This document shows, piece after piece, positions 1 through 64,000 of a stretch of DNA of 64,000 nt; the stretch's first letter is position 1, and each line of letters opens with the position of its first letter. The DNA is taken from positions 32,001 to 96,000 of IMG/VR virus record IMGVR_UViG_3300028591_000094. One strand, written 5' to 3'. Position numbers and translations under genes: made by a program. The notes beneath the pieces were generated by a model. That model was not told the origin of the DNA. It did not search any database and saw only the letters and a list, made by a program, of their open reading frames with translations. This stretch comes from a virus (taxonomy: Duplodnaviria > Caudoviricetes).

Positions 1-471
1 TTTCGGTTCGTCGGCTGGCTTCTCCTCCTCTTCCTTTTTGTCAAAATTGAATAAATCGACTTCCTTAATCCACTGGTCAACCTTGAACGACGGGCAAGCT
101 TTATTGGCAAATTCATAGTGACCGTGCACGCTGCCCTCTTTAAGATTATATTTCTTTATCAGCTCTCTGCACAGCTCATACAAAGCCTTCTTCTGCTCGT
201 CGGTTCTGGTGTCCTTCGCGGTCTTGCCGTCCTTAGCACATCCGCCGATATAACAGATTCCAATTGAATTTGAATTGTGACCTGTGGTGTGGGCACCAAC
301 CTTTTCAATAGGTCTGCCGTCATTTACGCTTCCGTCGCGGTATATGACGTAGTGATAGCCTATATCGTTGAAGTTTCTCTTAAGATGCCACTGTCTTATC
401 GTCTCGACCGTGTAATCCTTACCCTCTGGGGTTGCCGAGCAATGCAGGATGATTTCGTTAATCTTTCTCAT
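1..471 (-). CDS. N-acetylmuramoyl-L-alanine amidase (Amidase_2, T7 lysozyme-like endolysin), 3' end runs off the window
   Basis: Manual translation (not in the ORF track): MRKINEIILHCSATPEG...DIGYHYVI...GAHTTGHNSNSIGICYIGG...HGHYEFANKACPSF, with the Zn-amidase HCS, GH and CP motifs. Confidence 0.92.
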   Translation of the reverse strand, partial: MRKINEIILHCSATPEGKDYTVETIRQWHLKRNFNDIGYHYVIYRDGSVNDGRPIEKVGAHTTGHNSNSIGICYIGGCAKDGKTAKDTRTDEQKKALYELCRELIKKYNLKEGSVHGHYEFANKACPSFKVDQWIKEVDLFNFDKKEEEEKPADEPK

Positions 472-528
472 TTTAATTGTATTTATATATAAATATAAGG
501 AAATTTCCGTTTATAACCAAATTTAGGT

Positions 529-1200
529 ATGAAAAAAACTGTCAAATTGACTGAAAGTGAGTTGAAAGGATTAATCAAAGAGGCTGCAACTCGCGTCCTC
601 AACGAATACGGCGGCATGAAGTACCGCTACCACAAGGAACCTCTTCACATATATAATGGAATGGTTGTGCTAAGGCACGACTCGAGCACCAGAATAACCA
701 ACGGCAAGATTGACCGCACTGGGCGCGGATACAACGGATATTCCAAAAATTCCGACAGGGGAAACTACTTCTGGGCGTCGGAATCGATAGGTCACGACCC
801 CTCGAACGGGAAAATGTACAGTTACTACTGTTTTGTCGACCCGTCGCTGATATATGACTACGAGAAAAATCCGAAAGGATACGAGTCTCTCGACGATGCA
901 ATGGACAACGAGCCGTATGTGTCTGGTCGTTGGGGTGACGGTGCAATCGCTGTCATGACCGACCACCCAACACCGATTTCCTACATCTGGAGTGACGACC
1001 ACAGTGGTGACGACCTCGACAGTGGTCTGTTCGACGCCAAATGGCACATGCTCCGAAGTGGAACCGTCACATACAGGAAAAGAATCAACGCCGCCCTAGC
1101 GAGAAAACTAAGACCTAACATTGACAAACCAGTTCCAGATTTTCTCGCAGACTATGGTTTCAGCTATGAAGACGTTGTCAACCACGAAGTCTATTATTAA
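529..1200 (+). CDS. Hypothetical late protein with N-terminal KLTESEL..LIKE leader; possible ART-like fold
   Basis: 223 aa ORF, TATTTAT motif upstream; H-x-S and YF motifs only weakly ART-like. Confidence 0.6.
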   Translation: MKKTVKLTESELKGLIKEAATRVLNEYGGMKYRYHKEPLHIYNGMVVLRHDSSTRITNGKIDRTGRGYNGYSKNSDRGNYFWASESIGHDPSNGKMYSYYCFVDPSLIYDYEKNPKGYESLDDAMDNEPYVSGRWGDGAIAVMTDHPTPISYIWSDDHSGDDLDSGLFDAKWHMLRSGTVTYRKRINAALARKLRPNIDKPVPDFLADYGFSYEDVVNHEVYY

Positions 1201-2186
1201 TATCGCAACTGCTTGAAATACTGAATTGTTCTGTTGATTCCGTCAGCAAACGAAACCTTAGGTTCCCAACCGAGAACTTTTTTTGCCTTTGAGATGTCTG
1301 GCTTTCTGACAAGCGGGTCATCCGATGGCAACTCCTTAAAAACTATTTTGGATTTATCATCCTCGCCATTCACAACTTTGTTGATATGTTTGGCTATATC
1401 CAGTATTGTCATTTCGTTGGGGTTTCCGAGATTGACGGGACCGATTTCATCCGAATCCATCATCAATAACAGTCCTTCAACCAAGTCGTCCACATAACAC
1501 AGACTCCTGGTTTGTGACCCGTCGCCATAGACGGTGATGTCCTTCCCGTCTAACGCCTGGTTGATAAAATTGGAAACACAACGCCCGTCGTCTGGTCGCA
1601 TATAAGGACCGTAGGTGTTGAATATTCTTACAACACGCACATCAACGCCTTGTTTTCTATGGTAATCGAAACACAGCGACTCACCACATCTCTTCCCCTC
1701 ATCATAACACGACCTGATACCACTACAATTCACATTTCCCCTGTAGCTTTCTTTCTGCGGATGTTCCAACGGGTCACCGTAGACTTCGCTCGTTGATGTG
1801 TACAGGTACCTGCAGCCGTACTCCCTTGCGATTTCCAGCAGATTTATACTTCCGTCGACACAAGTCCTGGTTGTATGTATCGGGTCGGCTTGGTAGAACG
1901 GAGGCGACGCTGGGCATGCCAGGTTCCAAATTCGGCACTCATTGCCTTTCACATAAGGCATGATGTTACGTTCCATTATCGCGTTCAATATCGGCTTGTC
2001 AACAATGTCACAAACCCATGCAACAACCATCGGATTATCCAGTGATTGAATGTTTTCAACCACTCCGCTCGATAGGTTGTCTAATATGAATATGAAGTTA
2101 TTATCATCCTTCAACAAACGTTTGACCAGGTTCATACCGATGAACCCAGCCCCACCTGCAATGATATGGTATTTGATTTCATCCAT
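1197..2186 (-). CDS. UDP-glucuronic acid decarboxylase / NAD-dependent epimerase-dehydratase (extended SDR)
   Basis: GGAGFIG, LACPASP, STSEVYGDP, YDEGKR, RIFNTYGP, GDGSQTRS motifs. Confidence 0.93.
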   Translation of the reverse strand: MDEIKYHIIAGGAGFIGMNLVKRLLKDDNNFIFILDNLSSGVVENIQSLDNPMVVAWVCDIVDKPILNAIMERNIMPYVKGNECRIWNLACPASPPFYQADPIHTTRTCVDGSINLLEIAREYGCRYLYTSTSEVYGDPLEHPQKESYRGNVNCSGIRSCYDEGKRCGESLCFDYHRKQGVDVRVVRIFNTYGPYMRPDDGRCVSNFINQALDGKDITVYGDGSQTRSLCYVDDLVEGLLLMMDSDEIGPVNLGNPNEMTILDIAKHINKVVNGEDDKSKIVFKELPSDDPLVRKPDISKAKKVLGWEPKVSFADGINRTIQYFKQLRY

Positions 2187-3007
2187 TATTCTTGAGTTGT
2201 TTCCTCTTTATGTTCTTCAATGTACCACTCGTCGAGTTTTTTCTCAGTCTGGCGCCACTCGGTGTCGTTGAAATAGTGTCCAGCGTTACGCTTTGCGTCC
2301 AGACAGTGTTTGCATAAATCAAACTTGGCTGTGTACATGAACTCAACAACATCCGTCTTGAACGGCTTGGCTGTAAGGTCTATGTATTCGTCACCCTCCA
2401 CTTTCAACTTATGCTGCCCCTTGAAATACTCGTCAAAATACTTGAATTGGGCGGCATACTGGCAGGGATACAGCTTTCCGTCGACCAACTGACAACAAGC
2501 ACCCCTCGATGCACATGTATAAATTTCCTCATCATCAGTGCATTCGTTTCCCGAGAAAAACACCTTATGGAAGTGTTCGGCGTTCAAACGGTAGTTCAAA
2601 GTGCCGTCAATTTTGGACGGGATATCCCAAAACTTGTCACCCACAAGCGGATAATACGTTCCCAGTACGTTGATATTGTTCTCATGTATCACAGCCTTGT
2701 ATTTGTCCATTGAGTCCGCCCTGGTTCCGTTGGTGTACATTGTTATCTCGTTGTATGGAAAGTATTGTCGGGCAATTTGCATGATTTCATCTAGCTGAGG
2801 ATGAAGCGTACACTCGCCGCCTGTTAGTGTCAGTCCCACGAAACAGTCAGCATAACAGCTCAGAATCTCCAAGTCCTTTTTTATTGTGTCAATCGTCTTG
2901 TGTCCCACCGTCGGCGGTACGAGACACGAAAAGTGACCGCAGCTCACGCAGTTGAGGTTACAGCGGTCGGTTACATGGTAGTCTATGTTATCTATTTTCC
3001 TAGGCAT
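2186..3007 (-). CDS. Radical SAM protein
   Basis: CNLNCVSC (CxxxCxxC), TGGE, TNG and C-terminal Cys cluster. Confidence 0.88.
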   Translation of the reverse strand: MPRKIDNIDYHVTDRCNLNCVSCGHFSCLVPPTVGHKTIDTIKKDLEILSCYADCFVGLTLTGGECTLHPQLDEIMQIARQYFPYNEITMYTNGTRADSMDKYKAVIHENNINVLGTYYPLVGDKFWDIPSKIDGTLNYRLNAEHFHKVFFSGNECTDDEEIYTCASRGACCQLVDGKLYPCQYAAQFKYFDEYFKGQHKLKVEGDEYIDLTAKPFKTDVVEFMYTAKFDLCKHCLDAKRNAGHYFNDTEWRQTEKKLDEWYIEEHKEETTQE

Positions 3008-3779
3008 CGTATCTGCAAATAAACACATCTTCCTCGCTGGGCAAAATCGACGTGTAGCCCAGTTTGGTTATAAATCCGAATAAATCGTATCTCATTTTTT
3101 TCTTGGCTTCGGACAGTTCTGGGGAATCTGTTTTCTCAACATTCCACGACTCTACAACCAACGTTGGATATTTCGATTCCTTTATCGTCTCGACGGCGCC
3201 CTTCAGTACGTTCAGCTCAAAACCCTCCACGTCGATTTTCATCAATCCGACATTCTTTATACCGAAGGAATCCAAAGTCTTGACTGGCAGTTCCGTACTA
3301 TGCACATAGTCGTTTTTGTACCAGTCGTACATATGCTCGATAGCATGTGAGGTTGGGTCGTCCGTCGCCTTGGTGAACTTGTTTCCGCCGCCCAATTCAT
3401 CTAAAAAGGTGTATTTCAACGTTTCGTCTTTATCTGACAGCCCCATGTTCACTAGTGTGGTTTTTTCGGACAGATTATATAGAGCAATATTACCACACAG
3501 GATATTATATACATGTCTGTTCGGTTCAAAGGCATATGAATGTTTGAAAATTGGCGCCAGCACCATGGTGTAGGTTCCAACATTAGCCCCGACATCGATG
3601 AACACCTTGTCGCCCATTTTACCCTGCAGTTCGTTAAGCAGGGTGTTTATAGTGTTTACCTCGGTTGAATACATCCCACTCAACAGAAGGTTGGTGGCAA
3701 ACCCCATGTCGTCGGGCATGAAGTAGGCTCCAGATGGGTCTAGATGCTCAACCCGTTCCTGATACTTGTAATAAATCAT
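3000..3779 (-). CDS. FkbM-family methyltransferase
   Basis: FIDVGANVG, AFEP, KIDVEGFE motifs. Confidence 0.9.
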   Translation of the reverse strand: MIYYKYQERVEHLDPSGAYFMPDDMGFATNLLLSGMYSTEVNTINTLLNELQGKMGDKVFIDVGANVGTYTMVLAPIFKHSYAFEPNRHVYNILCGNIALYNLSEKTTLVNMGLSDKDETLKYTFLDELGGGNKFTKATDDPTSHAIEHMYDWYKNDYVHSTELPVKTLDSFGIKNVGLMKIDVEGFELNVLKGAVETIKESKYPTLVVESWNVEKTDSPELSEAKKKMRYDLFGFITKLGYTSILPSEEDVFICRYDA

Positions 3780-3806
3780 TGTCTAAATTTGTTTACGGTT
3801 AACGTG

Positions 3807-3842
3807 CAAGAAAGTCCACTGCTTTAGCTGTGGGATGAATTG
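3807..3842 (+). mobile_element. Orphan IS200/IS605-type end palindrome
   Basis: CAAGAAAGTCCACTGCTTTAGCTGTGGGATGAATTG parallels the IS left end near 58.9 kb (CAAGAAAACCCCGAAATCTTTAGTTTCGGGGATGAATTG on -). Confidence 0.7.
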
Positions 3843-3938
3843 CATTCTATTATTAATATACGAAAATTTTCCAACATAGTCAAACAAAAAAAAAGCCGCT
3901 ACAACAGCAGCGGCTCTTTGATAATGAAAAGGTAACGA

Positions 3939-4325
3939 TTATTTCTTGGTAATCTGTTTTGGTAGGAGTTTAATCCATTCAAGGATTTTCTGCATAAACT
4001 CATAGCTCCATGCGCCGTTTGCCATACCAGTCATACCGACAATCACACCAACCACGAATGCCCAGCTTGTCCAACAAGTCACGCAGAAAGCAGCAAAGAT
4101 GCCAATGTTGAAACCGAGACCGATAGCCAGCACAATGCCAGTGCAGACGAACGAAGTGATGAACGAAAGCATGTGGTCAGGCCATTTCTTGCCAGCCTCT
4201 TTCGCCTTTTTGTACCAGTCGAATTTTGCCGACCAGTTCTTCAGAATCTGAGTCAACGCCACAACCAGGGCTGACAGACCGAGCAGACTATAGACCGCAG
4301 CGGTAATCATTTCAAATGTAATCAT
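3939..4325 (-). CDS. Small membrane protein (about 3 TM), holin-like
   Basis: Three hydrophobic segments and a basic C-terminus. Confidence 0.55.
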   Translation of the reverse strand: MITFEMITAAVYSLLGLSALVVALTQILKNWSAKFDWYKKAKEAGKKWPDHMLSFITSFVCTGIVLAIGLGFNIGIFAAFCVTCWTSWAFVVGVIVGMTGMANGAWSYEFMQKILEWIKLLPKQITKK

Positions 4326-4370
4326 AATTTAGAAATTTTTGTGATTGAAATTATTAATTGTATTTTCTTT

Positions 4371-4982
4371 TTAGAGAATTTGTTGTGTGTCGAGTGCTTC
4401 CGACGCATCGATAATCAGACCAGTGTGGGAGTTCATTACCACAAAGTCGTTCGGGGTGCCGAATAGGTAGTATGCCTCGATGGGGAACGGGGGGTAGATG
4501 GGAACTCGCAATACGCATACATTGCTGTTGGGTACAATGCCGTCCCAAGCCTGCAGGTGGCGAACAGCCTCATCCAATGTCATCATAAGGGTGTCGTTCA
4601 CATCGATTGGAGCACATTCAAGCCATTGTCCTTTGATAAACTCAATATCAACACTGTCGGTACCGTAGCATCCCTCATGGTGGGTGAACTTTACACATGT
4701 ATCCTTGTCCAACAGCTGGAACAGTACGATAACTTCCTTCACCTTCATACTGTCGGGATTGACGTGAGCAACTGTGGTGTCGAAATGCGCCTCGGCGAAA
4801 TACATCGCGAAAGCACTGTCGCCATAGGTGTCGACCATGTAGGCGTAATCAGCCATGTAGCAGTCCTCGAAATCATAGGTGTCGGGTTTCACCTCTGGGT
4901 TGTGAGTGCAAGATTTGCAGCTCGTGCATGCCATCGCCAGAACACAGGTGATAAGCGTGAAAATAATCTGAATTTTTTTCAT
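4371..4982 (-). CDS. Putative lipoprotein (paralog of 5025..5636)
   Basis: MKK plus hydrophobic stretch plus LAMAC lipobox; PIYPPFP motif. Confidence 0.7.
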   Translation of the reverse strand: MKKIQIIFTLITCVLAMACTSCKSCTHNPEVKPDTYDFEDCYMADYAYMVDTYGDSAFAMYFAEAHFDTTVAHVNPDSMKVKEVIVLFQLLDKDTCVKFTHHEGCYGTDSVDIEFIKGQWLECAPIDVNDTLMMTLDEAVRHLQAWDGIVPNSNVCVLRVPIYPPFPIEAYYLFGTPNDFVVMNSHTGLIIDASEALDTQQIL

Positions 4983-5024
4983 GTTTTAAATTGAATTTAG
5001 TTATTGAATAATATTAATTGGATT

Positions 5025-5636
5025 TCAGACGCCAAGCATAAGCATCTTTAACAAATCTCCGTAAGTCGTCCCTTCCTCCTCTCGAATGTCTTGGATAGGG
5101 TTCCCAGTCTCCGAATCAATTGCGTACATGCCTTTACCGAAAATCCACCAACCGTATTCAGGGTAGGGAGGATACAAAGGACGGCGGAATGTAACACTCT
5201 GGGTGGGCAATCCCTCACGTAGGTCTTTCACAATGGTCATACAACCCTCGAACGAAATGTTGTTGCGTGGCTCGATGTCGAGACATCCGCCCCAGTTGTA
5301 GCCTGGACTGTACACGGTGTCGTCACCCTCTGGACTGTGGATAAATGTGATACAAGTATCCCCATGTTGAAAGACTGTGTTTACACCGTCGACAGCAGCG
5401 TCCATATTGTCGATGGTCTTGTTGAAGTGGATATCCACCTCGTAAAAATGGAATGTGTCGTACTGACTTGCTAAATAGGCATAATCGTCGTCCATATATT
5501 TCTGGACATTGAGCGACACGGTGAAGGGCGACTCCACAACGTCGACTTTCTTAACGGAACGTGCATTGCATGACACAACGACGCCGAATACGGCGACCGC
5601 GCACATCATCAAAAATAATCTTAGATACTTTTTCAT
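5025..5636 (-). CDS. Putative lipoprotein (paralog of 4371..4982)
   Basis: Signal peptide with VVSC lipobox; DYAY, DTC and RPLYPPYP motifs shared with neighbour. Confidence 0.7.
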   Translation of the reverse strand: MKKYLRLFLMMCAVAVFGVVVSCNARSVKKVDVVESPFTVSLNVQKYMDDDYAYLASQYDTFHFYEVDIHFNKTIDNMDAAVDGVNTVFQHGDTCITFIHSPEGDDTVYSPGYNWGGCLDIEPRNNISFEGCMTIVKDLREGLPTQSVTFRRPLYPPYPEYGWWIFGKGMYAIDSETGNPIQDIREEEGTTYGDLLKMLMLGV

Positions 5637-5878
5637 TGTTTATTGTCGTTTTTGTCAATACCATTGTCCTCGCAAAACGTGCGGTGCTCGACTGGTATGA
5701 AATCGACACGGATTGACTTGTACTGGTCGTCGTCAGTCATGTCTACCTCAAAACCTTTGACCGCGCAAAGATTGATACCGAAATTGTTCGGAAACGTACT
5801 GAGAAATCCCGAAGGGATAATACAATCTTTTTCGTTGCACTGTGCAATCGCCTCTTCTGTGGTAATGTACTTTTTCAT
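5633..5878 (-). CDS. Hypothetical protein
   Basis: ORF trimmed to ATG (MKKYITT) downstream of the tRNA. Confidence 0.6.
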   Translation of the reverse strand: MKKYITTEEAIAQCNEKDCIIPSGFLSTFPNNFGINLCAVKGFEVDMTDDDQYKSIRVDFIPVEHRTFCEDNGIDKNDNKQ

Positions 5879-5914
5879 CTTGTTTCTTTTTAATTTAGTT
5901 ATTGAATTATTTCG

Positions 5915-5996
5915 TGGCTCGGGAGGGACTCGAACCCTCACCCCCGTAGGGACCTATTCTTGAGACAGGCGCGGCTACCAATTACGCCACCGAGCC
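5915..5996 (-). tRNA. tRNA-Leu(CAA)
   Basis: Cloverleaf; anticodon arm CCTGT-CTCAAGA-ATAGG; long variable arm. Confidence 0.93.
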
Positions 5997-6048
5997 GATT
6001 GTACGGGGTTTTTATTGTTTTATAAAGTCAGGCGCTACCTGACACTCG

Positions 6049-6653
6049 TACCGCGAGTGGGACTTGAACCCACACACCCTTTCGGGCAACAGATTTTCCT
6101 GCCACTCTATGTTACCATAGCCAAACAAATAGTGATGCTGGGACTTAAGTAATTCTGAATTATTTCATCAGGCACCATTTTTTAATGTCCCTATAGTCTT
6201 TTGTTTGTTGTGGTCTGGAATACATCATTACCATATTGAAATTCTTGCAAGTAAGATATTTCTGAATTAAACAGAACCTTCAGAATAGACTTCTGTATGC
6301 TATCGCCACATCCAATATCTAATTTCAACTTAGGTATCTCCTATATACTCTCTACACATTTATGATACTCTCAATGTTGGCATCACAGAGGCAAACTTAA
6401 TGCTTGTGAAGTTTCCTCGGACATTAATTTCTCAATTTAGCACGGTATTATCCTTACACATTATTGGTTAGTGTCTTGTTTGGTCACAATTAAGTGCCAA
6501 TTTACGAAGTCACGCTAGCTGTGCTTTTTGGTTATAAGACTTCTTCAAGTTATAAAGGACTTCCACCGTTTTAGGGAGATTCTACATAGGGATTTCTCGC
6601 CTATGCACTCAATTTTCTAAGTCTGTCGTGTCTACCAATTCCACCACCGCGGC
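6049..6653 (-). tRNA. tRNA-Leu(UAA) interrupted by a group I intron (exons 6619..6653 and 6049..6097)
   Basis: Joining ACAGACTT to AAAATCTGT restores a CUUAAAA loop and a full type II cloverleaf. Confidence 0.92.
6098..6618 (-). ncRNA. Group I intron (IC3-like, trnL-UAA site), no evident ORF
   Basis: 5' exon ends in U and intron ends in G; P AAAACGGTGGAA, Q AATACCGTGCT, R GTAGAGAGTATA, S GATGTATTCC; P3 TCTCC/GGAGA. Confidence 0.88.
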
Positions 6654-6825
6654 ATATTTTGGATTTATTACAAAAACTATCAGCTAAATCCTAAACTGTC
6701 ACCGACACATACGATTCGGTGCCGAGGCTGGCGCTCTGCGTTTCACAACGGAGAGTCCTCGTGAAGTACGATTCCATAGGCTGCGCACACCTCATGGACT
6801 TTGTATAATGTTAAACGGATTGTCA

Positions 6826-7175
6826 AAAGAAAACCCAGCGCGGACGCTGGGGCGGCGCGATTTAGTTCGCGCCAGACTCGCTTTGGGTGCCCATACTAGG
6901 CAGCCATTGCATAAGAAGTTTTGTTGCCATTTAAACAACATCAGCGACCGTCTCCTTCCCTTGTACTTCTCCGCTGTCAAAACCTGTCACCCCCAAAATT
7001 ATCCTTATCTTACAAAGTATTGTCTTCCAACACGAGCCTTTTTCGATTGCGCTTCAGGATTAGCATCATTACCTGCAATGCTTTCGTGCCCTGGACACTT
7101 TGTAATTTTGTGGAGGTGGAGCGAATCGAACGCTCGTCCAAACGGTCTTTCCTCGGATTATCATCAACCGTCACT
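6826..7175 (-). ncRNA. ssrA: Circularly permuted (two-piece) tmRNA; tag (A)GNKTSYAMAA at 6896..6928
   Basis: Acceptor piece ...GAGCGTTCGATTCGCTCCACCTCCA (ends 7111) precedes coding piece GGGGGTGACAGGTTTTGAC (starts 6994); G3:U70; hairpin plus U-tract after the tag. Confidence 0.88.
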
Positions 7176-7179
7176 TTGT

Positions 7180-7258
7180 TGCCCGACGCGGACTCGCACC
7201 GCAGCCTACCTTTCCTCGCGCAGGAAGGTCGTTCTCGCTCGCTATTAAACTATCGGGC
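7180..7258 (-). ncRNA. tRNA-like RNA without a canonical anticodon loop
   Basis: GCCCGAT/GTCGGGC acceptor, D arm, extended stem with GCGCG loop, T loop TGCGAGT. Confidence 0.65.
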
Positions 7259-7287
7259 TACGCCAGCCATTTCAGCGGCTGGTCGTG

Positions 7288-7359
7288 TTGGGAATACCTG
7301 AATCGAACAGGTATTTCATCGTCCAAAGCGATGCGGGCTAACCGTTACCCCAATTCCCA
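7288..7359 (-). tRNA. tRNA-Gln(UUG)
   Basis: CATCG-CTTTGGA-CGATG anticodon arm. Confidence 0.92.
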
Positions 7360-7368
7360 ATTTTTTTG

Positions 7369-7439
7369 TTGTCCCACCCCGAATTGAACAGGGATTAACA
7401 GAGCCAGAATCTGTCGTGCTACCATTACACCATAGGACA
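7369..7439 (-). tRNA. tRNA-Gln(CUG)
   Basis: ACAGA-TTCTGGC-TCTGT anticodon arm. Confidence 0.92.
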
Positions 7440-7467
7440 ATTCAATTTGTATGCCTATTTAACCAAT

Positions 7468-7525
7468 ATGTCAAAGAACTAAACTCACGTTTCAATCACC
7501 CTCACATTATCTAATATACAAAATT
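7468..7525 (-). promoter_or_regulatory. tRNA operon leader: class I promoter, TGTGAGGGTGA and boxA (AGTTCTTTGACAT)
   Basis: Same elements recur at 30002..30056. Confidence 0.75.
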
Positions 7526-7657
7526 TTTCCTAATTAGCCAAAAAATCTTTCAAAAATCTCCAATTTTTTCTATCCACACAAGATTATAAATATTTCCCAT
7601 TTTCTCATTTTGATGATTTTTGAATTTTATGTGAAATTAATTAACTGTTAAATTGCT

Positions 7658-7877
7658 TTATTCTGAGTAACTTGGTTTGAACCACGTATAATCATCTAAC
7701 CATTTGTTTTTTAACACAACAGCATATGCCCTGTTGGATTTGGCTCGAAACTCTTTACATGTCTCATATTTTTTTAGCTTCAGTATAGCATGATTCTTGG
7801 TTCCATTTTTTACCTGTTTTTGAAGGCAAAATCCACTTATAATCTTCAATCCACCCATTTTTTGCACAAAAATGTTA
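7658..7877 (-). pseudogene. Frameshifted, degenerate continuation of the W-rich repeat protein
   Basis: KKYETCKEF..AY..KNKWLDDYTWF repeat unit in another frame. Confidence 0.6.
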
Positions 7878-8513
7878 TCATGTTCTTGATGCAACAAACC
7901 ATGTATAATCATTGAGCCATCCGTTTCGCAAAGCATTTCTATAGCCAGCGGAGCATCTCTTTATAAACTCAGTGATAGACTTGTATTTCAGCGCCTCATT
8001 GAGTGTATTCTTACGATTCCAATAGCCTCTTGGTTTTCGTCTAACTTCGAACCAAGTATATTCATCTAGCCAGCCGTTCTTCCAAGCAACCCCGTATGCA
8101 ACGGCTGCATTCTTCCGAAACTCACCTTTTGACTTGTACTTCTGAGCCTCTTTATGGCAAATCTCCTCAGTCCAATAACCATTTGGCTTCTTTTTGATTT
8201 CAAACCACGTATATTCGTCCATCCATCCGTTTTTACGCGCAACATCGTATGCACTGACAGCATTGATTTCAAATTCATGCCGTGATTTGTATTTCTTAGC
8301 CTCTTCTCGACAAGTTCCCTCATTCCAATAACAGCTTGGCTTCTTTTGGGGTTCAAACCAAGTATATTCATCTAGCCAATTTTTACTCCATGCAAACTGA
8401 TATGCAGCACCTGATTTTTTTGCAAACTCACCTCTTGACTTATATTTCTTAGCCTCTTCATAGCAACGTTCGTAATTGTCCCAATATCCGTTTGGTTTTC
8501 TTTCTTTTTGCAT
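7878..8513 (-). CDS. Tandem-repeat protein (four units of about 51 aa, KPxGYW..EAKKYKS..EF..AY..A.KNGWLDEYTWF), probably a DNA-binding module
   Basis: Internal repeats visible in translation. Confidence 0.75.
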   Translation of the reverse strand: MQKERKPNGYWDNYERCYEEAKKYKSRGEFAKKSGAAYQFAWSKNWLDEYTWFEPQKKPSCYWNEGTCREEAKKYKSRHEFEINAVSAYDVARKNGWMDEYTWFEIKKKPNGYWTEEICHKEAQKYKSKGEFRKNAAVAYGVAWKNGWLDEYTWFEVRRKPRGYWNRKNTLNEALKYKSITEFIKRCSAGYRNALRNGWLNDYTWFVASRT

Positions 8514-8550
8514 AATTTTCCAAAATTAAAATTCAGGTTCACTTACGCAT

Positions 8551-8580
8551 ATATAACGCAAGCGAACCTGTTTTTTGTAC
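8551..8580 (-). promoter_or_regulatory. Class II promoter motif GTACAAAAA-N11-TGCGTTATAT
   Basis: Six copies with identical 30-nt spacing. Confidence 0.8.
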
Positions 8581-8678
8581 AACCGCACTGAAAAAAATTG
8601 TCTAATTACCGAGGATTGTTGCAATATCCCTGTTCAAATCCTCCCTGTCTCTCGGAAGTTCTCTATCTTCCATGTGCT

Positions 8679-9902
8679 TCACTTGTTAATCTGATATTTG
8701 TACCTCACGTCGATAAGGAGTTGATTAACCCTGTCGCGGTCGATAGCCTCTGGGAGCGTTGATACTTTCATAGCCTTTTCCATTTCGTCTTTCTTACCTT
8801 CAATATAAGAGATGATTTCCTCATACTCGGTATTTCCCTGACGAATATTCAAGATGAAATCAGCATCGATACCTTTACGGTTTACATGTACCTCACCAGT
8901 CGTGGCGATTTCAAGACCCATATGAAGCAGGCGTACCGCATGGGCCACATTTTTTCTGTCAAACGTCTTTTCCTTGTTTTCAAGATAACGTTGTGGGTTG
9001 CGTTTCTTCACCCAATCCTGGTACTGCTTGTACTTGTTGCAGTGCTGTGTGAAGCCGTCCTTATTGTACGACATGGTGCAGATTGGCATAGCATCTTTCG
9101 GAATCGATGAACAACGCACGTCGTCGGCGGTTCCGTCACCCTTTACAATGCCACGATATCCGATTGGGGTCTGTGTATTCTCAAACCATTCTGGCATTAT
9201 ACTCGTAACAAAGGCACACAGGGTGTTGTTCTTAACATAGTTGAAATATAGTTCATCGTTGACAAACTTCACATAATCCCCATCATACTCATTATGGTTA
9301 TGTGCACCAAAGTCGTAGTATACACCATAGCAATCGGGCATGTTGTTGAGGGATACGAGACCGCAGTATTGCTGTTTCAGACCGCGTGCAGTAAGCCAAT
9401 CGGTCATATTCGACGTACCCTGCTTGTAGGTTGTGTAGCAGAAGTCGATGGGCATCTTACGAACCTCAATCGGCTGTACACAAAGGCGGTTTAATCCGTG
9501 ACACCTTACAATTTGTTGATACGCATAACCCAAAAACGGCTTGAAACACGCTTTCGTTACAAACTCCTGACGATGTTTCTTCAGTTCGGTGATGATTGGG
9601 TGTTCGTAGATGACAAACTCGTCGTCAACAAAAAGAGACTCAAGAATGTTTGGGTTTGAGGTGCAGAGCAGATTCATATACTTTTTCAGTCCATACCACA
9701 CCTTGTCGTGTTTCTCATCACTAATTTCATCCTGGAAATCATAGCCAAGACCAAGCACTTGTTCGATGGGCTCGATGTAGACACCACCTTCGTCCCAGTC
9801 GCTTAGTCCGTTTGGAAGATTTGTAGAGTACACGTGTGAACCTCGGAAGTACCTATAAATCAGAAGATTATTCTTCTCAATGTCTTCAAATGTGTAATTC
9901 AT
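8679..9902 (-). CDS. Predicted nucleotidyltransferase (DNA pol beta superfamily, YcgL/RlaP-like)
   Basis: GSHVY..SDWD..GVY, NPNILESLF and HAVRLL motifs. Confidence 0.82.
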   Translation of the reverse strand: MNYTFEDIEKNNLLIYRYFRGSHVYSTNLPNGLSDWDEGGVYIEPIEQVLGLGYDFQDEISDEKHDKVWYGLKKYMNLLCTSNPNILESLFVDDEFVIYEHPIITELKKHRQEFVTKACFKPFLGYAYQQIVRCHGLNRLCVQPIEVRKMPIDFCYTTYKQGTSNMTDWLTARGLKQQYCGLVSLNNMPDCYGVYYDFGAHNHNEYDGDYVKFVNDELYFNYVKNNTLCAFVTSIMPEWFENTQTPIGYRGIVKGDGTADDVRCSSIPKDAMPICTMSYNKDGFTQHCNKYKQYQDWVKKRNPQRYLENKEKTFDRKNVAHAVRLLHMGLEIATTGEVHVNRKGIDADFILNIRQGNTEYEEIISYIEGKKDEMEKAMKVSTLPEAIDRDRVNQLLIDVRYKYQINK

Positions 9903-10108
9903 ATTTATTTTTAATTTTGTTTAACAAAACGTTTAAATCCGAAAATAGATTGTTTTTATATATATTTAATACATTGTGTTTAACCTATTTTAGATGATTG
10001 TCAATAAACAGGCAAACAGGTTCAGGAAAAAATCGTTCCATTCCGCTGGAAACATGCTGTAGTAATAAAAAAGTCTTTCCATAATAAGTTTAGTTTGTTA
10101 TTCCGTTT

Positions 10109-10138
10109 ATATAACGCAAAGAAATGCCGTTTTTGTAC
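10109..10138 (-). promoter_or_regulatory. Class II promoter motif
   Basis: GTACAAAAA-N11-TGCGTTATAT. Confidence 0.8.
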
Positions 10139-10142
10139 AAAC

Positions 10143-11564
10143 CTACTCTTTAAACTTCAAGTTTTTGATATTTTTGATGCATTCCTCCTTGGTGATGTTG
10201 GGGTTGTTGAACGCCAGCTTGAGACAATGGTCGAGATATTTCTTGACCTCAGGACCAGCCTCAATACTCTTCACCTCCATTACATCGTTCCCGTTAATCG
10301 GCAGTTTGTAACCGAACATGCGCTTGACACTCTCATCGGATACCATAAGGTCTGCGAGCCTGTCAGCCTGGTTCGGGATGCAATGCTGTGGCGCATGGGC
10401 GTTGTTATCTGCGTCAATTACCTGCAGCAGACGGTACATTCGAGCTGCAGTCTTGCAATCGTATGCCAGTTTTCTGATGGATTTCATCTTTCTGGCTTTA
10501 GCTTTAAGGTCGTTTCCCCAGTTCTTGGTTCTCATGTGGTTCTTGATGTAGAAACACACCTCTTCTATTATGTCGTTGGAGTAACGCATTCTGGACATGA
10601 TTTCAGCAGCCAACTTAGCTCCCACAAACTCATGCTCGTAGAAATGCACACGTCCGTCCTCCCCGACGGTTCTGGTCATTATCTTGCCGATGTCGTGAAG
10701 TACGCAAGCAAGGCGGACGGGTAGATATGCAACACTACCGTCATTTGCCGCATTCTCCACCACTTTCAGCGTATGCTCCCACACAGTACCGAAGTGGTAT
10801 GCGTTCTGCCCCATGTCGTAGGTTTCCTCGAGCTCTGGGATTACATATTCCATCGCATCGGTATCTCTCAGGAGGTTAAGAGCCCTGACGGGGTTGTCCG
10901 TGGTCAGCATCTTGTTGAACTCGTCGGTAATGCGTTCCTGGGATATAATTTCCAGACGGGACGAGTTACGTACCATGGCGTCGAAGGTGAACCTCTCAAT
11001 CTGAAAGTTATAACGGCAGGCGAAACGAATTACACGAAGTATTCTAAGGGGGTCGTCGATAAACACAACGTCTGGGTCGTTGTTGGTGACACGGCAGACG
11101 CCGTCCTTAATGTCCTGCATGCCTTTGCCAGTAAGGTCGAGAACCTCCCCCGTTGAAACATTCCTGTAGAGTGCGTTTATGGTCAGGTCTCTCCGTATGC
11201 AGTCCTCCTCTATCGGAGCGAAAGTGGTAACTGGGTTGCGGCTGTCCTTGTCGTGATACTGCTCGCCACGGGTCTGGACAACCTCAATCTCCTTGTTGGG
11301 AAACTTAGCCAGACGGAACATTGCGGTACCGTATGTGGGATAAATTACAACCGAACCGTCGGTATAACCGTTGTCACGCATATACTCAGCAAGGGCAATG
11401 CCACCGTTTTCAATGTCAACACACATGTCGATATCCTTGATTGGGTTGTGCATAAGCAGGTCTCGAACACATCCACCCACACAGAAAACGTGGTTTTCAA
11501 ACTGAGTCCCCTTGATTACCCCAGCCATAAAATCGACTATGTCCATGAAATCTTTTTCCGTCAT
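10143..11564 (-). CDS. cca: CCA tRNA nucleotidyltransferase with HD domain
   Basis: VGGCVRD, DID, RRDLTINAL, DDPLRILR, SQERI, LHDIGK. Confidence 0.93.
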   Translation of the reverse strand: MTEKDFMDIVDFMAGVIKGTQFENHVFCVGGCVRDLLMHNPIKDIDMCVDIENGGIALAEYMRDNGYTDGSVVIYPTYGTAMFRLAKFPNKEIEVVQTRGEQYHDKDSRNPVTTFAPIEEDCIRRDLTINALYRNVSTGEVLDLTGKGMQDIKDGVCRVTNNDPDVVFIDDPLRILRVIRFACRYNFQIERFTFDAMVRNSSRLEIISQERITDEFNKMLTTDNPVRALNLLRDTDAMEYVIPELEETYDMGQNAYHFGTVWEHTLKVVENAANDGSVAYLPVRLACVLHDIGKIMTRTVGEDGRVHFYEHEFVGAKLAAEIMSRMRYSNDIIEEVCFYIKNHMRTKNWGNDLKAKARKMKSIRKLAYDCKTAARMYRLLQVIDADNNAHAPQHCIPNQADRLADLMVSDESVKRMFGYKLPINGNDVMEVKSIEAGPEVKKYLDHCLKLAFNNPNITKEECIKNIKNLKFKE

Positions 11565-11583
11565 AATGAATCCTTTCTTTTAT

Positions 11584-11613
11584 ATATAACGCAGACGAAC
11601 TCGTTTTTTGTAC
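11584..11613 (-). promoter_or_regulatory. Class II promoter motif
   Basis: GTACAAAAA-N11-TGCGTTATAT. Confidence 0.8.
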
Positions 11614-11633
11614 ACCGACCGCGAAAAATAATC

Positions 11634-12077
11634 TCAGATTGCGGTTCTCAATTCAGAAACCAGTTCCTTGACCTTCTCGGCGCCGTATCCACCGATTATC
11701 TTGAGCCAGGTGTAATAGTCGGCGGTATGACCGACCCCTTTAGTGTAGTCATCATACGACCTGCCGAAGGTGTCATAGTCGAAGATTCTCTCATCAGCCA
11801 AGAAAGCAACCGCGGTTGTAATGTTACCCAAGTCCATCTCGGTGAACGCAGCATACGGGAATTCTGCTTCGTATAACGTGGCGCACGCCTTCCCTACCAG
11901 GTCGTCGACGCTGTGCATGTCGAGCATCACGATGGTCTTATCGTTTTCAGACCACGCCTTGTACTCTTTGGTATCGCCATGGTATCGGGAGTATTCAACA
12001 ATCGCGTGTGCCCCTTGAATTCCTTTTTGAATCGGTGACAGGTGTCTCGTCACCAAAACATACATTCTGTATTTCAT
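11634..12077 (-). CDS. Peptidyl-tRNA hydrolase Pth2-like protein
   Basis: MYVLV..LS..QKGIQGAHA, W...KTIV, E.DLG...TAVA pattern. Confidence 0.72.
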   Translation of the reverse strand: MKYRMYVLVTRHLSPIQKGIQGAHAIVEYSRYHGDTKEYKAWSENDKTIVMLDMHSVDDLVGKACATLYEAEFPYAAFTEMDLGNITTAVAFLADERIFDYDTFGRSYDDYTKGVGHTADYYTWLKIIGGYGAEKVKELVSELRTAI

Positions 12078-12264
12078 GTTTATGTAGATTGGTTATATGC
12101 TGTTTAATATCTTTCAAAGCCTGTTCATAGCCTTCAACATAGGCTTTCAACACTGCGATGTTCATCGCTGCCTGGAAGTCACTAGCCGAACTGGGCGAGT
12201 GGTGCTTCTTCAGGTATGATACAGCGTGTTTGTGTGCCGTCGGGTTTATCGTTTCCTTTGCCAT
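11995..12264 (-). CDS. Hypothetical protein
   Basis: ORF in operon context. Confidence 0.5.
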   Translation of the reverse strand: MAKETINPTAHKHAVSYLKKHHSPSSASDFQAAMNIAVLKAYVEGYEQALKDIKQHITNLHKHEIQNVCFGDETPVTDSKRNSRGTRDC

Positions 12265-12278
12265 GCTCCGTTGAATTC

Positions 12279-12662
12279 TTATGCTTTATTATCTGGGTCA
12301 GACTTCGTTTCCTCGTTCTCGTCAAGATAGAGTTTCTTCAACTCCCAGCGGACATTGATGTCGGTGCGTTTGGCTATCTCATTGAAGATGTCGACGAGTT
12401 CCTCAGGCCCCTCGACAGCCCAGAACGGTTCTATGTCTGGTTCATCAACTCCTCCGCCTGTGCTAACTCTGAAAAAGAAATCCCTGTTCTCTCTCTCGTC
12501 GTAGCCGACGCCAACAGTCTCGATGTTAAGCTGTTGGTACTTGTCATTGTCGCCGAAGGTGTCGTTCTCCTGAATCAGGGTGAATGTCTGTTTGGCAACA
12601 CAAATCTGACCGCATTCCGTGGGGGTGATGTTGTTGATAAACTTTCTTTTATTGTCTTCCAT
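12279..12662 (-). CDS. Hypothetical protein
   Basis: ORF in operon context. Confidence 0.6.
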   Translation of the reverse strand: MEDNKRKFINNITPTECGQICVAKQTFTLIQENDTFGDNDKYQQLNIETVGVGYDERENRDFFFRVSTGGGVDEPDIEPFWAVEGPEELVDIFNEIAKRTDINVRWELKKLYLDENEETKSDPDNKA

Positions 12663-12710
12663 CTTGTTATTTTATTTTTTTTTTTATTGTTGTTCCATCA
12701 ACCGAGGCAA

Positions 12711-13094
12711 TCACTCACCGACCACGTATCCTCGGTCAGTCAATATTTCGATGAGGTCATCGTCGTCCATGTGGTCATCGACATAGTCCTTGATTGAATA
12801 GTACGATACCACATCCAGCAATTCTTCGTCGCTATATTGGTCGGTCACGTCGTTGATACTGAATCCACCGCTATACTCGATATTGGACACACACTCGTCG
12901 GTCACGTCGCCGTCGGCGTATCTCATGAGTCTTTCAAGGTTGTTGTTTGCAAAGTCCTTCTTGTCTGTGTATGATAGGTTATCTACAATGTCCTCAAGAC
13001 AGATAACTGTTGACAGGTCACCTTTCTTGATACCGTTGGCGGTTTGGAGTGGTAGTATGTCCAGTAGTTGTTTCAAAGTTATTGTTGTGTACAT
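12711..13094 (-). CDS. Hypothetical acidic protein
   Basis: ORF downstream of a class I promoter motif. Confidence 0.6.
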   Translation of the reverse strand: MYTTITLKQLLDILPLQTANGIKKGDLSTVICLEDIVDNLSYTDKKDFANNNLERLMRYADGDVTDECVSNIEYSGGFSINDVTDQYSDEELLDVVSYYSIKDYVDDHMDDDDLIEILTDRGYVVGE

Positions 13095-13192
13095 TTTTCG
13101 AAAAACTTTAAGTTATACTACTAATATACAAAAAAAATTTCAAACAAAAAAGGCAAACTTGAAAAATTTGCCTTTATCATGAACAGTCTGTC

Positions 13193-14539
13193 TTAGAACA
13201 ACCCGCCGTACATCAGTGTCCTATGCAGGAAGTAGTGGTTGCCAGTCATACCATCCTTGATTGATTCGTTCAGACTCCTGGGGTAGTTGTCCCTGTAGCT
13301 CTCGGACTTCTCCTTGGCTTCGTTGATTATGCTGTTGAACTTCTCGCAAGCCTCTTTGAAATATTCGAACGGCACATTGAACTTATAGTTCTTGCCGATT
13401 GCCGTGTAGAAGTCGTTCTGTTCGTCACCGACACGCTCGGATTTCTCCTGCGTCTCCACGAAGTTGTAGCCGTCGTGTGTGTCGTTTATCATGTACAGGT
13501 CGAAAAGCGTCTTGCCACCCTCCTTGCGACCGAATATGAAACTCTCCTGTTGGAACATGACACCGAGGCGCTTGGCTTCATCGAGCGAGATATTGAATAT
13601 AATCTTGGAGTTCTCCGTGTTTCCGTACTTACCCCTCACAGGCTCCCAGGCGTAGTTGCCCTGCTCGAGATAAGAGTTTATCGACTTGTTGGCTCTGCGG
13701 TTATCGGCTCTTCCGCTAGACTGCCCCATCGGGTTCTCGCCAGTTATTATGCAGAACGTTTTAACGTTGTCCACGGACTCTCCCCCTACCGCGTCAAGCG
13801 CAGCCTTTCGGTTCTGACGTTTCTTGTTTCTGGATATTTCCTCAAGACCTTCGGTCAGCTCGTCAAGGTTGAAAAGCATTCCTGTGCCACTGGTTCCGTA
13901 ACCGTGTGGTTCAGCCATCGTGTCACGTCTATTCTGCATGTACTCCCTCCCCTTCTCGCGGTATTCTGGGTCGTTGTACCTGTCGTTGTATTCTTCCTCA
14001 GCCTCGGCGTCGGTCTCATGTTGGAATTTTCTGTCTTTGGCTTTGGCTATGGCTCTCTGTATCGCGTTGTCGACAGCCTCGCGGCTCACGCCGTCCTTGG
14101 CATGCCACTTTGTTACGCTGTCCCCAACACTGTCACCCTCGGGCTCGACCTTTGTGAACAGGTTGTTCTTGTTCTCGTTCACATCCCCGTGCTCGGTGTG
14201 TGCTTCCAGAAACGACAGCATGTCCAGGAGGGTTCTCTTTTTGGCGCCGTCAATATCAACAGGACGCTTCTCGCCGTCCTGGTTTTCAAGGAAACTCGCC
14301 CCTTTCGCGGAAAGTCGCAACGTCATGTCGTCCACCGTGGGTATGAGATAATCGCCGTCCTCCGTTCTCTGGTACACCTTGCGGCGAACCATATCGACCA
14401 AGTCGTCGAACATGGTGGAATCCAGCTTGATGGTATCTCCGAGACCGTCTATCGACTCACCCAAATAGTTCTTGCCGTCGTTGTAGTAAGTGCCGACATT
14501 CTTCAGTATGTTTTCAACAAATCTATTCTTTTTGTCCAT
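13193..14539 (-). CDS. Late protein with C-terminal DUF3293-like domain
   Basis: IITGENP..N...N..E.S.II..ISLDEA..LG..FQQE pattern; TATTTAT upstream. Confidence 0.62.
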   Translation of the reverse strand: MDKKNRFVENILKNVGTYYNDGKNYLGESIDGLGDTIKLDSTMFDDLVDMVRRKVYQRTEDGDYLIPTVDDMTLRLSAKGASFLENQDGEKRPVDIDGAKKRTLLDMLSFLEAHTEHGDVNENKNNLFTKVEPEGDSVGDSVTKWHAKDGVSREAVDNAIQRAIAKAKDRKFQHETDAEAEEEYNDRYNDPEYREKGREYMQNRRDTMAEPHGYGTSGTGMLFNLDELTEGLEEISRNKKRQNRKAALDAVGGESVDNVKTFCIITGENPMGQSSGRADNRRANKSINSYLEQGNYAWEPVRGKYGNTENSKIIFNISLDEAKRLGVMFQQESFIFGRKEGGKTLFDLYMINDTHDGYNFVETQEKSERVGDEQNDFYTAIGKNYKFNVPFEYFKEACEKFNSIINEAKEKSESYRDNYPRSLNESIKDGMTGNHYFLHRTLMYGGLF

Positions 14540-14595
14540 GCCTAATAATGTTTTGTTTAATGTTAATTTATAATAAATATCTAACATCCGAAGAA

Positions 14596-16242
14596 TTAAA
14601 CATAATCAAAAGTGTTCATTACACCTTTATTACATTCACCACTTGCTTTCTTCTGCAAGTCTCTTCGGAACGATAGCAATACCTCTTTTACTTTCTCACG
14701 CTTGATACGCTTCGGTTCAAAAGATTTGTTATCACGTTGTTTTAAGAGTTTCTGCTGCAACACGGTTACAGCCACTCTGTTCCTTATATTAATCGCCGCA
14801 TTAACGTCGGCGTTGTCTTCATGCCCACATTCGATACATTCAAACGTTTCCTGATTCGGTCTATTCTCATCTTCTATACACCCACACACGGGGCACATCT
14901 TCGACGTATAACTCGCTTGGACTGTGGATACGGCGATATTGTACTTCCTCGCAATGTGTTCCACTTCATCTTTCAATGAACTGATGCTCAAGGCTCGGAC
15001 AATGCGATTGTAGTTAAGGTCATCGTTTACCTTGTCCTTGATGTACGAGCGACCGAACTGACCGTTTAGGTCTTCCATCACTATATGGTTCACTCCCTGT
15101 TCGGACAACTCCTTGCACATCGTCGCAATGGTTTGTTTCTCAATCTCGAGTATCTTGTGTGATATGATGTCTATCTTCTTCTGTCTACGTTTCGACGGCT
15201 TCCAATCACGACCGTATTGTTTCTTCAAAGTGTCCATACACTTGGATACCTCTGCATAAGCCTTGAGCAAGTCGCGGTCGTAATCATATGTGAGAGCACT
15301 AGAGAGCGTGAACATGTTGTGCTTGACATTCACATCGATACCCACGATATTGCTACCTGCCTCAGGAATGTATCTGTCCTGTTTCTTCGTGAGGATTACG
15401 ACCACCTGTTTCTTCCTCTCGTTGAATACTACGGTATATTCATAATCAGGATTCGATTTCTCATAGTCATGGATGCTTCCGTGATAGTCCTTGTTGAACT
15501 TGACTGGTATGTCAAAGGATTTTCTGCCGAGGCTGCTCAACGATACGAATGCGTTGATTACAGACCCGAAACGAGAGTTATAATCTATTATCAGTTTCTT
15601 ACGACTCCTGCCACGGAATGTGAGGGACTTGAATTCAATCGGATGTTCGGTGTACTTTTTGTAGGTGCGTTCCCTCCTTGACAGTGCAAGCGAATAAAGT
15701 CTATCGAATCCGAACTTCTCTATCTCACCGAGGATTGTCTTGTAGAACATCTGTTTCTTCTTGTCCGCCTTCGGCATTTGTTCGTTGATGTAGTCAATGA
15801 TTCCTTCATTACCGTATCTCGCGAGATATGAAAGTGTGATTGTGAGCGATGAGGACGTTTTGGTGTTTCTCACCTTCTTGAAGTCGCCTTTCTTATTCTT
15901 TTTGGTGTCGCGTTTGTACAGTTCACAACAGACGTAGTGGATGTTTTCGAATGTCAGTTTATGTTTAACGTTCTCGAATTTATTTTGGTAGGTGACGATA
16001 ACATCTTCGTAACACTGTTTGTCGAATGACGACGGCAGTTCTGAATATTTAGCCCGCATTTCCTTGAGGAAATCGAAGGTTGAAACGTCGAGGTAGTCAA
16101 ACAAGTGCTCACAGACGAATTGGGATATAACGTTCTTGTGTTCGCGGATTTTGACAGCAATATCAAGCAGTTCACCGTACTTCTGTGCAGTGAGGTTGTT
16201 CGAGACGAACCTTTTGCTGTATATGCTGTCGTGCTTAATCAT
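14596..16242 (-). CDS. tnpB: Large (548 aa) TnpB/Cas12f-like RNA-guided nuclease
   Basis: RuvC GIDVN, MEDLN, NADVNAAINI; zinc finger CPVCG/CIECG. Confidence 0.85.
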   Translation of the reverse strand: MIKHDSIYSKRFVSNNLTAQKYGELLDIAVKIREHKNVISQFVCEHLFDYLDVSTFDFLKEMRAKYSELPSSFDKQCYEDVIVTYQNKFENVKHKLTFENIHYVCCELYKRDTKKNKKGDFKKVRNTKTSSSLTITLSYLARYGNEGIIDYINEQMPKADKKKQMFYKTILGEIEKFGFDRLYSLALSRRERTYKKYTEHPIEFKSLTFRGRSRKKLIIDYNSRFGSVINAFVSLSSLGRKSFDIPVKFNKDYHGSIHDYEKSNPDYEYTVVFNERKKQVVVILTKKQDRYIPEAGSNIVGIDVNVKHNMFTLSSALTYDYDRDLLKAYAEVSKCMDTLKKQYGRDWKPSKRRQKKIDIISHKILEIEKQTIATMCKELSEQGVNHIVMEDLNGQFGRSYIKDKVNDDLNYNRIVRALSISSLKDEVEHIARKYNIAVSTVQASYTSKMCPVCGCIEDENRPNQETFECIECGHEDNADVNAAINIRNRVAVTVLQQKLLKQRDNKSFEPKRIKREKVKEVLLSFRRDLQKKASGECNKGVMNTFDYV

Positions 16243-16357
16243 TCGATAAAAAAAAGAGGTTTGATTCGGAGTTGCAAAATGTGGAAGCTGGCAACAGGGA
16301 ATTAACCTCAATATGTCTACTTTGATAGGCTTCCACCTCTATCATAATATAAATATC
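16243..16357 (-). promoter_or_regulatory. TATTTAT promoter plus kissing-loop leader RNA (copy 1)
   Basis: GTGGAAGC/GCTTCCAC loop-loop complementarity; homologous to 20443..20568. Confidence 0.7.
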
Positions 16358-16432
16358 ACGAAGTTTTGAAAATGTTTGTTTTTTATTGATTATTTTTGTT
16401 ATTTATTTTGTTTGCTGTTGTATATCCCGCTT

Positions 16433-17260
16433 TTACATTACAGGAATGATGTTGAGTGCATCGAATCTTGCCCTGCCGTCCTCGTTCGTCAGGCAAAACG
16501 CAGGATGTATAATCCAAGGATGGCGCATGTACTCCATGGTGCCGTTCTCGCAAGGGGAAGTCATCATAATGTCCTCTTTGTAGATGAACCTGCCGAACTT
16601 CAAACTGTCGTCGAAACTGTGCCAGTCAACCCCCTTCTCAGCTTTCAGTTTCTCAATCTGCTGGTCGGCGTTGAGCTTTTCCAACTGTTTGTGGGGAAGA
16701 TAAGCCTGGGCGGTCTGAGCCTTGGAGTTACGGATGCAGTCTATTTGTCTGTGCAGGAGCCATCCGAACACATCGTTATAGCATGGTACGTTCCAACATT
16801 TGCAGTCAAATTGGGCTAACTTAAGGCTGGATATAGCGTTTTTGCATACCCCAATGTTAACCGAATTGGGACTTTCGGCTATCGAGCCCAACAGACGAAG
16901 TGTCATCAACTGGTTGAACTTTCCCGTTGCTAAAGACGCTATGATTGAGAGCATCTTGGTAAGGCGGTACCCGAAGAACGACTCGGTTGAATCGTTGTCA
17001 AAGTCGGTCAACACCAGTGAAATCTCATCGGATTGGACATATGCGAACTTGCACCCCGAAACGTTTTCGCAAACATATCTGGCGGTCTCATTCATCATCT
17101 CGATAAAATCGCCGTCAAACGGTTTCCTGAACTTGTTTTTGATAAGGTGCGAAAACGAACGCCCGTCCAGCATCACCATCACATAAGACCTGGGCATCAA
17201 CTTATAGTCGGTGAGTCCGCGATAGTAGTTCATTCTGTCTTTCAAAGTTTCGAATCTCAT
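16433..17260 (-). CDS. tRNA-His guanylyltransferase Thg1-like protein
   Basis: LDGRSFS, KPFD, YVQSDEISL, FDCK, RQIDC..N motifs. Confidence 0.92.
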   Translation of the reverse strand: MRFETLKDRMNYYRGLTDYKLMPRSYVMVMLDGRSFSHLIKNKFRKPFDGDFIEMMNETARYVCENVSGCKFAYVQSDEISLVLTDFDNDSTESFFGYRLTKMLSIIASLATGKFNQLMTLRLLGSIAESPNSVNIGVCKNAISSLKLAQFDCKCWNVPCYNDVFGWLLHRQIDCIRNSKAQTAQAYLPHKQLEKLNADQQIEKLKAEKGVDWHSFDDSLKFGRFIYKEDIMMTSPCENGTMEYMRHPWIIHPAFCLTNEDGRARFDALNIIPVM

Positions 17261-17274
17261 ATTTCAATTAATAT

Positions 17275-18264
17275 TTAATTAATTTCCTTTATATAGAATT
17301 TGTCGTTGAATATGCAGTCGATATTCTCATACACGAAATGGTAATCCTTTTTCTTCGGTCTGATACCATGGTAGAGTTTGAAGATAATCGAATGGTATGG
17401 CATGGGCACGCACATCAGCTCGACACTCTTTGCATTCTTGAAACTGGCGTACCGACGCTCCTTTGCGTAAAACGTGCACCGTTTGTGGTTCTCCTTCTTT
17501 GAATAGAAGTCATATCCCCTCAGCGTGAACTCCTCGATATGGACGTTGGCACCAACTCTCAATGCAATGCCAACCTCATTGACGGGGAACTCTGTAGCCG
17601 CATCGGTTATCTCAAAAATCAGCTCGTCCGAATTCGCCACAACCAGCGTGCTGGGGTCGACACCACGCTCAATTATGTAATTATACACCTTGCCAATCAA
17701 ATGTTCCTCCACGGTGATATGGCGCTTGGGGTTCATCTTGCCGAAAATAACCTGACGGAAATATTTGGACTCCTTTATATAGTACAGGTCGGTGAACTTG
17801 GATATGAACTCCTCGTAGGTGCCGCTGTTCAACAGGATGTTTCGGTCGACATAGTTCAAAGCCTGGAAGTTACCCTTTGTCAAATCGATTGACACAAACT
17901 TTTTCCCGATATTCATCTCGTTATACAAACTCGAACACCTGGGTGCAAGTTTCACTTTCGGATACACACCCATGTCACAGTTGTTGAACGCAATGAACGG
18001 CTCGCTCGTGGAAACCGTCTGGATTACTTGCTCCCTAATTCGGTAGAACTCCTCCAGGAACTTCTCGGGATTGCCACCGAAGCGCTGGTCAATCAAGTCC
18101 CACAGTTGAAGCCATTTGGACTTGCACCCGAACTTGTTTTCATAAAGATTCAGGTGATACTTGAACATCCTCTCCCCCATTATGGGTATCGGGAGGCGGT
18201 AGTCGTTTACAAACCTCTGTGCAAGGTTCCAGTTGAATCTAAACTTTTTCTTCTTTTCAAACAT
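17275..18264 (-). CDS. Hypothetical protein
   Basis: 329 aa ORF behind a class II promoter. Confidence 0.7.
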   Translation of the reverse strand: MFEKKKKFRFNWNLAQRFVNDYRLPIPIMGERMFKYHLNLYENKFGCKSKWLQLWDLIDQRFGGNPEKFLEEFYRIREQVIQTVSTSEPFIAFNNCDMGVYPKVKLAPRCSSLYNEMNIGKKFVSIDLTKGNFQALNYVDRNILLNSGTYEEFISKFTDLYYIKESKYFRQVIFGKMNPKRHITVEEHLIGKVYNYIIERGVDPSTLVVANSDELIFEITDAATEFPVNEVGIALRVGANVHIEEFTLRGYDFYSKKENHKRCTFYAKERRYASFKNAKSVELMCVPMPYHSIIFKLYHGIRPKKKDYHFVYENIDCIFNDKFYIKEIN

Positions 18265-18293
18265 ATCTATTCAATATTTAATCTCCTTTGCTT

Positions 18294-18323
18294 ATATAAC
18301 GCAACGAAACCCCTTTTTTGTAC
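18294..18323 (-). promoter_or_regulatory. Class II promoter motif
   Basis: GTACAAAAA-N11-TGCGTTATAT. Confidence 0.8.
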
Positions 18324-18384
18324 GGACAACTGGAAAAAAATTCAAATAGGTGAAAACAAAAAAAGCCACATTCAACGATGTGGC

Positions 18385-18822
18385 TTATGCCGTTTTTTCT
18401 TTCAGTATCTGTGAAACAACCTTGCCGTTGACGGTGGGATACTGTTTGTGAACCTCGTCCATGATGAACTTCATGTCCTTCATCGACGGAGTGTGGTCGA
18501 GCTTTCCGATTGCACTTTCAACACAATCCCTTATCTCATCCTCAGACGCCTCCTTGGGTAAAAATCCTTTGACAACTTCCAAACCGAAACGCTCGTTGTC
18601 TGCAAGGTCTGAACGACCGCCAGCAACAAACTGCGCAATTGAATCCTCAATGGAACTCTTCATCTTGGTCAGCATCTTCAGCTCGGCATCCTCGGTGTAC
18701 TCGGCACCAGACTTCTCAAGCACCAGCATGTTGGACTTTACCATCCTCAGCACCGCCAGCGTCTGCCCGTCCTTCTCTTTCATGGCGCCCTCGATGAGAG
18801 CGTCGATTCTGTCTTTTAACAT
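18385..18822 (-). CDS. GatB/YqeY domain protein
   Basis: AMKEKD..L.VLRMVKS, SI.QF..GGR.DLA..E, MKDM, GK.VS. Confidence 0.9.
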   Translation of the reverse strand: MLKDRIDALIEGAMKEKDGQTLAVLRMVKSNMLVLEKSGAEYTEDAELKMLTKMKSSIEDSIAQFVAGGRSDLADNERFGLEVVKGFLPKEASEDEIRDCVESAIGKLDHTPSMKDMKFIMDEVHKQYPTVNGKVVSQILKEKTA

Positions 18823-18867
18823 GATAGTATTGTTTTTGATTGAAAATAATAATTGAATTCAGATTTG

Positions 18868-18939
18868 CAGAGGCGGCAAGACTTGAACTCACAACTTTAG
18901 TTTTGGAGACTAACATGTTACCAATTACACCACACCTCT
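18868..18939 (-). tRNA. tRNA-Trp(CCA)
   Basis: TTAGT-CTCCAAA-ACTAA. Confidence 0.92.
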
Positions 18940-19031
18940 ATATCCACCATTCATCATATTCGAACGGTGGCAATGTCACCTAAACTCTATTGTTTCACCT
19001 TTATGTCGGAAGCAAAGGGAGCCGACACGCG

Positions 19032-19120
19032 AGGAGAGAGCGGGACTCGAACCCGCGCCCCAGGTTACCCCGAAGAATTGATTAGCAATCAACCGCAGTA
19101 CCAACTATGCTTACCTCTCC
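19032..19120 (-). tRNA. tRNA-Ser(GCU)
   Basis: GTTGA-TTGCTAA-TCAAT, long variable arm. Confidence 0.9.
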
Positions 19121-19185
19121 GTAGCAAAAGACCTATAAGTTCTTGCCTATAAGACTTTCGATTTCTTGGTACCGTATAGAAAAAT

Positions 19186-20442
19186 CTAATAAAAACTGGA
19201 ATTATTAGTTTTTCCTTCTTGCTTCAACGAATCACTGCTTTTTAGGTTTGTTACCAAACGGTCATCCACAGTTGGGTTCTCCGCAAGCGTAAATTCGGTG
19301 TTACGGACACCTATTGTTCTTATTCCTTCATTCAAGATGTTGATTGCAGCATTCACATCCCTGTCGTGATGCTCGCCGCAAATCGGACAAACCCATTCAC
19401 GGTCGCTCAAAACCAAGTCCTTCTTGATGTAACCGCACTTGTGGCAGGTCTTGCTGCTCGGATAGAAACGGTCAACCAAGACAACCTTCTTGCCGTTTAG
19501 TTCCGCTTTGTCGGTCAGAACTTGTCTGAACCGATACAATCCGATTTCTTGTATCGCCTTTGAAAGTTTATGGTTCTTCAACATTCCTCTGACATTCAAA
19601 TCCTCCATACAAACCAAGTCGTAATCTTTAAGCAGGCAATTCACGACATAGTAGATGTATGCTTCCTTTTGGTTAGTCAATCGTTCAAACGCCTTCGCAA
19701 TTCTGACACGTTGTTTCTCTCGGTTGTGTGAACCTTTGACTTTCCTTGACAGTTGCTTCTGCAACCTCTTGACTTTTTGCTCTTGCTTTTTGAAGAAGTG
19801 CCTGTTATCAAAGACCTCACCGTCACTTGTAATCACAAAGTCCTTCACTCCGAGGTCTATACCAACGCATTGTTTAGTGTGTTTGAATTTGATAAGTTCA
19901 TCCTGCGGTATGTCAACAAGGATTGAAAGGAAGTAGTTGCCGCTCTTGGTTCTCGAAACGGTAGCACTCCTTATGCAATCTTTGTAGTCTTGAAGTCTCT
20001 CGTAATACAAGTCCGAACATCTAAACTTGATGTCCTTGAGGTCTTGAGTTAAAGTTATTTTTCTTTCATTGAATGTGTTGCGCTTTGAAATCGCTTCTGA
20101 CGGAAACAGTGCCGACTGCTTGTCCTTCTTTGACTTGAACTTCGGGAATCCGTTGTGCTGCTTGAAGAACTTTGAATAAGCGTCAAGCATTTGACGGATT
20201 GACTGTTTCATCACCTTTGTGTTCTGTTCTTGCAACCAAGCATAGTTCTCGTCTTTCAATAATGTTCCGTGAAACCACTTGGAAATGTCAGTTAGTTTAA
20301 GATTGGTCTTATCCTCGTCATAGGCATTGCGCTTGAATTCAAGGGTCTTGTTATACACAAAGCGGTAGCATCCAAGTACCTTGTCAAGTCTTGTCTGCTG
20401 TTCCTTGTTCGGATATAACCTTACCTTGATTCCTCGCAACAT
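19186..20442 (-). CDS. tnpB: TnpB RNA-guided endonuclease
   Basis: N-terminal HTH, GIDLG, MEDLN, PSSKTCHKCG, DRDVNAAINI. Confidence 0.95.
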   Translation of the reverse strand: MLRGIKVRLYPNKEQQTRLDKVLGCYRFVYNKTLEFKRNAYDEDKTNLKLTDISKWFHGTLLKDENYAWLQEQNTKVMKQSIRQMLDAYSKFFKQHNGFPKFKSKKDKQSALFPSEAISKRNTFNERKITLTQDLKDIKFRCSDLYYERLQDYKDCIRSATVSRTKSGNYFLSILVDIPQDELIKFKHTKQCVGIDLGVKDFVITSDGEVFDNRHFFKKQEQKVKRLQKQLSRKVKGSHNREKQRVRIAKAFERLTNQKEAYIYYVVNCLLKDYDLVCMEDLNVRGMLKNHKLSKAIQEIGLYRFRQVLTDKAELNGKKVVLVDRFYPSSKTCHKCGYIKKDLVLSDREWVCPICGEHHDRDVNAAINILNEGIRTIGVRNTEFTLAENPTVDDRLVTNLKSSDSLKQEGKTNNSSFY

Positions 20443-20568
20443 ATCAATAAAAAAGAGGCATTAAACTTGCGGTTAAAAATGTGGACAGAACCGACAAGGA
20501 TAAAACCTCTATATATCTTATGTTATTTAGAAACGACTGTCCACTTTCGTTTCTTTATTTATAAATAG
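20443..20568 (-). promoter_or_regulatory. TATTTAT promoter plus kissing-loop leader RNA (copy 2)
   Basis: GTGGACAG/CTGTCCAC loop-loop complementarity. Confidence 0.7.
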
Positions 20569-20649
20569 TCTGAAACTACAATATATTTATACGAGTTAGT
20601 TTTTATCAGTTTTTCATAGATTTTATTAGATTTTCAAGGAACTGTTATG

Positions 20650-20720
20650 TACCCCCATAGGGACTCGAACCCCAATTCTGGGTTTAGAAGACCCATGTCC
20701 TTCCGTTGAACGATAGGGGC
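20650..20720 (-). tRNA. tRNA-Arg(UCU)
   Basis: TGGGT-CTTCTAA-ACCCA. Confidence 0.92.
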
Positions 20721-20739
20721 GTTAACCGCACTATTGATG

Positions 20740-20810
20740 AGCTTGGTCTTGGAGTCGAACCAAGTCAGACAGTTTTGCAGACTGTTGCCACGCCGCATGG
20801 CTTACCAAGC
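20740..20810 (-). tRNA. tRNA-Cys(GCA)
   Basis: ACAGT-CTGCAAA-ACTGT, U73. Confidence 0.9.
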
Positions 20811-20824
20811 AGAATTTTTTTTTG

Positions 20825-20879
20825 AACCCCAAGTCGGAGTCGAACCGACACACTTCGCGAAGTCACCTCCCGTTGGGGC
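20825..20879 (-). ncRNA. Minimal tRNA-like RNA (acceptor plus T arm)
   Basis: GCCCCAA/TTGGGGT and GTCGG-TTCGACT-CCGAC. Confidence 0.6.
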
Positions 20880-21146
20880 TGTTGATTGGGGTTTCATAGT
20901 AAAAAAAAACCGAGTAATTTGACGAGCTACGGACTGAGGAAACGACGGCTGGATACGTCGATTGCATTACCGTTTACGGTTTTACCCTCTGTTGCGTTGC
21001 ATTCATATAGCACCTCACGGTAACCAACACCTTTCACAGAACTGACGAAACATTGTAGAATCGGTCTCACCAATGCAAATACCGCGAATCTCGCAAAGGC
21101 TTACTTCTGTTCTACTCGGTGGTCTGTACTCGGTCTTTATGCGTCG

Positions 21147-21226
21147 TGCCCCTGGCAGGACTTGAACCTGCACGCCTTTCGGCACTTGCTCCTAAGGCAA
21201 GCGTGTCTGCATTCCACCACAGGGGC
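21147..21226 (-). tRNA. tRNA-Leu(UAG)
   Basis: CTTGC-CTTAGGA-GCAAG. Confidence 0.92.
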
Positions 21227-21232
21227 ATATAG

Positions 21233-21306
21233 AGCCCCGTGCTGGACTTGAACCAGCGACCTGCTGTTTACGAGACAGCCGCTCTAGCCAGCTGAGCTAA
21301 CGGGGC
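21233..21306 (-). tRNA. tRNA-Thr(CGU)
   Basis: GCTGT-CTCGTAA-ACAGC. Confidence 0.93.
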
Positions 21307-21483
21307 GTTTGCCAGCGGCTTGTTTCCAGACAGATTTTGACGCGGCGCAGACTTAACGTCTTTTCTTGATTGTGGTCTCAACCATAGCCAGTTGTTTCAC
21401 ACGGGCTCTTACCGTATCGGATAGCGTTTAACCACTCCGTCGCTCCTCGGTACTTAGCGTCTGACGGTTCTATCTGTTGTGCC

Positions 21484-21835
21484 GTACACAGAAACTTATG
21501 AAAACTTGTGATTTTCATCAGTTTCCGCTTCCTGCTTCGACGAGCCGCCGCTTCTTAGGCACGTCTCCGTGCGTTCGTCCACGGTTGGGTTCTCCACAGG
21601 CGTGAATTCGGGTCTACGGAACCCTATTATTCTTTCACCTTCCATAAGGATATTAATCGCAGCATTCAAATCCCTATCGTGATGTTCACCACACACGGGG
21701 CAAGTCCACTCACGTTCGCCAAGGGTCAATCCCTTGTAGACATAGCCGCACTTATGGCAGGTCTTGGAACTGGCGTACCACCTGTCCACCTCCACGATTT
21801 CCTTTCCATTCAGGGAAGCCTTGTCCATGAGCACG
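21484..21835 (-). pseudogene. tnpB: tnpB 3' remnant with element right end
   Basis: SSKTCHKCG..CPVCG..DRDLNAAINI..EFTPVENPTVD, similar to 19186..20442. Confidence 0.88.
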
Positions 21836-21903
21836 GACTTGAACCTGCACGCCTTTCGGCACTTGCTCCTAAGGCAAGCGTGTCTGCATTCCACCACAAG
21901 GGC
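21835..21903 (-). pseudogene. Truncated duplicate tRNA-Leu(UAG) fused to the tnpB remnant
   Basis: Near-identical to 21147..21226 up to GGTTCAAGTCC, then tnpB sequence. Confidence 0.85.
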
Positions 21904-21931
21904 AATTCGGTTTTTGTTTGTTTATGTATTG

Positions 21932-22005
21932 GGTGGCAGGTCAGGCTCGAACTGACGACCTACGGAACCACAATCCGCCGCTCTGCCATCTGAGCTACAA
22001 CCACC
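21932..22005 (-). tRNA. tRNA-His(GUG) with encoded G-1
   Basis: GCGGA-TTGTGGT-TCCGT, C73. Confidence 0.92.
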
Positions 22006-22047
22006 ATGTAAAAAAATGCCCCTGTTTTCCGACTCAAGCAGCATTCG

Positions 22048-22118
22048 TAGCCCATCGGGGACTCGAACCCCGCTCCAATGGCTGAGAACCATTCGTTCTA
22101 CCTCTAAACTAAAGGGCT
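22048..22118 (-). tRNA. tRNA-Glu(CUC)
   Basis: AATGG-TTCTCAG-CCATT. Confidence 0.88.
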
Positions 22119-22333
22119 ATGGTCAGGAGACGGTTTCACAGGCTCTTTCCCGTACCTCCCTACACCTACGTAGGGCGCTCGATTGTGTTACTTGGAGTAG
22201 TCAGTCGGTATTGTACGCGTCCATCACCAACCTCTATGACCTTTCGCTTCGGGTTTCCACAATTACTTTCATTTGAGCGTCCTCTCATTACTGGCACTTG
22301 TTTCAGCCGCATCCTGTTTGTGAGCTATCTCGC

Positions 22334-22420
22334 TGGTGGTCCCTCTGGGATTCGAACCCAGGACCCCCTCCTTAAAAGGGAGGTGCTCTCGCTTACGCTA
22401 ACCAACTGAGCTAAGGGACC
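22334..22420 (-). tRNA. tRNA-Lys(UUU) with expanded D loop and encoded CCA
   Basis: CCTCC-CTTTTAA-GGAGG; D loop AGTTGGTTAGCGTAAGCGA. Confidence 0.9.
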
Positions 22421-22582
22421 AATTCAGTGGATTTTGTTTAACGTATGCAAGGCTCCACTCAAGCACCCACGGGCGGGTTCCTATCTTTTGCGGCTTGTCC
22501 GCCAGCCGTCGTACTGGGCATCCTGACTTTCAGCACGCTTTGCCTCCGTTTTTACCCTTTGCGGACGGTATCAGTACGGCAG

Positions 22583-22666
22583 TGTCTCCGAGAGGATTTG
22601 AACCTCCATGGGGTTTCCCCCACCAGCCCCTCAAGCTGGCGCGCCTACCAGTTTCGCCACGAAGAC
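22583..22666 (-). tRNA. tRNA-Leu(GAG)
   Basis: CCAGC-TTGAGGG-GCTGG. Confidence 0.92.
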
Positions 22667-22829
22667 ATATTAAAAATGAAAAATAAACCGCACCCAAGAT
22701 GTTGCTCGACCAACCTTCTTGAAATTTCCCTTATCCGCATTCAAATCTCACGTGCGACTGAACTTGTTACGGTTGCTGAACGCGCCCTTTTTCGAGAGGG
22801 CTCATGGCCGTTGTGGCTTATTTTCATTG

Positions 22830-22902
22830 TGTTCCCGCCTGGGCTCGAACCAGGGACTTTCTGGATGTAAGCCAGATACTCTACCGACTGAGTTACAGGA
22901 AC
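22830..22902 (-). tRNA. tRNA-Val(UAC)
   Basis: TCTGG-CTTACAT-CCAGA. Confidence 0.93.
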
Positions 22903-22952
22903 AACGGGGTGACTATAGCCTATCCAGCGTCACCAATACTGGGTAGGTTTTG

Positions 22953-23025
22953 AGCACCGTGTGAGAGTCGAACTCACCATAACCTGCTTGGAAGGCAGGA
23001 ACCTTAGCCGCTCGGCCTACGATGC
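22953..23025 (-). tRNA. tRNA-Gly(UCC)
   Basis: CCTGC-CTTCCAA-GCAGG, U73. Confidence 0.9.
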
Positions 23026-23037
23026 GTTGGTTGTTTG

Positions 23038-23204
23038 TGTGCCTGGGAGGACTCGAACCTCCATTGACTGCATGCACCAAGTCTTGCTTTCTGAAATGCA
23101 TCGTCCTACTTTCGTCTCATAAGTCTTCATAAGACTCCGTAGCCGTCTTTCACGGCGTCTCCCACTATAGGGCGCAGGTATCCCAAATTCCCCGTCACAA
23201 ACAC
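23038..23204 (-). ncRNA. tRNA-like RNA with a large multi-hairpin insert replacing the anticodon arm
   Basis: Perfect T arm GGAGG-TTCGAGT-CCTCC followed by CAGGCAC-A; tentative partner GTGTTTG. Confidence 0.5.
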
Positions 23205-23366
23205 AACTTGGCGGATTGTCAGGCGTCTCGATTACCGCCATTATCTCAGTACGTCCCTGACTGACGTTCACGCCTACACGCCACATGGCATGACATTCTG
23301 GTGTACATATACTTGTCTCACAAATCGTGAGACAGGGTGTTCAGAAAAACCATAGGAATATTCACT

Positions 23367-23972
23367 TTAGTAATATTTTTTTCTGCCCCTACGACCTGAT
23401 TTGTTATGAGATTTATAATTATCTGTAAGTGAATGGCAGTTAGGGCACAGTACTTGAAGGTTATCTAAATTATTATTTGTATAATTACCATCAATATGAT
23501 GTATTTCAAGCGGAATTGTTTGTGTATATTCGTTCCGTTCACCCCATCCACATTTTTCACATTTATAATGGCTTTTTTTCAACAGATATTTTCTAATAAA
23601 ATGTGACAAATTATATTCGCCACTTAAACCGTTGCATTCTCCATTCAGCCACAGTTCCACGTGTTTTTGCTGTCTATACTCACCAGAACATTTCGTTGAA
23701 CAAAATTTATTGGTTGAACTATAGGAATGTTCAAATTCACACCCACAATTCAAGCAAACATGTTTCACCTTTTCTTTTATCGTTTTACCTTTATTAAAAT
23801 GTTCGTTGGGATTTATTTGGCGTTTATTTTTTAACTCAATACCCAACTTTTTACATGCTTTTTTTATTGTGTTAGAGCTTACACCATAATTGCGCCCGAT
23901 TTCACAATATGATACGTTTTCTTGAATCATCTTTTCAAGATTTTCCTTTTCGTTAGACCAATTAATCTTCAT
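23367..23972 (-). CDS. HNH homing endonuclease (free-standing) with N-terminal HTH
   Basis: CEKCG, LEIHHIDGN..NN..NLQVLCPNCH. Confidence 0.92.
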   Translation of the reverse strand: MKINWSNEKENLEKMIQENVSYCEIGRNYGVSSNTIKKACKKLGIELKNKRQINPNEHFNKGKTIKEKVKHVCLNCGCEFEHSYSSTNKFCSTKCSGEYRQQKHVELWLNGECNGLSGEYNLSHFIRKYLLKKSHYKCEKCGWGERNEYTQTIPLEIHHIDGNYTNNNLDNLQVLCPNCHSLTDNYKSHNKSGRRGRKKYY

Positions 23973-24029
23973 TTGAATTATAGTTTTATTATAAATATTT
24001 AATAAAACAATAATTCGTTTTTTTTTTCG

Positions 24030-24112
24030 AGCCAAGGACAAGATTCGAACTTGCGCGGACTTTCGTCACTGGGTTACAAAACCAGTACATTCAACCACTC
24101 TGTCACCTTGGC
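24030..24112 (-). tRNA. tRNA-Thr(UGU) with long variable arm
   Basis: CTGGT-TTTGTAA-CCCAG; V arm GAC-GAAA-GTC; U73. Confidence 0.78.
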
Positions 24113-24117
24113 AAAAT

Positions 24118-24473
24118 AACGGTTTTTCTCAGTCATTATAACCATATTGAAATTCTTGCAAGCCTCATTCCGATTAACTGGCTGCCCATTTACTGTTTTT
24201 ACAATCTTATGGACACGTATATGAGTTATAATTCCAATTTAGGCTGCAGGTTTGTGTATGCGTTTATGAGAACTTGAACATCGATTGGAACGCGCGTGTC
24301 TAGTTCAGTAATCTCAATTTAGCTCGGCGTTGTCCTTACACATTATTGGTTAGTGTTGAGAAGTTACTCCGACTAATGTCATTGTTTATCTTATCTATCA
24401 CCTATAAAATAGGACTTCTCTTTTAAAAGGACTTTCACCGAATTAGCCCGCTTCTACTGTTGAAAAAACCGTT
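24118..24473 (-). ncRNA. Free-standing group I intron-derived RNA scaffold
   Basis: 24-nt and 22-nt blocks identical to the 6098..6618 intron; covarying P3; closed by AACGGTTTTTTCA/TGAGAAAAACCGTT. Confidence 0.75.
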
Positions 24474-24476
24474 TTG

Positions 24477-24594
24477 TGTGACAAGGAGGATTCGAACCTC
24501 CACCGTGACCACTTCTTTCGGCGTGCCCGCCTACTTCCAGACTCGAACTGGGGACCAGATGCCTCTGTGCGTTTACCTATTTCGCCATTGTCAC
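24477..24594 (-). ncRNA. tRNA-like RNA with two T-loops and no anticodon loop
   Basis: GTGACAA/TTGTCAC, Leu-type D arm, CCAG-TTCGAGT-CTGG plus GGAGG-TTCGAAT-CCTCC. Confidence 0.72.
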
Positions 24595-24604
24595 ATTGTT
24601 TTTG

Positions 24605-24678
24605 TCGGCACGGGTGGAGTTGGACCACCGACCTCGACATTATCAGTGTCGCGCTCTAACCAACTGAGCTACGTGCCG
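24605..24678 (-). tRNA. tRNA-Ile(GAU)
   Basis: CGACA-CTGATAA-TGTCG. Confidence 0.92.
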
Positions 24679-25054
24679 ATTGTGTGGTTTCAACTTTATA
24701 TAAAAAGAGAATTAAACTTTGGAAGATTTCCGTGGTCACTTCCATCCGAGACCTTCTGACACTATTTCCGCCAGACTAAAGCGTACCAAATCTCGTTATC
24801 GCTGTTTTGTGCCCTTCCTTTCTTCAACCGTGTTGATGTTCTAGCGCCAGTGGTTTATTAGGGCCATCCGTACTCGTTTTTCACCCTTTCGGGCTTCTCT
24901 TACTATCCTTTTCGCAATCCTCCATTAAGGCACATTCTCAGTGCCACCACATTACTATGGCTGAGTTCACTCCCTTAAACCAACATCAACTTTAGAAGAA
25001 GTATGCTATAGGCACACCCACCTAGAAAGTATGTTCTCTTTATTATTGTCAATA

Positions 25055-25120
25055 CAGGAGACAAAATCAGGTGTTTCAAATTAAAAGTTTGAGCCTAAAG
25101 TTTTTTGCTGTACGTCTCCT
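25055..25120 (-). ncRNA. ACAGCAA-motif RNA, copy A
   Basis: AGGAGAC-GTACAGCAA...GTCTCCT-G. Confidence 0.7.
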
Positions 25121-25131
25121 ATTATATTATG

Positions 25132-25205
25132 TCACGTAGGTGGGATTCGAACCCACGGTCACCAGACTGAAAATCTGGGGTCCTAGACCACTAGACGACT
25201 ACGCG
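25132..25205 (-). tRNA. tRNA-Glu(UUC)
   Basis: CCAGA-TTTTCAG-TCTGG. Confidence 0.92.
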
Positions 25206-25321
25206 ATTTTGGTTTTTTCCTTTTGTCCTCCTTGCAGGCTTGTTTAACGCGCGCTGCCCAAGGTTGGTTGCTGAACTAGGTTGGAAATTACCTCCTAAAT
25301 CAATCCCTACAGCTTTTCACG

Positions 25322-25394
25322 TGGAGCCTAGCGGATTCGAACCGCTGACATTTTGCTTGCAAAGCAAACGCTCTACCAGCTGAGCTAAGGCCCC
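25322..25394 (-). tRNA. tRNA-Ala(UGC)
   Basis: TTTGC-TTTGCAA-GCAAA; G3:U70. Confidence 0.94.
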
Positions 25395-25399
25395 AAACT

Positions 25400-25463
25400 C
25401 AGGAGACCCAAAAAACCGATAACCAATTAATTGTTTTGTAATGATAATTGCTGTACGTCTCCC
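25400..25463 (-). ncRNA. ACAGCAA-motif RNA, copy B
   Basis: GGGAGAC-GTACAGCAA...GTCTCCT-G. Confidence 0.7.
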
Positions 25464-25482
25464 TTAATAAATGTTTTTTTTG

Positions 25483-25560
25483 TTACCCCAATCGGTTTCG
25501 AACCGATACTCCCTGACTGATGCATCCGCGCAGGTGGTCTACCATTTAACCTACGGAGTT
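25483..25560 (-). ncRNA. tRNA-like RNA with aberrant anticodon arm
   Basis: Normal D and T arms; CCTG-(15 nt)-CAGG in place of the anticodon arm. Confidence 0.62.
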
Positions 25561-25803
25561 ACCTTCACACCATACCGACGTCTTTACACACCTCTTGAAC
25601 GAGGAAGTATGATACTAATTGCGCAATGTAGTTTTTTATGCTATAAACTTATCGCCTGTTTAGAATATCTTTCTTTCGATGTGGTAGATTGTAATATTTA
25701 CACCATTTACGAATTGTATTATCACACACCCCAAACATTTTACCTATTTGCCGAAACGGTTTATTTCGAACCCATAACCAAAAAAATAAGTCTAATAACC
25801 TAG

Positions 25804-25892
25804 TAGCACGTATGGGATTCGAACCCATGAGGGACTTTTACATCCCAACCACATTGAAAGTGTGGCGACCTGGACCGCTAGTCGAACGCGCC
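25804..25892 (-). tRNA. tRNA-Glu(UUC) with long variable arm
   Basis: CCACA-CTTTCAA-TGTGG; V arm GGGAT-GTAAAA-GTCCC. Confidence 0.85.
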
Positions 25893-25949
25893 ATGACTGC
25901 CGCGGTTTTGTTAAACCAGACCCGCGGAGAACCTTATACTGGTTTTGTG

Positions 25950-26023
25950 TCGGGCATGCCTGACTCGAACAGGCGACCTCTGCATCCCAAATGCAGCGTT
26001 CTAGCCAACTGAACTAATACCCG
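25950..26023 (-). tRNA. tRNA-Pro(UGG)
   Basis: CTGCA-TTTGGGA-TGCAG. Confidence 0.93.
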
Positions 26024-26153
26024 TTAAAACAGATATATACTTATGACGCCTCGTCATCCTATGTACCCCACGACCAAACTAAACGCGTCCGCCAGCGCCA
26101 GAGCTGGACTTAATGGTCTCCGATACAAGCGAATGTATCTGTTTTTGTATCTG

Positions 26154-26321
26154 TGCTGGAGGCGGGATTCGAACCCACATTCACGGCTTGTACTTCGCCA
26201 CCTGTGCTTATTTACGTCCGCGCTTGAACCATCGGATGTACTTACCGACTATCGCGACGCTACAATTATTCGGCACCTCCCCAACCCAATGGGGCGACTT
26301 TGCCAGTTTGTCCACACCAGC
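26154..26321 (-). ncRNA. tRNA-like RNA with a 6-nt anticodon loop and about 100-nt variable-region insert
   Basis: GCTGGTG/CTCCAGC, GAC/GTC D arm, CCCCA-TTGGGT-TGGGG, T arm GTGGG-TTCGAAT-CCCGC. Confidence 0.7.
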
Positions 26322-26761
26322 ATTTATAATGGCTACGCATGACCCAGGTAGCAACGGGACTTCAGCTATTAACGACTAGAAGTTTGCAACGTCCTTCCAT
26401 AAAGGTTCGTGACCGACGCTTTCACGTTGACCGCTTGTATTGGTTATTGTGTCGTGGCAGGGAAACATCCCAACATCAGCTTACTAACGCCTCTCCGCCA
26501 CACCCCTCTCTCGTGTAAGTGTAATGTCTTTATCGCTTCGGGATTGTCTTGCATCGCTCCTCTTTGCACTATAATAAAACGGTTTGGAGTTCTTCCGTAA
26601 CAGACCTGTCTAGTATTCCGCCAAAATCGGGGCGGTGCTTCTCTTTCAAGGAGTGCTTGTCTGTCATTCCGCACTTCCCCATCCCGTGGGGAGACCTTTA
26701 CATCGGGTGCCTATCATTTCAGCATGGAGCAGCCAGTGCTCAACCCAGTTTGAGAAGCTTG

Positions 26762-26835
26762 CTCCCCAGGCAGGACTCGAACCTGCGACCCCCTGATTAA
26801 CAGTCAGGTGCTCTAACCAACTGAGCTACTGAGGA
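26762..26835 (-). tRNA. tRNA-Asn(GUU)
   Basis: CCTGA-CTGTTAA-TCAGG. Confidence 0.94.
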
Positions 26836-27112
26836 TTGTATTCAAAACGTTTTGTTTTACCTGCTTAGCGAAAAACGTTAATCGTTTTGGTAAAACAATC
26901 TAAATTAATAATCAAAATAAATTACACTTTAAAGCATTTATTTAAGGGCTTGGATTGCATTTTATCCCTCGTTCAGCGTCGGGGTAGCTACTTCCCCATA
27001 GTGCCTGTCCAATCGATTTCTATGGTCTTATCGTTCGGCCTCCTGTTGCGCTCAGGTGCTTCTCTCGGTGGTTTTTTATGCGCGCTACCACCGTTATGTA
27101 TTGTGTAACTTG

Positions 27113-27930
27113 TAGCGGGAGAGGGACTCGAACCCCCGACCTCAAGGTTATAACATTAATACTCCATTATCATATTCCCAATGGTGGTTAGGGCACAATC
27201 CTATGAGATTGCTAATAGAGTTTATCACGCTTACTGGTGTACAATCATCAAATTCAGAAACTGCTTTTATGTGAGCAACCTCAACATGATTTTTGTAACC
27301 GCAAATATGACAACTTGGATTTTCTGTGTTTTCAAAAAATACTTTTCTAGCATCTTTCTGTATTGCAGAACGAGCGGATTGCCAATTTTTCCTATTTTTG
27401 AACAACTCACCCTTCGTTTTGTTGTGAACATCATCAGTAACTGTAAGTTGTAGTTCCATACCTAACTTCGAACATCTTTCAGTTATTGCTTTTTTGGTGT
27501 TACTTGCAAGACATTTACACTTGTAACCAAGTTTTTTACCAATTTCTACCCAAGTTTTCGATGATTTTATAATATCAATGAACTCTTCATCACTTGGTGC
27601 GTTAACGAATGAAAACGTCTCAGTTTTCTTGTGTGAAAAATTTTCAATTTCGTTAATTTTTCTTCTTTGCGGTAACTTGATACCTAGTCGTTTTGCTCTT
27701 TTTTTTACAGCATTACCACTAATACCAAGTATTTTACCAATAGCGGAATAACTTTCATTCTGCTCTAAAATCATCTTTTTCAAAAATTCTTCTTCATTCA
27801 TAACAACTCTTTATTATAAATAGTTGTTACTTTTAAAAACGAACCTTCTTATTAAGAATAATCTTAGTTCGAATGGGTTTCGGCTTTTAAACCGTAAGAG
27901 CCTTGCGAGCTACCACTGCTCCATCCCGCA
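27113..27930 (-). tRNA. tRNA-fMet(CAU) split in the anticodon by a 746-nt HNH insertion (halves 27898..27930 and 27113..27151)
   Basis: CAAGGCTC joined to ATAACCTTG restores an initiator-type tRNA with a 1:72 mismatch. Confidence 0.85.
27148..27801 (-). CDS. HNH endonuclease inside tRNA-fMet
   Basis: CHICG, VEVAHIK, N..NLIGLCPNHHWEYD; N-terminal HTH. Confidence 0.92.
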   Translation of the reverse strand: MNEEEFLKKMILEQNESYSAIGKILGISGNAVKKRAKRLGIKLPQRRKINEIENFSHKKTETFSFVNAPSDEEFIDIIKSSKTWVEIGKKLGYKCKCLASNTKKAITERCSKLGMELQLTVTDDVHNKTKGELFKNRKNWQSARSAIQKDARKVFFENTENPSCHICGYKNHVEVAHIKAVSEFDDCTPVSVINSISNLIGLCPNHHWEYDNGVLML

Positions 27931-28197
27931 ATATATCTAATTATTTATTTTTTATCTAAAAAAACTTGTTGGTCATACTACCTAACTTACTACTGTGTCT
28001 ACAATCATTATACGCTGATTGAGAAGTTGGGAATTTAACCCATTCTTTCACCCAAGCATTCATTGGGCTTTATCAGTGCAACAAGTATTAGAATTTAACG
28101 TTTGTACGCTATGGGCGTGAACCTTTCCCATATTAAACTGTTTTTTCCAGTGGGTCACTTGGAACACAGCTGACGATTCATTTATAACAAACGTTAG

Positions 28198-28280
28198 TGG
28201 GTAGGGGAGGATTCGAACCTCCGAACCCGAAAGGGAGCGGATTTACAGTCCGCCGCGTTTAGCCACTTCGCTACCTACCC
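28198..28280 (-). tRNA. tRNA-Tyr(GUA)
   Basis: GCGGA-CTGTAAA-TCCGC. Confidence 0.94.
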
Positions 28281-28370
28281 AGATTGGGCCTGGCTTTCAC
28301 AGGCCCTGTTTTTTTGAAGTCTTTACTGTCCGCTACATCCTCTAAACATCAGAAACAAGTATGTGTAAAA

Positions 28371-28907
28371 TCAAATTTCTCCTTTTTGTTCGAGGAATCT
28401 GAGTATCACTTCCTCCGCATTGAATGAAAACTTGTCGTTGTCCATATGAACGCTTCTGTCGATTGTGATATTGTTGTCCTCAATCATCTTGAGTATATCG
28501 AGATGCACTTTCCTGGCCTCTTCCTCGGTCTGGTAGCGCCCTTCCTGTTGATACGGGAAATTGCGTTCCAGAACGAAATTGATGTTGTAGAATGAGTTGA
28601 ACGCCGACATCACAAGCTCCTTGAAATTCGGGATATTCTCCCTGTCGTAGTAGTAGCAGAACGGAAGCGGACTGTCTGTTATGACGTAATCCACTTTATC
28701 GCGCAACCGCCAGAGCTTGTGGTACATCTTACCGAAGATGTAGATTTGCTCCCCCAACTCCTTGTTTCGCTCGGTCCAAACAAGGTCCTTCGCGAACTCG
28801 GTTATCATTTCAACGTTCAGTCCGCACCTTTTCATAAGGGCGAACAATGCTGCTGCCGTGGTTGATTTTCCGCAACCAGGGCCAGCGAATAGATTAATGA
28901 CTTTCAT
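28371..28907 (-). CDS. P-loop ATPase/kinase (AAA_28, NadR-like)
   Basis: GPGCGKST Walker A, ITDSP, GRYQ. Confidence 0.85.
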   Translation of the reverse strand: MKVINLFAGPGCGKSTTAAALFALMKRCGLNVEMITEFAKDLVWTERNKELGEQIYIFGKMYHKLWRLRDKVDYVITDSPLPFCYYYDRENIPNFKELVMSAFNSFYNINFVLERNFPYQQEGRYQTEEEARKVHLDILKMIEDNNITIDRSVHMDNDKFSFNAEEVILRFLEQKGEI

Positions 28908-28924
28908 GTTGTGTGAAATTTTTG

Positions 28925-28998
28925 TGGAGTCGACTTGACTTGAACAAGTGCCTGCGGATTTTCAGTCCGCCGTGACAAACCCTCTACACCACAACTCC
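28925..28998 (-). tRNA. tRNA-Phe(GAA)
   Basis: GCGGA-CTGAAAA-TCCGC. Confidence 0.9.
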
Positions 28999-29018
28999 AA
29001 TAGCGGTACTTTTTTTAG

Positions 29019-29090
29019 AACTACGGACGGGACTCGAACCCGCATCTGCCCCCCGATAAGGGGGCCGTCCTACCATTAAACGACCGTACT
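29019..29090 (-). ncRNA. tRNA-like RNA with an 8-nt anticodon loop (CTTATCGG)
   Basis: Cloverleaf with GCCCC/GGGGC stem and a G2:G71 mismatch. Confidence 0.65.
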
Positions 29091-29190
29091 TATCCCCACC
29101 ACATTCCACATCGGCTGTCGTTACCAACCGAAGGTTCAATGTCGAGAACGACCCTTGCCCGCTTAACGACTGCGGGTTCAGGAAATTTAG

Positions 29191-29264
29191 CGGTACGTAT
29201 GGGACTCGAACCCATGACCTCCGCCGTGACAGGGCGGCATTCTAGCCAGCTGAACTAACGCACC
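29191..29264 (-). tRNA. tRNA-Asp(GUC)
   Basis: CCGCC-CTGTCAC-GGCGG. Confidence 0.95.
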
Positions 29265-29274
29265 GAATTTTTTG

Positions 29275-29360
29275 TTGGCGGAGAGGGACTTGAACCCCCA
29301 GGGCCCGTTAAGGCAACAGATTTACAGTCTGTCCCGCTACCAATTACGGTCTATCCACCA
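29275..29360 (-). tRNA. tRNA-Tyr(GUA), second atypical copy
   Basis: ACAGA-CTGTAAA-TCTGT; extra nucleotides between acceptor and D stems. Confidence 0.82.
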
Positions 29361-29367
29361 AGATAAA

Positions 29368-29449
29368 CAGAAGACTAAATTTTCCACCACTTTCCTTTTG
29401 TAGAAATTTTTTTGTTTTCGTAGAAAGGAGTGTTTGCTGTATGTCTTCC
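29368..29449 (-). ncRNA. ACAGCAA-motif RNA, copy C
   Basis: GGAAGAC-ATACAGCAA...GTCTTCT-G. Confidence 0.7.
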
Positions 29450-29587
29450 ATAACAAGGTCGTCCAAAAGCCGTATCTTTCACCGCTCGGTGTATGCCGTC
29501 ATTGACGGTCCGAAAAAAGTGGAGGTGATAAGCAGGTGGAAAAGAACAACCTGGTTTTATTAGTTATTTCATTATTGTTAAATCGGG

Positions 29588-29671
29588 CGGAGACGGAGGG
29601 ACTCGAACCCCCACCCCTTTACGGAGAATGGTTTTCAGGACCACGGCAGTACCAATTATGCTTACGTCTCC
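29588..29671 (-). tRNA. tRNA-Ser(UGA)
   Basis: GTGGT-CCTGAAA-ACCAT, long variable arm, G73. Confidence 0.9.
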
Positions 29672-29679
29672 GATAATAA

Positions 29680-29765
29680 CAAAAGCCAGGGCAGGTTTAA
29701 ATTACCGCGGGTTTAATCATTAATTGTGATTACCTTTTTGTGTTTTTGTTTGCTGTACGGCTTTC
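29680..29765 (-). ncRNA. ACAGCAA-motif RNA, copy D
   Basis: GAAAGCC-GTACAGCAA...GGCTTTT-G. Confidence 0.68.
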
Positions 29766-29844
29766 ATGTGTGTCCCCTGAAAAATCCTTTTGGGTTTATT
29801 TATTCCCCCATAACGGCGTCTAAACCTCAGGGACGTGCCTGTTG

Positions 29845-29917
29845 AGCGGAAGACGAGACTCGAACTCGCAACCCCCTGACTGGCAGTCAGGTGCTCTACC
29901 AATTGAGCTACTTCCGC
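29845..29917 (-). tRNA. tRNA-Gly(GCC)
   Basis: CCTGA-CTGCCAG-TCAGG. Confidence 0.94.
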
Positions 29918-30001
29918 GGATTCCGACAACAATGCAAAAGCGTTTCCGCTTATGCGCGCAGTTGTCGGTTTCGGTTTTTCCTATTTGAATTTTTTACCAA
30001 G

Positions 30002-30056
30002 ATGTCAAAGAACTCCGTTCACTTTATGTTCACCCTCACAGATATTAATATACGAT
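30002..30056 (-). promoter_or_regulatory. tRNA array leader: class I promoter, TGTGAGGGTGA and boxA
   Basis: CGTATATTA..TGTGAGGGTGA..AGTTCTTTGACAT, as at about 7.5 kb. Confidence 0.75.
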
Positions 30057-30127
30057 TTTTTTGTCTGCTATATCACTTTTTCATAATTTTTTTTTCTCTT
30101 TTGTGTTTTTTGTCCCTTTCGACACTT

Positions 30128-30157
30128 ATATAACGCAAGCGAACCTGTTTTTTGTAC
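30128..30157 (-). promoter_or_regulatory. Class II promoter motif
   Basis: Identical 30-mer to 8551..8580. Confidence 0.8.
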
Positions 30158-30187
30158 GACCCTTGAAAAATTTTTTTTATATCCCTT

Positions 30188-30225
30188 AAAAAACAAAGGC
30201 TCAACTTTCTTTCGAACGTCAAGCC
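30188..30225 (-). terminator. Intrinsic terminator (candidate attenuator)
   Basis: GGCTTGAC/GTTGAGCC stem followed by TTTGTTTTTT. Confidence 0.75.
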
Positions 30226-30270
30226 AGTGGGAATATATGTTGGGTTGAAACTGTCAGTCCTGTATTGACG

Positions 30271-30363
30271 TTACATAATATAGTGCCATGCGTAATCGGG
30301 TTCATCATTAAAGAGTGAAATCTCGATTCCGCAGACTGGTTTACTATATGTATGTAGTGCCAT
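30271..30363 (-). CDS. Candidate attenuator leader peptide MALHTYSKPVCGIEISLFNDEPDYAWHYIM
   Basis: ATG in A-rich context after a TATTTAT promoter; stop codon overlaps the antiterminator arm. Confidence 0.7.
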   Translation of the reverse strand: MALHTYSKPVCGIEISLFNDEPDYAWHYIM

Positions 30364-30445
30364 TTGTTTTCAGGGCGTTTTATATAATAATAAATATATG
30401 GTAGAATTTCAAAATTACCAAAAAAGATTAAAAAAGTTGAAAAAA

Positions 30446-32599
30446 TTATAAATTTTCCAGTTCGCTGTCGGTGCAGAGGTAGTCTCCGAAGTCCATTTTC
30501 TCCAAGACGTCATCCATTGGCTCGTGCTCATATATCACATGTTCGCTCGGCTGGTAGTAGTAGTCAGTGCCGTTGTATTTGACCCATGACAGTCCGTTTT
30601 CATCGACGTCGCTACACATATCGAACCAAACGGGCGATGCAAAGTTCTTTCTGCCCTCTGGCGCCTTGATTAGGTTGTATTTTCCATCCGAGCGGCGTTT
30701 AACCAGCATGTATCCGTTGATGACGCGGTATGAATCTATGATTGACTGGAGCTGGTGTCTCCAATCGTTGTTTCCGCTGTCGTTGTTTGGCATGGTCGGC
30801 ACATAGTCGCGATAGTTGCCGCCGATGAAAGCCAGCGGGTCGTGACGGTTGTATGTTCTGTCCCACAGTTGGTCGTCGATATCAACCTTATGCCAAGTGT
30901 CGTTTGGATTCGCCAGGTTCTTATATGATATAGGTATTATAGTTCCGTCGTCGGTTGTAAGCACGGCGTTATGGTCAACATTTCCGTCATATAGAAATCC
31001 CTTCACGCCCGCAGCATGCACTGCATGGTCAGCTCTGCCTCCGATACCTCTGTCTGAACCCAACGGAGCGTTGACAAGAGCGTCGAGCAGTCTTCTGATT
31101 ACCTGGCTGCCAGACCGTCTTCCTATGTCCAGAAGTCCGCGGAGTGTTCCGTCAGCCGCCCATCTTTTGTACTGTTCGGGGAAGAATCTCTGTATCTGTT
31201 CTTCGTATGTTCCCTGTATGCCATATTTTTCAGCCATCCAGGGGTGGGGTGTTATGTATCCATTCGCCACTATATTCTTTGGGGTCGCGTAGCACCATAC
31301 AGTATCGCCGTATACTCTCGGCGTGTTAATCTTGTATTGACAGCCGTATGTACCCGAGCCTAGAAAGTCCGAGTTGTCGTTTCCAGTGCCCCTGAATTCC
31401 TTTGTAAAGCCGTTTTTGGCAATGCTTTCCGTCTGTTTGGACGGAGCCAGGCGGTAGAAGTAGAAGAATTTGCTGTCCTCGTTCGGGTTGTAATCGACCT
31501 CGTCTTTCTCAACGTCTGGGACATATTCATCGATGCCTTCCTTCAGCTGTCTGGATTTTGATTCCGCGATGTTCTGTTGTTTCAATTCCTCTGGTGTGCA
31601 GAGATAGTCCCCGAAGTCCAACTTTTCCTCCAACTCGACTGGGTCGGTAGTGTATTCGTATATGACGTTTTCCGATGGCTGGTAATAATAATAGGTGCCC
31701 TTGTATTTTACAATAGCGAGTCCGTTTTTGTCAACGTCGCTGCACAGGTCGAACCACACTGGCGAAGCGGGTTGTTTTGTCTTCGGGTTGACCAGGTTGT
31801 AGCCTTTGCTGGATTGGACGAGGAAATAGCCGTTCACGCAACGCAGGTTCTCGGCTGACGTGACTTTGTTCGGGCTGTGCGGGTCGGACATAAAATAATT
31901 CTTAAATTCCTTTCCGAACGCCACACTGGGCTCATAAGTATTCGCCGTGACATCCACCGTATCCTGTGTCGCCAGCGGAATCCAAGTGCGCCCGTCGTCC
32001 TTGGTGTATTGATATGGTATGACCCGTTTGAAATCCTTCCACAATCCCCAGTCTCCGCCGTTGTTCCAAAACAGACCGTCGATATCGTAGTGGTGAAATA
32101 TGCTATCGTCAATCTGGCTCCAGTTGCGAACCAGTCCAGCACAACTGCCGTATCTTTTGAGTTTCTGGGCATCGCGCGGGTCTTTCACTAGTTTGTCCAC
32201 CTGTTGCTCAAAGGACAGACTGCCGTGAGCCATTTTTGCCAAATCGTTTGTGAATGTGGCTCTGACGCCTTGGTCAATCAAACATCTGTCGAAACCAGGA
32301 ACCACTATTTTCATGATAACGTCACCGTAACTTGAAGCCATACCAGGGTCTAATTCCCCTTCCAGGGTGGTTGTACAATACAAACCAAACCCATAGACAT
32401 GCGCCCCGTTGCTTCCGATGAACTCCCTGGATACACCAGTTTTCTTTATTGCGTCAATGTTGCGGCTCCACGTCCTGGAATATATTACGAACGATTTATT
32501 GTCTTTTGCGAATCCATGTAAATCGTCAAGGGTGTTGATTCCTTCAATATATTCTTCAACACCCTCGTTGATTATCCTATTGCAACTGTCTGGAAACAT
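30446..32599 (-). CDS. Internally duplicated protein: two copies of an ART/PARP-like domain plus WG-like repeat; probable virion-internal protein
   Basis: I..(T/N)G...EF.G..G.G.Y..YGD in both halves; near-identical ASPVWFD.CSDVD.NGL..YYYQPSE..DFGDYLCT tails. Confidence 0.65.
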   Translation of the reverse strand: MFPDSCNRIINEGVEEYIEGINTLDDLHGFAKDNKSFVIYSRTWSRNIDAIKKTGVSREFIGSNGAHVYGFGLYCTTTLEGELDPGMASSYGDVIMKIVVPGFDRCLIDQGVRATFTNDLAKMAHGSLSFEQQVDKLVKDPRDAQKLKRYGSCAGLVRNWSQIDDSIFHHYDIDGLFWNNGGDWGLWKDFKRVIPYQYTKDDGRTWIPLATQDTVDVTANTYEPSVAFGKEFKNYFMSDPHSPNKVTSAENLRCVNGYFLVQSSKGYNLVNPKTKQPASPVWFDLCSDVDKNGLAIVKYKGTYYYYQPSENVIYEYTTDPVELEEKLDFGDYLCTPEELKQQNIAESKSRQLKEGIDEYVPDVEKDEVDYNPNEDSKFFYFYRLAPSKQTESIAKNGFTKEFRGTGNDNSDFLGSGTYGCQYKINTPRVYGDTVWCYATPKNIVANGYITPHPWMAEKYGIQGTYEEQIQRFFPEQYKRWAADGTLRGLLDIGRRSGSQVIRRLLDALVNAPLGSDRGIGGRADHAVHAAGVKGFLYDGNVDHNAVLTTDDGTIIPISYKNLANPNDTWHKVDIDDQLWDRTYNRHDPLAFIGGNYRDYVPTMPNNDSGNNDWRHQLQSIIDSYRVINGYMLVKRRSDGKYNLIKAPEGRKNFASPVWFDMCSDVDENGLSWVKYNGTDYYYQPSEHVIYEHEPMDDVLEKMDFGDYLCTDSELENL

Positions 32600-32611
32600 T
32601 CGTTTGAAACT

Positions 32612-34822
32612 TTAGATGAGTTTGTTTATTCTTTCAAAAAGGTTGAAGAACCGTTCGTTAGTTGACTTGCGATACGACTCCTGCAGGCTGGTACGGTCGT
32701 AATCCTCTGGGAAAATCACGTCAACTGGTTCCACAGCGTCACCTGAACGGGCGATAGCCATTTGACTTTCACCCCAAGGTTTGTAGTCAATCATGTCTGG
32801 AATTCTAATTTCGGCAACTATGATTGTACCACCATATTTAGGAGCCAATTCCTTGGCGTGTTCCAGTGTGGTGCAGAAATATACACCAGGACCGTGGAGG
32901 GCGTTGTTGTTGTCGGCTATGTGGAAACCGTTGGACATAACCTTTTCGGCTGTCTGTGGCGGGCAGCATGTGTACAGACGGTTGTCAAACTCGCCTTCCT
33001 GCGCCACGTTGTTCTCAAAGTCGTTGTTTTCGTGGGCTATGCCGTCATTATCATCGTCGTTGAACCAGTTGTCAGCCGATTCGTTTATAGCCGACGTGCC
33101 ATTACCCATACGTTCAGTATCCACGTCGCTCATTCCCAGCATGTCGAACACGCTGTCTATGTATGACTCGAACTGAGGCGAGCCGTTTTCCATTGTTCTG
33201 TTCATATTATTGTCTGATGTTGATTCATAAGTACCGTGAGGCAGATACGATTCGCTTATGGCGCGGTATCCGCTCGGAATGTTATTATACGGGCTAGCCG
33301 CTTTGCCCTGTTTGTCCTTTACAACGTTTCCCTGATAGGGGTGGGCGTCCAGTTTACGCTGAAACGCGCTGTCTGGCAATTGACCTTGATATTTGTCGTA
33401 GATGTACTTTTTCAGTTCACCAGACAAATGATTGTAAATTGTACGTGTAGCCATGGCGTTTGCAATGAGTTCGTCGAGGTTCAAGCCCTGGCACTGACTG
33501 ATAGCCCGCTCGTTGTCTATACGGTGTCTACCGACATACATTCCAGCCACCCATTTCTTGATATGGTTCGGAGTGTCACCTTCCTTCTTGGCATATTCCT
33601 TCATCTGGGGAAAGGTATCGATATAGTTCAGCAGCATGCCGAATATCTGCGACTTAATCACATTGATGTTGGGATTGCCATCCTCATCTGTTGGAATTGT
33701 GAAATCACTGAGACCTAGGAAAATGTGCAGTGTTTTATACACAGCCAAGATGTAGCTCAAATCCTCGTTGCCCATTGCGGCGAGCACTTTCTTGCGGTTC
33801 TCGGCGTTAGCCTCGTCGTCACCGTTTATTTCACCTTGAGAAAATGCTGTGGGTTTGATTTCAAATCCAGTGTTGTCAACCACACCGCGTCTCTCGGCGC
33901 TGTTCCATAAATCCTTGCGACCAGGGATTACAACCGTGTCGCTGATATCATAGTAAGCGTACCACTTGTACATGCTTGTATTGCCTTTCTTCTGGCGCAG
34001 CAAATCAATCTCAGCCTTGTTGTTCTGGTCTCTGTATCTGCCAGCATCGGCACCTGGGTCGGATGCTCTCTGTTTGGCGCGCATCTGTCTCATTGCGGCA
34101 ACCACCTCTGGGTCGTCGCGTCTTCCGCCGTCCATGGGTACTTTGTAGTAAATTGGATATTGGTGTTCCCAGTTCACTTCCCTGTTGTACTTGGACTCCC
34201 ATTCCTGCGGCGACAATATATAAGTTGCCTCGGGGAAACCAGCTTCCACACGGCGTTTGTTCTGTTGTCTAATGTAATCGATATTAGCATCGCTTAAAAC
34301 ATATGTCAAATTCTTGTTGGTTGACAGGGGAATGTGCATTTTCTGCAGACTTTCGAGAGCCTCGGGGCCCCAGTTCTGGATGTAGTTAATCCAGTCGGCG
34401 AGGTCGTCTTTCATAATCTGACTTTCCTTTTCGCCGCTAATACGGTTGTCGGCAAAAGGCTTGGCGACTCTTAGAATGTCACTGGCTGAAATTTTACCAA
34501 ACTTGGGGTCATTCATTGAATTTATAACACCCACAAGTTTCTGGATATCATGGGAAGCCACTGAGTTCGGGTCAGACAGTTCGTTTGCGGCAACCTTCAT
34601 GTAGAGGAGGTTGGAGTTGGTAACAGCCTTGGGTAAAACTTCCTTTATCTTGGCTAGCTGGTCTGGTGAGAAAAGGCTGTGTTTCTTTTTATCGGCGTCC
34701 TCCTCGTGGGCTGATATGGTCAGGTACCCCCTACTCTGGCTGGGGGATATTGTCAAAGGGGTGCCTGAAATTCTGGCACTATCCTCATTCAGAGTACTTT
34801 GGATTCTGTAATTATTGCTCAT
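32612..34822 (-). CDS. Large late protein with ArdC-N-like segment and C-terminal ART-like domain
   Basis: ATYI....W..KYNREV..YDISDT; NGF..LHGPGVYFCTTLEHAK..YGG. Confidence 0.55.
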   Translation of the reverse strand: MSNNYRIQSTLNEDSARISGTPLTISPSQSRGYLTISAHEEDADKKKHSLFSPDQLAKIKEVLPKAVTNSNLLYMKVAANELSDPNSVASHDIQKLVGVINSMNDPKFGKISASDILRVAKPFADNRISGEKESQIMKDDLADWINYIQNWGPEALESLQKMHIPLSTNKNLTYVLSDANIDYIRQQNKRRVEAGFPEATYILSPQEWESKYNREVNWEHQYPIYYKVPMDGGRRDDPEVVAAMRQMRAKQRASDPGADAGRYRDQNNKAEIDLLRQKKGNTSMYKWYAYYDISDTVVIPGRKDLWNSAERRGVVDNTGFEIKPTAFSQGEINGDDEANAENRKKVLAAMGNEDLSYILAVYKTLHIFLGLSDFTIPTDEDGNPNINVIKSQIFGMLLNYIDTFPQMKEYAKKEGDTPNHIKKWVAGMYVGRHRIDNERAISQCQGLNLDELIANAMATRTIYNHLSGELKKYIYDKYQGQLPDSAFQRKLDAHPYQGNVVKDKQGKAASPYNNIPSGYRAISESYLPHGTYESTSDNNMNRTMENGSPQFESYIDSVFDMLGMSDVDTERMGNGTSAINESADNWFNDDDNDGIAHENNDFENNVAQEGEFDNRLYTCCPPQTAEKVMSNGFHIADNNNALHGPGVYFCTTLEHAKELAPKYGGTIIVAEIRIPDMIDYKPWGESQMAIARSGDAVEPVDVIFPEDYDRTSLQESYRKSTNERFFNLFERINKLI

Positions 34823-34923
34823 TTTACTAATTCTAATTGTAGTTTATATTATATAAATATAATTAAAAAAGAAAAGCAACCGTTGGTTGGTCGCTTTTCT
34901 TGTATTCAGCAGGAGGGATGGCG

Positions 34924-35268
34924 TCATTTTTTGTTTGAATTGTTGTCGCCTGTTCCAGGGCTGCTAGCCACATACCCTGCCGATGTGGTTGTTGTGTATA
35001 TATTCCATCGCTGAAACCATTGATTGATTGGACAGTTGAAACAATCGTGGTTTGGGTTGGTACAAGTTCCATCCAAACTCAAGAAGCACCTTTCATACCC
35101 CCACCACGGTACTGACGTCGGTGATGCTGGAGGTTGTTCCGTTGTATTCGCTTCTTCCTCCTTTAAAGCCAACAGCTCAGCCAGAGTCTGTTTCGATAGC
35201 TTCATGTACTTTTCAACTTTTTTGTGGAAGCCATCGGACGTTGTCTTTAAGTTCTCATTGTTGTTCAC
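34924..35268 (-). CDS. Hypothetical protein
   Basis: ORF with Cys cluster. Confidence 0.55.
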   Translation of the reverse strand: MNNNENLKTTSDGFHKKVEKYMKLSKQTLAELLALKEEEANTTEQPPASPTSVPWWGYERCFLSLDGTCTNPNHDCFNCPINQWFQRWNIYTTTTSAGYVASSPGTGDNNSNKK

Positions 35269-35288
35269 AATATTTAAGTTTAACTCAA

Positions 35289-36440
35289 TTATTTACAGTA
35301 GATTTTGCGGCTAAGCAACTGACCAATACGTGAATCATAAACTTCATAATACTGGCAAGGTTCCTCGCAAGAAAACCCATTGGATAGTGCAAAAGTATTG
35401 TACCCTATGATGGAGCCGTTTACAACAGCATTTGGGATTGAAACACATTGATGGAAATGTCCAATATAGATTTTATCCTGCCCAAACACTTTACCCCATT
35501 TAAGGGCTAAACGGTTGAGAGCGGGGTATATACCACACACTGTACCGTTACCGCCGCCACGAATCTGGAAACCGTGGGCGAAGATAAACTTCTGTCCATC
35601 GGGGGTGTTTACAACAGCGACTTCCGATTCTGGGATACAAAATTCAATCGGCAGACCGTCATTCTTGCACTGTTGCTCGATGTTCTTGTACATAAGCCAC
35701 TCGTAGCTCATCTTGAAACCGTTGGCGTGCTGAATCTTCTTGGTTGTACGACTGTGGTTGCCGACGATACCGATAAATTTGATTGAATTAAGGTCGGTGG
35801 TCTCGCAGATGTATTTTAGTCCATTGTAAATCAAACTCTGGGCTTTGAGTGTTGCTTCTAAGGGTGAAAGACCGTTGCACTGAGTCAATTCATCATGCAG
35901 GAACCCTGTTATACTATCGCCGAGTGACGCGAAAATGAGGTCATCAACCTCGTCAACCTTAATGCACTCACAGAGATTCTCAAAATATTTTTGAATGCGC
36001 TTTTCAGCAATTTCAATGTTATACTCATTCATATTGAGAACTGAGGCTGGATTAACAGTTTCCTCAATATGCGCATCCGAGAACAGGGCGACAGCATAGC
36101 GAGAGCCAGGTTTCTTTGGGGTGTACTTGAAGTTATAGGTCGTGAAGCCCAAGTTTTGGACATCCTTCATCTTTTTGAACTGTTTAAAATCTTGTTCATC
36201 CTCCTTGGACATAGTCTCTGTTACGGGAGCGTCGGCTTGTTTCACCACTGGACGGGTGTTGACGGCATAATAAGTCATACCGTTAAATTTGAAATAACCG
36301 TCCTGTTTCAGTTTCTTACCGATTGTCGCGTGGTCAACACCGATAACGGCTTCCAATTGTCTAAGACTGTCATACGTTTTTCCGTTTTCATCAACCAGCT
36401 TGTTTGAGCGGCTGGGGTAAAGTTCAAATTTGTTTTTCAT
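35289..36440 (-). CDS. Calcineurin-like metallophosphoesterase with N-terminal HTH
   Basis: SDAH, LGD, GNH, AHG, GHFH. Confidence 0.85.
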   Translation of the reverse strand: MKNKFELYPSRSNKLVDENGKTYDSLRQLEAVIGVDHATIGKKLKQDGYFKFNGMTYYAVNTRPVVKQADAPVTETMSKEDEQDFKQFKKMKDVQNLGFTTYNFKYTPKKPGSRYAVALFSDAHIEETVNPASVLNMNEYNIEIAEKRIQKYFENLCECIKVDEVDDLIFASLGDSITGFLHDELTQCNGLSPLEATLKAQSLIYNGLKYICETTDLNSIKFIGIVGNHSRTTKKIQHANGFKMSYEWLMYKNIEQQCKNDGLPIEFCIPESEVAVVNTPDGQKFIFAHGFQIRGGGNGTVCGIYPALNRLALKWGKVFGQDKIYIGHFHQCVSIPNAVVNGSIIGYNTFALSNGFSCEEPCQYYEVYDSRIGQLLSRKIYCK

Positions 36441-36570
36441 GTAACTTTGTTTTCGTTAAACTTTTATTGACTTTCTTTTCTACTAATATACGACTTTTTT
36501 ATCAATAAGCCAGAAAATGAGCAACTTTTTTTGTTAAGTTGCTCATAAAAAAACCTGGTTATTTGTACGG

Positions 36571-38136
36571 TTAGTTGTTGCCATAGGCATCCTGCATCTC
36601 CATGTCAACCTCGCCTTTATCCATCTGCTTAGCCTCTCTGAATTTAAAAGCTTCAGTTTTTAATTTGAAGGCTTCAACCTTAGCGTCACCTTCGATACGA
36701 ACCACGATACCTTCGCGTGGAACCTTGTTTTTACACATAGGCTCATTGAGCTCCATTCCGAAGTGTTCCTGGTCGTTTCTCATGGCAATAAGCACATTCT
36801 CGTTCCAATGTTCGGAAACATCGATGCCTGGGTACAGATTGCTGAGAGTGCCGTGGTAGAGAATGTTAATCGGTTTGACCTTATCGGCAAGTTCGGGATG
36901 TTCGTCAATCAAAGCCTTTGTCCAACCCCAAACCTCGTCAACCTCCCATTCGGTATGATTACCCTCTGGGTCGGTGAATGTGATACGGTAGGGCATAAGG
37001 TAGCTCGTACCAGGCTGGCAACCGTAGTCATAACCTTTCTGAATCATTGACTGCGAACCGTCGACATACCCACAAATTTCACCGTACACGGTCATACCCT
37101 CGATAAGGTATGGATAGATGAGCTCACCATATTTCGACCATACATCGGTACCGTAAAAGTGACGCTGAATACCGCTGTTGATGTACTGGTTCTTGATAAC
37201 AGTACGACTTGACGTCACGTTACCGTATTCGAGTTTGAATTGGCTGTTAATATAGTCCTTGATTCGTGCTCTTTCATTATTGACGGCAACTCTCTGCCAT
37301 GGGTAGCGGCACTGGGTCTTTGCAAGAGCTTTCAAACGACGGTACATGCTTTTGTTCTTCACCCTACGGGGCAACGTAGCGGGCAACGGTTTCTTCACCA
37401 GAAGTTTTCCAACAATCAAGCTGGTACCGTGCTCCTTGACCGAAATGAATACTGGTGTTTCAGGTTTAAAACGCCATATATTATCTTGAATTTGGTTAGT
37501 TGAGTAATGGAATGAAAATTGTCCCTCCACCATTCGGTCGAACCTTTTCAGCTTGCGATTGCGTTTCGCAGCCTTGTCAGCTCGTGCCTGTTCTCTGTTA
37601 GATATTCGTGGCACGTAAGCTTTTACGAACAAATCGCCACCGATTGTGTCGAAACAGAAAGGCTCCACGATACCGTCCTCGTTAGGAATGAAACACTGAC
37701 TGAAATCGTAGTTGGCAATTTCAGGTTTCCATTTTGCAAGGGCGTCAATTGTGAACAAGCATCCCTCCGACGGACATTTGCGGAGTTTGACGATGCGTAC
37801 ACGACCGTACTTGTTGAAATAGCCGACGAGTTTCTTGGCTTCGTCTTCCTTGCCCTCGTCCATGAGAGCCTGAACCTCCTCGTAGTTCTTGTTGAGGTGG
37901 CGCTCGCCTATCTCGAACTGGTTGTTGACCGAAAGGAAGTCGGCGTTGACCTCGGTCTCCAGTTTGGCGTAAACCATGATTTCACCCTCTTTCACGTCGT
38001 TTTTGCCTACAACGACATTGAATCCGTTGACACTGGTGCGTGCGAGAAAGTCGGAGCCCTCAATGGGGATGAGCTCGCCGATTCTCACGACCTGTGCACA
38101 GTACTCTTGTTTGTAATTTTCACTTTTTGTAAACAT
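36571..38136 (-). CDS. RNA ligase (Rnl2/DRB0094-like) with N-terminal OB-fold
   Basis: Motif I KEHGT, GEICG, REGIVVR, FKLK; N-terminal PIEGSDFL. Confidence 0.8.
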   Translation of the reverse strand: MFTKSENYKQEYCAQVVRIGELIPIEGSDFLARTSVNGFNVVVGKNDVKEGEIMVYAKLETEVNADFLSVNNQFEIGERHLNKNYEEVQALMDEGKEDEAKKLVGYFNKYGRVRIVKLRKCPSEGCLFTIDALAKWKPEIANYDFSQCFIPNEDGIVEPFCFDTIGGDLFVKAYVPRISNREQARADKAAKRNRKLKRFDRMVEGQFSFHYSTNQIQDNIWRFKPETPVFISVKEHGTSLIVGKLLVKKPLPATLPRRVKNKSMYRRLKALAKTQCRYPWQRVAVNNERARIKDYINSQFKLEYGNVTSSRTVIKNQYINSGIQRHFYGTDVWSKYGELIYPYLIEGMTVYGEICGYVDGSQSMIQKGYDYGCQPGTSYLMPYRITFTDPEGNHTEWEVDEVWGWTKALIDEHPELADKVKPINILYHGTLSNLYPGIDVSEHWNENVLIAMRNDQEHFGMELNEPMCKNKVPREGIVVRIEGDAKVEAFKLKTEAFKFREAKQMDKGEVDMEMQDAYGNN

Positions 38137-38157
38137 AATTTATCTAATTTTTTAGCG

Positions 38158-38358
38158 TTAGAATTTGGTGTTTTTGAAAAAGATGACCGCCAGTCCGAGT
38201 AGAAACAGTATGCTGCAAGCCATCGGTATCCAGGCTGGTGCCAAAACCCACAGCCATGACCAGGTTATGACCTTGCATAGTTTAAGAACTATAAAAGCCA
38301 CCAGCAGCAGTGTCGGTAAACCTCCGACGGTGACTGAAATTTTCTTTTTGTCGCTCAT
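38158..38358 (-). CDS. Small membrane protein
   Basis: FIVLKL..VITWSWLWVLAPAWI. Confidence 0.7.
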   Translation of the reverse strand: MSDKKKISVTVGGLPTLLLVAFIVLKLCKVITWSWLWVLAPAWIPMACSILFLLGLAVIFFKNTKF

Positions 38359-38387
38359 TGTTTTTGCGTAATGTTTGTTTTTATTGA

Positions 38388-39044
38388 TTATTCAATGGTT
38401 TCAACTTCTTTCATGAACTTCTCGAAGAACTCCTTGTTGGATTGATTGCGCTTGACTGTTTCGTTGAGACTGTTCAGATAATATGCTACGTCATCCTCGA
38501 GACATTGACGTCTAACCGCCATATCCTTCTCGAATACCTTTCTCGAATTTTCATCCTTCAGTTCTTCGTCATAACGGTCGATTTCCTTTTGGTAGAACTC
38601 AATATCATCCTTGGATTTCTCACATTGCTCGATAGCGAATTGTTTGATTTCATTGAACTCGGGCGAACATTTCCATTCCGAGATACGGTTGATGAAATCA
38701 TCGTACTTGGCGTTCTTTGCCTTAATTTCCTCCAAACGTTTTGCATAGTATTCTCGTTCTTCCTTAATTCCTGTGATGTATTCATGGTAGGCTTTTTCAA
38801 CAGCTTCACCCTGCAGCTCGGTATACTCTTCGAGTTTTTTCTGCGCCTCTTCGTATTGTCCCTTGTTGTAGTTGTAGTTCCAGCTGTCCTCAAGGTTGAA
38901 CCTTGCGTTTATGACCGATTCAAGACTCAGCGATTCGTCCCTCTTGTCGATGAAGATGCCGAATGCACGGAGACAGAGTTTGAGAAAATCCTTGGGCTCT
39001 GTTATTTTGCCCTCTTCGATGAATGATGTGTAACCTGTTGGCAT
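38388..39044 (-). CDS. Hypothetical coiled-coil phage protein
   Basis: MPTGYT N-terminus. Confidence 0.7.
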   Translation of the reverse strand: MPTGYTSFIEEGKITEPKDFLKLCLRAFGIFIDKRDESLSLESVINARFNLEDSWNYNYNKGQYEEAQKKLEEYTELQGEAVEKAYHEYITGIKEEREYYAKRLEEIKAKNAKYDDFINRISEWKCSPEFNEIKQFAIEQCEKSKDDIEFYQKEIDRYDEELKDENSRKVFEKDMAVRRQCLEDDVAYYLNSLNETVKRNQSNKEFFEKFMKEVETIE

Positions 39045-39179
39045 AATTAATTATTTTTATTGTTGAACTTTTTTCATAATAAACTCAGTTCTTTGAAATG
39101 GTGTCTCGAGGTTGCCGCCCGAAACCCGTGGGTGGCGTAAAACCATAGGCGTTTTTTGTACAACAAACTCAAAAAAAAG

Positions 39180-40010
39180 TTATTCGTGGTCTCTGATTTC
39201 AATCCAGTCGGGGCGCATTCCATCTGTTATAACCGCCCCTAACATTGTGAATTTTACATCATCCCGCACATCGGTGCAGTGCTTATGGTAATGCCCGTAA
39301 GTCCACGACTCCAACGGCTGGTTTTGGACAACTTTGAGTTCATCCCATATCAAATCCATAACATGGCGTTCGTAGTCAATATCGGCAAAAAGCGTTTCGT
39401 CATTCTTACCCCAAGCTTCAATACCGTCTTTCGACTGAGGTTCACAAAAGCTTGGACTGGTATGAGTGCAAACGTGTTTGATAACAATCCCTTGTTTATT
39501 AATCTCATTGAAAGCATCTTGATTGAAAACTGGCGCTTCGTCTGCCCAATATATGTTGTTGGTGTGTGTTGCAGCATCCTCTTCGGTTGCACCTTTATGC
39601 CATTTAAGATAAGCATCCATCATTCGCTGTTTTTCGGACATACGCCACTTGCGGTCGATTGACGTTGCGCCGCCCACCATTAATATGGTGTCATTAAGTA
39701 TAGTGTAGTCTGGAACTGGGAGGATGTATTTGGTTGTAACAATCTTATTATTGAAGAACGCTGGGTCGTCGTGATTACCTCGGAACATAATGATGTACGT
39801 CTGACGGTCTCGACACAACCGATTGAGTTTTTCGAGAGCAACTTTGGTTGCCTCTTTACTGTAGAACCCTAATCCGCAATCTCCGCATACAATAATGCCA
39901 CTATGGTTGATATTATACGTCTTAATCATACTGACAAGCGATGAGAAACAGCCGTGTATATCACCCACGGCATATATTGCTTCAACAGGAATATTGACTT
40001 TATTAATCAT
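39180..40010 (-). CDS. Metallophosphoesterase
   Basis: GDIHG, GD.G, RGNHD, GGATSIDR, THT, GHYH. Confidence 0.9.
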   Translation of the reverse strand: MINKVNIPVEAIYAVGDIHGCFSSLVSMIKTYNINHSGIIVCGDCGLGFYSKEATKVALEKLNRLCRDRQTYIIMFRGNHDDPAFFNNKIVTTKYILPVPDYTILNDTILMVGGATSIDRKWRMSEKQRMMDAYLKWHKGATEEDAATHTNNIYWADEAPVFNQDAFNEINKQGIVIKHVCTHTSPSFCEPQSKDGIEAWGKNDETLFADIDYERHVMDLIWDELKVVQNQPLESWTYGHYHKHCTDVRDDVKFTMLGAVITDGMRPDWIEIRDHE

Positions 40011-40049
40011 GTTATTATTAATATACGAAAAATTTGTATCATATTAAAC

Positions 40050-40079
40050 AAAAAAAGCGAAGCCTATTGTGGACTTCGC
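40050..40079 (-). terminator. Intrinsic terminator
   Basis: GCGAAGTC/GGCTTCGC followed by T7. Confidence 0.75.
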
Positions 40080-40262
40080 ATCTTCACAGTTAATGTGTCT
40101 ACGGATTTAACGTCGCCCACGCGATGGCGGTCTGGTGTATCTGAACGGGTCGAGGTCGGTCGAGTAGACTACCACCACGTCGTCCTACTAGTCATACGGC
40201 ATACGGACGGCGAACTTCCTTTTCAATTTTTCTTAATAATAAATAGTGTAGGACTGTTTTTC

Positions 40263-40508
40263 TCAGTCGATAATCTCGACAGTCATTCTTACCTTATGTC
40301 CCAGCAAACTGTCCAAAAAAGTGTGTTTTCCTTCATCAGAAAATGACGTGAATGTGATGTCGTAGTCGCAGCTGTCGACTGAGTCATCATCTTCAGCCAG
40401 CTGAACCAAACTGATTGATTTGGCGTTGATTGATTCGTCATATTCAAACAAATCATCAGCCAGACCCTCAATAACAAGTTTCTGTGGAATGTCTTCAATT
40501 GGTTTCAT
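40263..40508 (-). CDS. Hypothetical protein
   Basis: ORF. Confidence 0.55.
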   Translation of the reverse strand: MKPIEDIPQKLVIEGLADDLFEYDESINAKSISLVQLAEDDDSVDSCDYDITFTSFSDEGKHTFLDSLLGHKVRMTVEIID

Positions 40509-40683
40509 ATTCTAAACGGATTGATGCATTATATATACAATATATATTATCCGAAGTTAAATTGCCAAAAATTTAGGGAATTTTAACATTTAGAGCCGAC
40601 ACATGCAAAAACAAAAAAAAAACACAGTCAAAACGACTGTGTTAAAATTTGATATGATTAAAGCCAACTGATATATGGTTCTG

Positions 40684-41460
40684 TTAAAGTAACTTTATTT
40701 CATACAGCGTAAACCTGGTGTCTGGGGATGCTGGCTCGATAAAACGCTTATAGAAGTTGGTTGTCCAGTCTATGGCAGTCTCCTGTTCACCGCACATGTA
40801 TTTCTCGGCGGTTGCCACTCCGTAAGTCCAGAAGGCGCAACTGTGCTGCACATATTCCTCTGCATTCTTGAAGTTGGCGAAATACTCCTTGCGGTTACTG
40901 AAACTCGACTTGATAAGGTGCTCATCTTCCGTCTCTGGTTCCTTGTCGTCAACGCATACCGCCCATGCCGAGTAGTATATGTCAGTGTTTGCCATATGTA
41001 CCTTAGTCCAGTCGATTTCGCTTTTTGTTGCACTGTACACCTTCAGTCCGTCTTTCAATATGAACGGATTGCTGAATGGCGCCTCGTCTCTCTGGTCTTG
41101 CCTGATTCTTTTGTCATAGCATTTCTCATACTGGTAGTGTGCATCAGGATTCTCGGTCGACCACGCATCCCCATTCTCGTCGTAGGTACAGCCGTAAGTC
41201 AACTGCTGGTAGAATTCGAAATCATCCATAGCCAAATGTTCCTCGTACAAATCCTTGAAATGGTCAAGCATAGGGTGATTGGTATCCTGAGCCGCCTTGA
41301 TGTGGGCTTCAATGAACTTCAAATCCTGTTTGTGGAGTTTGGCTGCATCGTCGAAATGATATCTCAGATATTTCGGCACCTTGGTGTCAAGACTGTATTT
41401 CGCCGCTATTTCCTCGTGGTTATCACCGATAACCAAAAGTGTTCTAAATGAATTTGCCAT
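40684..41460 (-). CDS. Hypothetical protein
   Basis: 258 aa ORF. Confidence 0.7.
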   Translation of the reverse strand: MANSFRTLLVIGDNHEEIAAKYSLDTKVPKYLRYHFDDAAKLHKQDLKFIEAHIKAAQDTNHPMLDHFKDLYEEHLAMDDFEFYQQLTYGCTYDENGDAWSTENPDAHYQYEKCYDKRIRQDQRDEAPFSNPFILKDGLKVYSATKSEIDWTKVHMANTDIYYSAWAVCVDDKEPETEDEHLIKSSFSNRKEYFANFKNAEEYVQHSCAFWTYGVATAEKYMCGEQETAIDWTTNFYKRFIEPASPDTRFTLYEIKLL

Positions 41461-41463
41461 GTA

Positions 41464-42237
41464 TTATGATTTATTATATCTCTTAATTTTATATAAATTC
41501 TTTCGCATAAAGCTATGTTTTAGAAGAATTGCTATCTTTCCGAAGATATTTTTTCCACCGTACTGTCTTATTGTTTGAACATACTGGTTGAAATCCCTAG
41601 TGTAGGCTTTCTGGAAGAAATATACCAGAATGTCGTCTGGTGTCAGAAAACGGTAGTTGGCAAGGCGCCCGTCAAGTCCAACGTCCACCCTCAGGTCGGG
41701 GTTTCTTTCATTGAAACCGTCACAGGCACCATGTGAGTGACCGTGTAGTTGTATGGTTCCGTGTTCCTTGCGGTTCCATGACACCATTGGATAGTGGCAC
41801 ATCTCGAAACAGAACGTCTCGCCAGATTCGTCCTTGTATTTGAACTCCTTTATCTGGGTTATCTGCTGGAAATACCCATCCAGCTTGTCACTGTTTCCGT
41901 CATGGTTACCTAGAATCAGGAACTTTTTTCCGTGTAATTTGGATAGCAGTTTCTTGTTTTCCTCAGCCGTGTTGAAAGAGAAATCACCGAGGATGTACAC
42001 CGTGTCGTGTTTCGACACCTGGCTGTTCCACAGGTCAATCAACCACATGTCCATGAGGCTAATGATTTTACCCTCGCTAAACTCTATGTTATTTTTGCGG
42101 CAGTACTCCTTGATTTTCTCGATACGTCTCGGGCAGTATTTGAGAATGTTCTTATGATGGAAGTGGAGGTCTGAGGTAAAATATATTTGCGGTGTTTTTT
42201 TATCCATATTTTGTACTTTAATTATTGTATGTACCAA
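41464..42237 (-). CDS. Calcineurin-like phosphoesterase
   Basis: TSDLHFHH, LGD, GNHD, CHYP, HGHSH. Confidence 0.9.
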   Translation of the reverse strand: MVHTIIKVQNMDKKTPQIYFTSDLHFHHKNILKYCPRRIEKIKEYCRKNNIEFSEGKIISLMDMWLIDLWNSQVSKHDTVYILGDFSFNTAEENKKLLSKLHGKKFLILGNHDGNSDKLDGYFQQITQIKEFKYKDESGETFCFEMCHYPMVSWNRKEHGTIQLHGHSHGACDGFNERNPDLRVDVGLDGRLANYRFLTPDDILVYFFQKAYTRDFNQYVQTIRQYGGKNIFGKIAILLKHSFMRKNLYKIKRYNKS

Positions 42238-42539
42238 CTTGTGTCCAATTCTTTAAGCTTTTCAATGCATTTGACTAGCATGTACGATATTTTGTGGAAG
42301 CTATAACTGGCGTCGCATAATATATCGGGGTTTAGTTCGGTGTGTTTCAAGGAATCGTGTATATCCGAAAACCTCTCCAGCTGTTCCATAAGAGTTGAGC
42401 AAGTGTCTGTGATATCAGCGACCACTGGTTTTAAACCAGAGGCATTTGGCGTTTCCTTCTCCGTTTGATTGTGATAGGCTTCCGCCAGTCTTGCGAACTC
42501 GTCTTCAGGTGTTTCTGATTGTAATTTGTCTATCTCCAT
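42222..42539 (-). CDS. Hypothetical protein
   Basis: ORF in operon. Confidence 0.55.
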   Translation of the reverse strand: MEIDKLQSETPEDEFARLAEAYHNQTEKETPNASGLKPVVADITDTCSTLMEQLERFSDIHDSLKHTELNPDILCDASYSFHKISYMLVKCIEKLKELDTSWYIQ

Positions 42540-42544
42540 GCGAA

Positions 42545-43090
42545 TTAGTCGAAAAAGAATGTTATGCGCACATCTTCGACGTGGAGGCCCCAACTCTCAC
42601 CAGTTATCTCCTCATACTTGTGTTCGGCGAGTGTCTGTGCGGTTATACACTCACTGAGAAGCCCGTCATAAGTTTGGAAGTATTCCTCGAAGACTTCGTG
42701 ATAGTAATTGTTACTCAAGATGACATCATGGTAGTCGTCGGCGTCCTTCACTTCAGCCTCCTTGCCGTTGAGCTTGTCGGCAATCTGCTGAAGCATGCAA
42801 CAAGTGAACTCGGACTTGATGTTGTCCATAGCCTCAAGTTTCTCCCTTTCCACCCAGGCGGCAAGCTCCTGTAGTGTCATGTAGGACATCCCATAACAGT
42901 AGTAACCATCGTGACCGTCGTCGCGTTTATAACCAGATATGTCGACACAGGTGTCGGCTGGAAGACCTCTGCCGTAATAATCTTCGTTGTTATATTGATT
43001 GAAACCGTGGTAGTTGTCGCAAACTTCACCACAGTTAACCCAACCGTCCTTTGTCTTCAATTCAGTGATTCTATGGCAATATACACTCAT
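42545..43090 (-). CDS. Hypothetical phage protein
   Basis: RGLPAD and VRITFFFD pattern. Confidence 0.65.
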   Translation of the reverse strand: MSVYCHRITELKTKDGWVNCGEVCDNYHGFNQYNNEDYYGRGLPADTCVDISGYKRDDGHDGYYCYGMSYMTLQELAAWVEREKLEAMDNIKSEFTCCMLQQIADKLNGKEAEVKDADDYHDVILSNNYYHEVFEEYFQTYDGLLSECITAQTLAEHKYEEITGESWGLHVEDVRITFFFD

Positions 43091-43104
43091 AATGTTATGC
43101 TTTT

Positions 43105-43329
43105 TTATGCTTTATTGTATGGTACAGGAACCTCGCGCAGGATGACGGGATTTTCCCTTGCATCCTCCTCGGCGATTAGCTGGTCGATACCAGCGTACAT
43201 GTCACCAGAAACAGGACCACCATATATACCGTTTTGCATAAAATAGCGTCCCTCAACCAAATCCAGCTGGGTGCCCTTGGCAATGCCTCTATAGTCTGTT
43301 TTGAAAATAAATCTACGATTGCGTTTCAT
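43105..43329 (-). CDS. Hypothetical protein
   Basis: ORF in operon. Confidence 0.55.
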   Translation of the reverse strand: MKRNRRFIFKTDYRGIAKGTQLDLVEGRYFMQNGIYGGPVSGDMYAGIDQLIAEEDARENPVILREVPVPYNKA

Positions 43330-43829
43330 TGTTCGTGTTCTTGTTTTTTCTTGTTTATTTGTGACACGAGAGTTTTCAGGAACGGGGTGTACATCATATC
43401 GATAGTCTCCCAGTCAACGTGGTCTTTCAAAACTCCTGTGGTATCGTACAATAGCGGTGTTCCGAACGCCTTGTCATCTATGTAGAACGTTGCATACATT
43501 TTCTTGCAGCCTGGGTCGCGTTCTTCATTCTCAGGATTAACGTTAACCCCGTCGAATGTAAACCCGCAGTTGGCGCACCAAACCACCGCAGCCTCCAGGT
43601 CTTTCCCGTGTCTCATGGTATGCAGGAGAATTTTACACCCTAAATCATGTTGCCACTTGTGAAGAACCTGAAATACGTTGCCGTTCGGTCTGACAATGTT
43701 GGGGTATCCGTCCGTAAGGGCTATTGTACTGTCGAAATCCACTGCTATCGATATTCCATGTTTAGCCAGTGCCACCACTTCGGTTGTAAGGTGGTTGTTA
43801 ACTCTCAATATGTCTGTTCTTTTTATCAT
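43326..43829 (-). CDS. HAD-superfamily hydrolase
   Basis: IAVDFDSTI, T.R, K, YIDDK. Confidence 0.85.
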   Translation of the reverse strand: MIKRTDILRVNNHLTTEVVALAKHGISIAVDFDSTIALTDGYPNIVRPNGNVFQVLHKWQHDLGCKILLHTMRHGKDLEAAVVWCANCGFTFDGVNVNPENEERDPGCKKMYATFYIDDKAFGTPLLYDTTGVLKDHVDWETIDMMYTPFLKTLVSQINKKKQEHEQ

Positions 43830-43883
43830 TTCACTTAGATAACGGTAATTTCCGAATTTTCGTACGAAATGGTTGCTTTTTTT

Positions 43884-44078
43884 TTAATTCTGGATACTAA
43901 TCGACTGTTCTGCTGGCAAGAAATCGAAGTCGTCCTCGTTGAATGTTGCATTCTTGCCGAACTTGTACTTGGGGTCGTCCGAATCCGAGTGGATTATAAC
44001 CCCCACATTTTTATTAGTAAAGAAAATCACAACATCCTTCCCGTCAACTTGTTTGTAGCCTAAATAAGGGTAAATCAT
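43884..44078 (-). CDS. Hypothetical protein
   Basis: ORF. Confidence 0.5.
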   Translation of the reverse strand: MIYPYLGYKQVDGKDVVIFFTNKNVGVIIHSDSDDPKYKFGKNATFNEDDFDFLPAEQSISIQN

Positions 44079-44319
44079 AGTGTTTCTATTGTTTTAAATC
44101 TTTATTAAGTATAATATAATAATATTTCTTTCCGAAAACAAACTCAAAGCTCGTCTATCGCCACGAAATGTCGGCAGTTGTTGTTGTGTACCCTATGCCA
44201 GAAATCGGCGTACTTCTCAGCCTCCTCACTGGTCAGGAACAGCACCTTCATGCCGTGCGACTCAATCGGGTGCCAGGTTCCCTCGAGAACCATGATGAAA
44301 AACATCTGTTTGCTCTTAC

Positions 44320-44721
44320 TCACTTTTCAATGTCTTTAAGAAGATTTTCCAAATAATCGCGGGCTAACTCGACCTCCGCGCGTGCGGCTCTGATTTTATC
44401 CAGGTCTTGTTCTGTATAGGGTCGATTGCCATTGCAGAAATCCTTGTATGATATAGTTTTGGCACATCCCAAGGTTTCCAGTTCAACCACATAGTCACTC
44501 CACTTGAAAAGTGAGCCTTCATATGTCTCGTTATCCACGGCGTATTTAAGGTCTCTGAAGTCGATGAAATGGTCGCACAGTTCAAGGATACCGCCGACTT
44601 CACCCCCAACCCAGTAATAGTCGGGTTCAATGTTTTCTGAATGGCAGAATGCCCTGCAGTATGCATTGACAACTTCTTGATAGCGTTCAAACAGGTCGTA
44701 GACTTCTTGCGTTTTGCTCAT
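44320..44721 (-). CDS. Hypothetical protein
   Basis: ORF in operon. Confidence 0.6.
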   Translation of the reverse strand: MSKTQEVYDLFERYQEVVNAYCRAFCHSENIEPDYYWVGGEVGGILELCDHFIDFRDLKYAVDNETYEGSLFKWSDYVVELETLGCAKTISYKDFCNGNRPYTEQDLDKIRAARAEVELARDYLENLLKDIEK

Positions 44722-45128
44722 TGTTTTTGTTTGTTTTTTTCGTTATACTCTCTTGCTTTTTTGACTATCATCTCCCTCACGGCATACCTTCTGACCTGGT
44801 CGATGATAAAATCAGCGTGACAGGATTCGTCCAGGCGGCAGTAGCACCCCACATACACCGTGTCGTATTTCTTGTAAGCCTCGACAATCTGGCGAAAAGC
44901 TTTCTGAAATGGTCTGGCTTGCAGGTCGGTGGACTCCATCATCTTCTTGAAATACTGTTTGTATAGTTCGATGGCGGTGTCCCTGTCCTTGACCTTTACA
45001 AGAGCCTTGGTATTCCTGTCCTTGATGTGGGTGTAGGGGTTGCCCAAGATACCAGCGCGCGAGACGTCGAACGCATTGTCACCCACGTGGTCTTCCGTCA
45101 GCTTGCAGTATCTTATAATCTTACTCAT
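44718..45128 (-). CDS. DUF4326-like protein
   Basis: R...GNPY, R..AI..Y, GCYC....CHAD. Confidence 0.78.
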   Translation of the reverse strand: MSKIIRYCKLTEDHVGDNAFDVSRAGILGNPYTHIKDRNTKALVKVKDRDTAIELYKQYFKKMMESTDLQARPFQKAFRQIVEAYKKYDTVYVGCYCRLDESCHADFIIDQVRRYAVREMIVKKAREYNEKNKQKQ

Positions 45129-45253
45129 TAACGTAACAGTGGGTCATAATTAAAAATTGTTTTCACCTTTACTATTAATATACGATTTTTTCTCTAAACG
45201 TTTTGAAAATATTTGGAAAAAGAATATATTTATCTATATAAATCACGTTGAAA

Positions 45254-45754
45254 ATGAACATAAAGAGTTATATATCGAAATTGGTGAACGAATGTATTCA
45301 CGCAAATCAGGAGGAGAATCTCCGCGAAAGCATACGCCCGATGGTAGCCAAAGCCCTCATGGAATCAATGTATGAAAAAAAGGATGACAACAAGAAGGAT
45401 GAGGATGAAATTGAAGCGACTGTCGAAAAACTTATGCAAGACCCCGAATTCAAGGAGAAAGCTATTGAGTATCTTGATGACGAAGACGCTTTCAAGAGCT
45501 GGAGCGATTCGTTTGACAAGAAAACCTATGATAAACTCGACAATATGTCTGACGGTGCCAAGCGCAGAATCATATCCCAGTTGCTCCAAGACGAGAAAAT
45601 CAATCACGCTCCAATAGCATATGCCCTCTGGCCTAGTATGTCTGAGGATGCCGCCCGTTCATGGTTTGCCAAGAAAGTGAACGGTACTAACGGCGAGGAA
45701 TTTACTGACGAAGAATACGCTCAGATATACAACCTATTACACAACAGACTTTAA
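45254..45754 (+). CDS. Hypothetical late protein
   Basis: TATTTAT upstream; VNE, LRE and LME motifs. Confidence 0.65.
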   Translation: MNIKSYISKLVNECIHANQEENLRESIRPMVAKALMESMYEKKDDNKKDEDEIEATVEKLMQDPEFKEKAIEYLDDEDAFKSWSDSFDKKTYDKLDNMSDGAKRRIISQLLQDEKINHAPIAYALWPSMSEDAARSWFAKKVNGTNGEEFTDEEYAQIYNLLHNRL

Positions 45755-45821
45755 GAATCATCGATTCATAAACAAAAGCCCCCAAGGAATTGAGGGCTTT
45801 TTTGTTTTGTTGTTATTTTTT

Positions 45822-46307
45822 CTATTCCTCTTTGTGCCAGATGTTTTGGTAGTCGTAGCACCAGTAGGTGACGCCTGGCTGAATGCCCTCGGTGCAGAAC
45901 TGCAGCAATATGTCCATAATGTGCTTCAGATGCGTTACCATGAAACTGTCGAGCTCAATCATGTGCTCCATATCCTCTGGCGGAAACTTTGCCCCTGTCG
46001 GGTCTTCCAGGGTGTCGGGATATGCGTGGTCGTGGATTCCAATAATCCAGGCAATCTGTTCCCAAATGAAGCTGCCGCCCCAAAGGTTGAAATTATCAAA
46101 CCCGTATACACTGTCAATCCCAATATGGTACTTCTCAAGGACATCGCCGACAGTACAGTCCTCCTCGCCACCGTTGGGTAGCCGCATTCGGGTTCGAATA
46201 TTATACTGGTCGTAACTTTTGAGAATTTCCTCAAAATTAATCTGGCTGAAATTCATAGCCTTTATCAGCGCTATGTGTTCCTCGGTAAAAGTTAGTTTAA
46301 TTTTCAT
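45822..46307 (-). CDS. Hypothetical protein
   Basis: ORF. Confidence 0.65.
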   Translation of the reverse strand: MKIKLTFTEEHIALIKAMNFSQINFEEILKSYDQYNIRTRMRLPNGGEEDCTVGDVLEKYHIGIDSVYGFDNFNLWGGSFIWEQIAWIIGIHDHAYPDTLEDPTGAKFPPEDMEHMIELDSFMVTHLKHIMDILLQFCTEGIQPGVTYWCYDYQNIWHKEE

Positions 46308-46324
46308 AATTAAATATTTGATTA

Positions 46325-47215
46325 TTAAATGAATAATGACTTTTGAGCTTGTAATTTTGACATTGCTGAGCGGAGAAGCTTGTTAACCTTGACAACACTC
46401 ACCCCAAGTTCCCACGCTAAACCGCTCACCGTCATTTCACGTCCGTCCAGCCCGTACTTTTTGACAATTACGTAGCGTTCGGTGTCGGACAATTTTTGTA
46501 GTGCGCGCATGAGATTTTCATGTAGCAGCTTGGTGTCAATATCTTCCTCAATTCTGGCATCCAATCCGATTTCACGGGTCGGTTCGTCGTCATCCTCGTT
46601 GTTCGCGGGGAGTAGAATGTCTATCGGTTCAACGGTTACATTTACCAAATCCAGCTTGTTTTTGATAATGATTCCCGCCGCCAGGAACTCGTCGTGAAGT
46701 TCATCCAGACTCGGGTAATATCCGTTCTTGTTGAAAAACTGTTCGGTGATGCGGTCGATAACACCATGAACCTTTGTGTGATTAGGTTGGTAGATTAGGT
46801 TGTTGTCTTCAAGAAACTCGAAGATGTATTTTAGAATATATCGGCTGGCAAACGTAATGAACTTGGTATTTTTGCTGGCGTCGAAACGGTCAAGGGCTAT
46901 ATTCAACCCGACGTTAGCTTCGCTTATCAGGTCGCAGATGTCAACGTCCGACGGTCTGTAGCGTTTCGCCGCCATGAAAACGAATTTCTGGTGGCTGCTA
47001 ATTACGGTTGTCTTGGCTTGCATGTAGCCTGGACGCTTTTCCTGGTATGTAACAATTAATTCCAATTCTTTCTCCCACGGCAGCTGGTTGTATTTGTCCG
47101 CATCGTGCAAATATCTCTCCAGGTTGTCGTTTTTTACATTATAAAACCTTGTGTTGTTCAAGTTGGTCAGATTGAGATATGTCTGACTGATTGTCGGTCT
47201 CTTAAATTCTTTCAT
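46325..47215 (-). CDS. RNA polymerase sigma-70 family factor
   Basis: Region 1.2 YL, region 2 DLISEANVGL..A.DRFD....KFITFA, region 4 HTH. Confidence 0.9.
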   Translation of the reverse strand: MKEFKRPTISQTYLNLTNLNNTRFYNVKNDNLERYLHDADKYNQLPWEKELELIVTYQEKRPGYMQAKTTVISSHQKFVFMAAKRYRPSDVDICDLISEANVGLNIALDRFDASKNTKFITFASRYILKYIFEFLEDNNLIYQPNHTKVHGVIDRITEQFFNKNGYYPSLDELHDEFLAAGIIIKNKLDLVNVTVEPIDILLPANNEDDDEPTREIGLDARIEEDIDTKLLHENLMRALQKLSDTERYVIVKKYGLDGREMTVSGLAWELGVSVVKVNKLLRSAMSKLQAQKSLFI

Positions 47216-47238
47216 ATATTTTTTGCATTTAATTGAGT

Positions 47239-47640
47239 CTAAAGTTTTTTACATAGTTTAACCATCGAGCTTAAACCGTTGGCATCACTTGGCGTAAAAA
47301 CAGCCATCTGTGTATCAAGTGGTAGATAACCGTGCCGTCGGTACCACTCATAGGCTACCGTATCTGGCGTTGCATATAGATATACCCTGTCAAACCCCAT
47401 GCTCTTAGCCTCTTTCTCACACTCAACTAACAGTTTGTTACCATAGCCTCGCATTCGACGTTTGGGGTGTACCGACATGCTGGTAATAACAGCCTCGCGC
47501 ACCTCCACAAGTTTGTCTGTGGCTTCATCCAACTCGTATTCATTACTAACACCAACGGTGGCTGTACCGTACCCATTTGATGTGATGCAAATTACACTGT
47601 CACCCCAACTCCAATTATTGCGATGTTTAATTATCTTCAT
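47239..47640 (-). CDS. GNAT acetyltransferase
   Basis: V.PKRRMRGYG..L and WY.R.GY. Confidence 0.85.
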   Translation of the reverse strand: MKIIKHRNNWSWGDSVICITSNGYGTATVGVSNEYELDEATDKLVEVREAVITSMSVHPKRRMRGYGNKLLVECEKEAKSMGFDRVYLYATPDTVAYEWYRRHGYLPLDTQMAVFTPSDANGLSSMVKLCKKL

Positions 47641-47699
47641 ATTATTAAAACACAAAACTTTACCAAAACTTTTCTTATATTTTGGACTTTTATTCACAT

Positions 47700-47729
47700 A
47701 TATAACGCAATGAACAGGCTTTTTTGTAC
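47700..47729 (-). promoter_or_regulatory. Class II promoter motif (drives GNAT-sigma operon)
   Basis: GTACAAAAA-N11-TGCGTTATAT. Confidence 0.8.
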
Positions 47730-47761
47730 GGGATGTTCAGCTTTTTTCTTCGATTGTCCAT

Positions 47762-48295
47762 CTATTTTTTCTTTTTAAGTATAACAATTGTTCTGGTTCC
47801 TTCAGCTTTGGGCATCGATTCTGGCACTGCGACCTCGTTCACCATCATTATGAACTCAAACAATGCCTTTTCAGACTCTTCGCGTCGGCTGAGTTCGCGC
47901 TGGCGCATTGTCAACACAACCTTAACCTTGTCACCGTCGTTGATGAATTCCATCGCTTTCTTTGCCTTGGTGTTCATGTCGTTCTGTGCGATGTTTGTCG
48001 ACAGCTGTATTTCTTTTAATTCGGTTTTCTTCTGTTTGTTCGCCTTGGCTTTTTTCTTTTCCTCGTACATATACTTGGAATAACTGGCTATCTTCAGGAT
48101 TGGCGGATTCGCTGCAGGGTTGATTTCAATTAAATCCAGTTCTAATTTATTTGAAAGTTTTTTTGCCTCTTTCAGACTCATCACGTTTGACGCGTATTCA
48201 TCTCCGTCGGGGTATATCACTCTCACATTGTAGTCACCGTACAGTTCGTCATTGATTCTCGGCTCGTTGTTCTTTTTGTTGAAGTTTTTTCCCAT
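47762..48295 (-). CDS. infC: Translation initiation factor IF-3
   Basis: RIND, LDLIEI.P.A.PP, KY.YE..KK, KEIQL..NI..D..K, GDKVKV. Confidence 0.93.
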   Translation of the reverse strand: MGKNFNKKNNEPRINDELYGDYNVRVIYPDGDEYASNVMSLKEAKKLSNKLELDLIEINPAANPPILKIASYSKYMYEEKKKAKANKQKKTELKEIQLSTNIAQNDMNTKAKKAMEFINDGDKVKVVLTMRQRELSRREESEKALFEFIMMVNEVAVPESMPKAEGTRTIVILKKKK

Positions 48296-48298
48296 TGA

Positions 48299-48874
48299 CT
48301 AATGTCTTAGATATAATTTAGCTATAATTTCGTCTTTGTGCTTTACAAGTTCGTTGTATTTATCCCATTCCTTGTTCCTTTTGTATATGTTAAACTTGCG
48401 CAAATGTTGAGCAATCTCCTGTCTACGGTTAAACTGTGGGAAATCATAGACGGTTAGGTCGAGGTTTTTCGTGTTTTCTTCAATGATTTTCAAACATCTT
48501 TCCTTGTCACCGTTTCCATCGAACGGGGATGAGCCCACAATAGTCGTCGCGACTTTCTTCCCCTTGAACTCTTGGTTGGCTGTTGCAAGACAGTTTTCCA
48601 AAGCGTCATAGTTGAGGTAGTCGCGCTTCGAGTGCGGGTATCCGCAAATATACATAAGGGATATTATAGGTGTTGTGTCAACGGTCAACCGCTTGCCGTA
48701 CTTGCGTCTGTCAGCATACGGTGTCTGTTTGTTAGCTTCTTCCAAACCTGGGTATTTAACAACCATCTTGGACTGAAAACCCTGGGTCAGCAGATTATAA
48801 ATACTGGTTCCCACAAGGATTACTTCATAATTATCAGTATCCCAAATAAGGTCTTTGTTTTCAATAATTTCCAT
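48299..48874 (-). CDS. Macro-domain-like protein
   Basis: DL..ILV...G....KYP, LNYDALENCL, G....GNG pattern; divergent. Confidence 0.5.
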   Translation of the reverse strand: MEIIENKDLIWDTDNYEVILVGTSIYNLLTQGFQSKMVVKYPGLEEANKQTPYADRRKYGKRLTVDTTPIISLMYICGYPHSKRDYLNYDALENCLATANQEFKGKKVATTIVGSSPFDGNGDKERCLKIIEENTKNLDLTVYDFPQFNRRQEIAQHLRKFNIYKRNKEWDKYNELVKHKDEIIAKLYLRH

Positions 48875-49286
48875 TTAATATCTTCTCGTAGAAAATTATA
48901 TGCTGTTTATGTGTCAACGGTTTAAGTTCCTCCCATGACATCCATCTATACTGGTCGATTTCGGGTGTTACCCCGTTTGGGCATAAATTAGAGTGGCATT
49001 CGGCTGGATTTATGTCCTCGACTTTCACGCCGAACGCACCAACGTTTTTCTTAGGGTTCTGTTTCACCTGTCCTAAATAGACCATTGCATTTTTATATGC
49101 TGTTAGGTCGACACCGCTCTCCTCCCTGAACTCACGCAACGCTGTCTCGAGGTCATTCTCATCACCCTCAGTACCGCCTTTCAGCAAAGCCCAATAGTTG
49201 TCACGGCACCCGCCTGGATGCCCGACAAAAAACAGGAGTTGCCTATTTACTTCTTTATACGGTATAATACCAACTGATTTTTTCAT
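48861..49286 (-). CDS. NUDIX hydrolase
   Basis: KGG.EGDE..LETALREFREESG, HPGG, PEID. Confidence 0.9.
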   Translation of the reverse strand: MKKSVGIIPYKEVNRQLLFFVGHPGGCRDNYWALLKGGTEGDENDLETALREFREESGVDLTAYKNAMVYLGQVKQNPKKNVGAFGVKVEDINPAECHSNLCPNGVTPEIDQYRWMSWEELKPLTHKQHIIFYEKILNGNY

Positions 49287-50365
49287 TATTTGAAATTTTT
49301 GCTGTTTTTTAACTCTTTCAACGTTTTCTTTTCATCCTCTGACAGTGTTTTCGGCATAATCTGGTTAACGTACACCAGCATATCCCCATTACGATAACCG
49401 TTCGACAAGCCTTTACCCTTAACAACCACTCGTGAATTCTCCTTGGAACCCTGCGGAATTGTTATTTTCACCTTGGTGCCATCGAGACACGAAACCTCTT
49501 TTTCACACCCCAGGATGCAGTCTATGATATTTACGTTTGTCTTGCAGTAAATGTCAAAGTTGTTGTTGCTGATACCGAAAACGCTGTGTTGCTTGACACG
49601 GAACACAACAATCAGGTCGCCGCATTCGCCCATTCCGTTAGGGGCTTCATTTCCTTTACCCTCCAACACCGTGTAACTGTTATCTCTGGCTGTTGGTGGA
49701 ATTTGTATTGTTACCGTCTCGGATATCTGCACTAGACCGCTACCATGACAATCAGGGCATGGGTCTGTATTTACGGTACCCGTTCCATGGCATGTTGTGC
49801 AGGGCATTCTCTCTATCTGTGTGAAGGCTCCATTTGTGTAGCTTCTTGTACGGACACCTGTTCCGTGACAGTCGGGACATGTCTGGACATTGCCAGACCT
49901 GCTGCCACTGCCGTTGCACTCGGAACACTTGCCCATTCGCTTGTATCTGATGGTTTTCGTTGCGCCGTTGTAGATGTCCTCCAGCGTACACTCCAACGCT
50001 ATCCTGCAGTTGGTACCCTTTGCCACTCTTTGGAAATTCTCTTCTCCGAAACCAGCGAACATATTCTCGTGCATCCGACGGAACATTTCCATCAGGTCGT
50101 TATTGCTGGCGCCCTCGAAACCACCCATGCCTTCTATCGTACCGTATGTGTCGTAGTGCTTGCGCTTTTCAGCATCACTCAGCACCTGGTAGGCTTCGTT
50201 GATGTCCTTAAACTTTTCCTCAGCCTGTTTCTTCTCCTCGTCAGACTTGTCGGTCTGTTTGTCTGGATGGTACTGGGCCGCTAGTTTGCGAAATGCTTTC
50301 TTGATTTCTGCATCCGACGCGCCCTGCGCCACACCTAAGATTGAATAATAGTCTTTGTTTGCCAT
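49286..50365 (-). CDS. dnaJ: Chaperone DnaJ
   Basis: J domain HPD and four CxxCxGxG repeats. Confidence 0.95.
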
Positions 50366-50410
50366 GTTGTTTAAGAAAGGGGGAGAGTGTGCCCTCCCCC
50401 GTCGCTTGCA

Positions 50411-52303
50411 TTAATTGTTTGATTTCTTCCCATTAAACATATTCCCGAACTGGTTCATGAAGTCCGCCCCGTTCGCCGACTGAGCACCTCCCTGTCCGTA
50501 TGCCTTGGCGCTGATGCTGTACATACGTTCCTGGACTTCCTTCTCAACCGATTCGAAATTGTCGAAAGATTTTTCCTCTTTCATTTTCTTTATTTCCTCT
50601 TTCTTGTTTTCAAAGAATGTCTTATCATCCTCCGTCACCACATCGGACTTGTCTTTCAACCCGTCAACCAATTGGTCTATTCCGTAAATCAACCCCTCGC
50701 ATTTGTTTGCAATTTCCAGGTCTTTCTGAGTCTTGGCGTCCTCATCGGCATGCGCCTGGGCATCGGCTTTCATGCGCTCGATTTCATCTTCACTCAAGCC
50801 AGACTTGGCTTCAATACGGATGTTATGGGACTTACCTGTTGCTTTGTCAAGTGCACTTACACTCAAAATACCATTGGCATCAATGTCGAATGATACTTCA
50901 ATTTGGGGCACCCCGCGTTTGGCTGGCATTATACCCTCAAGGTTGAACATACCGATTGTCTTGTTGTCGTTTGCCATCGGGCGGCATCCCTGCAAGACGC
51001 GGATTGTTACTTCGGGCTGATTGTCCACCGCCGTGGTAAAAATCTGACTCTTCTTGGTTGGAATGGTTGTGTTGGCTTCAATGAGCGTCGTCATTACACC
51101 GCCCTCGGTCTCGATACCCAAGTTCAAGGGGGTTACATCGAGCAGTAACACGTCGTTGACTTCACCGCTCAACACACCGCCCTGGATAGCGGCACCGATT
51201 GCAACTACCTCGTCTGGATTTACACCCTTGGATGGTGTTTTTCCGAAGAACTGTTCAACAACATTCTGAACCGCAGGGATACGAGTCGAGCCGCCTACAA
51301 GTATCACTTCGTCAATGTCACCATTACTCAACCCCGCATCTGACATAGCTTTCTTGCAGGGCTCCAGTGTTGCCTTGATAAGTTTGTCGCAAATCTGTTC
51401 GAACTTGGCTCGTGTCAGTTTCTTTACAAGGTGTTGTGGAACACCATCTAGAACTGTAATATAAGGTAGATTGATTTCCGTTTCAATTGTTGACGAAAGC
51501 TCAATTTTAGCCTTTTCAGCAGCCTCTTTCAAACGCTGCATTGCCATTGGGTCTTTCTTCAAGTCGATTGACGTGTCATTCTTGAATTCGTCAGCGAGCC
51601 AGTTAATGATTTCCTGGTCAAAATCGTCGCCCCCAAGATGTGTGTCACCGTTAGTTGACAGAACCTCGAACACACCGTCACCGAGGGATAATATAGAAAT
51701 GTCAAACGTACCACCACCGAGGTCAAATACGGCGACATTCATGTCCTTATCAGTCTTGTCAAGACCATAGGCAAGTGCCGCAGCGGTCGGTTCGTTTACA
51801 ATACGCAAGACGTTCAATCCAGCAATCTCGCCAGCCTCCTTGGTTGCTTGGCGCTGAGAGTCACTGAAATAAGCAGGTACTGTGATGACGGCGTCCTTTA
51901 CTTCCTCACCAAGATAATCCTCTGCAGTTTTCTTCATTTTCTGTAAGATTATTGCAGAAATTTCCTGGGGGGTGTAGACTTTTCCATCGATGTCGACGCG
52001 CGCCGAATTATTGTCACCCTTGACAACTTTGTACGACATGTTCTCAATCTCCTTGGTTACCGCATCGAACGGTTCGCCCATGAAGCGCTTGATTGATGAA
52101 ACGGTGTTCTTGGGGTTTGTCACAGCCTGACGCTTGGCTGGGTCACCCACCTTGCGCTCTCCGCTGCTGATAAAGCCCACTACCGAAGGGGTCGTCCTAC
52201 GACCCTCGTTGTTTGCAATGACCACAGGGTCTTTTCCTTCCATGACCGCAACGCACGAATTTGTCGTTCCTAGGTCAATTCCAATTACTTTACTCATTTT
52301 CAT
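50411..52303 (-). CDS. dnaK: Chaperone DnaK
   Basis: [31 protein letters not shown]. Confidence 0.97.
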
Positions 52304-52346
52304 TTAATTTTTTAATTACATTATTATTTTTTTGCATATATAATGT

Positions 52347-52401
52347 CACAATTTCCATGCCAATGTCTTTGTTATGCCAATTTGTCATGACATGTCTGCC
52401 A
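52347..52401 (-). promoter_or_regulatory. Sigma54-like -24/-12 element with upstream TGGCA/TGACA repeats
   Basis: TTGGCATGGAAATTGT compared with consensus TGGCACG-N4-TTGC. Confidence 0.5.
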
Positions 52402-52494
52402 CTGTTGCAACATTTTCACAATATCTAACATACGAAAATTTTTTCAATGTGTGTTATATTTATATAATAAATAAGACTATACTATACTGTCGTC

Positions 52495-52686
52495 ATGTGT
52501 GGATGTAAAGCAAATAGCAATTACACTGGCAAACACAAAAAAGTTCAGCCATTGAAAAATGTTCGCAAGGTTACAAGCGAGCCTGTCATGACTGTCATAG
52601 ACGACGGCGACTCGGGATTGAAAATCGTTGTAGGCGAAATAATTGAATCAAACATTTCCAACAATGTGCAACTGCACCAAAAATAA
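52495..52686 (+). CDS. Small hypothetical late protein (MCGCK)
   Basis: TATTTAT upstream. Confidence 0.5.
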   Translation: MCGCKANSNYTGKHKKVQPLKNVRKVTSEPVMTVIDDGDSGLKIVVGEIIESNISNNVQLHQK

Positions 52687-52791
52687 GATTTTGCCGAAAA
52701 GTAGAACTGTTGTTAAGAAACATGTAACATCGTCTAAACGCACGGTTAAACCTTCTCGTAGAATTGTAAGAGGAAAAAGAAGAACCGTCCG

Positions 52792-52980
52792 TTAAGACTG
52801 TTCTTCCTTTTTCTGAGCTTCCTGTTGCTTGAGCCATTCAGCCTTCTCTCGAAACATCTTCTTATATTCGTCAATTATTTTCTGGCGGATATCGGAAGGA
52901 AAAGTTTCCTTATTGTCCAGTTCATAGTCCAGGCTGTCCTGCAGAATCTCGGTGAACTTCTGGGTTGCGTTCTTATCCAT
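52792..52980 (-). CDS. Hypothetical protein
   Basis: ORF trimmed to MDKNAT. Confidence 0.55.
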   Translation of the reverse strand: MDKNATQKFTEILQDSLDYELDNKETFPSDIRQKIIDEYKKMFREKAEWLKQQEAQKKEEQS

Positions 52981-53500
52981 TCTTCTGTTGTTTAGCTGCA
53001 TTCTTGGCTGCACGCTCGGCTGCTTTGCGCTCTTTCTCTTCCTCCTTGGCACGCTTTCTCTCCTCTTGTATCTGGGTGAATGCCATGGAAGCAATCTCAG
53101 CCGCATGAGCCAGGTTCTCGCCGTATTTGGCGTAACCGTCACCCGTAATGCAGATGTTCGGCTTACCAATCTTGATGCTCATGGTGCCAGTATTCTCGTT
53201 TTCCACAATGTTGACGTTGACAAAGGCATCCTCGATTACGAGCTTACGATAGTCGACGTCGTTGACATTTGTTGGCGCCATGCGGTCGAAGATTTCTTCG
53301 TTTACATAAATAATGATAGAGTCGCGCATTTTGGCGAAATACTCTGTTACCGCACTTGATTTGGCAATCTTGATGAGCTCTTTCTGTTTGTCGTCCGAGA
53401 GGATGCGCCAGGTAATCATTCTGTCGAGGTCTGTGGTCTCGCTGATAATGGTTTCGATGAAATCGACAATCGATTCCGAAGTTTCAGTTAATTTTCCCAT
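52973..53500 (-). CDS. Hypothetical protein
   Basis: 175 aa ORF. Confidence 0.65.
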   Translation of the reverse strand: MGKLTETSESIVDFIETIISETTDLDRMITWRILSDDKQKELIKIAKSSAVTEYFAKMRDSIIIYVNEEIFDRMAPTNVNDVDYRKLVIEDAFVNVNIVENENTGTMSIKIGKPNICITGDGYAKYGENLAHAAEIASMAFTQIQEERKRAKEEEKERKAAERAAKNAAKQQKNG

Positions 53501-53541
53501 GTTTAATCTTACTTGTTTTTTAATTTGTATTTATATTTGGA

Positions 53542-53778
53542 TTAATCGTCCAGTCTGACCTTTGGGGCGTGGTTGTACTTGGTATTGAATACATCTTCAC
53601 CTTTGAACAACCACACAGCAGCCTGGATTGCGGCTACGATGGTCGGTATTCCCGTCCAGCAGAAAAGAGCGGCGAAAACACCAGCTACGGTCTGTTTCAG
53701 ATAAAAGTGCTGCAGTCCGATACCACCGAACGCGAAGGCCAGCACGATAAAGCACCAATAATTAAGTTTTTTCTTCAT
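53542..53778 (-). CDS. TM2/NINE domain membrane protein
   Basis: LA..FGGIGLQHFYL, LFCWTGIP, F..KYN. Confidence 0.88.
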   Translation of the reverse strand: MKKKLNYWCFIVLAFAFGGIGLQHFYLKQTVAGVFAALFCWTGIPTIVAAIQAAVWLFKGEDVFNTKYNHAPKVRLDD

Positions 53779-53900
53779 GGAGTTAAAAATTTTATGTTGT
53801 TTCATTCGTTATTAATATACGGAAATTTTCACACAATGTTCATTTTTTTTTGCTTTTTTTGTTGTAATCCGTTATATTAGATAATATTAGATGTTAAAAA

Positions 53901-54842
53901 ATGGCTACACGGGCGACTGAAAAATACAAGGCTTTGGTCGAACTGCGCAAAGCTAAAGCCAAAGCACGGAAAGCAGCTAAACATAAAGCTGAGGTGTTGA
54001 AAGCCTTGGAGAAGAGAAAAGAGGAAACGCGCAAACGACGTCTCAAAAAAAGAAGGGACGCTTACAAGCCTATACACATCAAGAACCTCAGGAAGAAACA
54101 GAACGCTCGAGCTTACAGGAAAAGGCGCCGTATTGAACTAGCCCAGCATAAAGCCAAGGGAGATGTCTACGGGTATTTCAGAATAGTCCTTATGAAAGAC
54201 TACACACAGATTGAGGAACTAGCATCTTCGTGGTGGCTTTTGAGTGCATACTCCAAGTTCGAGAACTACGTTAAAGAGAACCATGACGGGGTTATCTGTG
54301 AAAAACAGGTAATACAATCCGACGACAAGAACGGTGTTCCAATTAAATATGAAATTCTACTATTGAAGAAAATTGACCCTGAAACGGAGGACGGCACCAG
54401 TGAATTGCGGGATAAGAGCGGTAAGTTTGTTGTAAACAGGATTGTAAACAATGAAAAATACACGATTGTAGCCAAGGAGGATTGGTGGATACCTGAGACC
54501 TACAACGTTTACGGATACGACCCGCTGACCGACCGTAAGACTGGGCAGTGGATATTTGACAACATCGTGAACAAAAACTGTTGCAGGGAGAATTTTAAGA
54601 ACATTTTCATGTGCGGTAACAAACTTATTATCCAATACAATACGGACTTTGATTTCGTCGTCTGTAAAAACCCAGACGAATGTATCCGCCTATACAATGG
54701 TCTGATGGCTGCCACTGACCCCAAAAACAAGTTCATTATGTACTCGAACTTTATATCTAAGGGGCGTAAATCGTGGCTATACGACCAAATTGAGGAAAAA
54801 ACTGGCTGGAGAAGGGATGCCATTATGAAAAACAAAGGCTAG
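53901..54842 (+). CDS. Hypothetical protein with highly basic N-terminus
   Basis: 313 aa ORF. Confidence 0.7.
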   Translation: MATRATEKYKALVELRKAKAKARKAAKHKAEVLKALEKRKEETRKRRLKKRRDAYKPIHIKNLRKKQNARAYRKRRRIELAQHKAKGDVYGYFRIVLMKDYTQIEELASSWWLLSAYSKFENYVKENHDGVICEKQVIQSDDKNGVPIKYEILLLKKIDPETEDGTSELRDKSGKFVVNRIVNNEKYTIVAKEDWWIPETYNVYGYDPLTDRKTGQWIFDNIVNKNCCRENFKNIFMCGNKLIIQYNTDFDFVVCKNPDECIRLYNGLMAATDPKNKFIMYSNFISKGRKSWLYDQIEEKTGWRRDAIMKNKG

Positions 54843-54871
54843 ACTATTTATATTTATATAAATGTCAACAT

Positions 54872-55138
54872 ATGAAAAAAAGTTTCCTTTACAAAGTATT
54901 CAGTGAAAAGGGTCAATACCCATCATCGAAAAGGGTTGTTGGCGCTTTCATGATATTCGTTATTATGGTGTGCACAACAATTGCCATTTGCAAGGAAGGT
55001 ATGACTCATTATAACAAGGATGTTATCGAAGTTGAAGTCATCACCGCTGGCGCACTATTAGGTGTATCCACAGTTACTCGAATTTGGAATAAAAACAGTA
55101 ACAATGACGACGGCAGAAAATCTGACGAAGAAGAATAG
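54872..55138 (+). CDS. Small 2-TM protein (SSKR motif), holin-like
   Basis: Two hydrophobic helices; TATTTAT upstream. Confidence 0.55.
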   Translation: MKKSFLYKVFSEKGQYPSSKRVVGAFMIFVIMVCTTIAICKEGMTHYNKDVIEVEVITAGALLGVSTVTRIWNKNSNNDDGRKSDEEE

Positions 55139-55148
55139 AAAAAGGAGG

Positions 55149-55406
55149 TTAGTTAACCTCCTTTTTTGTTAAATGGAACTCAATCCCAAGTACTTTCACG
55201 TTCACCTCATCCCCTGGTTCATAACCAACCATTGTACCTTTCTCTTTCTGATAAAGCTGCTCATCTATCCCGCGCAGGTCGAGTTCGGGAATTGCTAAAC
55301 TGATGGTCAAGCCATCGCGAAAATCCTGCTTATGTTTGGTGTTGAGTAACAACATCTGGCTATCCATAGCCGTTGCTATATTGTATAAATCGTCCAATGA
55401 AACCAT
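55149..55406 (-). CDS. Hypothetical protein
   Basis: ORF in operon. Confidence 0.55.
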   Translation of the reverse strand: MVSLDDLYNIATAMDSQMLLLNTKHKQDFRDGLTISLAIPELDLRGIDEQLYQKEKGTMVGYEPGDEVNVKVLGIEFHLTKKEVN

Positions 55407-55410
55407 GACT

Positions 55411-55632
55411 CTATGATATTGTGTTAGTTATTCTGTCCATAAACTCTTTGAAACGTACCTTGAACGGCTTCTTGAGTTTTTTCGGCTGGCTGACTGCCTG
55501 TACGAGATTTTCCCTTTTCATCTTCTGGATACTCTTGATTGTCTCGGTGATATAGTCGTTGGCTATCAGATTGGTTTTATCATCCAGTTCGTCTTCTTCG
55601 CGAATTGCATCATATTCTTCGTTGCCTTTCAC
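55411..55632 (-). CDS. Hypothetical protein
   Basis: ORF in operon. Confidence 0.55.
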   Translation of the reverse strand: MKGNEEYDAIREEDELDDKTNLIANDYITETIKSIQKMKRENLVQAVSQPKKLKKPFKVRFKEFMDRITNTIS

Positions 55633-55634
55633 AC

Positions 55635-56018
55635 CTATTCCTCCTCATTTTCATTGTCATAGTCCACCACCCCGTGACGTTCACACGCCTCTTCAAAATT
55701 GTGCATAATCCACACCATACCACTTGTAAATCCAGCATCCAAAATTGGTATCAGCCACCAGAGACCACTACCGAACAAGATTATATTAAACGGTGTAAAG
55801 ACTATTGTCGGCAGTAAAATGTCAACAACACTTAAGACCAGTCCAACCCAGGTTGAAAAGCACATCATGCAACCGAAAAGGTCTCCGAGTCCTGAACTGA
55901 TTCGTTTGGCAAGTTTGCGGATTTTCGCGAATATTCCCCAAGGTCCTTCAGCATATACAAACATGTTGGTTATGCCGTAAGCCAGGAAGATGTAACAGAA
56001 TGTTGTTAATGCTATCAT
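55635..56018 (-). CDS. DUF1360-like membrane protein (paralog 1)
   Basis: GP.GIF..R and LF.CMMCFSTW. Confidence 0.7.
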   Translation of the reverse strand: MIALTTFCYIFLAYGITNMFVYAEGPWGIFAKIRKLAKRISSGLGDLFGCMMCFSTWVGLVLSVVDILLPTIVFTPFNIILFGSGLWWLIPILDAGFTSGMVWIMHNFEEACERHGVVDYDNENEEE

Positions 56019-56039
56019 TGATATTGTCTTAAAATTGTA

Positions 56040-56420
56040 TTATTCTAATTCTTCGTCTTCGTATTCCACCGTGCCGTGCCGTTCACACGCTTCTTCAAAA
56101 TTATGGATGAGCCATACAATACCACTTGTAAACCCAGCATCCAGAATAAGTATCAACCACCATGGCGCCACCGCACCCAATAGAATATTGAAGGGTGTAA
56201 AAGCAAAACTCTTGAATAGGAGGTCAATTCCACTGAAAAACAACCCAATCCAGGTTGAAAAGCACATCATGCAAGTGAAAAGTTTGCCAAAGTTCTCTCC
56301 TATATTGTGTGCAACAGCACGCCACCACTCGAAGATACCCCAAGGTCCTTCGGCGTAAGCGAACATGTTCGCTATGCCATAGGCACATATAATATAGCAA
56401 AAAATAAATAGGAACTTCAT
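56040..56420 (-). CDS. DUF1360-like membrane protein (paralog 2)
   Basis: Tandem duplicate of 55635..56018. Confidence 0.7.
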   Translation of the reverse strand: MKFLFIFCYIICAYGIANMFAYAEGPWGIFEWWRAVAHNIGENFGKLFTCMMCFSTWIGLFFSGIDLLFKSFAFTPFNILLGAVAPWWLILILDAGFTSGIVWLIHNFEEACERHGTVEYEDEELE

Positions 56421-56421
56421 G

Positions 56422-56970
56422 TTATTTCTTGTTTAACGCTTTGGCAATTTTCTGGTCAATGTCGCTGACCGTGGCAACTGGCGCCTCGGCTTTGGCCCCC
56501 GTCGCCTCTTTTGGTTTCTCAATATTGTTCGGTTCCTCGGTGATGGGCTGGTCTGCTGGTATGGGTTCAGCAGCTTTTGCTTGCTTGACTGTCTTCTTTT
56601 TGGTTTTCCCTGGTATTACGAATTGTAATGTCGAAAGACGCTCATATGTCTCGTTAGACAGAAACAGGTCTTTAAGTTCCTGGACTTTGACTTTGTAGAG
56701 TTCTATTTTTTTCTCAAACTCCTTGTTTACATTTATTGTTTCCTCGATTACATCGAACACCATGTCGGTATCCTCGATGTTCGCAACATACCAATAGAAA
56801 TTTTTAATGCTTTTATCCTCAGCAAACGCCACACGCTCGGGGTCTTGGGGTTTGATAATAGTCCAGCCACTCTTATATTTTATTTTCAATATAAAAGTCC
56901 CATCCTTGAATGTTATGTCAGGGCGGAAAGCCTCTATCGCTTTGATTCTATCTTGCAGGCTTCTTCCCAT
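56422..56970 (-). CDS. Hypothetical protein
   Basis: 182 aa ORF. Confidence 0.65.
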   Translation of the reverse strand: MGRSLQDRIKAIEAFRPDITFKDGTFILKIKYKSGWTIIKPQDPERVAFAEDKSIKNFYWYVANIEDTDMVFDVIEETINVNKEFEKKIELYKVKVQELKDLFLSNETYERLSTLQFVIPGKTKKKTVKQAKAAEPIPADQPITEEPNNIEKPKEATGAKAEAPVATVSDIDQKIAKALNKK

Positions 56971-57152
56971 TACAGTCCGAAAAATATTATAGTCATTATA
57001 TAAGCAATGGAAGACATTGTCAACAATGTACGCACAGTTTTAGACTCGTATTTGGAGCCACTCTTGAATGCCACATAGAATCTCCAAATCTCTTTGATAA
57101 GATTAAGACTGGCGAGAATCAATATGAAACACAATATCATACTTTTTATCAT
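56970..57152 (-). CDS. Small membrane protein
   Basis: Two hydrophobic segments. Confidence 0.55.
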   Translation of the reverse strand: MIKSMILCFILILASLNLIKEIWRFYVAFKSGSKYESKTVRTLLTMSSIAYIMTIIFFGL

Positions 57153-57221
57153 AATGTTACAATTTTACTTTCTATGACTATTACTAATATACAAAAATTT
57201 CTCCAGTGAACTACACCGAAA

Positions 57222-58409
57222 CTAAAGATTTCGGTGCTTCTGACTTCCTTGACAGTTGCGTTCCGAAGAATGTCTTACACCGTCTCCATCAGTGTAATCG
57301 ACCGTCCCAGCCGATATATTTCTTAATCCTTCTTTAAGAATGTTTTTTGCGGCATTGATGTCTCTGTTATGTATTGTTCCGCATTGAGGGCATATCCATT
57401 CCCTAACCGACAAATCTTTCACTTTGCCGTTAACATAACCGCATTCATTACAAGTCTGACTTGAAGGATAGAACCTATCTATCTTCACTATCTGTTTATT
57501 GTTCAAGTCAGCCTTGTATTGAAGATATGTTACAAAAGTACCCCAACTTGCGTCTTGAATATGCTTAGCCAACTTATGATTCTTAACCATACCCTTAATG
57601 TTTAGGTCTTCAAGACAAATTATGTCATATTTCCTAATCAAATCGGTTGATACTTTATGTAGATTATCATTACGGGAATTAGCAATCATTTCTTGAAGCT
57701 TGGCAACCTTGAGTCTTTGTTTTTCGTACTCATTACTACCATATTGCTTTCTTGAAAGGTGTTTTTGAGCAATTGCTAACTTTCGTTGATATTTCTTTGT
57801 ATATCTATTATTTTTATATGTTTTTCCATCAGATGTTATTACGAAATCCTTTAAACCAAGGTCAATACCAACTTGTTTGTTTGATTTTGGTAAAGGCTCA
57901 TACATTTGTTCAGTCAACAAACTGACATAATACTTACCAGTAGTTGTAAGTGATATTGTTGCTGAGTTAATCTTACCTTCAACTTGGCGATGCTGTCTGA
58001 CCTTGATACCTTCCTTGAATTTCGGAAAGTACACCTTGCCGTCTTTCAATTCAACAAACTGAGGAACTGAAAAACTGTTTCTGCTCTTTTTGCTTTTGAA
58101 ATTAGGGAATTTGGCATTGCCTCTGAAAAAATTAACATAAGCTGTTTCAAGATGCCTTAATGTATGTTGAAGTGTCTGACTGTTGATTTCTTTCAACCAA
58201 AGATGCTCACCATCTTTTTTCAGTTCAGTTAATTTCTTTGCTTGTTCATAATAATTATCTGATTTATACGTTTCATCATACTGACGTTTCCGTTCAGATA
58301 AGAAATAGTTGTATACAAACCTAACAGACCCAAAATGTTTTGCCAACAAAACTTTTTGTTCCGCATTTGGCTCAAGTCTGAATTTATATGTTTTATACAC
58401 AACCTTCAT
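57222..58409 (-). CDS. tnpB: TnpB RNA-guided endonuclease
   Basis: GIDLG, LEDLN, PSSQTC, NRDINAA. Confidence 0.95.
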
Positions 58410-58499
58410 ATATAATAAGTATCACTAATTTACAAAAAATTGCAAGTTTTTGTAAATATTTTTTACTAACTATTACAAATATACAACTTTTTTTTGATT

Positions 58500-58904
58500 A
58501 TGCAAAACAATTATGCCAGTAATTCGCACTGTAAGTACTATTTGAAAGTTCACTTAATCTTTGTTACAAAATATAGAAAAAATCTGTTGGTCAATGGATT
58601 GGATACTTGGCTTAAGAGTAAATTTGAATACATTTCAAATGGTTGTGATTTTTCAATTGACATTATGGAAACCGACAAAAATCATATCCACTTACTTGTT
58701 AGTTATCCCCCATCAATTTCAGTATCTTCCATTGTCAGGAAATTGAAACAAAAAAGTACTGTTGACATATGGAAACATTTTCACACCATTATGAGATTGG
58801 AATTTTGGAAAGAGAATACCTTTTGGAGTGATGGCTATTTTGCTTGTTCAATAGGTGAAGCATCACCAGAAACAATCAGAAAGTATATTGAGAACCAAGG
58901 TTAG
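58500..58904 (+). CDS. tnpA: IS200 Y1 transposase TnpA
   Basis: HLIFVTKYR, HIH (HUH), FWSDGY, YIENQ. Confidence 0.95.
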   Translation: MQNNYASNSHCKYYLKVHLIFVTKYRKNLLVNGLDTWLKSKFEYISNGCDFSIDIMETDKNHIHLLVSYPPSISVSSIVRKLKQKSTVDIWKHFHTIMRLEFWKENTFWSDGYFACSIGEASPETIRKYIENQG

Positions 58905-59027
58905 TTTCAATTCATCCCCGAAACTAAAGATTTCGGGGTTTTCTTGAAAAAAATAGATAAAGCAAAAAAAAGCGAAGGCTTTTTTCAGCGCTTCGCTTCC
59001 ACTCTATCTTTTCTCTACGCAATTCTC

Positions 59028-59705
59028 TTATTTTTCATCCAAAAGTATCGACAGTTTCTGCGAATAGACCGCAAGGTCTTGCATCAGCTGTGCTGTCTCG
59101 GTAGGTTCCCCACCGCACCATATCACGCCGAAATAGCCTATTACATTGTCCTTTCCGTGCAATGTGTATCCGCATATATATGTTGAGTTGTTCACCAAGA
59201 GGCGGTCGGCGAATTTTTCGTCAATCTTGCTGAGGTCGGTCACCTTTCCGCAGAACGCATTGTGTTCATACATGAAATTCGGAAATGAAAGCCTCGAAAG
59301 GTTGAACTGTGTATAGTCGGCGTCCACTGGCAGAATACCATCGCGACAGACCTCGTAGGTCATCTCGCCGTATATGAACGGGAGTCCAGCCACGTTCTTG
59401 GTACCATTGTGCATTTCCACTATGCAGACGCGGTCGGCGCCATATTTGTAGAGCACCTCGCTCAGGTAGTTGTCGATTTTGGGACTGTTGGCATAACGCT
59501 TCTCAACCGCCTTGTCGTGTTCCTCAACCTGGGCGCGCTGGTTGTCACTTATCGCACGCTGCACGACCTTGTCGATATTGAACAGCTGCACAGTTGTGAA
59601 CACAACACATGCAAAAATTATTATATACCCAATGGTTCTTGCAAATCCGAAGTTTTTAATCAACTTGATAAGCGGGTCGATGAATTTCACTAAAGTTGTC
59701 CACAT
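59028..59705 (-). CDS. Membrane-anchored protein with GAF-like C-terminal domain (possible T4 T-like holin)
   Basis: Single N-terminal TM; ADRV..EMHNG motif. Confidence 0.5.
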   Translation of the reverse strand: MWTTLVKFIDPLIKLIKNFGFARTIGYIIIFACVVFTTVQLFNIDKVVQRAISDNQRAQVEEHDKAVEKRYANSPKIDNYLSEVLYKYGADRVCIVEMHNGTKNVAGLPFIYGEMTYEVCRDGILPVDADYTQFNLSRLSFPNFMYEHNAFCGKVTDLSKIDEKFADRLLVNNSTYICGYTLHGKDNVIGYFGVIWCGGEPTETAQLMQDLAVYSQKLSILLDEK

Positions 59706-59729
59706 TTTTCATATACGAAATTTAATTGT

Positions 59730-60581
59730 TTATTGCAGATGGCTTCTGAAATCGCGTATGCTTTCCGACATGTCGCCACACCCGTTACGGTCAACTTTCT
59801 TATTGTCGTCGCTGTAGCTGTAGTCGGCGAGCTTGCGCATTTTCTCCAACTCTTCGTTGATGGCTGTTTTGTTGAATTTGTTAACAACTTCCATGTGGAT
59901 GTACCCGAACGGGTCTGTTGTGCATTCAACCAGGTAGTCCGTACCTGTCTTGTCTCGCATATAAAATTTGTTTTCGTCAATCTTGTAATCCTCTGGAACC
60001 TTTGCAAGCACCTGCGACTCGTTAAGGAATGTAGTGTTTTTGAACACAAGTCTCTTAGTGGGTTTGCTTTCGTTCACTTTCTTGAAAGCTGTGTTCGGCT
60101 CATAGTCCTTGCCCTTACGCTCCATTTCCCTGGCTTTCAGACCTGTCGAGGCTTCCATTTCTCTGTTGTCAGCCATCACTTTGTTGGTCTTTGCCCTCTG
60201 GTCGAAGAATTTCTTGTTTCCCTCGGTGTCGTGGTATTCTGCAAGGTCGTTGTGCTCCATGTTGTATTTTGACGGATACCCGCAGGCTTGTGCATACCAC
60301 CTCTCCTTAGTCTCCTTTGGAACCTCTGTTTCGAAATACGCGTCCATCGGCGTCTTGTTGTAGTCGATATAATGCGTGTCTTTCGGTTTGCGTGGCTGTT
60401 CATTGCGACCTTCCTTGTCATACTCTTCAGCGTTCTTACGAATGTCTTCAACAGCCTTTTCGTTCTCGTTACTACCACGTTTCGCACCGTTGCCGAATTT
60501 AGGTTTAAATTCGTTCTTGGGTGTGCTTGCCTCGCTTAATTGTAGCAACTCTCCTACTGTATAGTGCTCTTCGAGTTTCAT
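59730..60581 (-). CDS. Hypothetical late protein (probable head-internal)
   Basis: LSE, VNE, LNE and INE motifs. Confidence 0.6.
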   Translation of the reverse strand: MKLEEHYTVGELLQLSEASTPKNEFKPKFGNGAKRGSNENEKAVEDIRKNAEEYDKEGRNEQPRKPKDTHYIDYNKTPMDAYFETEVPKETKERWYAQACGYPSKYNMEHNDLAEYHDTEGNKKFFDQRAKTNKVMADNREMEASTGLKAREMERKGKDYEPNTAFKKVNESKPTKRLVFKNTTFLNESQVLAKVPEDYKIDENKFYMRDKTGTDYLVECTTDPFGYIHMEVVNKFNKTAINEELEKMRKLADYSYSDDNKKVDRNGCGDMSESIRDFRSHLQ

Positions 60582-60613
60582 TATTGTGTTGTTATATGTT
60601 GCTTTATTTGCTT

Positions 60614-60808
60614 TTAAAACAATCTGGCGCCTGTATTCAGTTTCAATCCAGCAATCATCCTGGCATACATCAGTTCGAACTCTCGGTCTGGATTCCTGTC
60701 CTCTGGCGACTTGCTCTGTTCCTCTAAAAGTTTGGTTTCCAAGTCATCCATTTTCTCCACAACTTTTGCTCTCTCAAAATCACCGCTATAACCGTATAAA
60801 TCCGCCAT
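60614..60808 (-). CDS. Small hypothetical late protein
   Basis: TATTTAT upstream. Confidence 0.55.
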   Translation of the reverse strand: MADLYGYSGDFERAKVVEKMDDLETKLLEEQSKSPEDRNPDREFELMYARMIAGLKLNTGARLF

Positions 60809-60838
60809 TTTGCTTTTTATTATAAATAGTCTCGATTA

Positions 60839-62557
60839 TTATTTTTTACTAGTTTTGTGTCCTGGAAACTTGACAGTTCCGAAATATTTACCACATTTGC
60901 TACATTTGTATATCGGTTCTCCGCAGATGTAGGTTCCAACCTTGGCGCCGCATTCCGTACAGTTTTCAGGTACTACTTCACCTTCGTCATTCCTCACAAC
61001 TTTTCTCTTTTTCTTGCCTTCACTCACATTGCTGTGACCCACTCTATCGTGCATACCACAGGTATCACCAGGAGTTCTGTCGGCTGTCTCGGCATCAATG
61101 AAGGCTGGGGCGTCGAACTCACCAGGTAAACCACCTGTCCCAGAAGCGGTTGCTTCGTTCACCGACTTACCTTTCGGTCGGAAACTTTTCACAAAATTGC
61201 GACAAGACCAAGCCCATTCATAATCGTCCACTTTGGACAATGGAATCCATCTGAATTTGCTGTTTTCGCCGTCGCCCTCGGATGGTTTATAATCACTGGT
61301 TTTACCTGGAAGATAAATCTTGAAGTTGATACCCCAATCCTCTTTGCTGGCTAACACCAAATCTTTCTTGTTTAATTTAATTCCCGATTCCTCCTCACAC
61401 TCTCTGACAGCACCATCCTCTGGCGATTCATATTTATGCCTATGACCCATCGGGGGGTTCATCTTACCACCCTCATCGTCCCAGTCCTTGTTTCTTTTCG
61501 CTGCCAAAACACACCATTCGCCATCATTATTCTTGGCATACAGATACACCGCCGATGATTTTCTGCCATCTTCACCAGTTACAGCTTCATTCAGACCACC
61601 GCCAAACGCCGTCCTAATTGTTTCCTTGACTGTTTTCGTAGAAAGTAGGTAGTCCATCTCAACCGTACTGTACACCCGAGTCATTGTGCCATTATTAAGC
61701 TGCACTTGTTTTGGCATATATCCTAACAAAGCTTTGAACTTCGGGTCGAAAATATCGTGGAGATAAGACAAATCACTTTTTTTAATGTCTGTACCACACT
61801 TCTTGTTTATCTGACCGAGGTATCTGCCGAGAGGGGCATGCGACTGACCATTGAGATAAATGTGACCATAAGCCTCTCTCAACGTATAAGGGTCACCGCC
61901 AACTTTACGTTTTGTACTATGAGAACTCCCCCCTAAAGGCTGGATAAACTCACCACTTCCGAAACCGTTTCCATCAACACCAGAACAACTGGTAGCGCCC
62001 CCTCCATCCTCATCTAGCTGTTTTTCTTTTACCTTTGCATTAAGTGCTTCCGCAGCGTCGTCAAAAAACTTGCCCATGCCATATTTGGGATTAGCTTTGG
62101 TATGAACGCCGCCGCTTATCACACCCATTGTCAGGGGTGACGATTTGATTGCACGTAACTGGTCTTGGTAAGGGTCGTGTTCAAACAACCCCTCGTTTAT
62201 TTTACCCTCCGTCTCAGGAAAAAGCGCATCGTACAATGAATCCAGTTTCTCGTTAAACCCATCCTTCGGCACACTGTATTTGACAATCATTTTTGCTGTA
62301 TGGGGGTTGCCGTCCTGGTCATGGTCGCTTATTGTCATTTTCTTGGTGATAACCTTGCCATCCTCCAGTGACTTGATGAGTTTGTTTTTGTCCAAACCGT
62401 GATGTGTGAATATAATGTCAGGCTCCGTACCAACGGGGTCTTCCAGTAAAGACGCCAGGAACTTTTTGATATTCGCCTTGAATTTGAACTGGGTCATAGC
62501 CAGCATATCCTGTATGGCGTCGGCTTGCGATTCGTTGATTATGATAGTTCTAGCCAT
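60839..62557 (-). CDS. Multidomain late protein with NUDIX domain and C-terminal zinc ribbon
   Basis: G....ESP.D.AVRECEEESG; CTECG/CSKCG. Confidence 0.75.
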   Translation of the reverse strand: MARTIIINESQADAIQDMLAMTQFKFKANIKKFLASLLEDPVGTEPDIIFTHHGLDKNKLIKSLEDGKVITKKMTISDHDQDGNPHTAKMIVKYSVPKDGFNEKLDSLYDALFPETEGKINEGLFEHDPYQDQLRAIKSSPLTMGVISGGVHTKANPKYGMGKFFDDAAEALNAKVKEKQLDEDGGGATSCSGVDGNGFGSGEFIQPLGGSSHSTKRKVGGDPYTLREAYGHIYLNGQSHAPLGRYLGQINKKCGTDIKKSDLSYLHDIFDPKFKALLGYMPKQVQLNNGTMTRVYSTVEMDYLLSTKTVKETIRTAFGGGLNEAVTGEDGRKSSAVYLYAKNNDGEWCVLAAKRNKDWDDEGGKMNPPMGHRHKYESPEDGAVRECEEESGIKLNKKDLVLASKEDWGINFKIYLPGKTSDYKPSEGDGENSKFRWIPLSKVDDYEWAWSCRNFVKSFRPKGKSVNEATASGTGGLPGEFDAPAFIDAETADRTPGDTCGMHDRVGHSNVSEGKKKRKVVRNDEGEVVPENCTECGAKVGTYICGEPIYKCSKCGKYFGTVKFPGHKTSKK

Positions 62558-62562
62558 GTTTG

Positions 62563-62817
62563 TTACTTCTTTTTTAACATTGTCGTCCAGAATGACTTCT
62601 TCGCCCACATGTTTTCAATAAACTCCTTGAAAGCGTCAACCACTATATTATGAACCCTTTTCTGAAACTCCCTGCTTTTCGTGTAAGCCTCAATTTCATC
62701 TTCAACCTGTCCCCTGGTCATATCCTCGTTGATATAACTGCTACGCAAACACTCTTTGAAAGCCTCCATTACAAGGTTCTCAATCTCTTTATCTGTTAGT
62801 TTAACGAATTTCTTCAT
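62563..62817 (-). CDS. Small late protein with KLT..E...L..E leader
   Basis: MKKFVKLTDKEIENLVMEA resembles the N-terminus of 529..1200. Confidence 0.6.
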   Translation of the reverse strand: MKKFVKLTDKEIENLVMEAFKECLRSSYINEDMTRGQVEDEIEAYTKSREFQKRVHNIVVDAFKEFIENMWAKKSFWTTMLKKK

Positions 62818-62914
62818 GCTTAGATATAATATATATTTATAAATAGTTAAACACAAGAAAAAAGGAGGCTGAAATTCAGTCTCCTTTAAAAAGTTGGTTT
62901 GCCTGATTGACTGT

Positions 62915-63568
62915 CTAGTCCAGGTCGTCACCTGCTATCACACGGCGGGTTGTTTCAACAATGTCGTCGCCGCGTCTGAGTTTGCGTTCCATCATCGGCT
63001 GCTGACCCCCCATGTCTCCACCAGCTGGAGGTGCTGCCTGTGAAGCATCCGCCTGTTGCTGAGTATCGACGTTCTTGGCTGCCTGATTTACATCACCCTG
63101 ATTGTTTTTTACCATGTCGTTAGGGTCTTGATAATTCGACGGCTTGCAGTCTTCCGATTTGGAGATTTCGTCGCGCCAGTTCTTGCATACACCGTTTACT
63201 TTCTGTAATATTTGTATGGTTTTGTCAGATATTGGAAGATATGGGTTTGACCACACATAACATCCAGCACCGTCGCCAACCTTGTATCTGAACTGAAACT
63301 TGGCGTCGTTCATCTCGGGGATGATGCCACTCAATGTTATATCTCCGTCGGTTGGGTAATAGAGCATTGGGTTTTTGATGTTGTTGAAATCAGCTCCGAA
63401 CTCCTGTTTGGCTGATGCCAGTACGTTGGTCATAAGAGTATCCTGCTGAGTGTATGGTATAGCATCTGGCTGTTCGGTGTTCTTACTATCCAGCTTGGTT
63501 TCTGGTTGGATTTGTTCCGACTCCCTTAACAATTTGAAAGATTCGTAAATATCACTGTTACGGTTCAT
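62915..63568 (-). CDS. Hypothetical protein
   Basis: 217 aa ORF. Confidence 0.65.
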   Translation of the reverse strand: MNRNSDIYESFKLLRESEQIQPETKLDSKNTEQPDAIPYTQQDTLMTNVLASAKQEFGADFNNIKNPMLYYPTDGDITLSGIIPEMNDAKFQFRYKVGDGAGCYVWSNPYLPISDKTIQILQKVNGVCKNWRDEISKSEDCKPSNYQDPNDMVKNNQGDVNQAAKNVDTQQQADASQAAPPAGGDMGGQQPMMERKLRRGDDIVETTRRVIAGDDLD

Positions 63569-63592
63569 GATTTATTTATGTATTTGTGTTGA

Positions 63593-64000
63593 TTAATCAA
63601 AGCTTCTGCCCATGTGGGTGGTTACATATTGTATCGGCATTAGTTGCCGTGGCTGCGGTGTCTCGACAGGTGGTTCTGACTCTGGTGTTGATTCTACTTC
63701 TGGTTCAGGTTCTTTCAGTTCTGGCTCCTCCACTTCAGGCGTCAAGTCTGTCTCGTTATTCACCTCTGGTTCCTTTGCCTCTGGCTCAAGCATTTCGGGC
63801 GTTAAATCGTTGTTTTCTTCCTTATTTTTTTTATCTGTTGATTCTTCGCTATTTAGTTCAACATTATCACATTTTTCAACCTCATTTAACTCGTTGTTTT
63901 CACATTTTTCAACATGAGCGTTCTCGACTTCGTTTTTTACAGAAGCGGCTTCTTTCCCTTTACTTGTCTGTTTTTTTGTTCTGGGTTTCCATGCAGTTAT
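63593..64000 (-). CDS. E/P-rich low-complexity protein, 5' end outside the window
   Basis: Frame appears open to the window edge. Confidence 0.55.
   Translation of the reverse strand: MTAWKPRTKKQTSKGKEAASVKNEVENAHVEKCENNELNEVEKCDNVELNSEESTDKKNKEENNDLTPEMLEPEAKEPEVNNETDLTPEVEEPELKEPEPEVESTPESEPPVETPQPRQLMPIQYVTTHMGRSFD

Follow-up and report, generated by a model that had tools for sequence, protein, structure and literature searches.

A previously undescribed kissing-loop leader RNA upstream of two divergent tnpB genes in a Lak-like Prevotella megaphage, with a possible role in attenuation

At two loci of a Lak-like Prevotella megaphage, a giant rumen/gut phage, a leader of ~110 nt was found on the minus strand between a TATTTAT box and a tnpB gene, consisting of two hairpins whose loops pair with each other (Table 1). 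The window analyzed was the whole 64,000-nt stretch (positions 32,001 to 96,000 of the IMG/VR record IMGVR_UViG_3300028591_000094). The leader RNA is real and previously undescribed: 22 distinct versions were present on related phage contigs, and no paper describing it was found in the literature. Neither leader of the window matched any Rfam family, even at E ≤ 10, so the control element proposed in a sequence-only reading of this DNA does not fall into an existing Rfam family. We regard it, with slightly less than even confidence, as a transcribed 5' leader acting in cis as an attenuator that would keep TnpB low.

The common layout that the sequence-only reading had described was recovered in both copies, including the equal spacing of 39 nt from TCCAC to the ATG (16281 to 16242 and 20481 to 20442). 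All 22 leaders were located 6–24 nt upstream of a tnpB gene of either the A-type (546-aa) or the B-type (418-aa). When a covariance model of the leader was scanned on ten phage records (~2.0 Mb) and the downstream gene classes were inspected, every confident match lay immediately 5' of an A- or B-type tnpB; one weak match (E = 0.5) fell in coding sequence and was dismissed. In the phage records searched, the leader was exclusively linked to these two TnpB lineages, and it was absent from the 185,579 bacterial or archaeal genomes searched. The two proteins of the window had been said to share little beyond the RuvC and zinc-finger motifs, and their alignment was indeed confined to 198 residues that span these two parts (27% identity); both matched the Cas12f1-like TNB domain. 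The leaders of the A-type locus L079 and the B-type locus L087 were nearly identical, their TnpB proteins sharing only 27% identity, which upholds the earlier view of a modular element common to two unrelated TnpB lineages. The leader has taken the place of the transposase gene in these two unrelated megaphage TnpB elements and has passed between them as a cassette.

Table 1. Positions of the leader features, tnpB genes and mobile units in the window.
Feature	Positions	Strand	Remarks
TATTTAT promoter-like box, copy A	16349-16355	-	Invariant in 22/22 leaders
Hairpin 1, copy A	16323-16344	-	6-bp stem TGATAG/CTATCA, 10-nt loop
Kissing 5' strand, copy A	16329-16336	-	GTGGAAGC, last 8 nt of hairpin 1 loop
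Hairpin 2, copy A	16256-16309	-	Long three-segment stem closed by GAGGTT/AACCTC, inner stem GTTGC/GCAAC
Kissing 3' strand, copy A	16281-16288	-	GCTTCCAC in hairpin 2 loop, followed by ATTTT
U8 tract, copy A	16248-16255	-	Abuts hairpin 2; then 5 nt to tnpB-A ATG
Pre-ATG segment (U8 + 5 nt), copy A	16243-16255	-	tnpB-A ATG at 16242
tnpB-A, 548 aa	14596-16242	-	Large IS607-lineage TnpB; RuvC D/E/D residues and zinc finger present
A-type mobile unit, whole	14587-16428	-	Copies at different sites diverge beyond these points
TATTTAT promoter-like box, copy B	20561-20567	-	Inverted TATAAATA box 14 nt upstream
Hairpin 1, copy B	20530-20553	-	7-bp stem GAAACGA/TCGTTTC
Kissing 5' strand, copy B	20537-20544	-	GTGGACAG, last 8 nt of hairpin 1 loop
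Hairpin 2, copy B	20454-20510	-	AGAGGT/GCCTCT base, inner stem CGGTT/AACCG
Kissing 3' strand, copy B	20481-20488	-	CTGTCCAC in hairpin 2 loop
U6 tract, copy B	20449-20454	-	Then 6-nt spacer; tnpB-B ATG at 20442
Pre-ATG segment (U tract + spacer), copy B	20443-20453	-	Precedes tnpB-B
tnpB-B, 418 aa	19186-20442	-	Domains HTH_OrfB_IS605, OrfB_IS605, TNB
B-type mobile unit, whole	19171-20654	-	Left end GGGTACATAACAG, right end ...CTATACGGT

The 8-bp kissing helix was the best supported helix of the fold. Across the 22 homologous leaders, 99.4% of its cells were paired, with double changes in 6 of the 8 pairs; none of 500 shuffles reached the observed value, and slid controls were 40–53% paired. 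The loop–loop complementarity first noticed in the two copies thus extends to the family, and chance similarity was rejected on the basis of the 22 variants and the shuffles. Hairpin 1 showed covariation in 5 of 7 pairs, and RNAalifold recovered both hairpins unaided. Compensatory changes included G-U intermediates; across 118 nt, L079 and L101 differed by a single compensated kissing pair (U-A to C-G). The covariation fits intramolecular and intermolecular loop pairing alike and does not distinguish them. For the leaders in which loop extraction worked, the predicted energy of the loop–loop duplex was about -12 to -15.5 kcal/mol, against -3 to -8 for hairpin 1 and -14 to -20 kcal/mol for hairpin 2, and the kiss would therefore be a major part of the fold.

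The letters of the loop and hairpin 1 varied freely (pi 0.23–0.39), giving 11 different loop 8-mers among the 22 leaders, and loop variability was no greater than that of the hairpin 1 stem or the hairpin 2 inner stem. The only fixed parts were the box, the U tract and lower hairpin 2; the latter, including its U/A internal loop, was near-invariant in sequence (pi 0–0.1), and the lower two thirds of hairpin 2 of copy B were almost invariant across the family. The linkers were also conserved, with 2 and 0 nt in loop 1 and, in loop 2, 1–2 nt on the 5' side and 4–7 nt on the 3' side. The GAGG/CCTC base followed by 5–8 U was found in 22/22 versions, even in the divergent ones (copy A, L082, and L084), and no conserved unpaired core was detected across these three. 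The 5–8 U were 6–9 nt from the ATG (24 nt in two copies), an unstructured U/A tract separating the fold from the ATG in all copies.

The TATTTAT box had been taken for a promoter of the phage, and it behaves like one, preceding many phage genes with a bias toward the sense strand. In the 168-kb record, the 120 nt preceding ORFs contained 28 sense and 11 antisense boxes, and 25 of the 28 sense boxes were 20–50 nt from the ATG. The leaders between the TATTTAT(A) box and these other genes are only 15–45 nt long and A-rich; the TnpB leaders are outliers, with the box 106–118 nt from the ATG. This distribution identifies the box as a promoter-like motif of the phage's own type. Three HNH genes and the gene for the tail sheath also have the box in front of them, and its presence before the tail sheath gene is the one hint of late timing of tnpB. 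Such timing would be given by the box with a short leader alone, and the structured leader must therefore add something else.

Copies at different sites share sequence from a GGG left end to a CGG right end. This comparison places the leader inside the mobile unit, at the left end of tnpA-less IS607-type elements and in the slot that tnpA occupies in full relatives, as the sequence-only reading had supposed. In L085, a 190-aa protein with a Resolvase domain is encoded ahead of the TnpB, which shares 36% identity with TnpB-A, and G001 carries a full tnpA-tnpB pair. The carriers can be assigned to the IS607 family, judging from the linkage of the relatives' tnpB to a serine-recombinase tnpA. IS607 elements are recognized by ends with a GG core and by a G-rich flank (TAM AGGAG/GAGGG; PMC11061315). 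In the present elements, the left ends start with GGG, the right ends stop at CGG(A/T), and the left flanks end in G runs; no empty insertion site turned up from which the exact junction could be fixed. The A-type unit begins with GGGATA... at 16428 and ends with ...TTCTTCGGA at 14587. The B-type left end (GGGTACATAACAG) overlaps the 3' end of tRNA-Arg, and this unit has phased AAAAWCTAAT repeats at the left end that are inverted at the right end. Such type-specific phased subterminal repeats, further upstream, are better candidates for transposase sites than the leader.

The guide RNA was found at its usual place, the 3' end of tnpB. In the A-type, a covarying guide-RNA scaffold is carried by the final ~110 nt of the tnpB-A ORF and the right end; in the B-type, a RAGATH-18-like scaffold at 19216-19287, at the 3' end of tnpB-B, was detected weakly (24.6 bits, below the cut-off of 44.9) and was the sole match to RAGATH-18. 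RAGATH-18 is among the described TnpB guide RNAs, being that of IS607 TnpBs (PMC11061315). The guide RNA (omega RNA/reRNA) and the leader are both structured, pseudoknot-containing RNAs of the same element and the same protein family. However, the former occupies the 3' end of tnpB together with the right end, with the guide coming next, whereas the latter is found ahead of the ATG, within the left end, and is common to two TnpB lineages whose 3' scaffolds differ, ending at TTCTTCGGA (A-type) and CTATACGGT (B-type). The conserved 3' scaffolds and right-end boundaries confirm that the leader is separate from the 3' omega RNA, as had been proposed. Identity with omega RNA/reRNA (RAGATH-18, RF03064) was rejected on the basis of the 5' location and the lack of an Rfam score. 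The IscB/IsrB omega RNA (HEARO) was also rejected: the 5' position fits, but the proteins are TnpB and there was no HEARO match.

As an attenuator, the leader may work as follows. Transcription would start a few bases past the TATTTAT(A) box, and the RNA would begin with hairpin 1, whose purine-rich loop would form 8 bp with that of the long hairpin 2. A rod-like kissing complex would form, with the A-rich spacer running back along the rod. The GC-rich base of hairpin 2 and the 5–8 U would act as an intrinsic terminator or attenuator, or at minimum the end of hairpin 2 would be a barrier beside the start codon, and the kissing helix would lock and stabilize this terminator-like end. In spite of a strong phage promoter, only a fraction of transcripts would reach tnpB and the 3' guide RNA, and a potentially harmful nuclease would be held low. 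Three parts of this scheme are our inference: where transcription starts, that it ends at the U tract, and that TnpB is lowered as a result. A GC-containing stem running directly into a U tract, the expected signature of an intrinsic terminator or attenuator, was present in 22/22 leaders. Efficient terminators are seldom as long as hairpin 2, which measures ~55 nt and has internal loops; this argues against attenuation, and the leader was not flagged by a simple terminator scan that considered loops of 3–8 nt only. Other TnpB genes of the same phage have no leader, which also counts against this interpretation. In addition, the near-invariant lower hairpin 2 suggests sequence-specific recognition by some factor, for which a plain terminator would have no need. 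No mutually exclusive antiterminator fold was seen by inspection, and a 15-nt complement of the hairpin 2 5' arm in the tnpB-B ORF was not conserved; the attenuator would therefore be a fixed brake and not a switch.

Left-end hairpins between the promoter and the first gene restrain expression in the 5' UTR of IS200 tnpA, one being a terminator and one occluding translation initiation. IS200 belongs to the same IS200/IS605/IS607 superfamily and shares the position of the hairpins before the first gene, but its 5' UTR has neither sequence or structural homology to the leader nor a loop–loop helix. Further, the leader is followed by tnpB and not tnpA, has a phage-type promoter, and functions with a Prevotella-group host that uses Shine-Dalgarno pairing little. 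In the transcription attenuation of plasmid rep genes by antisense RNA (pT181, pIP501, pAMbeta1), loop kissing is coupled to a terminator just 5' of the start codon, and related elements have loops of different sequence in which the pairing is kept. There, the partner loop is on a countertranscript, whereas both loops of the leader are on one sense RNA, and we saw no promoter directed into the leader from the antisense side.

The U run exactly at the foot of the GC stem in every version is a termination signature that stabilization would not need, and we consider it unlikely that the leader is a 5' stabilizer, a processing site, or a translational operator instead of a terminator. A 5'-terminal hairpin held in a rod of ~35–40 stacked bp would shield the long tnpB-guide transcript from 5'-end-dependent decay, or would be cleaved by a double-strand-specific (RNase III-type) enzyme. 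In another version, protein binding would begin at the pseudoknot and extend along the U-rich tract as far as the ATG, as T4 gp32 does with its own mRNA. Such roles agree with the start of hairpin 1 about 5–6 nt past the box, at the expected transcript start, with linkers whose lengths suit a coaxial stack of the two hairpins and the kissing helix, with the resemblance of the invariant lower hairpin 2 and its U/A internal loop to a protein or RNase site, with the unstructured tract before every ATG, and with the need of both TnpB lineages for a transcript intact to the 3' guide. However, the short A-rich leaders of the phage's other genes do not favor them, and no RNase or binding protein can be named. 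The T4 gene 32 operator resembles the leader in that a phage mRNA has a 5' pseudoknot and then an unstructured A/U-rich stretch up to the start codon. The T4 pseudoknot, however, is small, of the H-type, and bound by the product of the gene itself, whereas the leader forms a kissing complex of 110 nt, ends like a terminator, and has no known binding protein. The box, structured body and terminator-like end also make up a complete small transcription unit, and the promoter-to-U-tract segment could be a separate gene for a ~105-nt small RNA acting in trans, although we find this decidedly doubtful. Since the two loops of a molecule are mutually complementary, leaders of one element could also pair with each other, and the terminated RNA would then sense or repress the nascent leader of its own element specifically, like plasmid copy-control RNAs. 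There are 11 loop 8-mers among the 22 leaders, co-resident loops often differ (GTGGAAGC and GTGGACAG in the window; three loops in G005), and the covariation fits trans pairing equally well. On the other hand, co-resident loops are identical in G007 (L084, L102) and one base apart in G001 (L077, L080), the loops are no more variable than the stems and give no sign of special diversifying selection, and the spacer is long enough for intramolecular pairing, which would be kinetically favored. Neither a third site complementary to either loop near the elements nor special complementarity of the leader to the guide-RNA region was present. It is improbable that abundant terminated leaders kiss nascent leaders of the same element through a private 8-nt loop code; if true, such a self-addressed leader would set termination or translation by element copy number in the replicating phage pool, a sense–sense copy control that resembles the antisense systems of plasmids but has no countertranscript and that would be portable between unrelated RNA-guided nucleases.

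A responsive switch appears quite improbable, whether as a riboswitch-like sensor or as a put-like cis-acting antitermination RNA, by which a modified RNA polymerase would read through the guide-region hairpins and out of the right end. A promoter-proximal two-hairpin RNA with a sequence-conserved lower hairpin 2 would suit this role, as would the need of both TnpB lineages for transcription through the structured 3' scaffold into the flank, but copy A, L082, and L084 share no conserved unpaired nucleotides for a ligand pocket, and no mutually exclusive alternative fold was found. The put RNAs of phage HK022 are not known to have a U tract beneath their second hairpin, as the leader does. A guanidine-II-type kissing-hairpin riboswitch was rejected given the 11 loop 8-mers and the lack of invariant ligand-contacting nucleotides. 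A DNA-level signal (transposase site, cruciform, or operator) or a chance likeness is extremely improbable. The location within the left end of a mobile element, and the conserved imperfect inverted repeat formed by the arms of lower hairpin 2, would accord with such a signal. However, the compensatory changes include G-U intermediates, a loop–loop helix would be meaningless in duplex DNA, the serine recombinases of the relatives act on double-stranded DNA, and the phased subterminal repeats are the better candidate transposase sites.

TnpB, from which Cas12 descends, is a compact nuclease for genome editing, and to our knowledge almost nothing is known of the natural control of its expression. 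As a well-delimited RNA module with strong covariation, the leader offers a case in which the taming, or timing, of selfish RNA-guided nucleases within a virus can be tested. For Rfam it represents a new family, one whose 8-bp kissing helix is unusually clean, and, because its loop code is freely changeable, it is possibly a portable and tunable expression part.

The IS110 bridge RNA/seekRNA is likewise a non-coding RNA 5' of an enzyme gene, located in the non-coding 5' end of a mobile element and with variable loops on a conserved scaffold. Its loops pair with target and donor DNA, whereas those of the leader pair with each other, and the enzyme is different. This identity was rejected since no loop-matching site was found at the element ends: at all 11 loci tested, there was no further exact copy of the loop 8-mer at or beside them. 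The only extra copies of the loop 8-mer within reach were at a distance: in L083, one was ~200 nt 5' of the loop of hairpin 1, and the window contained several elsewhere.

Read on the minus strand, which holds nearly all genes of the window including both tnpB genes, the two leaders matched exactly the layout that the sequence-only reading had proposed. In copy A, which precedes the gene for a 548-aa TnpB (tnpB-A), and copy B, which precedes that for a 418-aa TnpB (tnpB-B), the TATTTAT box was followed by hairpin 1 (stem TGATAG/CTATCA or GAAACGA/TCGTTTC, respectively), an A-rich spacer and a long hairpin 2 with GAGG/CCTC as its closing pairs; the U tract and the ATG came next. The final eight bases of the 10-nt loop of hairpin 1 were GTGGAAGC in copy A and GTGGACAG in copy B, and the loop of hairpin 2 carried the exact complement, as had been claimed (GCTTCCAC and CTGTCCAC, respectively). 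Hairpin 2 contained an extra inner stem covarying between the copies (GTTGC/GCAAC versus CGGTT/AACCG). Both hairpins were recovered by single-sequence folding, and the TCCAC-to-ATG spacing was indeed 39 nt in both. The two proteins share as little as reported, namely 27% identity across 198 residues that take in RuvC and the zinc finger.

Leaders were collected by protein-guided searches of viral contigs and with a specific DNA pattern over viral and metagenome contigs, which yielded 22 distinct versions. A covariance model (R1) was built, and the versions were aligned (A3); pairs were counted with the pseudoknot written into the structure. No other helix of the fold was as well supported as the loop-loop helix: 6 of its 8 pairs were changed on both sides, 99.4% of cells were paired across the 22 leaders, and pairing fell to 40-53% when the partner was slid by 1-3 columns. 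Eleven different loop 8-mers occurred among the leaders, and two A3 members (L079 and L101) differed over 118 nt solely in one compensated pair of the kissing helix. Covariation was also found in 5 of the 7 pairs of the hairpin 1 stem, which A3 misaligns in copy A, where the geometry is the same by eye. RNAalifold independently found both hairpins, and the covariation observed for the whole structure was reached by 0 of 500 shuffles. Only one leader (L131), whose tnpB runs off the contig, had a mismatch in the kissing helix (GTGGAAAG versus CTCTCCAC); it may be a copy midway between two compensating changes, or a decaying copy.

The Rfam comparison proposed earlier (gathering score and E <= 10) returned no match for the leaders, and no paper linking TnpB with Lak or megaphage leaders or with kissing loops was found. 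The leader represents a real family of structured RNAs that had not been described before; in megaphages, TnpB elements lacking tnpA carry it together with the promoter as a modular cassette. An initial pattern scan of viral contigs at the DNA level matched only unrelated common coding sequence. The specific pattern occurred in IMG/VR and metagenomes on Lak-like contigs only and had zero copies in 185,579 bacterial and archaeal species genomes, and exact-protein look-ups returned DNA metagenome contigs only.

In all 22 cases the gene 3' of the leader, 6-24 nt past the U tract, was a tnpB of the A-type (17 leaders; about 546 aa, starting MVIDSKYTK...) or the B-type (5 leaders; 418-433 aa, starting MLRGIKVRLYPNKEQQ...). 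The suggested covariance-model search for other downstream gene classes, with R1 applied to ten whole phage records (~2.0 Mb), gave 14 confident copies, all before A- or B-type tnpB genes. It found no orphan leaders in these records, and the single weak match was coding sequence. The leaders of an A-type and a B-type locus (L079 and L087) were nearly identical even though their proteins can hardly be aligned. The cassette has therefore passed between these TnpB lineages, which bears out the modularity put forward in the sequence-only reading. One A-type tnpB (L078, 61% identity) kept its right end and lost the entire left end with the leader; it starts directly behind another ORF.

Unit ends were taken as the points where similarity stops between aligned copies at different genomic sites (Table). 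By these limits the leader falls within the left end of the mobile unit. Units of both types contained type-specific subterminal repeats phased at 10 bp. The left end of the B-type unit of the window overlaps the last bases of tRNA-Arg(TCT), and thus this element sits at the 3' end of the tRNA and supplies part of its acceptor strand. A G run precedes the four other B-type copies as well.

Comparison with relatives placed the leader, as had been claimed, in the position of tnpA in tnpA-less IS607-type elements. In L085, a distant relative of the A-type (36% identity), the leader's place is taken by a serine recombinase of 190 aa. The related megaphage G001 carries a complete IS607 tnpA-tnpB pair (L146), in which a 202-aa serine recombinase overlaps a TnpB of 405 aa that belongs to a third lineage. 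The tnpA of this pair has a TATTTAT box 8 nt before its ATG and no structured leader; this element could supply transposase in trans. Among bacteria, the nearest relatives of TnpB-B (72% identity) kept the right end and lacked the leader. A third tnpB of the window (40% identity to TnpB-B) belongs to an intact IS605 element with a Y1 transposase and likewise has no leader. Judging from these comparisons and contigs, the leader is specific to element copies that reside in Lak-like phages. A tnpB-like ORF at the end of the G000 record has a TATTTATA box and a plain 25-nt leader, which shows that the promoter can serve phage-resident tnpB genes that lack the kissing fold. In addition, the window contains a leaderless C-terminal piece (133 aa) of a B-type tnpB with a homologous right end (GTGTACGGC), joined upstream to an apparent degenerate copy of tRNA-Leu(TAG).

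The TATTTAT box was invariant in 22 of 22 leaders. Within 120 nt upstream of ORFs of the whole record, 28 boxes were in sense and 11 in antisense orientation, and 25 of the 28 sense boxes were 20-50 nt from the ATG. From this placement and invariance, the box behaves as the phage's own promoter motif. Its position and the genes it precedes, including those for the tail sheath and three HNH endonucleases, each behind a short leader, suggest that it is plausibly a late promoter motif. Leaders of ordinary genes measured 15-45 nt, and the two tnpB genes were outliers at 106-118 nt. An inverted copy of the box (TATAAATA; CGTATAAATATAT) was located ~14 nt upstream of the copy B box. On the other strand it forms a second promoter-like box that points out of the element across its left end. 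This inverted copy was present at the same place in most homologous leaders and missing in copy A and L084/L102.

The guide RNA could be assigned to the other end of the unit. A-type copies contained a covarying hairpin in the final ~110 nt of the ORF plus right end, with a closing pairing of TCCGAAGA with TCTTCGGA. The B-type 3' end gave a weak match to RAGATH-18, the guide RNA of IS607 TnpBs (PMC11061315), and the right-end flanks differed in every copy, as expected of guides. The leader itself was rejected as a guide RNA by its position and by the Rfam comparison, and its proposed distinctness from the 3' omega RNA was thus upheld. Complementarity between the leader and the guide-RNA region gave duplex energies no better than shuffles.

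Hairpin 1, the spacer and apical hairpin 2 varied freely (pi 0.23-0.39) with pairing retained. The lower two thirds of hairpin 2, including the U/A internal loop, were almost invariant (pi 0-0.1); the box, the U tract and the two As opening loop 1 were almost invariant too. Linker lengths around the kissing strand were fixed, with 2 and 0 nt in loop 1 and, in loop 2, 1-2 nt 5' and 4-7 nt 3' of it, which fits coaxial stacking into one rod. Where loop extraction worked, the predicted energy of the loop duplex was about -12 to -15.5 kcal/mol, as large as the predicted contribution of either hairpin. Apart from pairing, the only feature retained by every version was a GC-based stem with 5-8 U directly behind it, within a few bases of the ATG. 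Hairpin 2 was not listed by a simple terminator scan, which accepts loops of 3-8 nt only and is therefore of little weight here.

We tentatively favor a cis-acting brake on TnpB, at a little under an even chance. A strong phage promoter would fire and the nascent RNA adopt the kissing fold; hairpin 2, locked in this way and followed by its U tract, would then terminate most transcripts, or at least obstruct initiation beside the start codon, and read-through alone would yield TnpB plus the guide, which the same transcript carries at its 3' end. Such a brake would explain why the structured insert is kept solely before these nuclease genes and why it moves as a cassette. By analogy, the closest working parallels may include the left-end hairpins of IS200, and the kissing-loop attenuators of plasmid rep genes also appear similar; the leader differs from both in that its two loops lie on one sense RNA. 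The almost invariant lower hairpin 2 hints at a factor recognizing it. A 5' stabilizer, RNase III site or protein operator is an unlikely but real alternative to the brake. Covariation cannot tell cis from trans pairing. Less probable again is a separate sRNA, which may act by kissing in trans and so provide copy control specific to each element. A responsive switch or put-like antiterminator is very improbable; the leader is no known riboswitch, and no unpaired core expected of a ribozyme or riboswitch was conserved across the divergent copy A, L082 and L084. The control element of the sequence-only reading found partial support overall, in the modular cassette, the tnpA slot and the separation from the guide RNA.

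Several further readings were discarded. A bridge RNA or guide-target role was rejected because the loops pair with each other and the element ends hold no matching sequence: no third copy of the loop 8-mer was found there, and the extra copies, of which L083 has one ~200 nt 5' of hairpin 1 and the window several elsewhere, were all distant from the ends. Codons about 42-46 of tnpB-B (GACGAGGATAAGACC) complement the 5' arm of hairpin 2 at 15 of 15 positions (13 Watson-Crick, 2 G-U); this pairing was unconserved in four other B-type loci and in A-type loci and is probably due to chance. A leader peptide was rejected as well: an ATG precedes hairpin 1 closely in some copies, but by eye its frames differ, end early or are missing. 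A further idea, an ENE-like U-A-U triple formed by the A-rich spacer with the U-rich internal loop, was dismissed, as the A tract was unconserved (L080, L083).

The only named-phage DNA relatives of the window, which lies at G000:C1:32001-96000 within the 168-kb viral record, were Prevotella Lak megaphages. It contains ~30 tRNA genes, a tRNA-like gene to which ARAGORN could not assign an anticodon, and a permuted tmRNA gene.

Table. Positions of the elements, promoter boxes and genes discussed (window positions unless a record or locus is named).
Feature	Position	Strand	Remark
A-type unit	about 14587-16428		A-type units in general: GGGATAACAACAG... (~225 nt 5' of ATG) to ...TTCTTCGGA (12 nt 3' of stop)
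B-type unit	about 19171-20654		B-type units in general: GGGTACATAACAG... to ...CTATACGGT
B-type left end overlapping tRNA-Arg(TCT)	20649-20660 / 20641-20654		GGGTACATAACAG
TATTTAT(A) examples	14573-14579, 23991-23997, 27816-27822, 34853-34859		
HNH endonuclease genes	23370-23972, 27151-27801, G000 158599-159522		TATTTAT(A) 5' of gene
Tail sheath gene	G000 163104-167204		TATTTAT(A) 5' of gene
Inverted box	20574-20592	minus	
tnpB-B codons about 42-46	20305-20319		
Hairpin 2 5' arm, copy B	20493-20507		
B-type tnpB fragment	21496-21897	minus	
Third tnpB	57222-58409		
tnpB-like ORF	G000:C1:167746-168082		outside window; cut by contig end
IS607 tnpA-tnpB pair	L146 (G001:C1:223000-227500), 1868-3677	minus	
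Leader with kissing-helix mismatch	L131 13037-13158		
A-type tnpB without left end	L078 2988-4629		
tRNA-like gene	29018-29090		
Permuted tmRNA gene	6896-7172		Rfam RF04321, 63.8 bits

Follow-up and report, generated by a model that had tools for sequence, protein, structure and literature searches.

A free-standing group I intron core in a phage tRNA array is probably an eroded relic of a prolific tRNA-intron family

A spacer in the tRNA array of a 168-kb IMG/VR virus record (45% complete according to CheckV) resembles part of a group I intron and lies between two tRNA-type genes rather than inside one, which raises the question of whether it is a working intron, an RNA retained for another function or the remnant of an intron that once interrupted a tRNA gene. 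The window analysed here, a 64,000-nt stretch of this record, carries some 30 tRNA genes and a permuted tmRNA in one long array on the minus strand, with HNH endonuclease genes interspersed among the tRNAs. The spacer occupies positions 24113–24476 on the minus strand (364 nt), slightly wider bounds than the 24118–24473 of a preliminary description of the locus. It is followed downstream by a type II tRNA(UGU) gene of ca. 84 nt with an unusual anticodon loop (24030–24112, minus strand) and preceded by a 118-nt tRNA-like gene in which extra arms replace the normal anticodon arm (24477–24594, minus strand). A free-standing HNH endonuclease gene (23370–23972, minus strand) lies 57 nt downstream of the tRNA(UGU).

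Several neighbouring genes of the array were unusual in their own right. The tRNA(UGU) has a long variable arm and an anticodon loop of 9 nt, or of 7 nt closed by a mismatch. Because L120, a 295-kb phage, has an ortholog whose loop core is the same (625–708, minus strand), this tRNA is predicted to be probably functional. In the tRNA-like gene at 24477–24594, the acceptor stem, D arm and T arm are all good, and ca. 54 nt of extra hairpins, one of them T-arm-like, stand in the place of the anticodon arm; ARAGORN did not call this gene, and no ortholog of it was found among 50 phage records. The tRNA-fMet gene of the array (27113–27930, minus strand) is split in its anticodon by ca. 750 nt of inserted sequence, in which an HNH_2 endonuclease ORF and small hairpins were recognised but not a group I core; a similar HNH-split tRNA is present in L120. 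TnpB/Cas12f-like ORFs (21499–21897 and 19186–20442, minus strand; TNB domain, E = 4e-23) add to the mobile-element load within the array.

Pairwise alignment, exact-motif mapping and a family profile established that the spacer is homologous to an intact 521-nt group I intron in the same window (6098–6618, minus strand), which interrupts the tRNA-Leu(UAA) gene between U34 and A35. Excision of 6098–6618 yields a clean tRNA-Leu(UAA); the last nucleotide of the 5′ exon is a U that faces the G of the GAGU guide, and a G terminates the intron. When 20 intact family members were combined into a profile, this intron was matched end to end (model positions 3–503, E = 3e-93), and the match of the profile to the spacer was limited to model positions 37–383 of 503 (window positions 24135–24458, E = 9e-34). 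Only these two copies were found with the profile in the 168-kb record; there was no third. Given the limited profile match and the complete tRNA-type genes on both flanks, the preliminary description was right to call the spacer a free-standing group I core without splice sites. It had also reported a 24-nt block (24333–24356) and a 22-nt block (24141–24162) as identical in the two copies, and both alignment and exact-motif mapping agreed.

The family to which the two copies belong numbers more than 100 members, spread over about 50 phage records. When IMG/VR was scanned for exact matches to the two blocks, 35 and 83 loci were returned, mostly on phage contigs of 100–400 kb, and ARAGORN with its intron search placed most copies inside tRNA genes, which they interrupt in the anticodon loop. 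The host genes encode Leu(UAA), Arg(UCU), Ser, Lys, Thr, Met, Tyr and suppressor tRNAs. BLAST against phage records additionally located this RNA in IAS virus and in the crAss-like phage cr116_1, where it separates the two halves of the primase gene (DNA primase).

The core of the family was assessed with hand-drawn helices P2, P3, P4, P5, P5b, P6, P7, P8 and P9 on 53 non-redundant, full-length, intact members. Pairing was present in 97.5% of cells, compared with 35%–44% in slid controls, and compensatory changes on both sides occurred in 26 of 52 pairs, including four of the five pairs of P3 and three of the five pairs of P7. These two helices cross each other as the group I pseudoknot, with covariation in both. 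P2 is capped by a GAAA tetraloop whose closing pairs covary, the two halves of the classical 11-nt receptor (CCUAAG/UAUGG) are both found in P8, and P9 is a GUAA-capped hairpin. Judged from these pairing patterns, the family is a genuine group I fold and represents a lineage with large peripheral inserts. The 24-nt and 22-nt blocks are invariant across the whole family; the former comprises the P5b hairpin and the 3′ strand of P5, and the latter is the 3′ strand of P8 with the UAUGG half of the GAAA-tetraloop receptor. A self-complementary 8-nt bulge in P8 (CUUGCAAG, 24155–24162) is likewise invariant, as is the 11-nt loop of P5b. The bulge and the loop may serve tertiary or intermolecular contacts, and the letters of the P5b loop would allow a possible partial pairing to P8.

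Standard annotation did not recover this lineage. No group I match emerged when the two window copies and the crAss-like homologs were scanned with Rfam, for long members even at E values up to 10. All long members, among them L004 (1200–1800) and L005 (1290–1960), escaped RF00028 at permissive thresholds. A compact member (L119, 4182–4383) did match the full RF00028 model, although its 38.8 bits (E = 3.6e-8) fall short of the gathering score of 50. The core covariation together with these Rfam results indicates a group I intron lineage that standard annotation misses. A literature search found reports of group I introns in crAss-like phages and nothing on this tRNA-intron family or on free-standing relics.

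The intact members resemble the IC3 introns in tRNA-Leu(UAA) of bacteria and plastids (Anabaena, Azoarcus-like). As in those introns, the Leu copy is inserted between U34 and A35 and has a U–G pair at the 5′ splice site, a terminal G, the P3/P7 pseudoknot, a GAAA-capped P2, an 11-nt receptor in P8 and a GNRA-capped P9. A contact between L2 and P8 is used by Azoarcus-type introns. The family differs from them in being far longer (460–760 nt), with large inserts in P5, P6, P8 and P9, and in being undetected by Rfam except in its compact form. The spacer has the P3–P6 and P8 domains in common with the Leu copy and departs from the IC3 plan in having no P1, P2, P7, P9 or exons. Phage group I introns are also known from protein genes: some crAss-like groups have a high density of them in core genes, where they were found via their endonuclease proteins (Yutin et al. 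2021, PMC7886860). The primase introns of IAS virus and cr116_1 belong to the RNA family described here, whereas most of its copies lack an ORF and reside in tRNA genes of much larger phages, and the spacer copy is free-standing and, by all appearances, dead.

A strand-by-strand comparison defined what the spacer retains. The 5′ strand of P3, GCGGG (24447–24451, minus strand), pairs with a 3′ strand CCUGC (24246–24250, minus strand) through one G–U and otherwise regular pairs, whereas the Leu intron has UCUCC/GGAGA at this place. The P4–P5–P5b–P6 domain (24267–24441, minus strand) includes the invariant 24-nt block, and the P8 domain (24141–24243, minus strand) includes both receptor halves and the invariant 22-nt block. 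The claimed retention of P4–P6 and P8 was thus confirmed, with P4, P5, P5b, P6 and P8 all present. Between P3 and P6, only a degenerate J6/7 and a remnant of the P7 5′ strand are left (24251–24266, minus strand); this region carries a 5-nt deletion plus substitutions and has no pairing partner.

Also in accordance with the preliminary description, the profile match and the comparison of strands placed P1, P2, both strands of P7, P9 and the exons among the missing parts. A hidden P7 was sought by comparing every candidate strand beside the 3′ strand of P3 and after P8 with the family pattern, and no partner was found. The spacer has no internal guide sequence, terminal G or flanking exons, and the profile detected no displaced segment of the P7 3′ strand and P9 behind the tRNA and HNH gene in the 168-kb record. 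The P8 receptor is left without its GAAA-capped P2 partner. Since neither a hidden P7 nor exons are present, the sequence indicates that the spacer is not an ordinary working intron.

We consider it probable that the spacer is an eroded, catalytically dead relic of a group I intron from this prolific phage tRNA-intron family, and most likely a remnant of gene shuffling in the tRNA array rather than a newly domesticated RNA. By analogy with loci in other phages, an intron-bearing tRNA gene of the array might have been rearranged through recombination or through gene replacement driven by a homing endonuclease. Such an event would have removed the 5′ exon with P1–P2, as well as the P7 3′ strand, P9 and the 3′ exon, and a small deletion would have wrecked the 5′ strand of P7. 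The remaining P3, P4–P6 and P8 could still fold if the copy is young or mosaic. With P7 gone the RNA would not bind guanosine, and with P1 and the terminal G gone it would have no splice sites, so that splicing would not be expected. Neither a promoter nor a terminator was detected near the spacer, so the array and the spacer are probably transcribed together; RNase P and 3′ processing enzymes would then probably excise the neighbouring tRNAs and release the spacer as a by-product, presumably one without a function.

Relics of the same family in other phages provide the analogy. In L095 (minus strand, ca. 6900–7453), a full-length element without tRNA exons lies upstream of an intact tRNA-Leu(UAA). 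The copy in L118 (1068–1624) has lost its 5′ exon and P9 and is directly upstream of an intact tRNA-Leu(UAA). At 5920–6528 of L010, the 5′ half of a tRNA-Ser(UGA) is followed by an intron with a mutated P7 3′ strand that is cut after P8, and then by a complete intron-less tRNA-Ser(UGA). Further copies are a form without the P7 3′ strand and P9, fused to a tRNA 3′ piece (L050), and mere 3′ fragments (L057 and L089). A full-length intron in L052 (5277–5805) is followed by a tRNA 3′ half, with no recognisable 5′ half upstream, and is either a 5′-deleted pseudogene or a split gene. The intact tRNAs behind the relics in L118, L010 and L095 are intron-less and have the same identity as the usual host, an arrangement whose sequences point to in-place replacement of interrupted tRNA genes. 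Together, the relics look like an erosion series that begins when an intact tRNA gene takes the place of an interrupted one, and by comparison with them the window spacer would fit late in this series.

The HNH genes among the tRNAs may be a plausible source of the breaks and gene conversion that such a history implies. The setting recalls the T4 SegB-type free-standing homing endonucleases of phage tRNA clusters, and the L010 and L118 relics, directly upstream of an intact replacement tRNA, correspond to in-place replacement of a tRNA gene. Unlike in the SegB-type systems, the part played by endonuclease activity is putative here.

The ancestry of the individual spacer segments is consistent with the relic interpretation. 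The compact intron of L119 is intact, with a perfect P7, and interrupts a tRNA-Leu(UAA) gene. Its sequence is the same as that of the spacer over the 24 nt spanning the 5′ strand of P3 (spacer positions 20–43, 100% identity), and its P3 3′ strand reads CCCGC, so that the P3 of the spacer differs from that of L119 by a single C-to-U change, giving the G–U pair. The preliminary description had taken the full covariation of P3 between the two window copies as an argument for domestication. The base changes are real; the argument built on them did not hold, because the same P3 variant in the intact L119 intron means that the compensatory changes predate the loss of splicing. Other segments have other closest relatives: spacer positions 121–165 are 100% identical to L036, and positions 234–336, the P8 domain, are 96% identical to the intact Arg(UCU) introns of L028 and L106. 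No relatives were found for the variable inserts. Because the copy is a mosaic, the intactness of its surviving helices can reflect youth and recombination rather than selection. Four observations nevertheless count against an eroded relic: the retained helices are all intact, the whole fold is unusually stable (z = −2.7), a closing helix sits exactly at the borders of homology, and CCUGC was seen as the P3 3′ strand in no other sampled copy.

These observations bear on the principal alternative, which had been favoured in the preliminary description, namely that the spacer is a domesticated, non-splicing structured RNA kept for its function, in which P3–P6 and P8 were re-closed by a new helix. 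This helix would convert the pseudoknot into a nested three-way junction. The RNA might act on a factor with affinity for this intron family, as its scaffold or decoy, serve as a trans-docking receptor for a GAAA loop, or form an insulating or processing module for the adjacent tRNAs. The stable fold with every retained helix intact, the P8 receptor without an intramolecular P2 partner and the position within a terminator-free, probably transcribed tRNA array are compatible with such an RNA. The helix itself proved real. Its 5′ strand (24461–24473, minus strand) takes the place of P2, and its 3′ strand (24118–24131, minus strand) follows P8 where intact introns have the P7 3′ strand and the start of P9; it comprises 13 pairs with one bulged G, plus four more pairs (−16.3 kcal/mol). 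The minimum-energy fold of the whole spacer contains this helix together with P3, P4–P6 and P8, and none of 100 shuffled sequences was as stable. Only 20 of 5000 shuffles matched the closing helix, and its precise placement at the homology borders speaks for domestication.

The same type of end pairing was found elsewhere in the array, however. When the first and last 30–35 nt of 19 other spacers (90–1200 nt) were compared, four of them (22667–22828, 29672–29843, 7173–7286 and 29091–29189, minus strand) formed duplexes between their two ends that were at least as strong as that of the spacer (−17 to −20 kcal/mol). Such pairing suggests either a general closed-spacer design or more unrecognised structured RNAs in the array. 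End pairing therefore looks like a property of the array's spacers and not a hallmark of this element, and the terminal helix probably does little more than keep the spacer folded on itself, as in several of the others.

Conservation did not favour domestication either. Searches of IMG/VR viral contigs with three probes, taken from the junction that follows P8, the junction at the P3 3′ strand and the terminus of the tRNA-like gene upstream, returned no P7-less ortholog, and a scan of JGI metagenome contigs yielded one match, a chance hit on an unrelated contig of bacterial origin. When the locus was compared by BLAST with 50 family-carrying phage records, only the family blocks and generic tRNA matches were recovered, and the ortholog of the downstream tRNA(UGU) in another phage is preceded by an unrelated spacer of 190 nt. 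Since the collections searched may lack records close to this genome, the missing orthologs are weak evidence against conservation. The relics elsewhere are variously truncated and include no recurrent P7-less form. The invariant blocks, which had been thought to imply a shared protein or RNA partner, are ordinary core strands found family-wide and require no special partner. With the P3 variant inherited, the blocks common to the whole family, the end pairing frequent among array spacers and P7-less orthologs not found, the claim of domestication was left unsupported, and we regard it as unlikely.

Group I cores can nevertheless take on new roles. The small degenerate rDNA introns of lichen fungi and GIR1 are group I cores without the parts for normal self-splicing, and the lariat-capping ribozyme GIR1 shows that such a core can be re-used. 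GIR1 has retained its catalytic core, has a reshaped junction and is conserved across species, whereas the spacer has no G-binding helix and no conservation of it was found. A specific form of re-use would be a maintained, 'unknotted' group I derivative, in which the terminal helix replaces P7 and the stable RNA acts within the tRNA array; we regard this as decidedly unlikely. Its orphan P8 receptor might dock the GAAA loops of further intron copies or a family-specific cofactor, or the RNA might insulate or present the flanking tRNAs. Were the domesticated reading true, the spacer would be a rare natural case in which a group I core has been turned into a non-catalytic RNA.

An active ribozyme, either with a cryptic P7 and unrecognised exons or as a trans partner for the split tRNA-fMet (27113–27930), is very improbable. 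Group I ribozymes that have been split can be reassembled in the laboratory, and the insert in the tRNA-fMet gene of this array has no ribozyme core of its own, both of which would suit a trans partnership. Against catalysis stand the failure to find complementary P7 strands on either side of the P3 3′ strand and P8, the missing internal guide and terminal G, and the profile result that no further intron fragments occur in the record to supply P7 or P9. The insert in the fMet gene moreover ends in U, not G, and the 5′ exon of that gene ends in C. A trans partnership with tRNA-fMet was rejected, given no guide, no terminal G and a complementarity of only 7 nt, which is of chance size. Hardly credible is an assembly artefact in which intron copies of co-assembled phages were joined as a chimera at identical blocks: although the record is a metagenomic contig and the spacer is a mosaic of pieces identical or near-identical to introns of different phages, the longest identical blocks reaching 45 nt, the flanking tRNA borders and the P7 deletion are unique sequence rather than repeat junctions, and conserved blocks are expected to look identical between lineages.

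As most likely a piece of genomic debris, the spacer matters little alone, and its context is more useful. Because RF00028 recovers only compact copies of this family, mis-annotation is likely for the split genes and intron-split tRNAs of such phages, and annotators should expect both intron-split tRNAs and intron relics in these arrays. In large gut and rumen phages, one group I family that mostly escapes Rfam has spread into many different tRNA genes and also into some protein genes, and the trail of relics that it has left documents the rebuilding of phage tRNA arrays.

Follow-up and report, generated by a model that had tools for sequence, protein, structure and literature searches.

The region described here lies within a 64,000-nucleotide stretch of giant rumen phage DNA (hereafter the window), which corresponds to positions 32,001 to 96,000 of the IMG/VR virus record IMGVR_UViG_3300028591_000094. 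The whole record spans 168 kb and was judged to be ∼45% complete, which implies a phage genome of roughly 350–400 kb, and the gut metagenomes of sheep, goat, and cattle carry DNA that is identical or near-identical to the window. On its minus strand, the window contains a long tRNA array, one gene of which is split within the anticodon. As the original prediction, made from the sequence alone, had proposed, two tRNA-fMet halves enclose a stretch of 746 nt. The 5′ half (27930–27898, minus strand) has 33 nt, covers tRNA positions 1–34, and terminates in ...CAAGGCTC, that is, in CTC with C34 as the last base; the 3′ half (27151–27113, minus strand) has 39 nt, starts with ATAACCTTG..., and runs from A35 to the discriminator A73, with the CCA end not being encoded. 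The insert between them (27897–27152, minus strand; hereafter the cassette) is a mobile HNH element that consists of a 96-nt leader (27897–27802) and an HNH homing endonuclease gene (27801–27148, encoding 217 aa). As also predicted, the leader is made up of small hairpins and the TAA stop codon of the HNH gene (27150–27148) lies in the 3′ tRNA half, where it coincides with U36-A37-A38.

When joined at C34|A35, the two halves yield a 73-nt tRNA-Met(CAU) that is accepted by ARAGORN. Run with its intron search, ARAGORN detected the split gene but, placing the intron at its canonical position, called it Lys(CUU), CUU being one of the anticodons listed in the original prediction for alternative junctions. 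The joined tRNA displays a U1:U72 mismatch and A11:U24, both of which are initiator features; its anticodon stem has two G:C pairs only (30:40 and 31:39), the bacterial initiator criterion being three at 29–31:39–41, and three such pairs are present in the related copies L120 and L231 (loci are numbered with the prefix L and genomes with the prefix G). The original prediction had noted no other fMet gene in the window, and no second CAU tRNA was found there or in the whole 168-kb record. The tRNA-Leu(UAA) of this phage also contains an insert, of 510 nt, which is located at U34|A35 and ends in G.

The HNH protein matches PF13391 (HNH_2) with an E value of 8.5e-9 and PHROG HNH families as well, and the motif CPNHHWE.D is invariant in 14 HNH homologues. 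In an AlphaFold2 model (mean pLDDT of 89.8), two helical N-terminal helix-turn-helix (HTH) modules precede a C-terminal HNH domain with a ββα end, and the protein therefore has both the catalytic motif and the DNA-binding module by which HNH homing endonucleases are recognized. A fold search of the model against solved structures returned nothing at E ≤ 0.001; the weak matches were to the DNA nucleases McrA, TagI, Cap5, and Gme HNH and to HTH DNA-binding domains only, and a sequence search of solved structures with the HNH protein gave nothing relevant. Nothing in the predicted fold suggests an RNA-splicing enzyme.

A family of cassettes associated with tRNA-Met genes

A back-translation scan revealed 39 viral loci with relatives of the HNH protein, and these were found in three types of position. 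Some relatives are located inside tRNA-Met genes (L119, with 68% identity, L120–122, L123, L124/125, and L140), others ∼160 nt downstream of an intact tRNA-Met gene (L127–L137 and L141–146), and yet others end within a few bases upstream of the start of such an intact gene (L139, L147, and L149–154). A pattern derived from the leader recovered nine more inserted copies from metagenomes; all leader-like matches (9 of 9) lie within initiator-type tRNA, and the other matches of the pattern are unlike the leader. The same leader and HNH gene are thus found inside tRNA-fMet genes in 11 further lineages (L119, L120, L123, L218, L221, L222, L223, L226, L227, L231, and L232). Because the same architecture recurs in these lineages and in duplicate contigs from independent assemblies, the split gene is a product of neither chance nor misassembly. 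The HNH gene of L123 has an in-frame TGA.

Alignment of the 12 members (the window and the 11 lineages) defined the borders of the cassette. On its 3′ side, the sequence is always AT followed by AA(C/G)C; on its 5′ side, CTC is followed by AT in nine members, by TT in two (the window and L226), and by AC in one (L120), and a truncated copy, L229, also has TT. We place the junction at C34|A35 because no other position yields a CAU anticodon in all 12 members, and joining at this position produces a perfect tRNA-Met from 11 of the 12. The AT on both sides of most copies is probably a 2-bp target duplication, left behind when the element first inserted into a cut with a 2-nt stagger.

The cassette is one of several states of this tRNA gene. 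Of 117 viral loci that contain a 17-mer of the window tRNA, no more than two, L072 and L097 (described below), are split, whereas 85 have no interruption; an uninterrupted, empty-site allele of the window phage itself was not among the loci retrieved. The complete genome G001 has no initiator-type tRNA besides the split gene. Apart from its split tRNA-Met (L124), which shows an aberrant D-arm and cannot clearly be assigned to the initiator type, the complete genome G003 has two CAU tRNAs, neither of the initiator type. In cultured phages, the DNA search yielded tRNA matches and one short match to an HNH gene of Streptomyces phage TomSawyer, in which the related HNH gene ends 7 nt before a tRNA gene, and the protein search yielded two partial HNH matches only; neither search found a laboratory phage that carries this cassette. 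Across the family, the DNA of the inserted ORF differs by up to ∼40%, and the cassette family is old and diverse, although single insertions may be young. A tree of the inserted and free-standing HNH genes did not resolve one from several invasions of tRNA genes.

Horizontal movement and decay of the cassette

We compared the window phage (G000) with G001, a complete genome of 387 kb that carries the copy L119. The median protein identity of their orthologues is 36% (42 pairs), but the HNH proteins are 68% identical and the whole elements are 72% identical in DNA, and the cassette has thus spread out of step with the genomes that host it. Further, the histories of the insert and of the tRNA exons around it are discordant: between L223 and L221, the exons differ by 5% and the ORF by 37%, whereas between L123 and L232, which have different flanks, the exons differ by 11% and the ORF by 8%, and between L218 and L223, the exons differ by 3% and the ORF by 1%. 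The discordance, together with an identity of the cassette above that of the genomes, indicates spread by homing.

The exon changes between close pairs are compensatory, at positions 10 and 25 in L218 versus L223 and at 5:68, 7:66, and 51:63 in L123 versus L232, and these exon variants are also present in other lineages. Such changes could equally result from selection on a working tRNA or from homing into different pre-existing alleles. We considered the integrity of the exons as proof of selection or splicing and rejected it because, given the discordant histories, intact exons may stem from recently invaded alleles.

Mutated halves in relatives, which the original prediction had specified beforehand as evidence against splicing, were seen in some of them. 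In L227, the HNH gene is full of stop codons, the anticodon arm contains inserted bases, and the joined product is no longer a tRNA-Met; L140 is without the 5′ part of the anticodon loop; and L226 has an aberrant acceptor stem. The halves of L124/125 have an abnormal D region and are not recognized as a tRNA when joined, with the HNH gene being intact. A parse of stem mismatches in 53 uninterrupted tRNAs reported 15 apparent defects, which are probably parsing errors and make the parse too crude to serve as a baseline.

The two other split genes, L072 and L097, carry inserts of different kinds. The 5′ half of the window tRNA is identical to that of L072, which is an otherwise perfect tRNA-fMet with an ORF-less insert of 80 nt at junction 36|37; this insert has hairpin 1 of the leader (see below), again 2 nt past the junction, and its 3′ part contains an acceptor-like stem and a T-arm-like hairpin, which are present at the 3′ end only. 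The junction at which the tRNA-fMet of L097 is interrupted is also compatible with the C34|A35 site, and the insert has no room for a ribozyme; it contains a 141-aa PD-(D/E)XK gene that matches PF11645 (E value of 4.7e-19), with weak similarity to PDB 2OST, which we take to be I-Ssp6803I, and is followed by a complete tRNA-Met-like gene. The presence of a second endonuclease family at the same site marks the initiator anticodon-loop DNA as a repeated homing target in these phages.

The leader of the cassette

The 96-nt leader begins with a 2-nt spacer (27897–27896, minus strand), which is TT in the window and AT in nine of the 12 aligned members. Hairpin 1 (27894–27881, minus strand), with a CGGU/GCCG stem and an A-rich loop, begins 2 nt past the 5′ junction; it is 100% paired in 12 of 12 sequences, and two of its pairs vary on both sides (AU in six and GC in six for one; UA, UG, or GU for the other). 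Next are two inverted CGAAC boxes (TTCGAAC ... GGTTCG; 27871–27840, minus strand), which are near-invariant, are able to pair as hairpin 2, and resemble tRNA T-arm DNA. A promoter-like motif, TATTTAT (27822–27816, minus strand), lies 14 nt past GTTCGTTT, and this spacing, read by hand, is exactly 14 nt in four members (the window, L119, L120, and L123). TATTTAT is found 20–37 nt upstream of the start codons of several ORFs in this phage and also precedes a paralogous free-standing HNH gene (23367–23971), which is located right after tRNA-Thr and has its N-terminal domain in common with the inserted HNH. Finally, hairpin 3 (27828–27802, minus strand), with an AACAACT/AGTTGTT stem, encloses TATTTAT and abuts the ATG of the HNH gene; in L119, L120, and L123, the pairing is kept despite a different stem sequence. 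The consensus fold of 11 members comprises the cloverleaf, two leader hairpins, and a protein-constrained stem, with no long-range pairing.

These features suggest that the leader serves expression of the endonuclease and not RNA splicing. The cassette would be transcribed from its own phage promoter motif TATTTAT, hairpin 3 would hide the start codon of the HNH gene in read-through pre-tRNA, and the CGAAC boxes could be an operator for the HTH domains of the enzyme. Because the promoter and operator roles fit, most of the conserved sequence of the leader can be explained without splicing. Hairpin 1, for which these roles do not account, is located upstream of the putative cassette promoter and would therefore be present only in the read-through pre-tRNA transcript, and its position and covariation suggest an RNA-level role in the pre-tRNA.

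Search for known tRNA splicing devices

Rfam scans returned no ribozyme family, either for the region (E ≤ 1) or for the insert by itself, which was scanned with the most permissive filters (E ≤ 10), and for the group I core specifically, no Intron_gpI match was obtained at either threshold. The space available for such a core is 96 nt before the ORF and 0 nt after it. The insert starts with UUACGG and finishes with UGUU and, because it begins and ends with U, no combination of U(−1) and ωG is obtained at any of the eight anticodon-loop positions; in all 12 aligned members, the last base of the insert is U or A. The sole junction option in the window that would make the insert end in G has C(−1) and gives a UAU anticodon, the other alternative listed in the original prediction, and is absent in relatives. 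By comparison, 98.5% of bacterial tRNA group I introns show U(−1) and a 3′-terminal G (Williams, bioRxiv 10.1101/2020.01.27.920355). An internal guide sequence that tracks exon changes was not found, nor was there clear synonymous-site constraint in the ORF that would hint at a hidden RNA core: both in five inserted homologues and in four free-standing ones, conserved residues showed a codon identity of ∼0.4–0.6 along the ORF, which increased slightly over the first ∼20 and the last ∼15 codons.

The other known devices were likewise not found. The group II signature (5′ GUGYG, 3′ AY, and domain V) is lacking, and no Rfam match to such an intron was obtained. A bulge-helix-bulge does not form in either register in any of the 12 members inspected; of the four pairs in its central helix, three form in the window and two in most relatives. 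The EndA (PF01974) and RtcB families were not found in the 168-kb record, which is ∼45% complete. Further, the first and last 7–8 nt of the insert do not pair, and no T-arm fold is present; without a tRNA-like acceptor pairing at the insert ends, RNase P and RNase Z cannot define the junctions. The Rfam searches, the reading of the junctions, and the inspection of 12 members thus bear out the original claim that there is neither room for a group I or II core nor a terminal G nor a bulge-helix-bulge.

Three rumen metatranscriptome runs contain contigs, with a depth of 2–3, that match parts of the HNH gene at 100% identity. None of the contigs in these three runs joins 27151 to 27898 and, as they are contigs and not reads, they say nothing on splicing. 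The sole exact joint across the 746 nt was seen in a DNA run and matches on one side over only 21 nt, which points to another, uninterrupted tRNA-fMet.

The original prediction had also noted RNA repair enzymes in the window, and family searches located an RNA ligase (36571–38136), two metallophosphoesterases (39180–40010 and 41464–42237), and an RlaP-type nucleotidyltransferase (8679–9902), together with a CCA-adding enzyme (10143–11564) and a Thg1-like enzyme (16433–17260). Each of the five phage records searched has at least one gene of the ligase family PF09414; the match in the window is below the Pfam cut-off and is supported by PHROG 968.

Discussion

We consider it somewhat probable that the insert is a ribozyme-less homing endonuclease cassette of the free-standing type that resides inside its own target and is not spliced, most likely leaving the phage without an initiator tRNA of its own. 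The HNH enzyme would target the initiator-type tRNA-Met genes of phages at the DNA of their anticodon loop. During a mixed infection, it would cut the uninterrupted tRNA-fMet gene of a competing genome, and repair from cassette-bearing genomes would copy the cassette into the cut gene. Because a ribozyme is absent, the split tRNA is most likely not rejoined, and the phage would then rely on the initiator tRNA of its host. An inactivating homing endonuclease insertion was one of the two explanations offered in the original prediction, and the association of the family with tRNA-Met, its horizontal movement, and the decay of some copies now support it better; the word "recent," by which the insertion had been described, needs to be qualified because the family is old.

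The alternative that survives best is that the insert is a ribozyme-less tRNA intron, with a protein cutting both junctions and the RNA ligase of the phage rejoining C34 to A35. We regard this as possible but unlikely. The pre-tRNA would form a cloverleaf with a giant anticodon loop, and would be cut by an endonuclease of the cell or of the phage, for which hairpin 1 and the folded body of the tRNA may serve as guides. Several observations agree with this route. Each junction is in an A/U-rich single strand with A/U-U-A on its 3′ side, that of the 5′ half lying 2 nt ahead of hairpin 1, and hairpin 1 covaries and is fixed at that distance here and in L072, where a short ORF-less insert that persists in an intact tRNA is what would be expected of a spliced intron. 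Moreover, C34|A35 is the sole junction that gives CAU in every member, the joined products are intact in all but one, and the split gene is the only initiator-type tRNA of the complete genome G001. The enzymes for repair are also at hand: the window encodes the RNA ligase, RlaP, the CCA-adding enzyme, the Thg1-like enzyme, and the phosphoesterases, and T4 RNA ligase 1 seals broken anticodon loops. Against protein splicing, a cutting enzyme was not identified, EndA and RtcB being absent from the record in its ∼45% complete state; a bulge-helix-bulge and an acceptor-like stem at the insert ends, on which RNase P or Z could act, are both lacking; no conserved structure surrounds the 3′ junction, which falls in the final ORF codon; the stop codon offers another explanation for the conserved AT on the 3′ side; and decayed copies exist. 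Unexplained tRNA introns have, however, already been reported in Lak megaphages (PMC6784885). The second explanation of the original prediction had combined a protein-spliced with a trans-assembled tRNA; its first half, with no cutting enzyme or symmetric cut signal found, is kept here as a tentative alternative, and its second half found no support.

Self-splicing, by a reduced group I core hidden in overlap with the ORF or by an undescribed small ribozyme in the 96-nt leader, is in our judgment very improbable. Bacterial tRNA-fMet group I introns with endonuclease genes are known (fMet.2Ug; bioRxiv 10.1101/2020.01.27.920355), the leader is structured, and the insert in the tRNA-Leu(UAA) of the same phage ends in G, but the results of the Rfam search of the insert alone, the lack of U(−1)/ωG at any loop position, of a guide sequence following the exon changes, and of clear synonymous-site constraint, and the mere 96 nt outside the ORF, the conserved part of which mostly fits a promoter and operator, all speak against it. 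Least probable of all is that the halves are made as separate RNAs and assembled in trans, like the split tRNAs of Nanoarchaeum. The cassette promoter could yield an HNH mRNA with its end in the 3′ half, but the sequences following the 5′ half and preceding the 3′ half contain no complementary extensions, and any nick between bases 34 and 35 would have to be trimmed exactly and then sealed.

Among known systems, close counterparts of the cassette are found in phages T4 and T5. T4 SegB and T5 F-TflI, F-TflII, and F-TflIV are encoded by free-standing homing endonuclease genes in phage tRNA clusters. Like the cassette as proposed here, they represent selfish endonuclease genes in a phage tRNA array that have their own promoter, spread by recombinational repair, and presumably cut the tRNA-region DNA of competitor phages. 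In contrast, the SegB and F-Tfl genes are located between tRNA genes, whereas the cassette divides a tRNA within its anticodon loop, and its enzyme belongs to a different family, HNH_2 with N-terminal HTH modules. With regard to regulation, I-TevI in the T4 td intron has its own late-type promoter, a hairpin that masks its start, and autorepression. The cassette resembles it in having a putative late-type promoter inside the insert, a hairpin that would hide the start codon, and target-like boxes near the promoter, and binding of the HTH domains to the CGAAC boxes may, by analogy and judging from sequence features, lead to autoregulation; unlike the cassette, I-TevI sits in a functional self-splicing intron.

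In the usual view, a homing endonuclease gene can persist within another gene only when a self-splicing intron or an intein hides it. The widespread family described here interrupts the anticodon of a conserved tRNA of phages and has no such shelter. If its selfish spread keeps destroying the phage initiator tRNA, this speaks to the dispensability of phage tRNAs. If, on the other hand, the insert is spliced, an undescribed form of tRNA splicing would link the RNA repair genes of giant phages to intron removal and, should proteins do the splicing, this would be a case of protein-catalyzed splicing of a tRNA from a bacterial virus, in which the intron carries a homing endonuclease. Natural variants for both outcomes (intact, split, ORF-less, and decayed) are available within the family.

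With respect to location, the cassette is comparable with the cyanobacterial fMet.2Ug intron (I-Ssp6803I; Williams 2020, bioRxiv 10.1101/2020.01.27.920355), which likewise has an endonuclease gene in the initiator anticodon loop. Unlike fMet.2Ug, the cassette has no group I core and no U(−1)/ωG; its junction is after C34, whereas that of the classical fMet intron is at position 2 (after U33); and its endonuclease is of the HNH type, whereas I-Ssp6803I is a PD-(D/E)XK enzyme, the family to which the gene in the phage relative L097 belongs. We found no publication that describes an HNH cassette within tRNA-fMet, the closest being the report of "enigmatic" tRNA introns in Lak megaphages (Devoto et al. 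2019, PMC6784885). Like the cassette, the Lak introns are non-classifiable tRNA inserts in very large gut phages with Prevotella-type hosts; the Lak inserts are, however, short and ORF-less, one of them may encode a tRNA, and no HNH-bearing insert was described among them (PMC6784885). In the phage Lak-B1, a tRNA of this initiator type is present without interruption.

Other interrupted tRNA-fMet genes

Interruption of tRNA-fMet, the initiator-type tRNA-Met(CAU), was also found at other viral loci. At locus L097, a split phage tRNA-fMet (8294-8883, minus strand) has a junction compatible with the site in the window, and its insert consists of a gene for a PD-(D/E)XK endonuclease from the I-Ssp6803I family (named for the endonuclease of the cyanobacterial tRNA-fMet group I intron) together with a complete tRNA-Met-like gene bearing a C1:A72 mismatch. 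The L097 mobile element may carry this gene as a replacement tRNA. At locus L072, a tRNA-fMet (2621-2773, plus strand) holds an 80-nt, ORF-less insert between positions 36 and 37; its 5' half is the same as that of the split tRNA in the window, and its insert opens with the same hairpin as the insert in the window and closes with an acceptor-like stem and a T-arm-like hairpin, after which a single unpaired base precedes the junction.

Split tRNA-Leu(UAA) and tRNA-like sequences

Within the window, tRNA-Leu(UAA) is also split (6048-6653, minus strand), by a 510-nt insert between U34 and A35 whose last base is G. A second copy of this element, without exons (24118-24473, minus strand; blocks 91-93% identical to the first copy), sits between a 118-nt tRNA-like sequence and a tRNA-Thr gene; the Rfam group I model reported neither copy at E <= 1. 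The 118-nt sequence (24477-24594, minus strand) scored 42.8 bits with the Rfam tRNA model, gave no tRNA call with ARAGORN and may represent a further interrupted or extended tRNA. The window also encodes a circularly permuted (two-piece) phage tmRNA (6896-7172, minus strand), whose 63.8-bit match to Rfam RF04321 exceeds the gathering score.

HNH and TnpB genes near tRNA genes

Directly after tRNA-Thr(UGU) lies a second HNH endonuclease gene (23367-23971, minus strand), which shares its N-terminal HTH module with the tRNA-splitting HNH and has the promoter-like motif TATTTAT 25 nt upstream of its ATG. We also observed, in several large phages, tRNA-Met(CAU) genes that span 84-89 nt and bear a long extra arm, unusual among Met tRNAs (L138, 3604-3688; L143, 2621-2707 and 2910-2993; L152, 3318-3406; phage genome G004, 156924-157012); these often adjoin HNH genes of the same family as that of the cassette. 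Within or close to the tRNA array of the window are two full TnpB (IS605 OrfB) genes (14596-16311 and 19186-20442) and one fragment (21496-21897), all on the minus strand. The tRNA-Leu(UAG) gene is duplicated over 70 nt at 99% identity, and its two copies (21158-21227 and 21835-21904) flank the fragment.

tRNA maturation and repair genes

A tRNA maturation and repair set is encoded on the minus strand, comprising an RlaP-type nucleotidyltransferase (8679-9902), a CCA-adding enzyme with an HD domain (10143-11564), a Thg1-like 3'-5' polymerase (16433-17260) and an RNA ligase (36571-38136). Inside the ORF at 7878-8513, a 153-nt unit occurs in four tandem copies (7893-8466) with 63-77% identity across a 115-nt core.

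Follow-up and report, generated by a model that had tools for sequence, protein, structure and literature searches.

A putative leader-peptide attenuator ahead of the main tRNA array of a large phage and in related viral contigs

Results

Genomic setting

The stretch of DNA analysed here (hereafter the window) spans 64 kb and corresponds to bases 32001-96000 of a 168-kb IMG/VR virus record. CheckV places the completeness of this record at ~45%, so that it covers only part of the genome of a very large phage, from gut or rumen. The minus strand carries all of the tRNA genes and almost every other gene. The phage probably infects a member of the Bacteroidota, because Bacteroidota-type promoter-like elements occur in its relatives and its A-rich gene starts are devoid of Shine-Dalgarno sequences. 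The tRNA genes form a main array, with ORFs for HNH, kinase-like and transposase proteins scattered among them, and a second, small cluster (Table 1). ARAGORN, run with relaxed settings, and Rfam together gave 24 distinct anticodons for the main array, the same number as in an initial annotation of this DNA.

Downstream of the gene for a 717-aa protein, and 5' of the main array, lies a short unit consisting of a promoter-like element, a 30-codon ORF (the leader ORF) and a hairpin followed by a T tract (Table 1). The initial annotation had described a TATTTAT promoter at about 30390, an ORF with a quoted peptide, a terminator and two further promoters downstream. All of these were recovered: TATTTAT is accompanied by TTGAAA 17 nt upstream, the ORF encodes the same peptide, the hairpin is better than had been described, and the two downstream sites are present as promoter-like elements, one carrying a phage motif and the other host-like. 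Many coding-strand ATG starts of the phage genome likewise have TATTTAT 20-35 nt to their 5' side, and the leader ORF starts in an A-rich context, as is typical for genes of the same phage. The hairpin occurs only once in the phage genome, which rules out a repeated terminator family.

The octamer AACGTCAA at the end of the ORF (region 2), overlapping the stop codon, is the exact complement of TTGACGTT in the hairpin (region 3), as had been pointed out previously. In the window, chance would place an 8-nt stretch with Watson-Crick complementarity to the 5' half of the terminator somewhere in the upstream 134 nt with P = 0.019.

Table 1. Features of the leader unit and its surroundings. Positions refer to the window; column identities are from the alignment of the 13 relatives.
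Feature	Position	Strand	Description	Column identity
Promoter-like element	30390..30412	-	TTGAAA, 17 nt, then TATTAT / TATTTAT (30396-30390)	
Leader ORF	30271..30363	-	30 codons + TAA, 18 amino-acid types	
Start-codon region				0.99
Long imperfect hairpin	30272..30356	-	RNA nt 8-92 of leader, inside ORF; predicted fold	
P1 arms			In-ORF stem	0.85-0.86
P1 loop				0.53
Region 2	30265..30272	-	Candidate antiterminator strand AACGTCAA; overlaps TAA stop	0.90
Columns flanking region 2				0.52 and 0.55
Spacer core	30229..30242	-	Between stop and terminator; nearly invariant, predicted unpaired	
Region 3	30222-30215	-	TTGACGTT, partner of region 2; terminator 5' arm + loop start	
Terminator hairpin	30198..30225	-	8 bp, G.A mismatch, 3 bp, GAAA loop; dG -12.1 kcal/mol	
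Terminator arms				0.99
Terminator loop			Length also varies	0.51
T/U tract	30188..30197	-	9/10 T; completes intrinsic-terminator-like site	
Phage promoter-like motif	30127..30157	-	Recurrent; GTACAAAAAAC, ~10 nt, TGCGTTATATA; downstream of terminator	
Host-like promoter element	30056-30045	-	Bacteroidota-type; heads tRNA transcript	
boxA-like element	30013-30002	-	GTTCTTTGACAT; with host-like promoter, region 30002..30056	
Main tRNA array	18867..29917	-	24 distinct anticodons; first = tRNA-Gly(GCC) at 29917-29844	
Second, small tRNA cluster	7439-5914	-	Preceded by host-like promoter + boxA-like element	

Related contigs and the distribution of conservation

DNA searches found no close relative of the window. 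The leader region gave only tRNA matches among GenBank phages, and searches of viral contigs with the neighbouring 717-aa protein and an exact 32-mer gave no match. Homologues of the 717-aa protein were found at 38-63% identity, and relatives were retrieved from the contigs carrying such homologues, combined with a pattern search for the hairpin. The same intergenic unit was present in 13 distinct related contigs (L003, L004, L007, L009, L011, L012, L015, L017, L019, L020, L021, L025 and L026), in which the flanking 717-aa protein is just 38-51% identical; the contig of L024 ends at the gene. In all 13 relatives the unit lies 5' of a tRNA array and on the same strand. Each combines TTTTGAAA and TATTTAT motifs with an ATG-initiated ORF of 39-42 codons, and shares a spacer that hardly varies as well as the hairpin and a T tract, followed by promoter-like elements and by an array that usually starts with Gly, Ser, Tyr, Met, Asn and Ala tRNA genes. 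In some relatives the leader is separated from the first tRNA gene by an HNH-like gene, a point against an attenuator at this site.

Conservation in the alignment is concentrated in the predicted RNA elements, and the stretches between them are variable (Table 1). Region 2 of the relatives is a 9-nt strand, AACGTCAAG, complementary to the terminator 5' arm. It is read as AAC GTC AAG in most relatives and as xAA CGT CAx in L021 and the window, where the same nucleotides lie one position out of the usual frame and encode other residues or the stop. Region 2 thus retains its nucleotides whichever of the two frames is in use, and the constraint on it is on the nucleic acid and not the peptide.

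The 9-bp core of the helix between regions 2 and 3 has standard pairs in 115 of the 117 cells formed by the 13 relatives. The commonest pair is replaced in 23 cells, by a G.U wobble in 21 of them. The sole change in the terminator arm, an A to G in L025, gives a G.U wobble compatible with both helices. All changes in the helix are one-sided and wobble-compatible, with no double compensatory changes, and the base composition of region 2 is such that ~70% of random transitions there would still pair. The pattern is consistent with an antiterminator helix and is not proof of one; strict proof by covariation is unobtainable because the terminator arm is nearly invariant.

Covariation was found elsewhere in the leader. 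In the relatives, a stem inside the ORF (P1) is formed by the NLQS codons and the DCGF codons, with third codon positions facing each other. Both sides change in six pairs, one of which appears as G-C, G.U and A-U, and the covariation score was reached by 1 of 500 shuffles. This stem differs from the long imperfect hairpin predicted inside the ORF of the window, which is possibly a pause or timing structure, but it covaries. It had been suggested at the outset that related phages might carry codon-diverse upstream ORFs with covarying terminators and antiterminators before their tRNA arrays: the 13 relatives do have such ORFs and both structures, and it is P1, not the antiterminator, that covaries.

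RNA folding and stop-codon geometry

The leader RNA of the window (178 nt) is more structured than its shuffles (MFE -45.3 kcal/mol, z = -4.2). When the nascent RNA was cut just before the 3' arm of the terminator, each of the 12 sequences folded had an MFE structure in which regions 2 and 3 pair over 8-11 bp. At full length, little energy separates antiterminator from terminator, and the antiterminator is the MFE structure of three relatives. The terminator hairpins of the relatives have predicted energies of -11 to -13 kcal/mol and are followed by 8-10 U/T. The consensus fold of the full-length RNA contains in addition a 5-bp helix between UGACG of the start-codon region and CGUCA of region 2, of which the window has a weaker version (UGGC with GUCA). 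With this weak 1:2 pairing, the predicted folds have the 1:2 / 2:3 / 3:4 layout of classical attenuators.

In 12 relatives, 12 nt separate the end of region 2 from the stop codon; the distance falls to 4 nt in L021, and in the window the two overlap. As the distance is thus 0-12 nt despite the differences in frame, a terminating ribosome would mask region 2, wholly or in its 3' part, in every sequence. The two frames of region 2, the placement of the stop and the 2:3 pairing in nascent folds give good comparative support to the trp/his-type anatomy that had been proposed for this site. Taken together, they suggest a cis-acting, ribosome-dependent transcription attenuator heading the main tRNA array, a reading to which we would give an even chance.

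The leader ORF and its peptide

The leader ORF is open in all 14 sequences, with 30 codons in the window and 39-42 in the relatives. The other two frames contain 1-6 stops each; the sole exception is the window, whose +1 frame is free of stops. Its pN/pS is 0.5-0.8, and variable columns number 21, 24 and 29 at codon positions 1, 2 and 3. A Pfam search with the peptide returned no family, and its AlphaFold model has a pLDDT of 54 and no secondary structure. Lys and Asn abound in the peptides, which are hydrophilic and contain no hydrophobic stretch; this, with a model lacking helices, rules out a type I toxin or small membrane peptide. The profile is that of an ORF that must be translatable and whose product need not fold, as expected of a leader peptide more than of a small protein with a function of its own.

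The ORF ends in TAG in 9 of the 13 relatives, and the arrays of three relatives contain a tRNA with the anticodon CTA. Suppression of TAG, if real, would send ribosomes into or past the terminator in seven relatives. The leader ends in TAG where the array has the suppressor tRNA (CTA), and, were it a sensor of the tRNA pool, it may read out even a suppressor tRNA.

A stand-alone small late gene would account for part of these observations. In such a case the promoter, the ORF of 30-42 codons and the hairpin would form a monocistronic unit for a small peptide, the hairpin would also insulate the tRNA array from upstream transcription, and the pairings would serve mRNA stability or control of the unit's own translation, for example by sequestering the start codon. 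Gene callers annotated the small ORF in the metagenome assemblies of several relatives, and its start context and distance from TATTTAT resemble those of the other genes of the phage. The small-gene explanation also draws on the elements downstream of the hairpin and on one relative that lacks the leader, both of which count against an attenuator. The full GTACAAAAAAC/TGCGTTATATA motif occurs in 15 copies on the minus strand of the 168-kb record, all of them 5' of genes, and the pair of host-like promoter and boxA-like element recurs before the second tRNA cluster and before the arrays of the relatives. As the phage motif and the host-like promoter both lie between the terminator and the first tRNA gene, the array would not depend on read-through, which could only add to its expression. 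A contribution of this kind would presumably come from promoters of the TATTTAT class, which precede many other genes. In L002, the closest relative for which DNA is available (51% identity in the neighbouring protein), an identical hairpin lies 55 nt after the upstream gene, without leader ORF or region 2, and the hairpin can therefore probably serve as a plain terminator. One tRNA gene was found in the ~1.7 kb of contig downstream, so that in this single case loss of the leader goes with loss or relocation of the array.

Against a small gene stand the weak constraint on a peptide with neither predicted fold nor family, the replacement of its C-terminus in L021 and the window while the nucleotides of region 2 are kept, and a conservation that follows RNA elements, not codons. 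We consider this explanation unlikely.

The invariant spacer

Two conserved elements are without a role in a simple attenuator model: a spacer of ~25 nt between the stop codon and the terminator, nearly invariant and predicted to be unpaired (15 of 39 columns invariant), and a TAT-KCA-CCA-NNN-TGG segment. The spacer is what the seed of an sRNA, or a protein-binding site, would look like.

If it were a seed, as in many Hfq-type sRNAs, the unit would produce a trans-acting or dual-function sRNA of ~170-200 nt. Classically, an sRNA has a single-stranded seed and, after it, a terminator with a U tail; the RNA here is highly structured, and sRNAs derived from attenuators are known (PMC6614838). A search of the 168-kb fragment for a trans target of the spacer gave no convincing complementarity, the best site having 2 mismatches in 14 nt. 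An sRNA would also leave unexplained the open ORF and a stop codon that tracks region 2, and it would be compatible with an attenuator, hence not exclusive of it. As an account of the locus we regard it as distinctly unlikely.

If the spacer were instead a protein site, a phage or host RNA-binding protein might choose between 2:3 and 3:4, with the ORF incidental or secondary; the G.A-containing hairpin or the CACCA segment might equally be bound. The sequences of hairpin and spacer are conserved far beyond the needs of base-pairing, and L002 has the identical hairpin even though it lacks region 2. Neither a candidate protein nor a known RNA motif was found, and a factor-dependent switch would explain neither why the ORF is maintained nor where its stop lies; it is less probable still. 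Finally, coincidence of an ORF, its diversity and an 8-nt complementarity beside an ordinary terminator would suit the modest window-only statistics (P = 0.003-0.03 each) of a site picked out of a 64-kb window, but is already very unlikely in view of a unit conserved with the same anatomy, including a covarying P1, in 13 relatives.

Amino-acid diversity and the anticodons of the array

The attenuator reading had been coupled, in the initial annotation, to the idea that the leader senses the tRNA pool in general. The peptide of the window does contain 18 of the 20 amino-acid types (P = 0.03 for at least 18 types in 30 residues), and its first 14 residues are all different (P = 0.001), as stated there. 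Its codons match 20 of the 24 array anticodons, the unmatched ones being the same four as before (Arg UCU, Thr CGU, Gly GCC and Val UAC), and CAA, CAG, TTA and TTG are indeed absent. The overlap exceeds chance when compared with 7166 random 30-codon windows of the ORFs of the phage (P = 0.0033). Coverage was also assessed in two relatives for which long stretches of the array had been retrieved: the leader of L012 matches all 21 anticodons found, a result equalled by 0 of 2362 random windows (P < 0.0004), and that of L011 matches 15 of 18 (P = 0.055). Given the peptide, the choice among synonymous codons shows a weak bias towards the array (P = 0.08 in the window, P = 0.024 and 0.15 in the relatives).

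The leaders of the relatives contain 18-20 amino-acid types in 39-42 residues, against a background mean of 16.4, with P = 0.011-0.23 for each sequence. All 14 sequences exceed the background mean, and the same is true of the part of the ORF in which a stall leaves region 2 free; for individual sequences the diversity is modest (P = 0.008-0.29) and the sequences share ancestry. Many of the rare residues lie in columns fixed by RNA structure. Selection for amino-acid composition beyond the conserved columns was judged not to be demonstrable with a few related sequences. The leaders contain no runs of one regulatory codon, and the classical enrichment for a sensed amino acid is absent. The diversity appears to be real and is only moderately significant; it would be compatible with a pool sensor and does not prove one. 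For the general sensor that had been envisaged, the coverages of 20/24, 21/21 and 15/18 provide moderate support, limited by the weak bias in codon choice and the shared ancestry of the tests.

A dedicated Gln/Leu-codon-rich leader was looked for before the second tRNA cluster; none was found, just the host-like promoter and the boxA-like element, which counts against the attenuator.

Discussion

Phage tRNA arrays are usually discussed either as help with codon usage or as spare parts against host defences that cleave tRNAs. To our knowledge, the control of their expression is essentially unknown, and a full-text literature search returned no description of attenuation of phage tRNA arrays. 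Feedback in which a ribosome on a leader peptide does the sensing has been described for amino-acid and synthetase genes.

From the arrangement of the leader unit and its conservation, we infer the following sequence of events. A TATTTAT-type phage promoter would start a short, highly structured leader RNA encoding the 30-codon ORF (39-42 codons in relatives). Region 2, 8-9 nt at the end of the ORF, would pair with the terminator 5' arm (region 3) and block the terminator hairpin (3:4). A ribosome that reached the stop codon, 0-12 nt past region 2, would cover region 2 and allow the terminator to form, giving a transcript that ends ~170-200 nt from its start. Were the ribosome absent, or stalled earlier in the ORF, 2:3 would form and RNA polymerase would read on into the tRNA genes, adding to the transcription from the array's own promoters.

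Among known systems, those most similar to the unit in predicted working are the leader-peptide attenuators of amino-acid operons, such as trpL, hisL, leuL and pheL, and especially the multivalent thr and ilvGMEDA leaders of enterobacteria. The unit resembles them in having a short promoter-proximal ORF, an intrinsic terminator, an antiterminator sharing a strand with it and a further upstream 1:2 partner, and in a stop codon placed so that a terminating ribosome would mask region 2. In contrast to them, it would control phage tRNA genes and not biosynthetic enzymes, and nearly all 20 amino acids appear once or twice, without codon runs. The 1:2 partner is here the start-codon region, over 4-5 bp only, independent promoters lie 3' of the terminator, and the host is probably a member of the Bacteroidota.

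As in T-box riboswitches, a translation-related leader would respond to the status of tRNA through a choice between terminator and antiterminator. Unlike in those, sensing would proceed via the translating ribosome and not by direct tRNA binding, and the response would not be specific to one tRNA. A T-box riboswitch was ruled out here: specifier loop and T-box motif are absent, and Rfam gave no match in 29920-30450, either at the gathering threshold or at E up to 1.

The drug-inducible leader-peptide attenuators of erm, cat and mef/mel (PMC4335068) are similar in that stalling of a ribosome on a short ORF induces read-through, and in that the sensor is one of translation stress, not of one amino acid. 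They differ in relying on specific arrest motifs of nascent peptide and drug, of which none is evident in the present, poorly conserved peptides. As in rnTrpL of Sinorhizobium (PMC6614838), an attenuator-derived sRNA that acts on other transcripts, a terminated leader could persist and act in trans, for which the unpaired spacer would be suited; unlike for rnTrpL, no target was found for the present leader, and a function in trans is speculative.

A separate observation concerns phage phiCbK, for which the depositors annotated rho-independent terminators directly 5' of three tRNA blocks. The 45-aa gp083 of this phage precedes the terminator before a Pro-Pro-Lys-Lys-Leu-Leu-Leu-Ser-Ser tRNA block, and Ser, Leu, Pro and Lys together make up 23 of its residues.

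Within the attenuator reading, what the ribosome would sense is a further matter. Nearly every amino acid occurs once or twice in the ORF, and shortage or cleavage of many different tRNAs could thus trigger read-through. The leader might then be a general probe of the tRNA pool: whenever almost any tRNA was lost, whether to starvation, to anticodon nucleases of the host or to the codon demand of the phage itself, the ribosome would stall ahead of region 2, and late transcription of the replacement tRNAs that the phage encodes would be switched on. We put this forward tentatively, as a plausible reading that is less likely than not. Of the initial annotation as a whole, the anatomy of an attenuator has stood, being conserved in 13 relatives, and pool sensing has received moderate support only.

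If true, an attenuator before tRNA genes would constitute a feedback loop in which decoding capacity, the very class of product under control, is measured directly by the ribosome, and the leader would serve as a small, naturally occurring sensor for translation stress in general. It would also provide a testable link between anticodon-nuclease defences and the counter-measures of phages.

Conservation of the leader unit among relatives

Besides the spacer that separates the leader stop codon from the terminator (see table), the alignment of related phages revealed a conserved TAT-KCA-CCA-NNN-TGG segment within the leader ORF itself. This ORF ends with TAG in nine of the 13 relatives, and tRNAs with anticodon CTA (amber suppressor type) are present in the relatives' arrays. 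The leader ORF of the window ends with TAA, and no tRNA with anticodon CTA was found in the window.

The closest relative with available DNA, contig L002, carries a hairpin identical to that of the window, directly 3' of the upstream gene (L002 5319-5400), but without the leader promoter, the leader ORF and region 2, the antiterminator strand. Only one tRNA was found across the ~1.7 kb of this contig downstream of the hairpin.

Features in the window and, where indicated, in related contigs
Feature	Position	Strand	Remarks
boxA-like GTTCTTTGACAT	30013-30002	-	downstream of host-like promoter, head of main tRNA array
boxA-like GTTCTTTGACAT	7479-7468		downstream of host-like promoter, head of second tRNA cluster
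Promoter-like GTACAAAAAAC, ~10 nt, TGCGTTATATA	30157-30127	-	one of 15 sites
TATTTAT(A/T)(A/T), example sites	64168, 62845, 60828, 34859	coding strand	
Leader stop-terminator spacer	30242-30229; leader-unit alignment A4, columns 138-176		near-invariant, predicted unpaired
tRNA split in anticodon loop	27112-27930		746-nt insert encoding HNH endonuclease-like ORF
tRNA-like genes	22334-22420, 24477-24594, 26153-26321, 29018-29090		oversized or odd arms
Transposase-like ORF	19186-20442		phrog_506, E = 3e-116; within tRNA array
Transposase-like ORF	14596-16311		phrog_506, E = 1e-31; just outside tRNA array
tRNA, anticodon CTA	L009 8860-8944		also in L022 (G001) and L023 (G002) arrays
DnaK/Hsp70-like protein	50411-52303		630 aa
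Upstream protein	30446-32599		717 aa

Neighbouring and other proteins

The 717-aa protein encoded upstream of the leader unit is an internal duplication, each half closing with a similar YYYQPSE...DFGDYLCT motif; Pfam and PHROG searches assigned it to no family. The DnaK/Hsp70-like protein shares 57-63% identity with counterparts in published huge phages (480-735 kb) and about 50% with those of Lak phages.

Promoter-like classes and a boxA-like element at the tRNA clusters

The GTACAAAAAAC-~10 nt-TGCGTTATATA motif recurs at 14 further minus-strand sites of the 168-kb record and lies 25-50 nt 5' of many gene starts, and it appears to represent a separate phage promoter class. A second promoter-like class is TATTTAT(A/T)(A/T), which precedes many ATG starts by 20-35 nt on the coding strand throughout the record and recalls TATAAATA, the late promoter of T4.

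The succession of a host-like promoter and the boxA-like GTTCTTTGACAT, which heads both tRNA clusters of the window, is also present in relatives (contigs L002, L003 and L025). The likeness of this element to the boxA of rRNA-operon antitermination suggests that these phage tRNA arrays recruit the host processive antitermination machinery.
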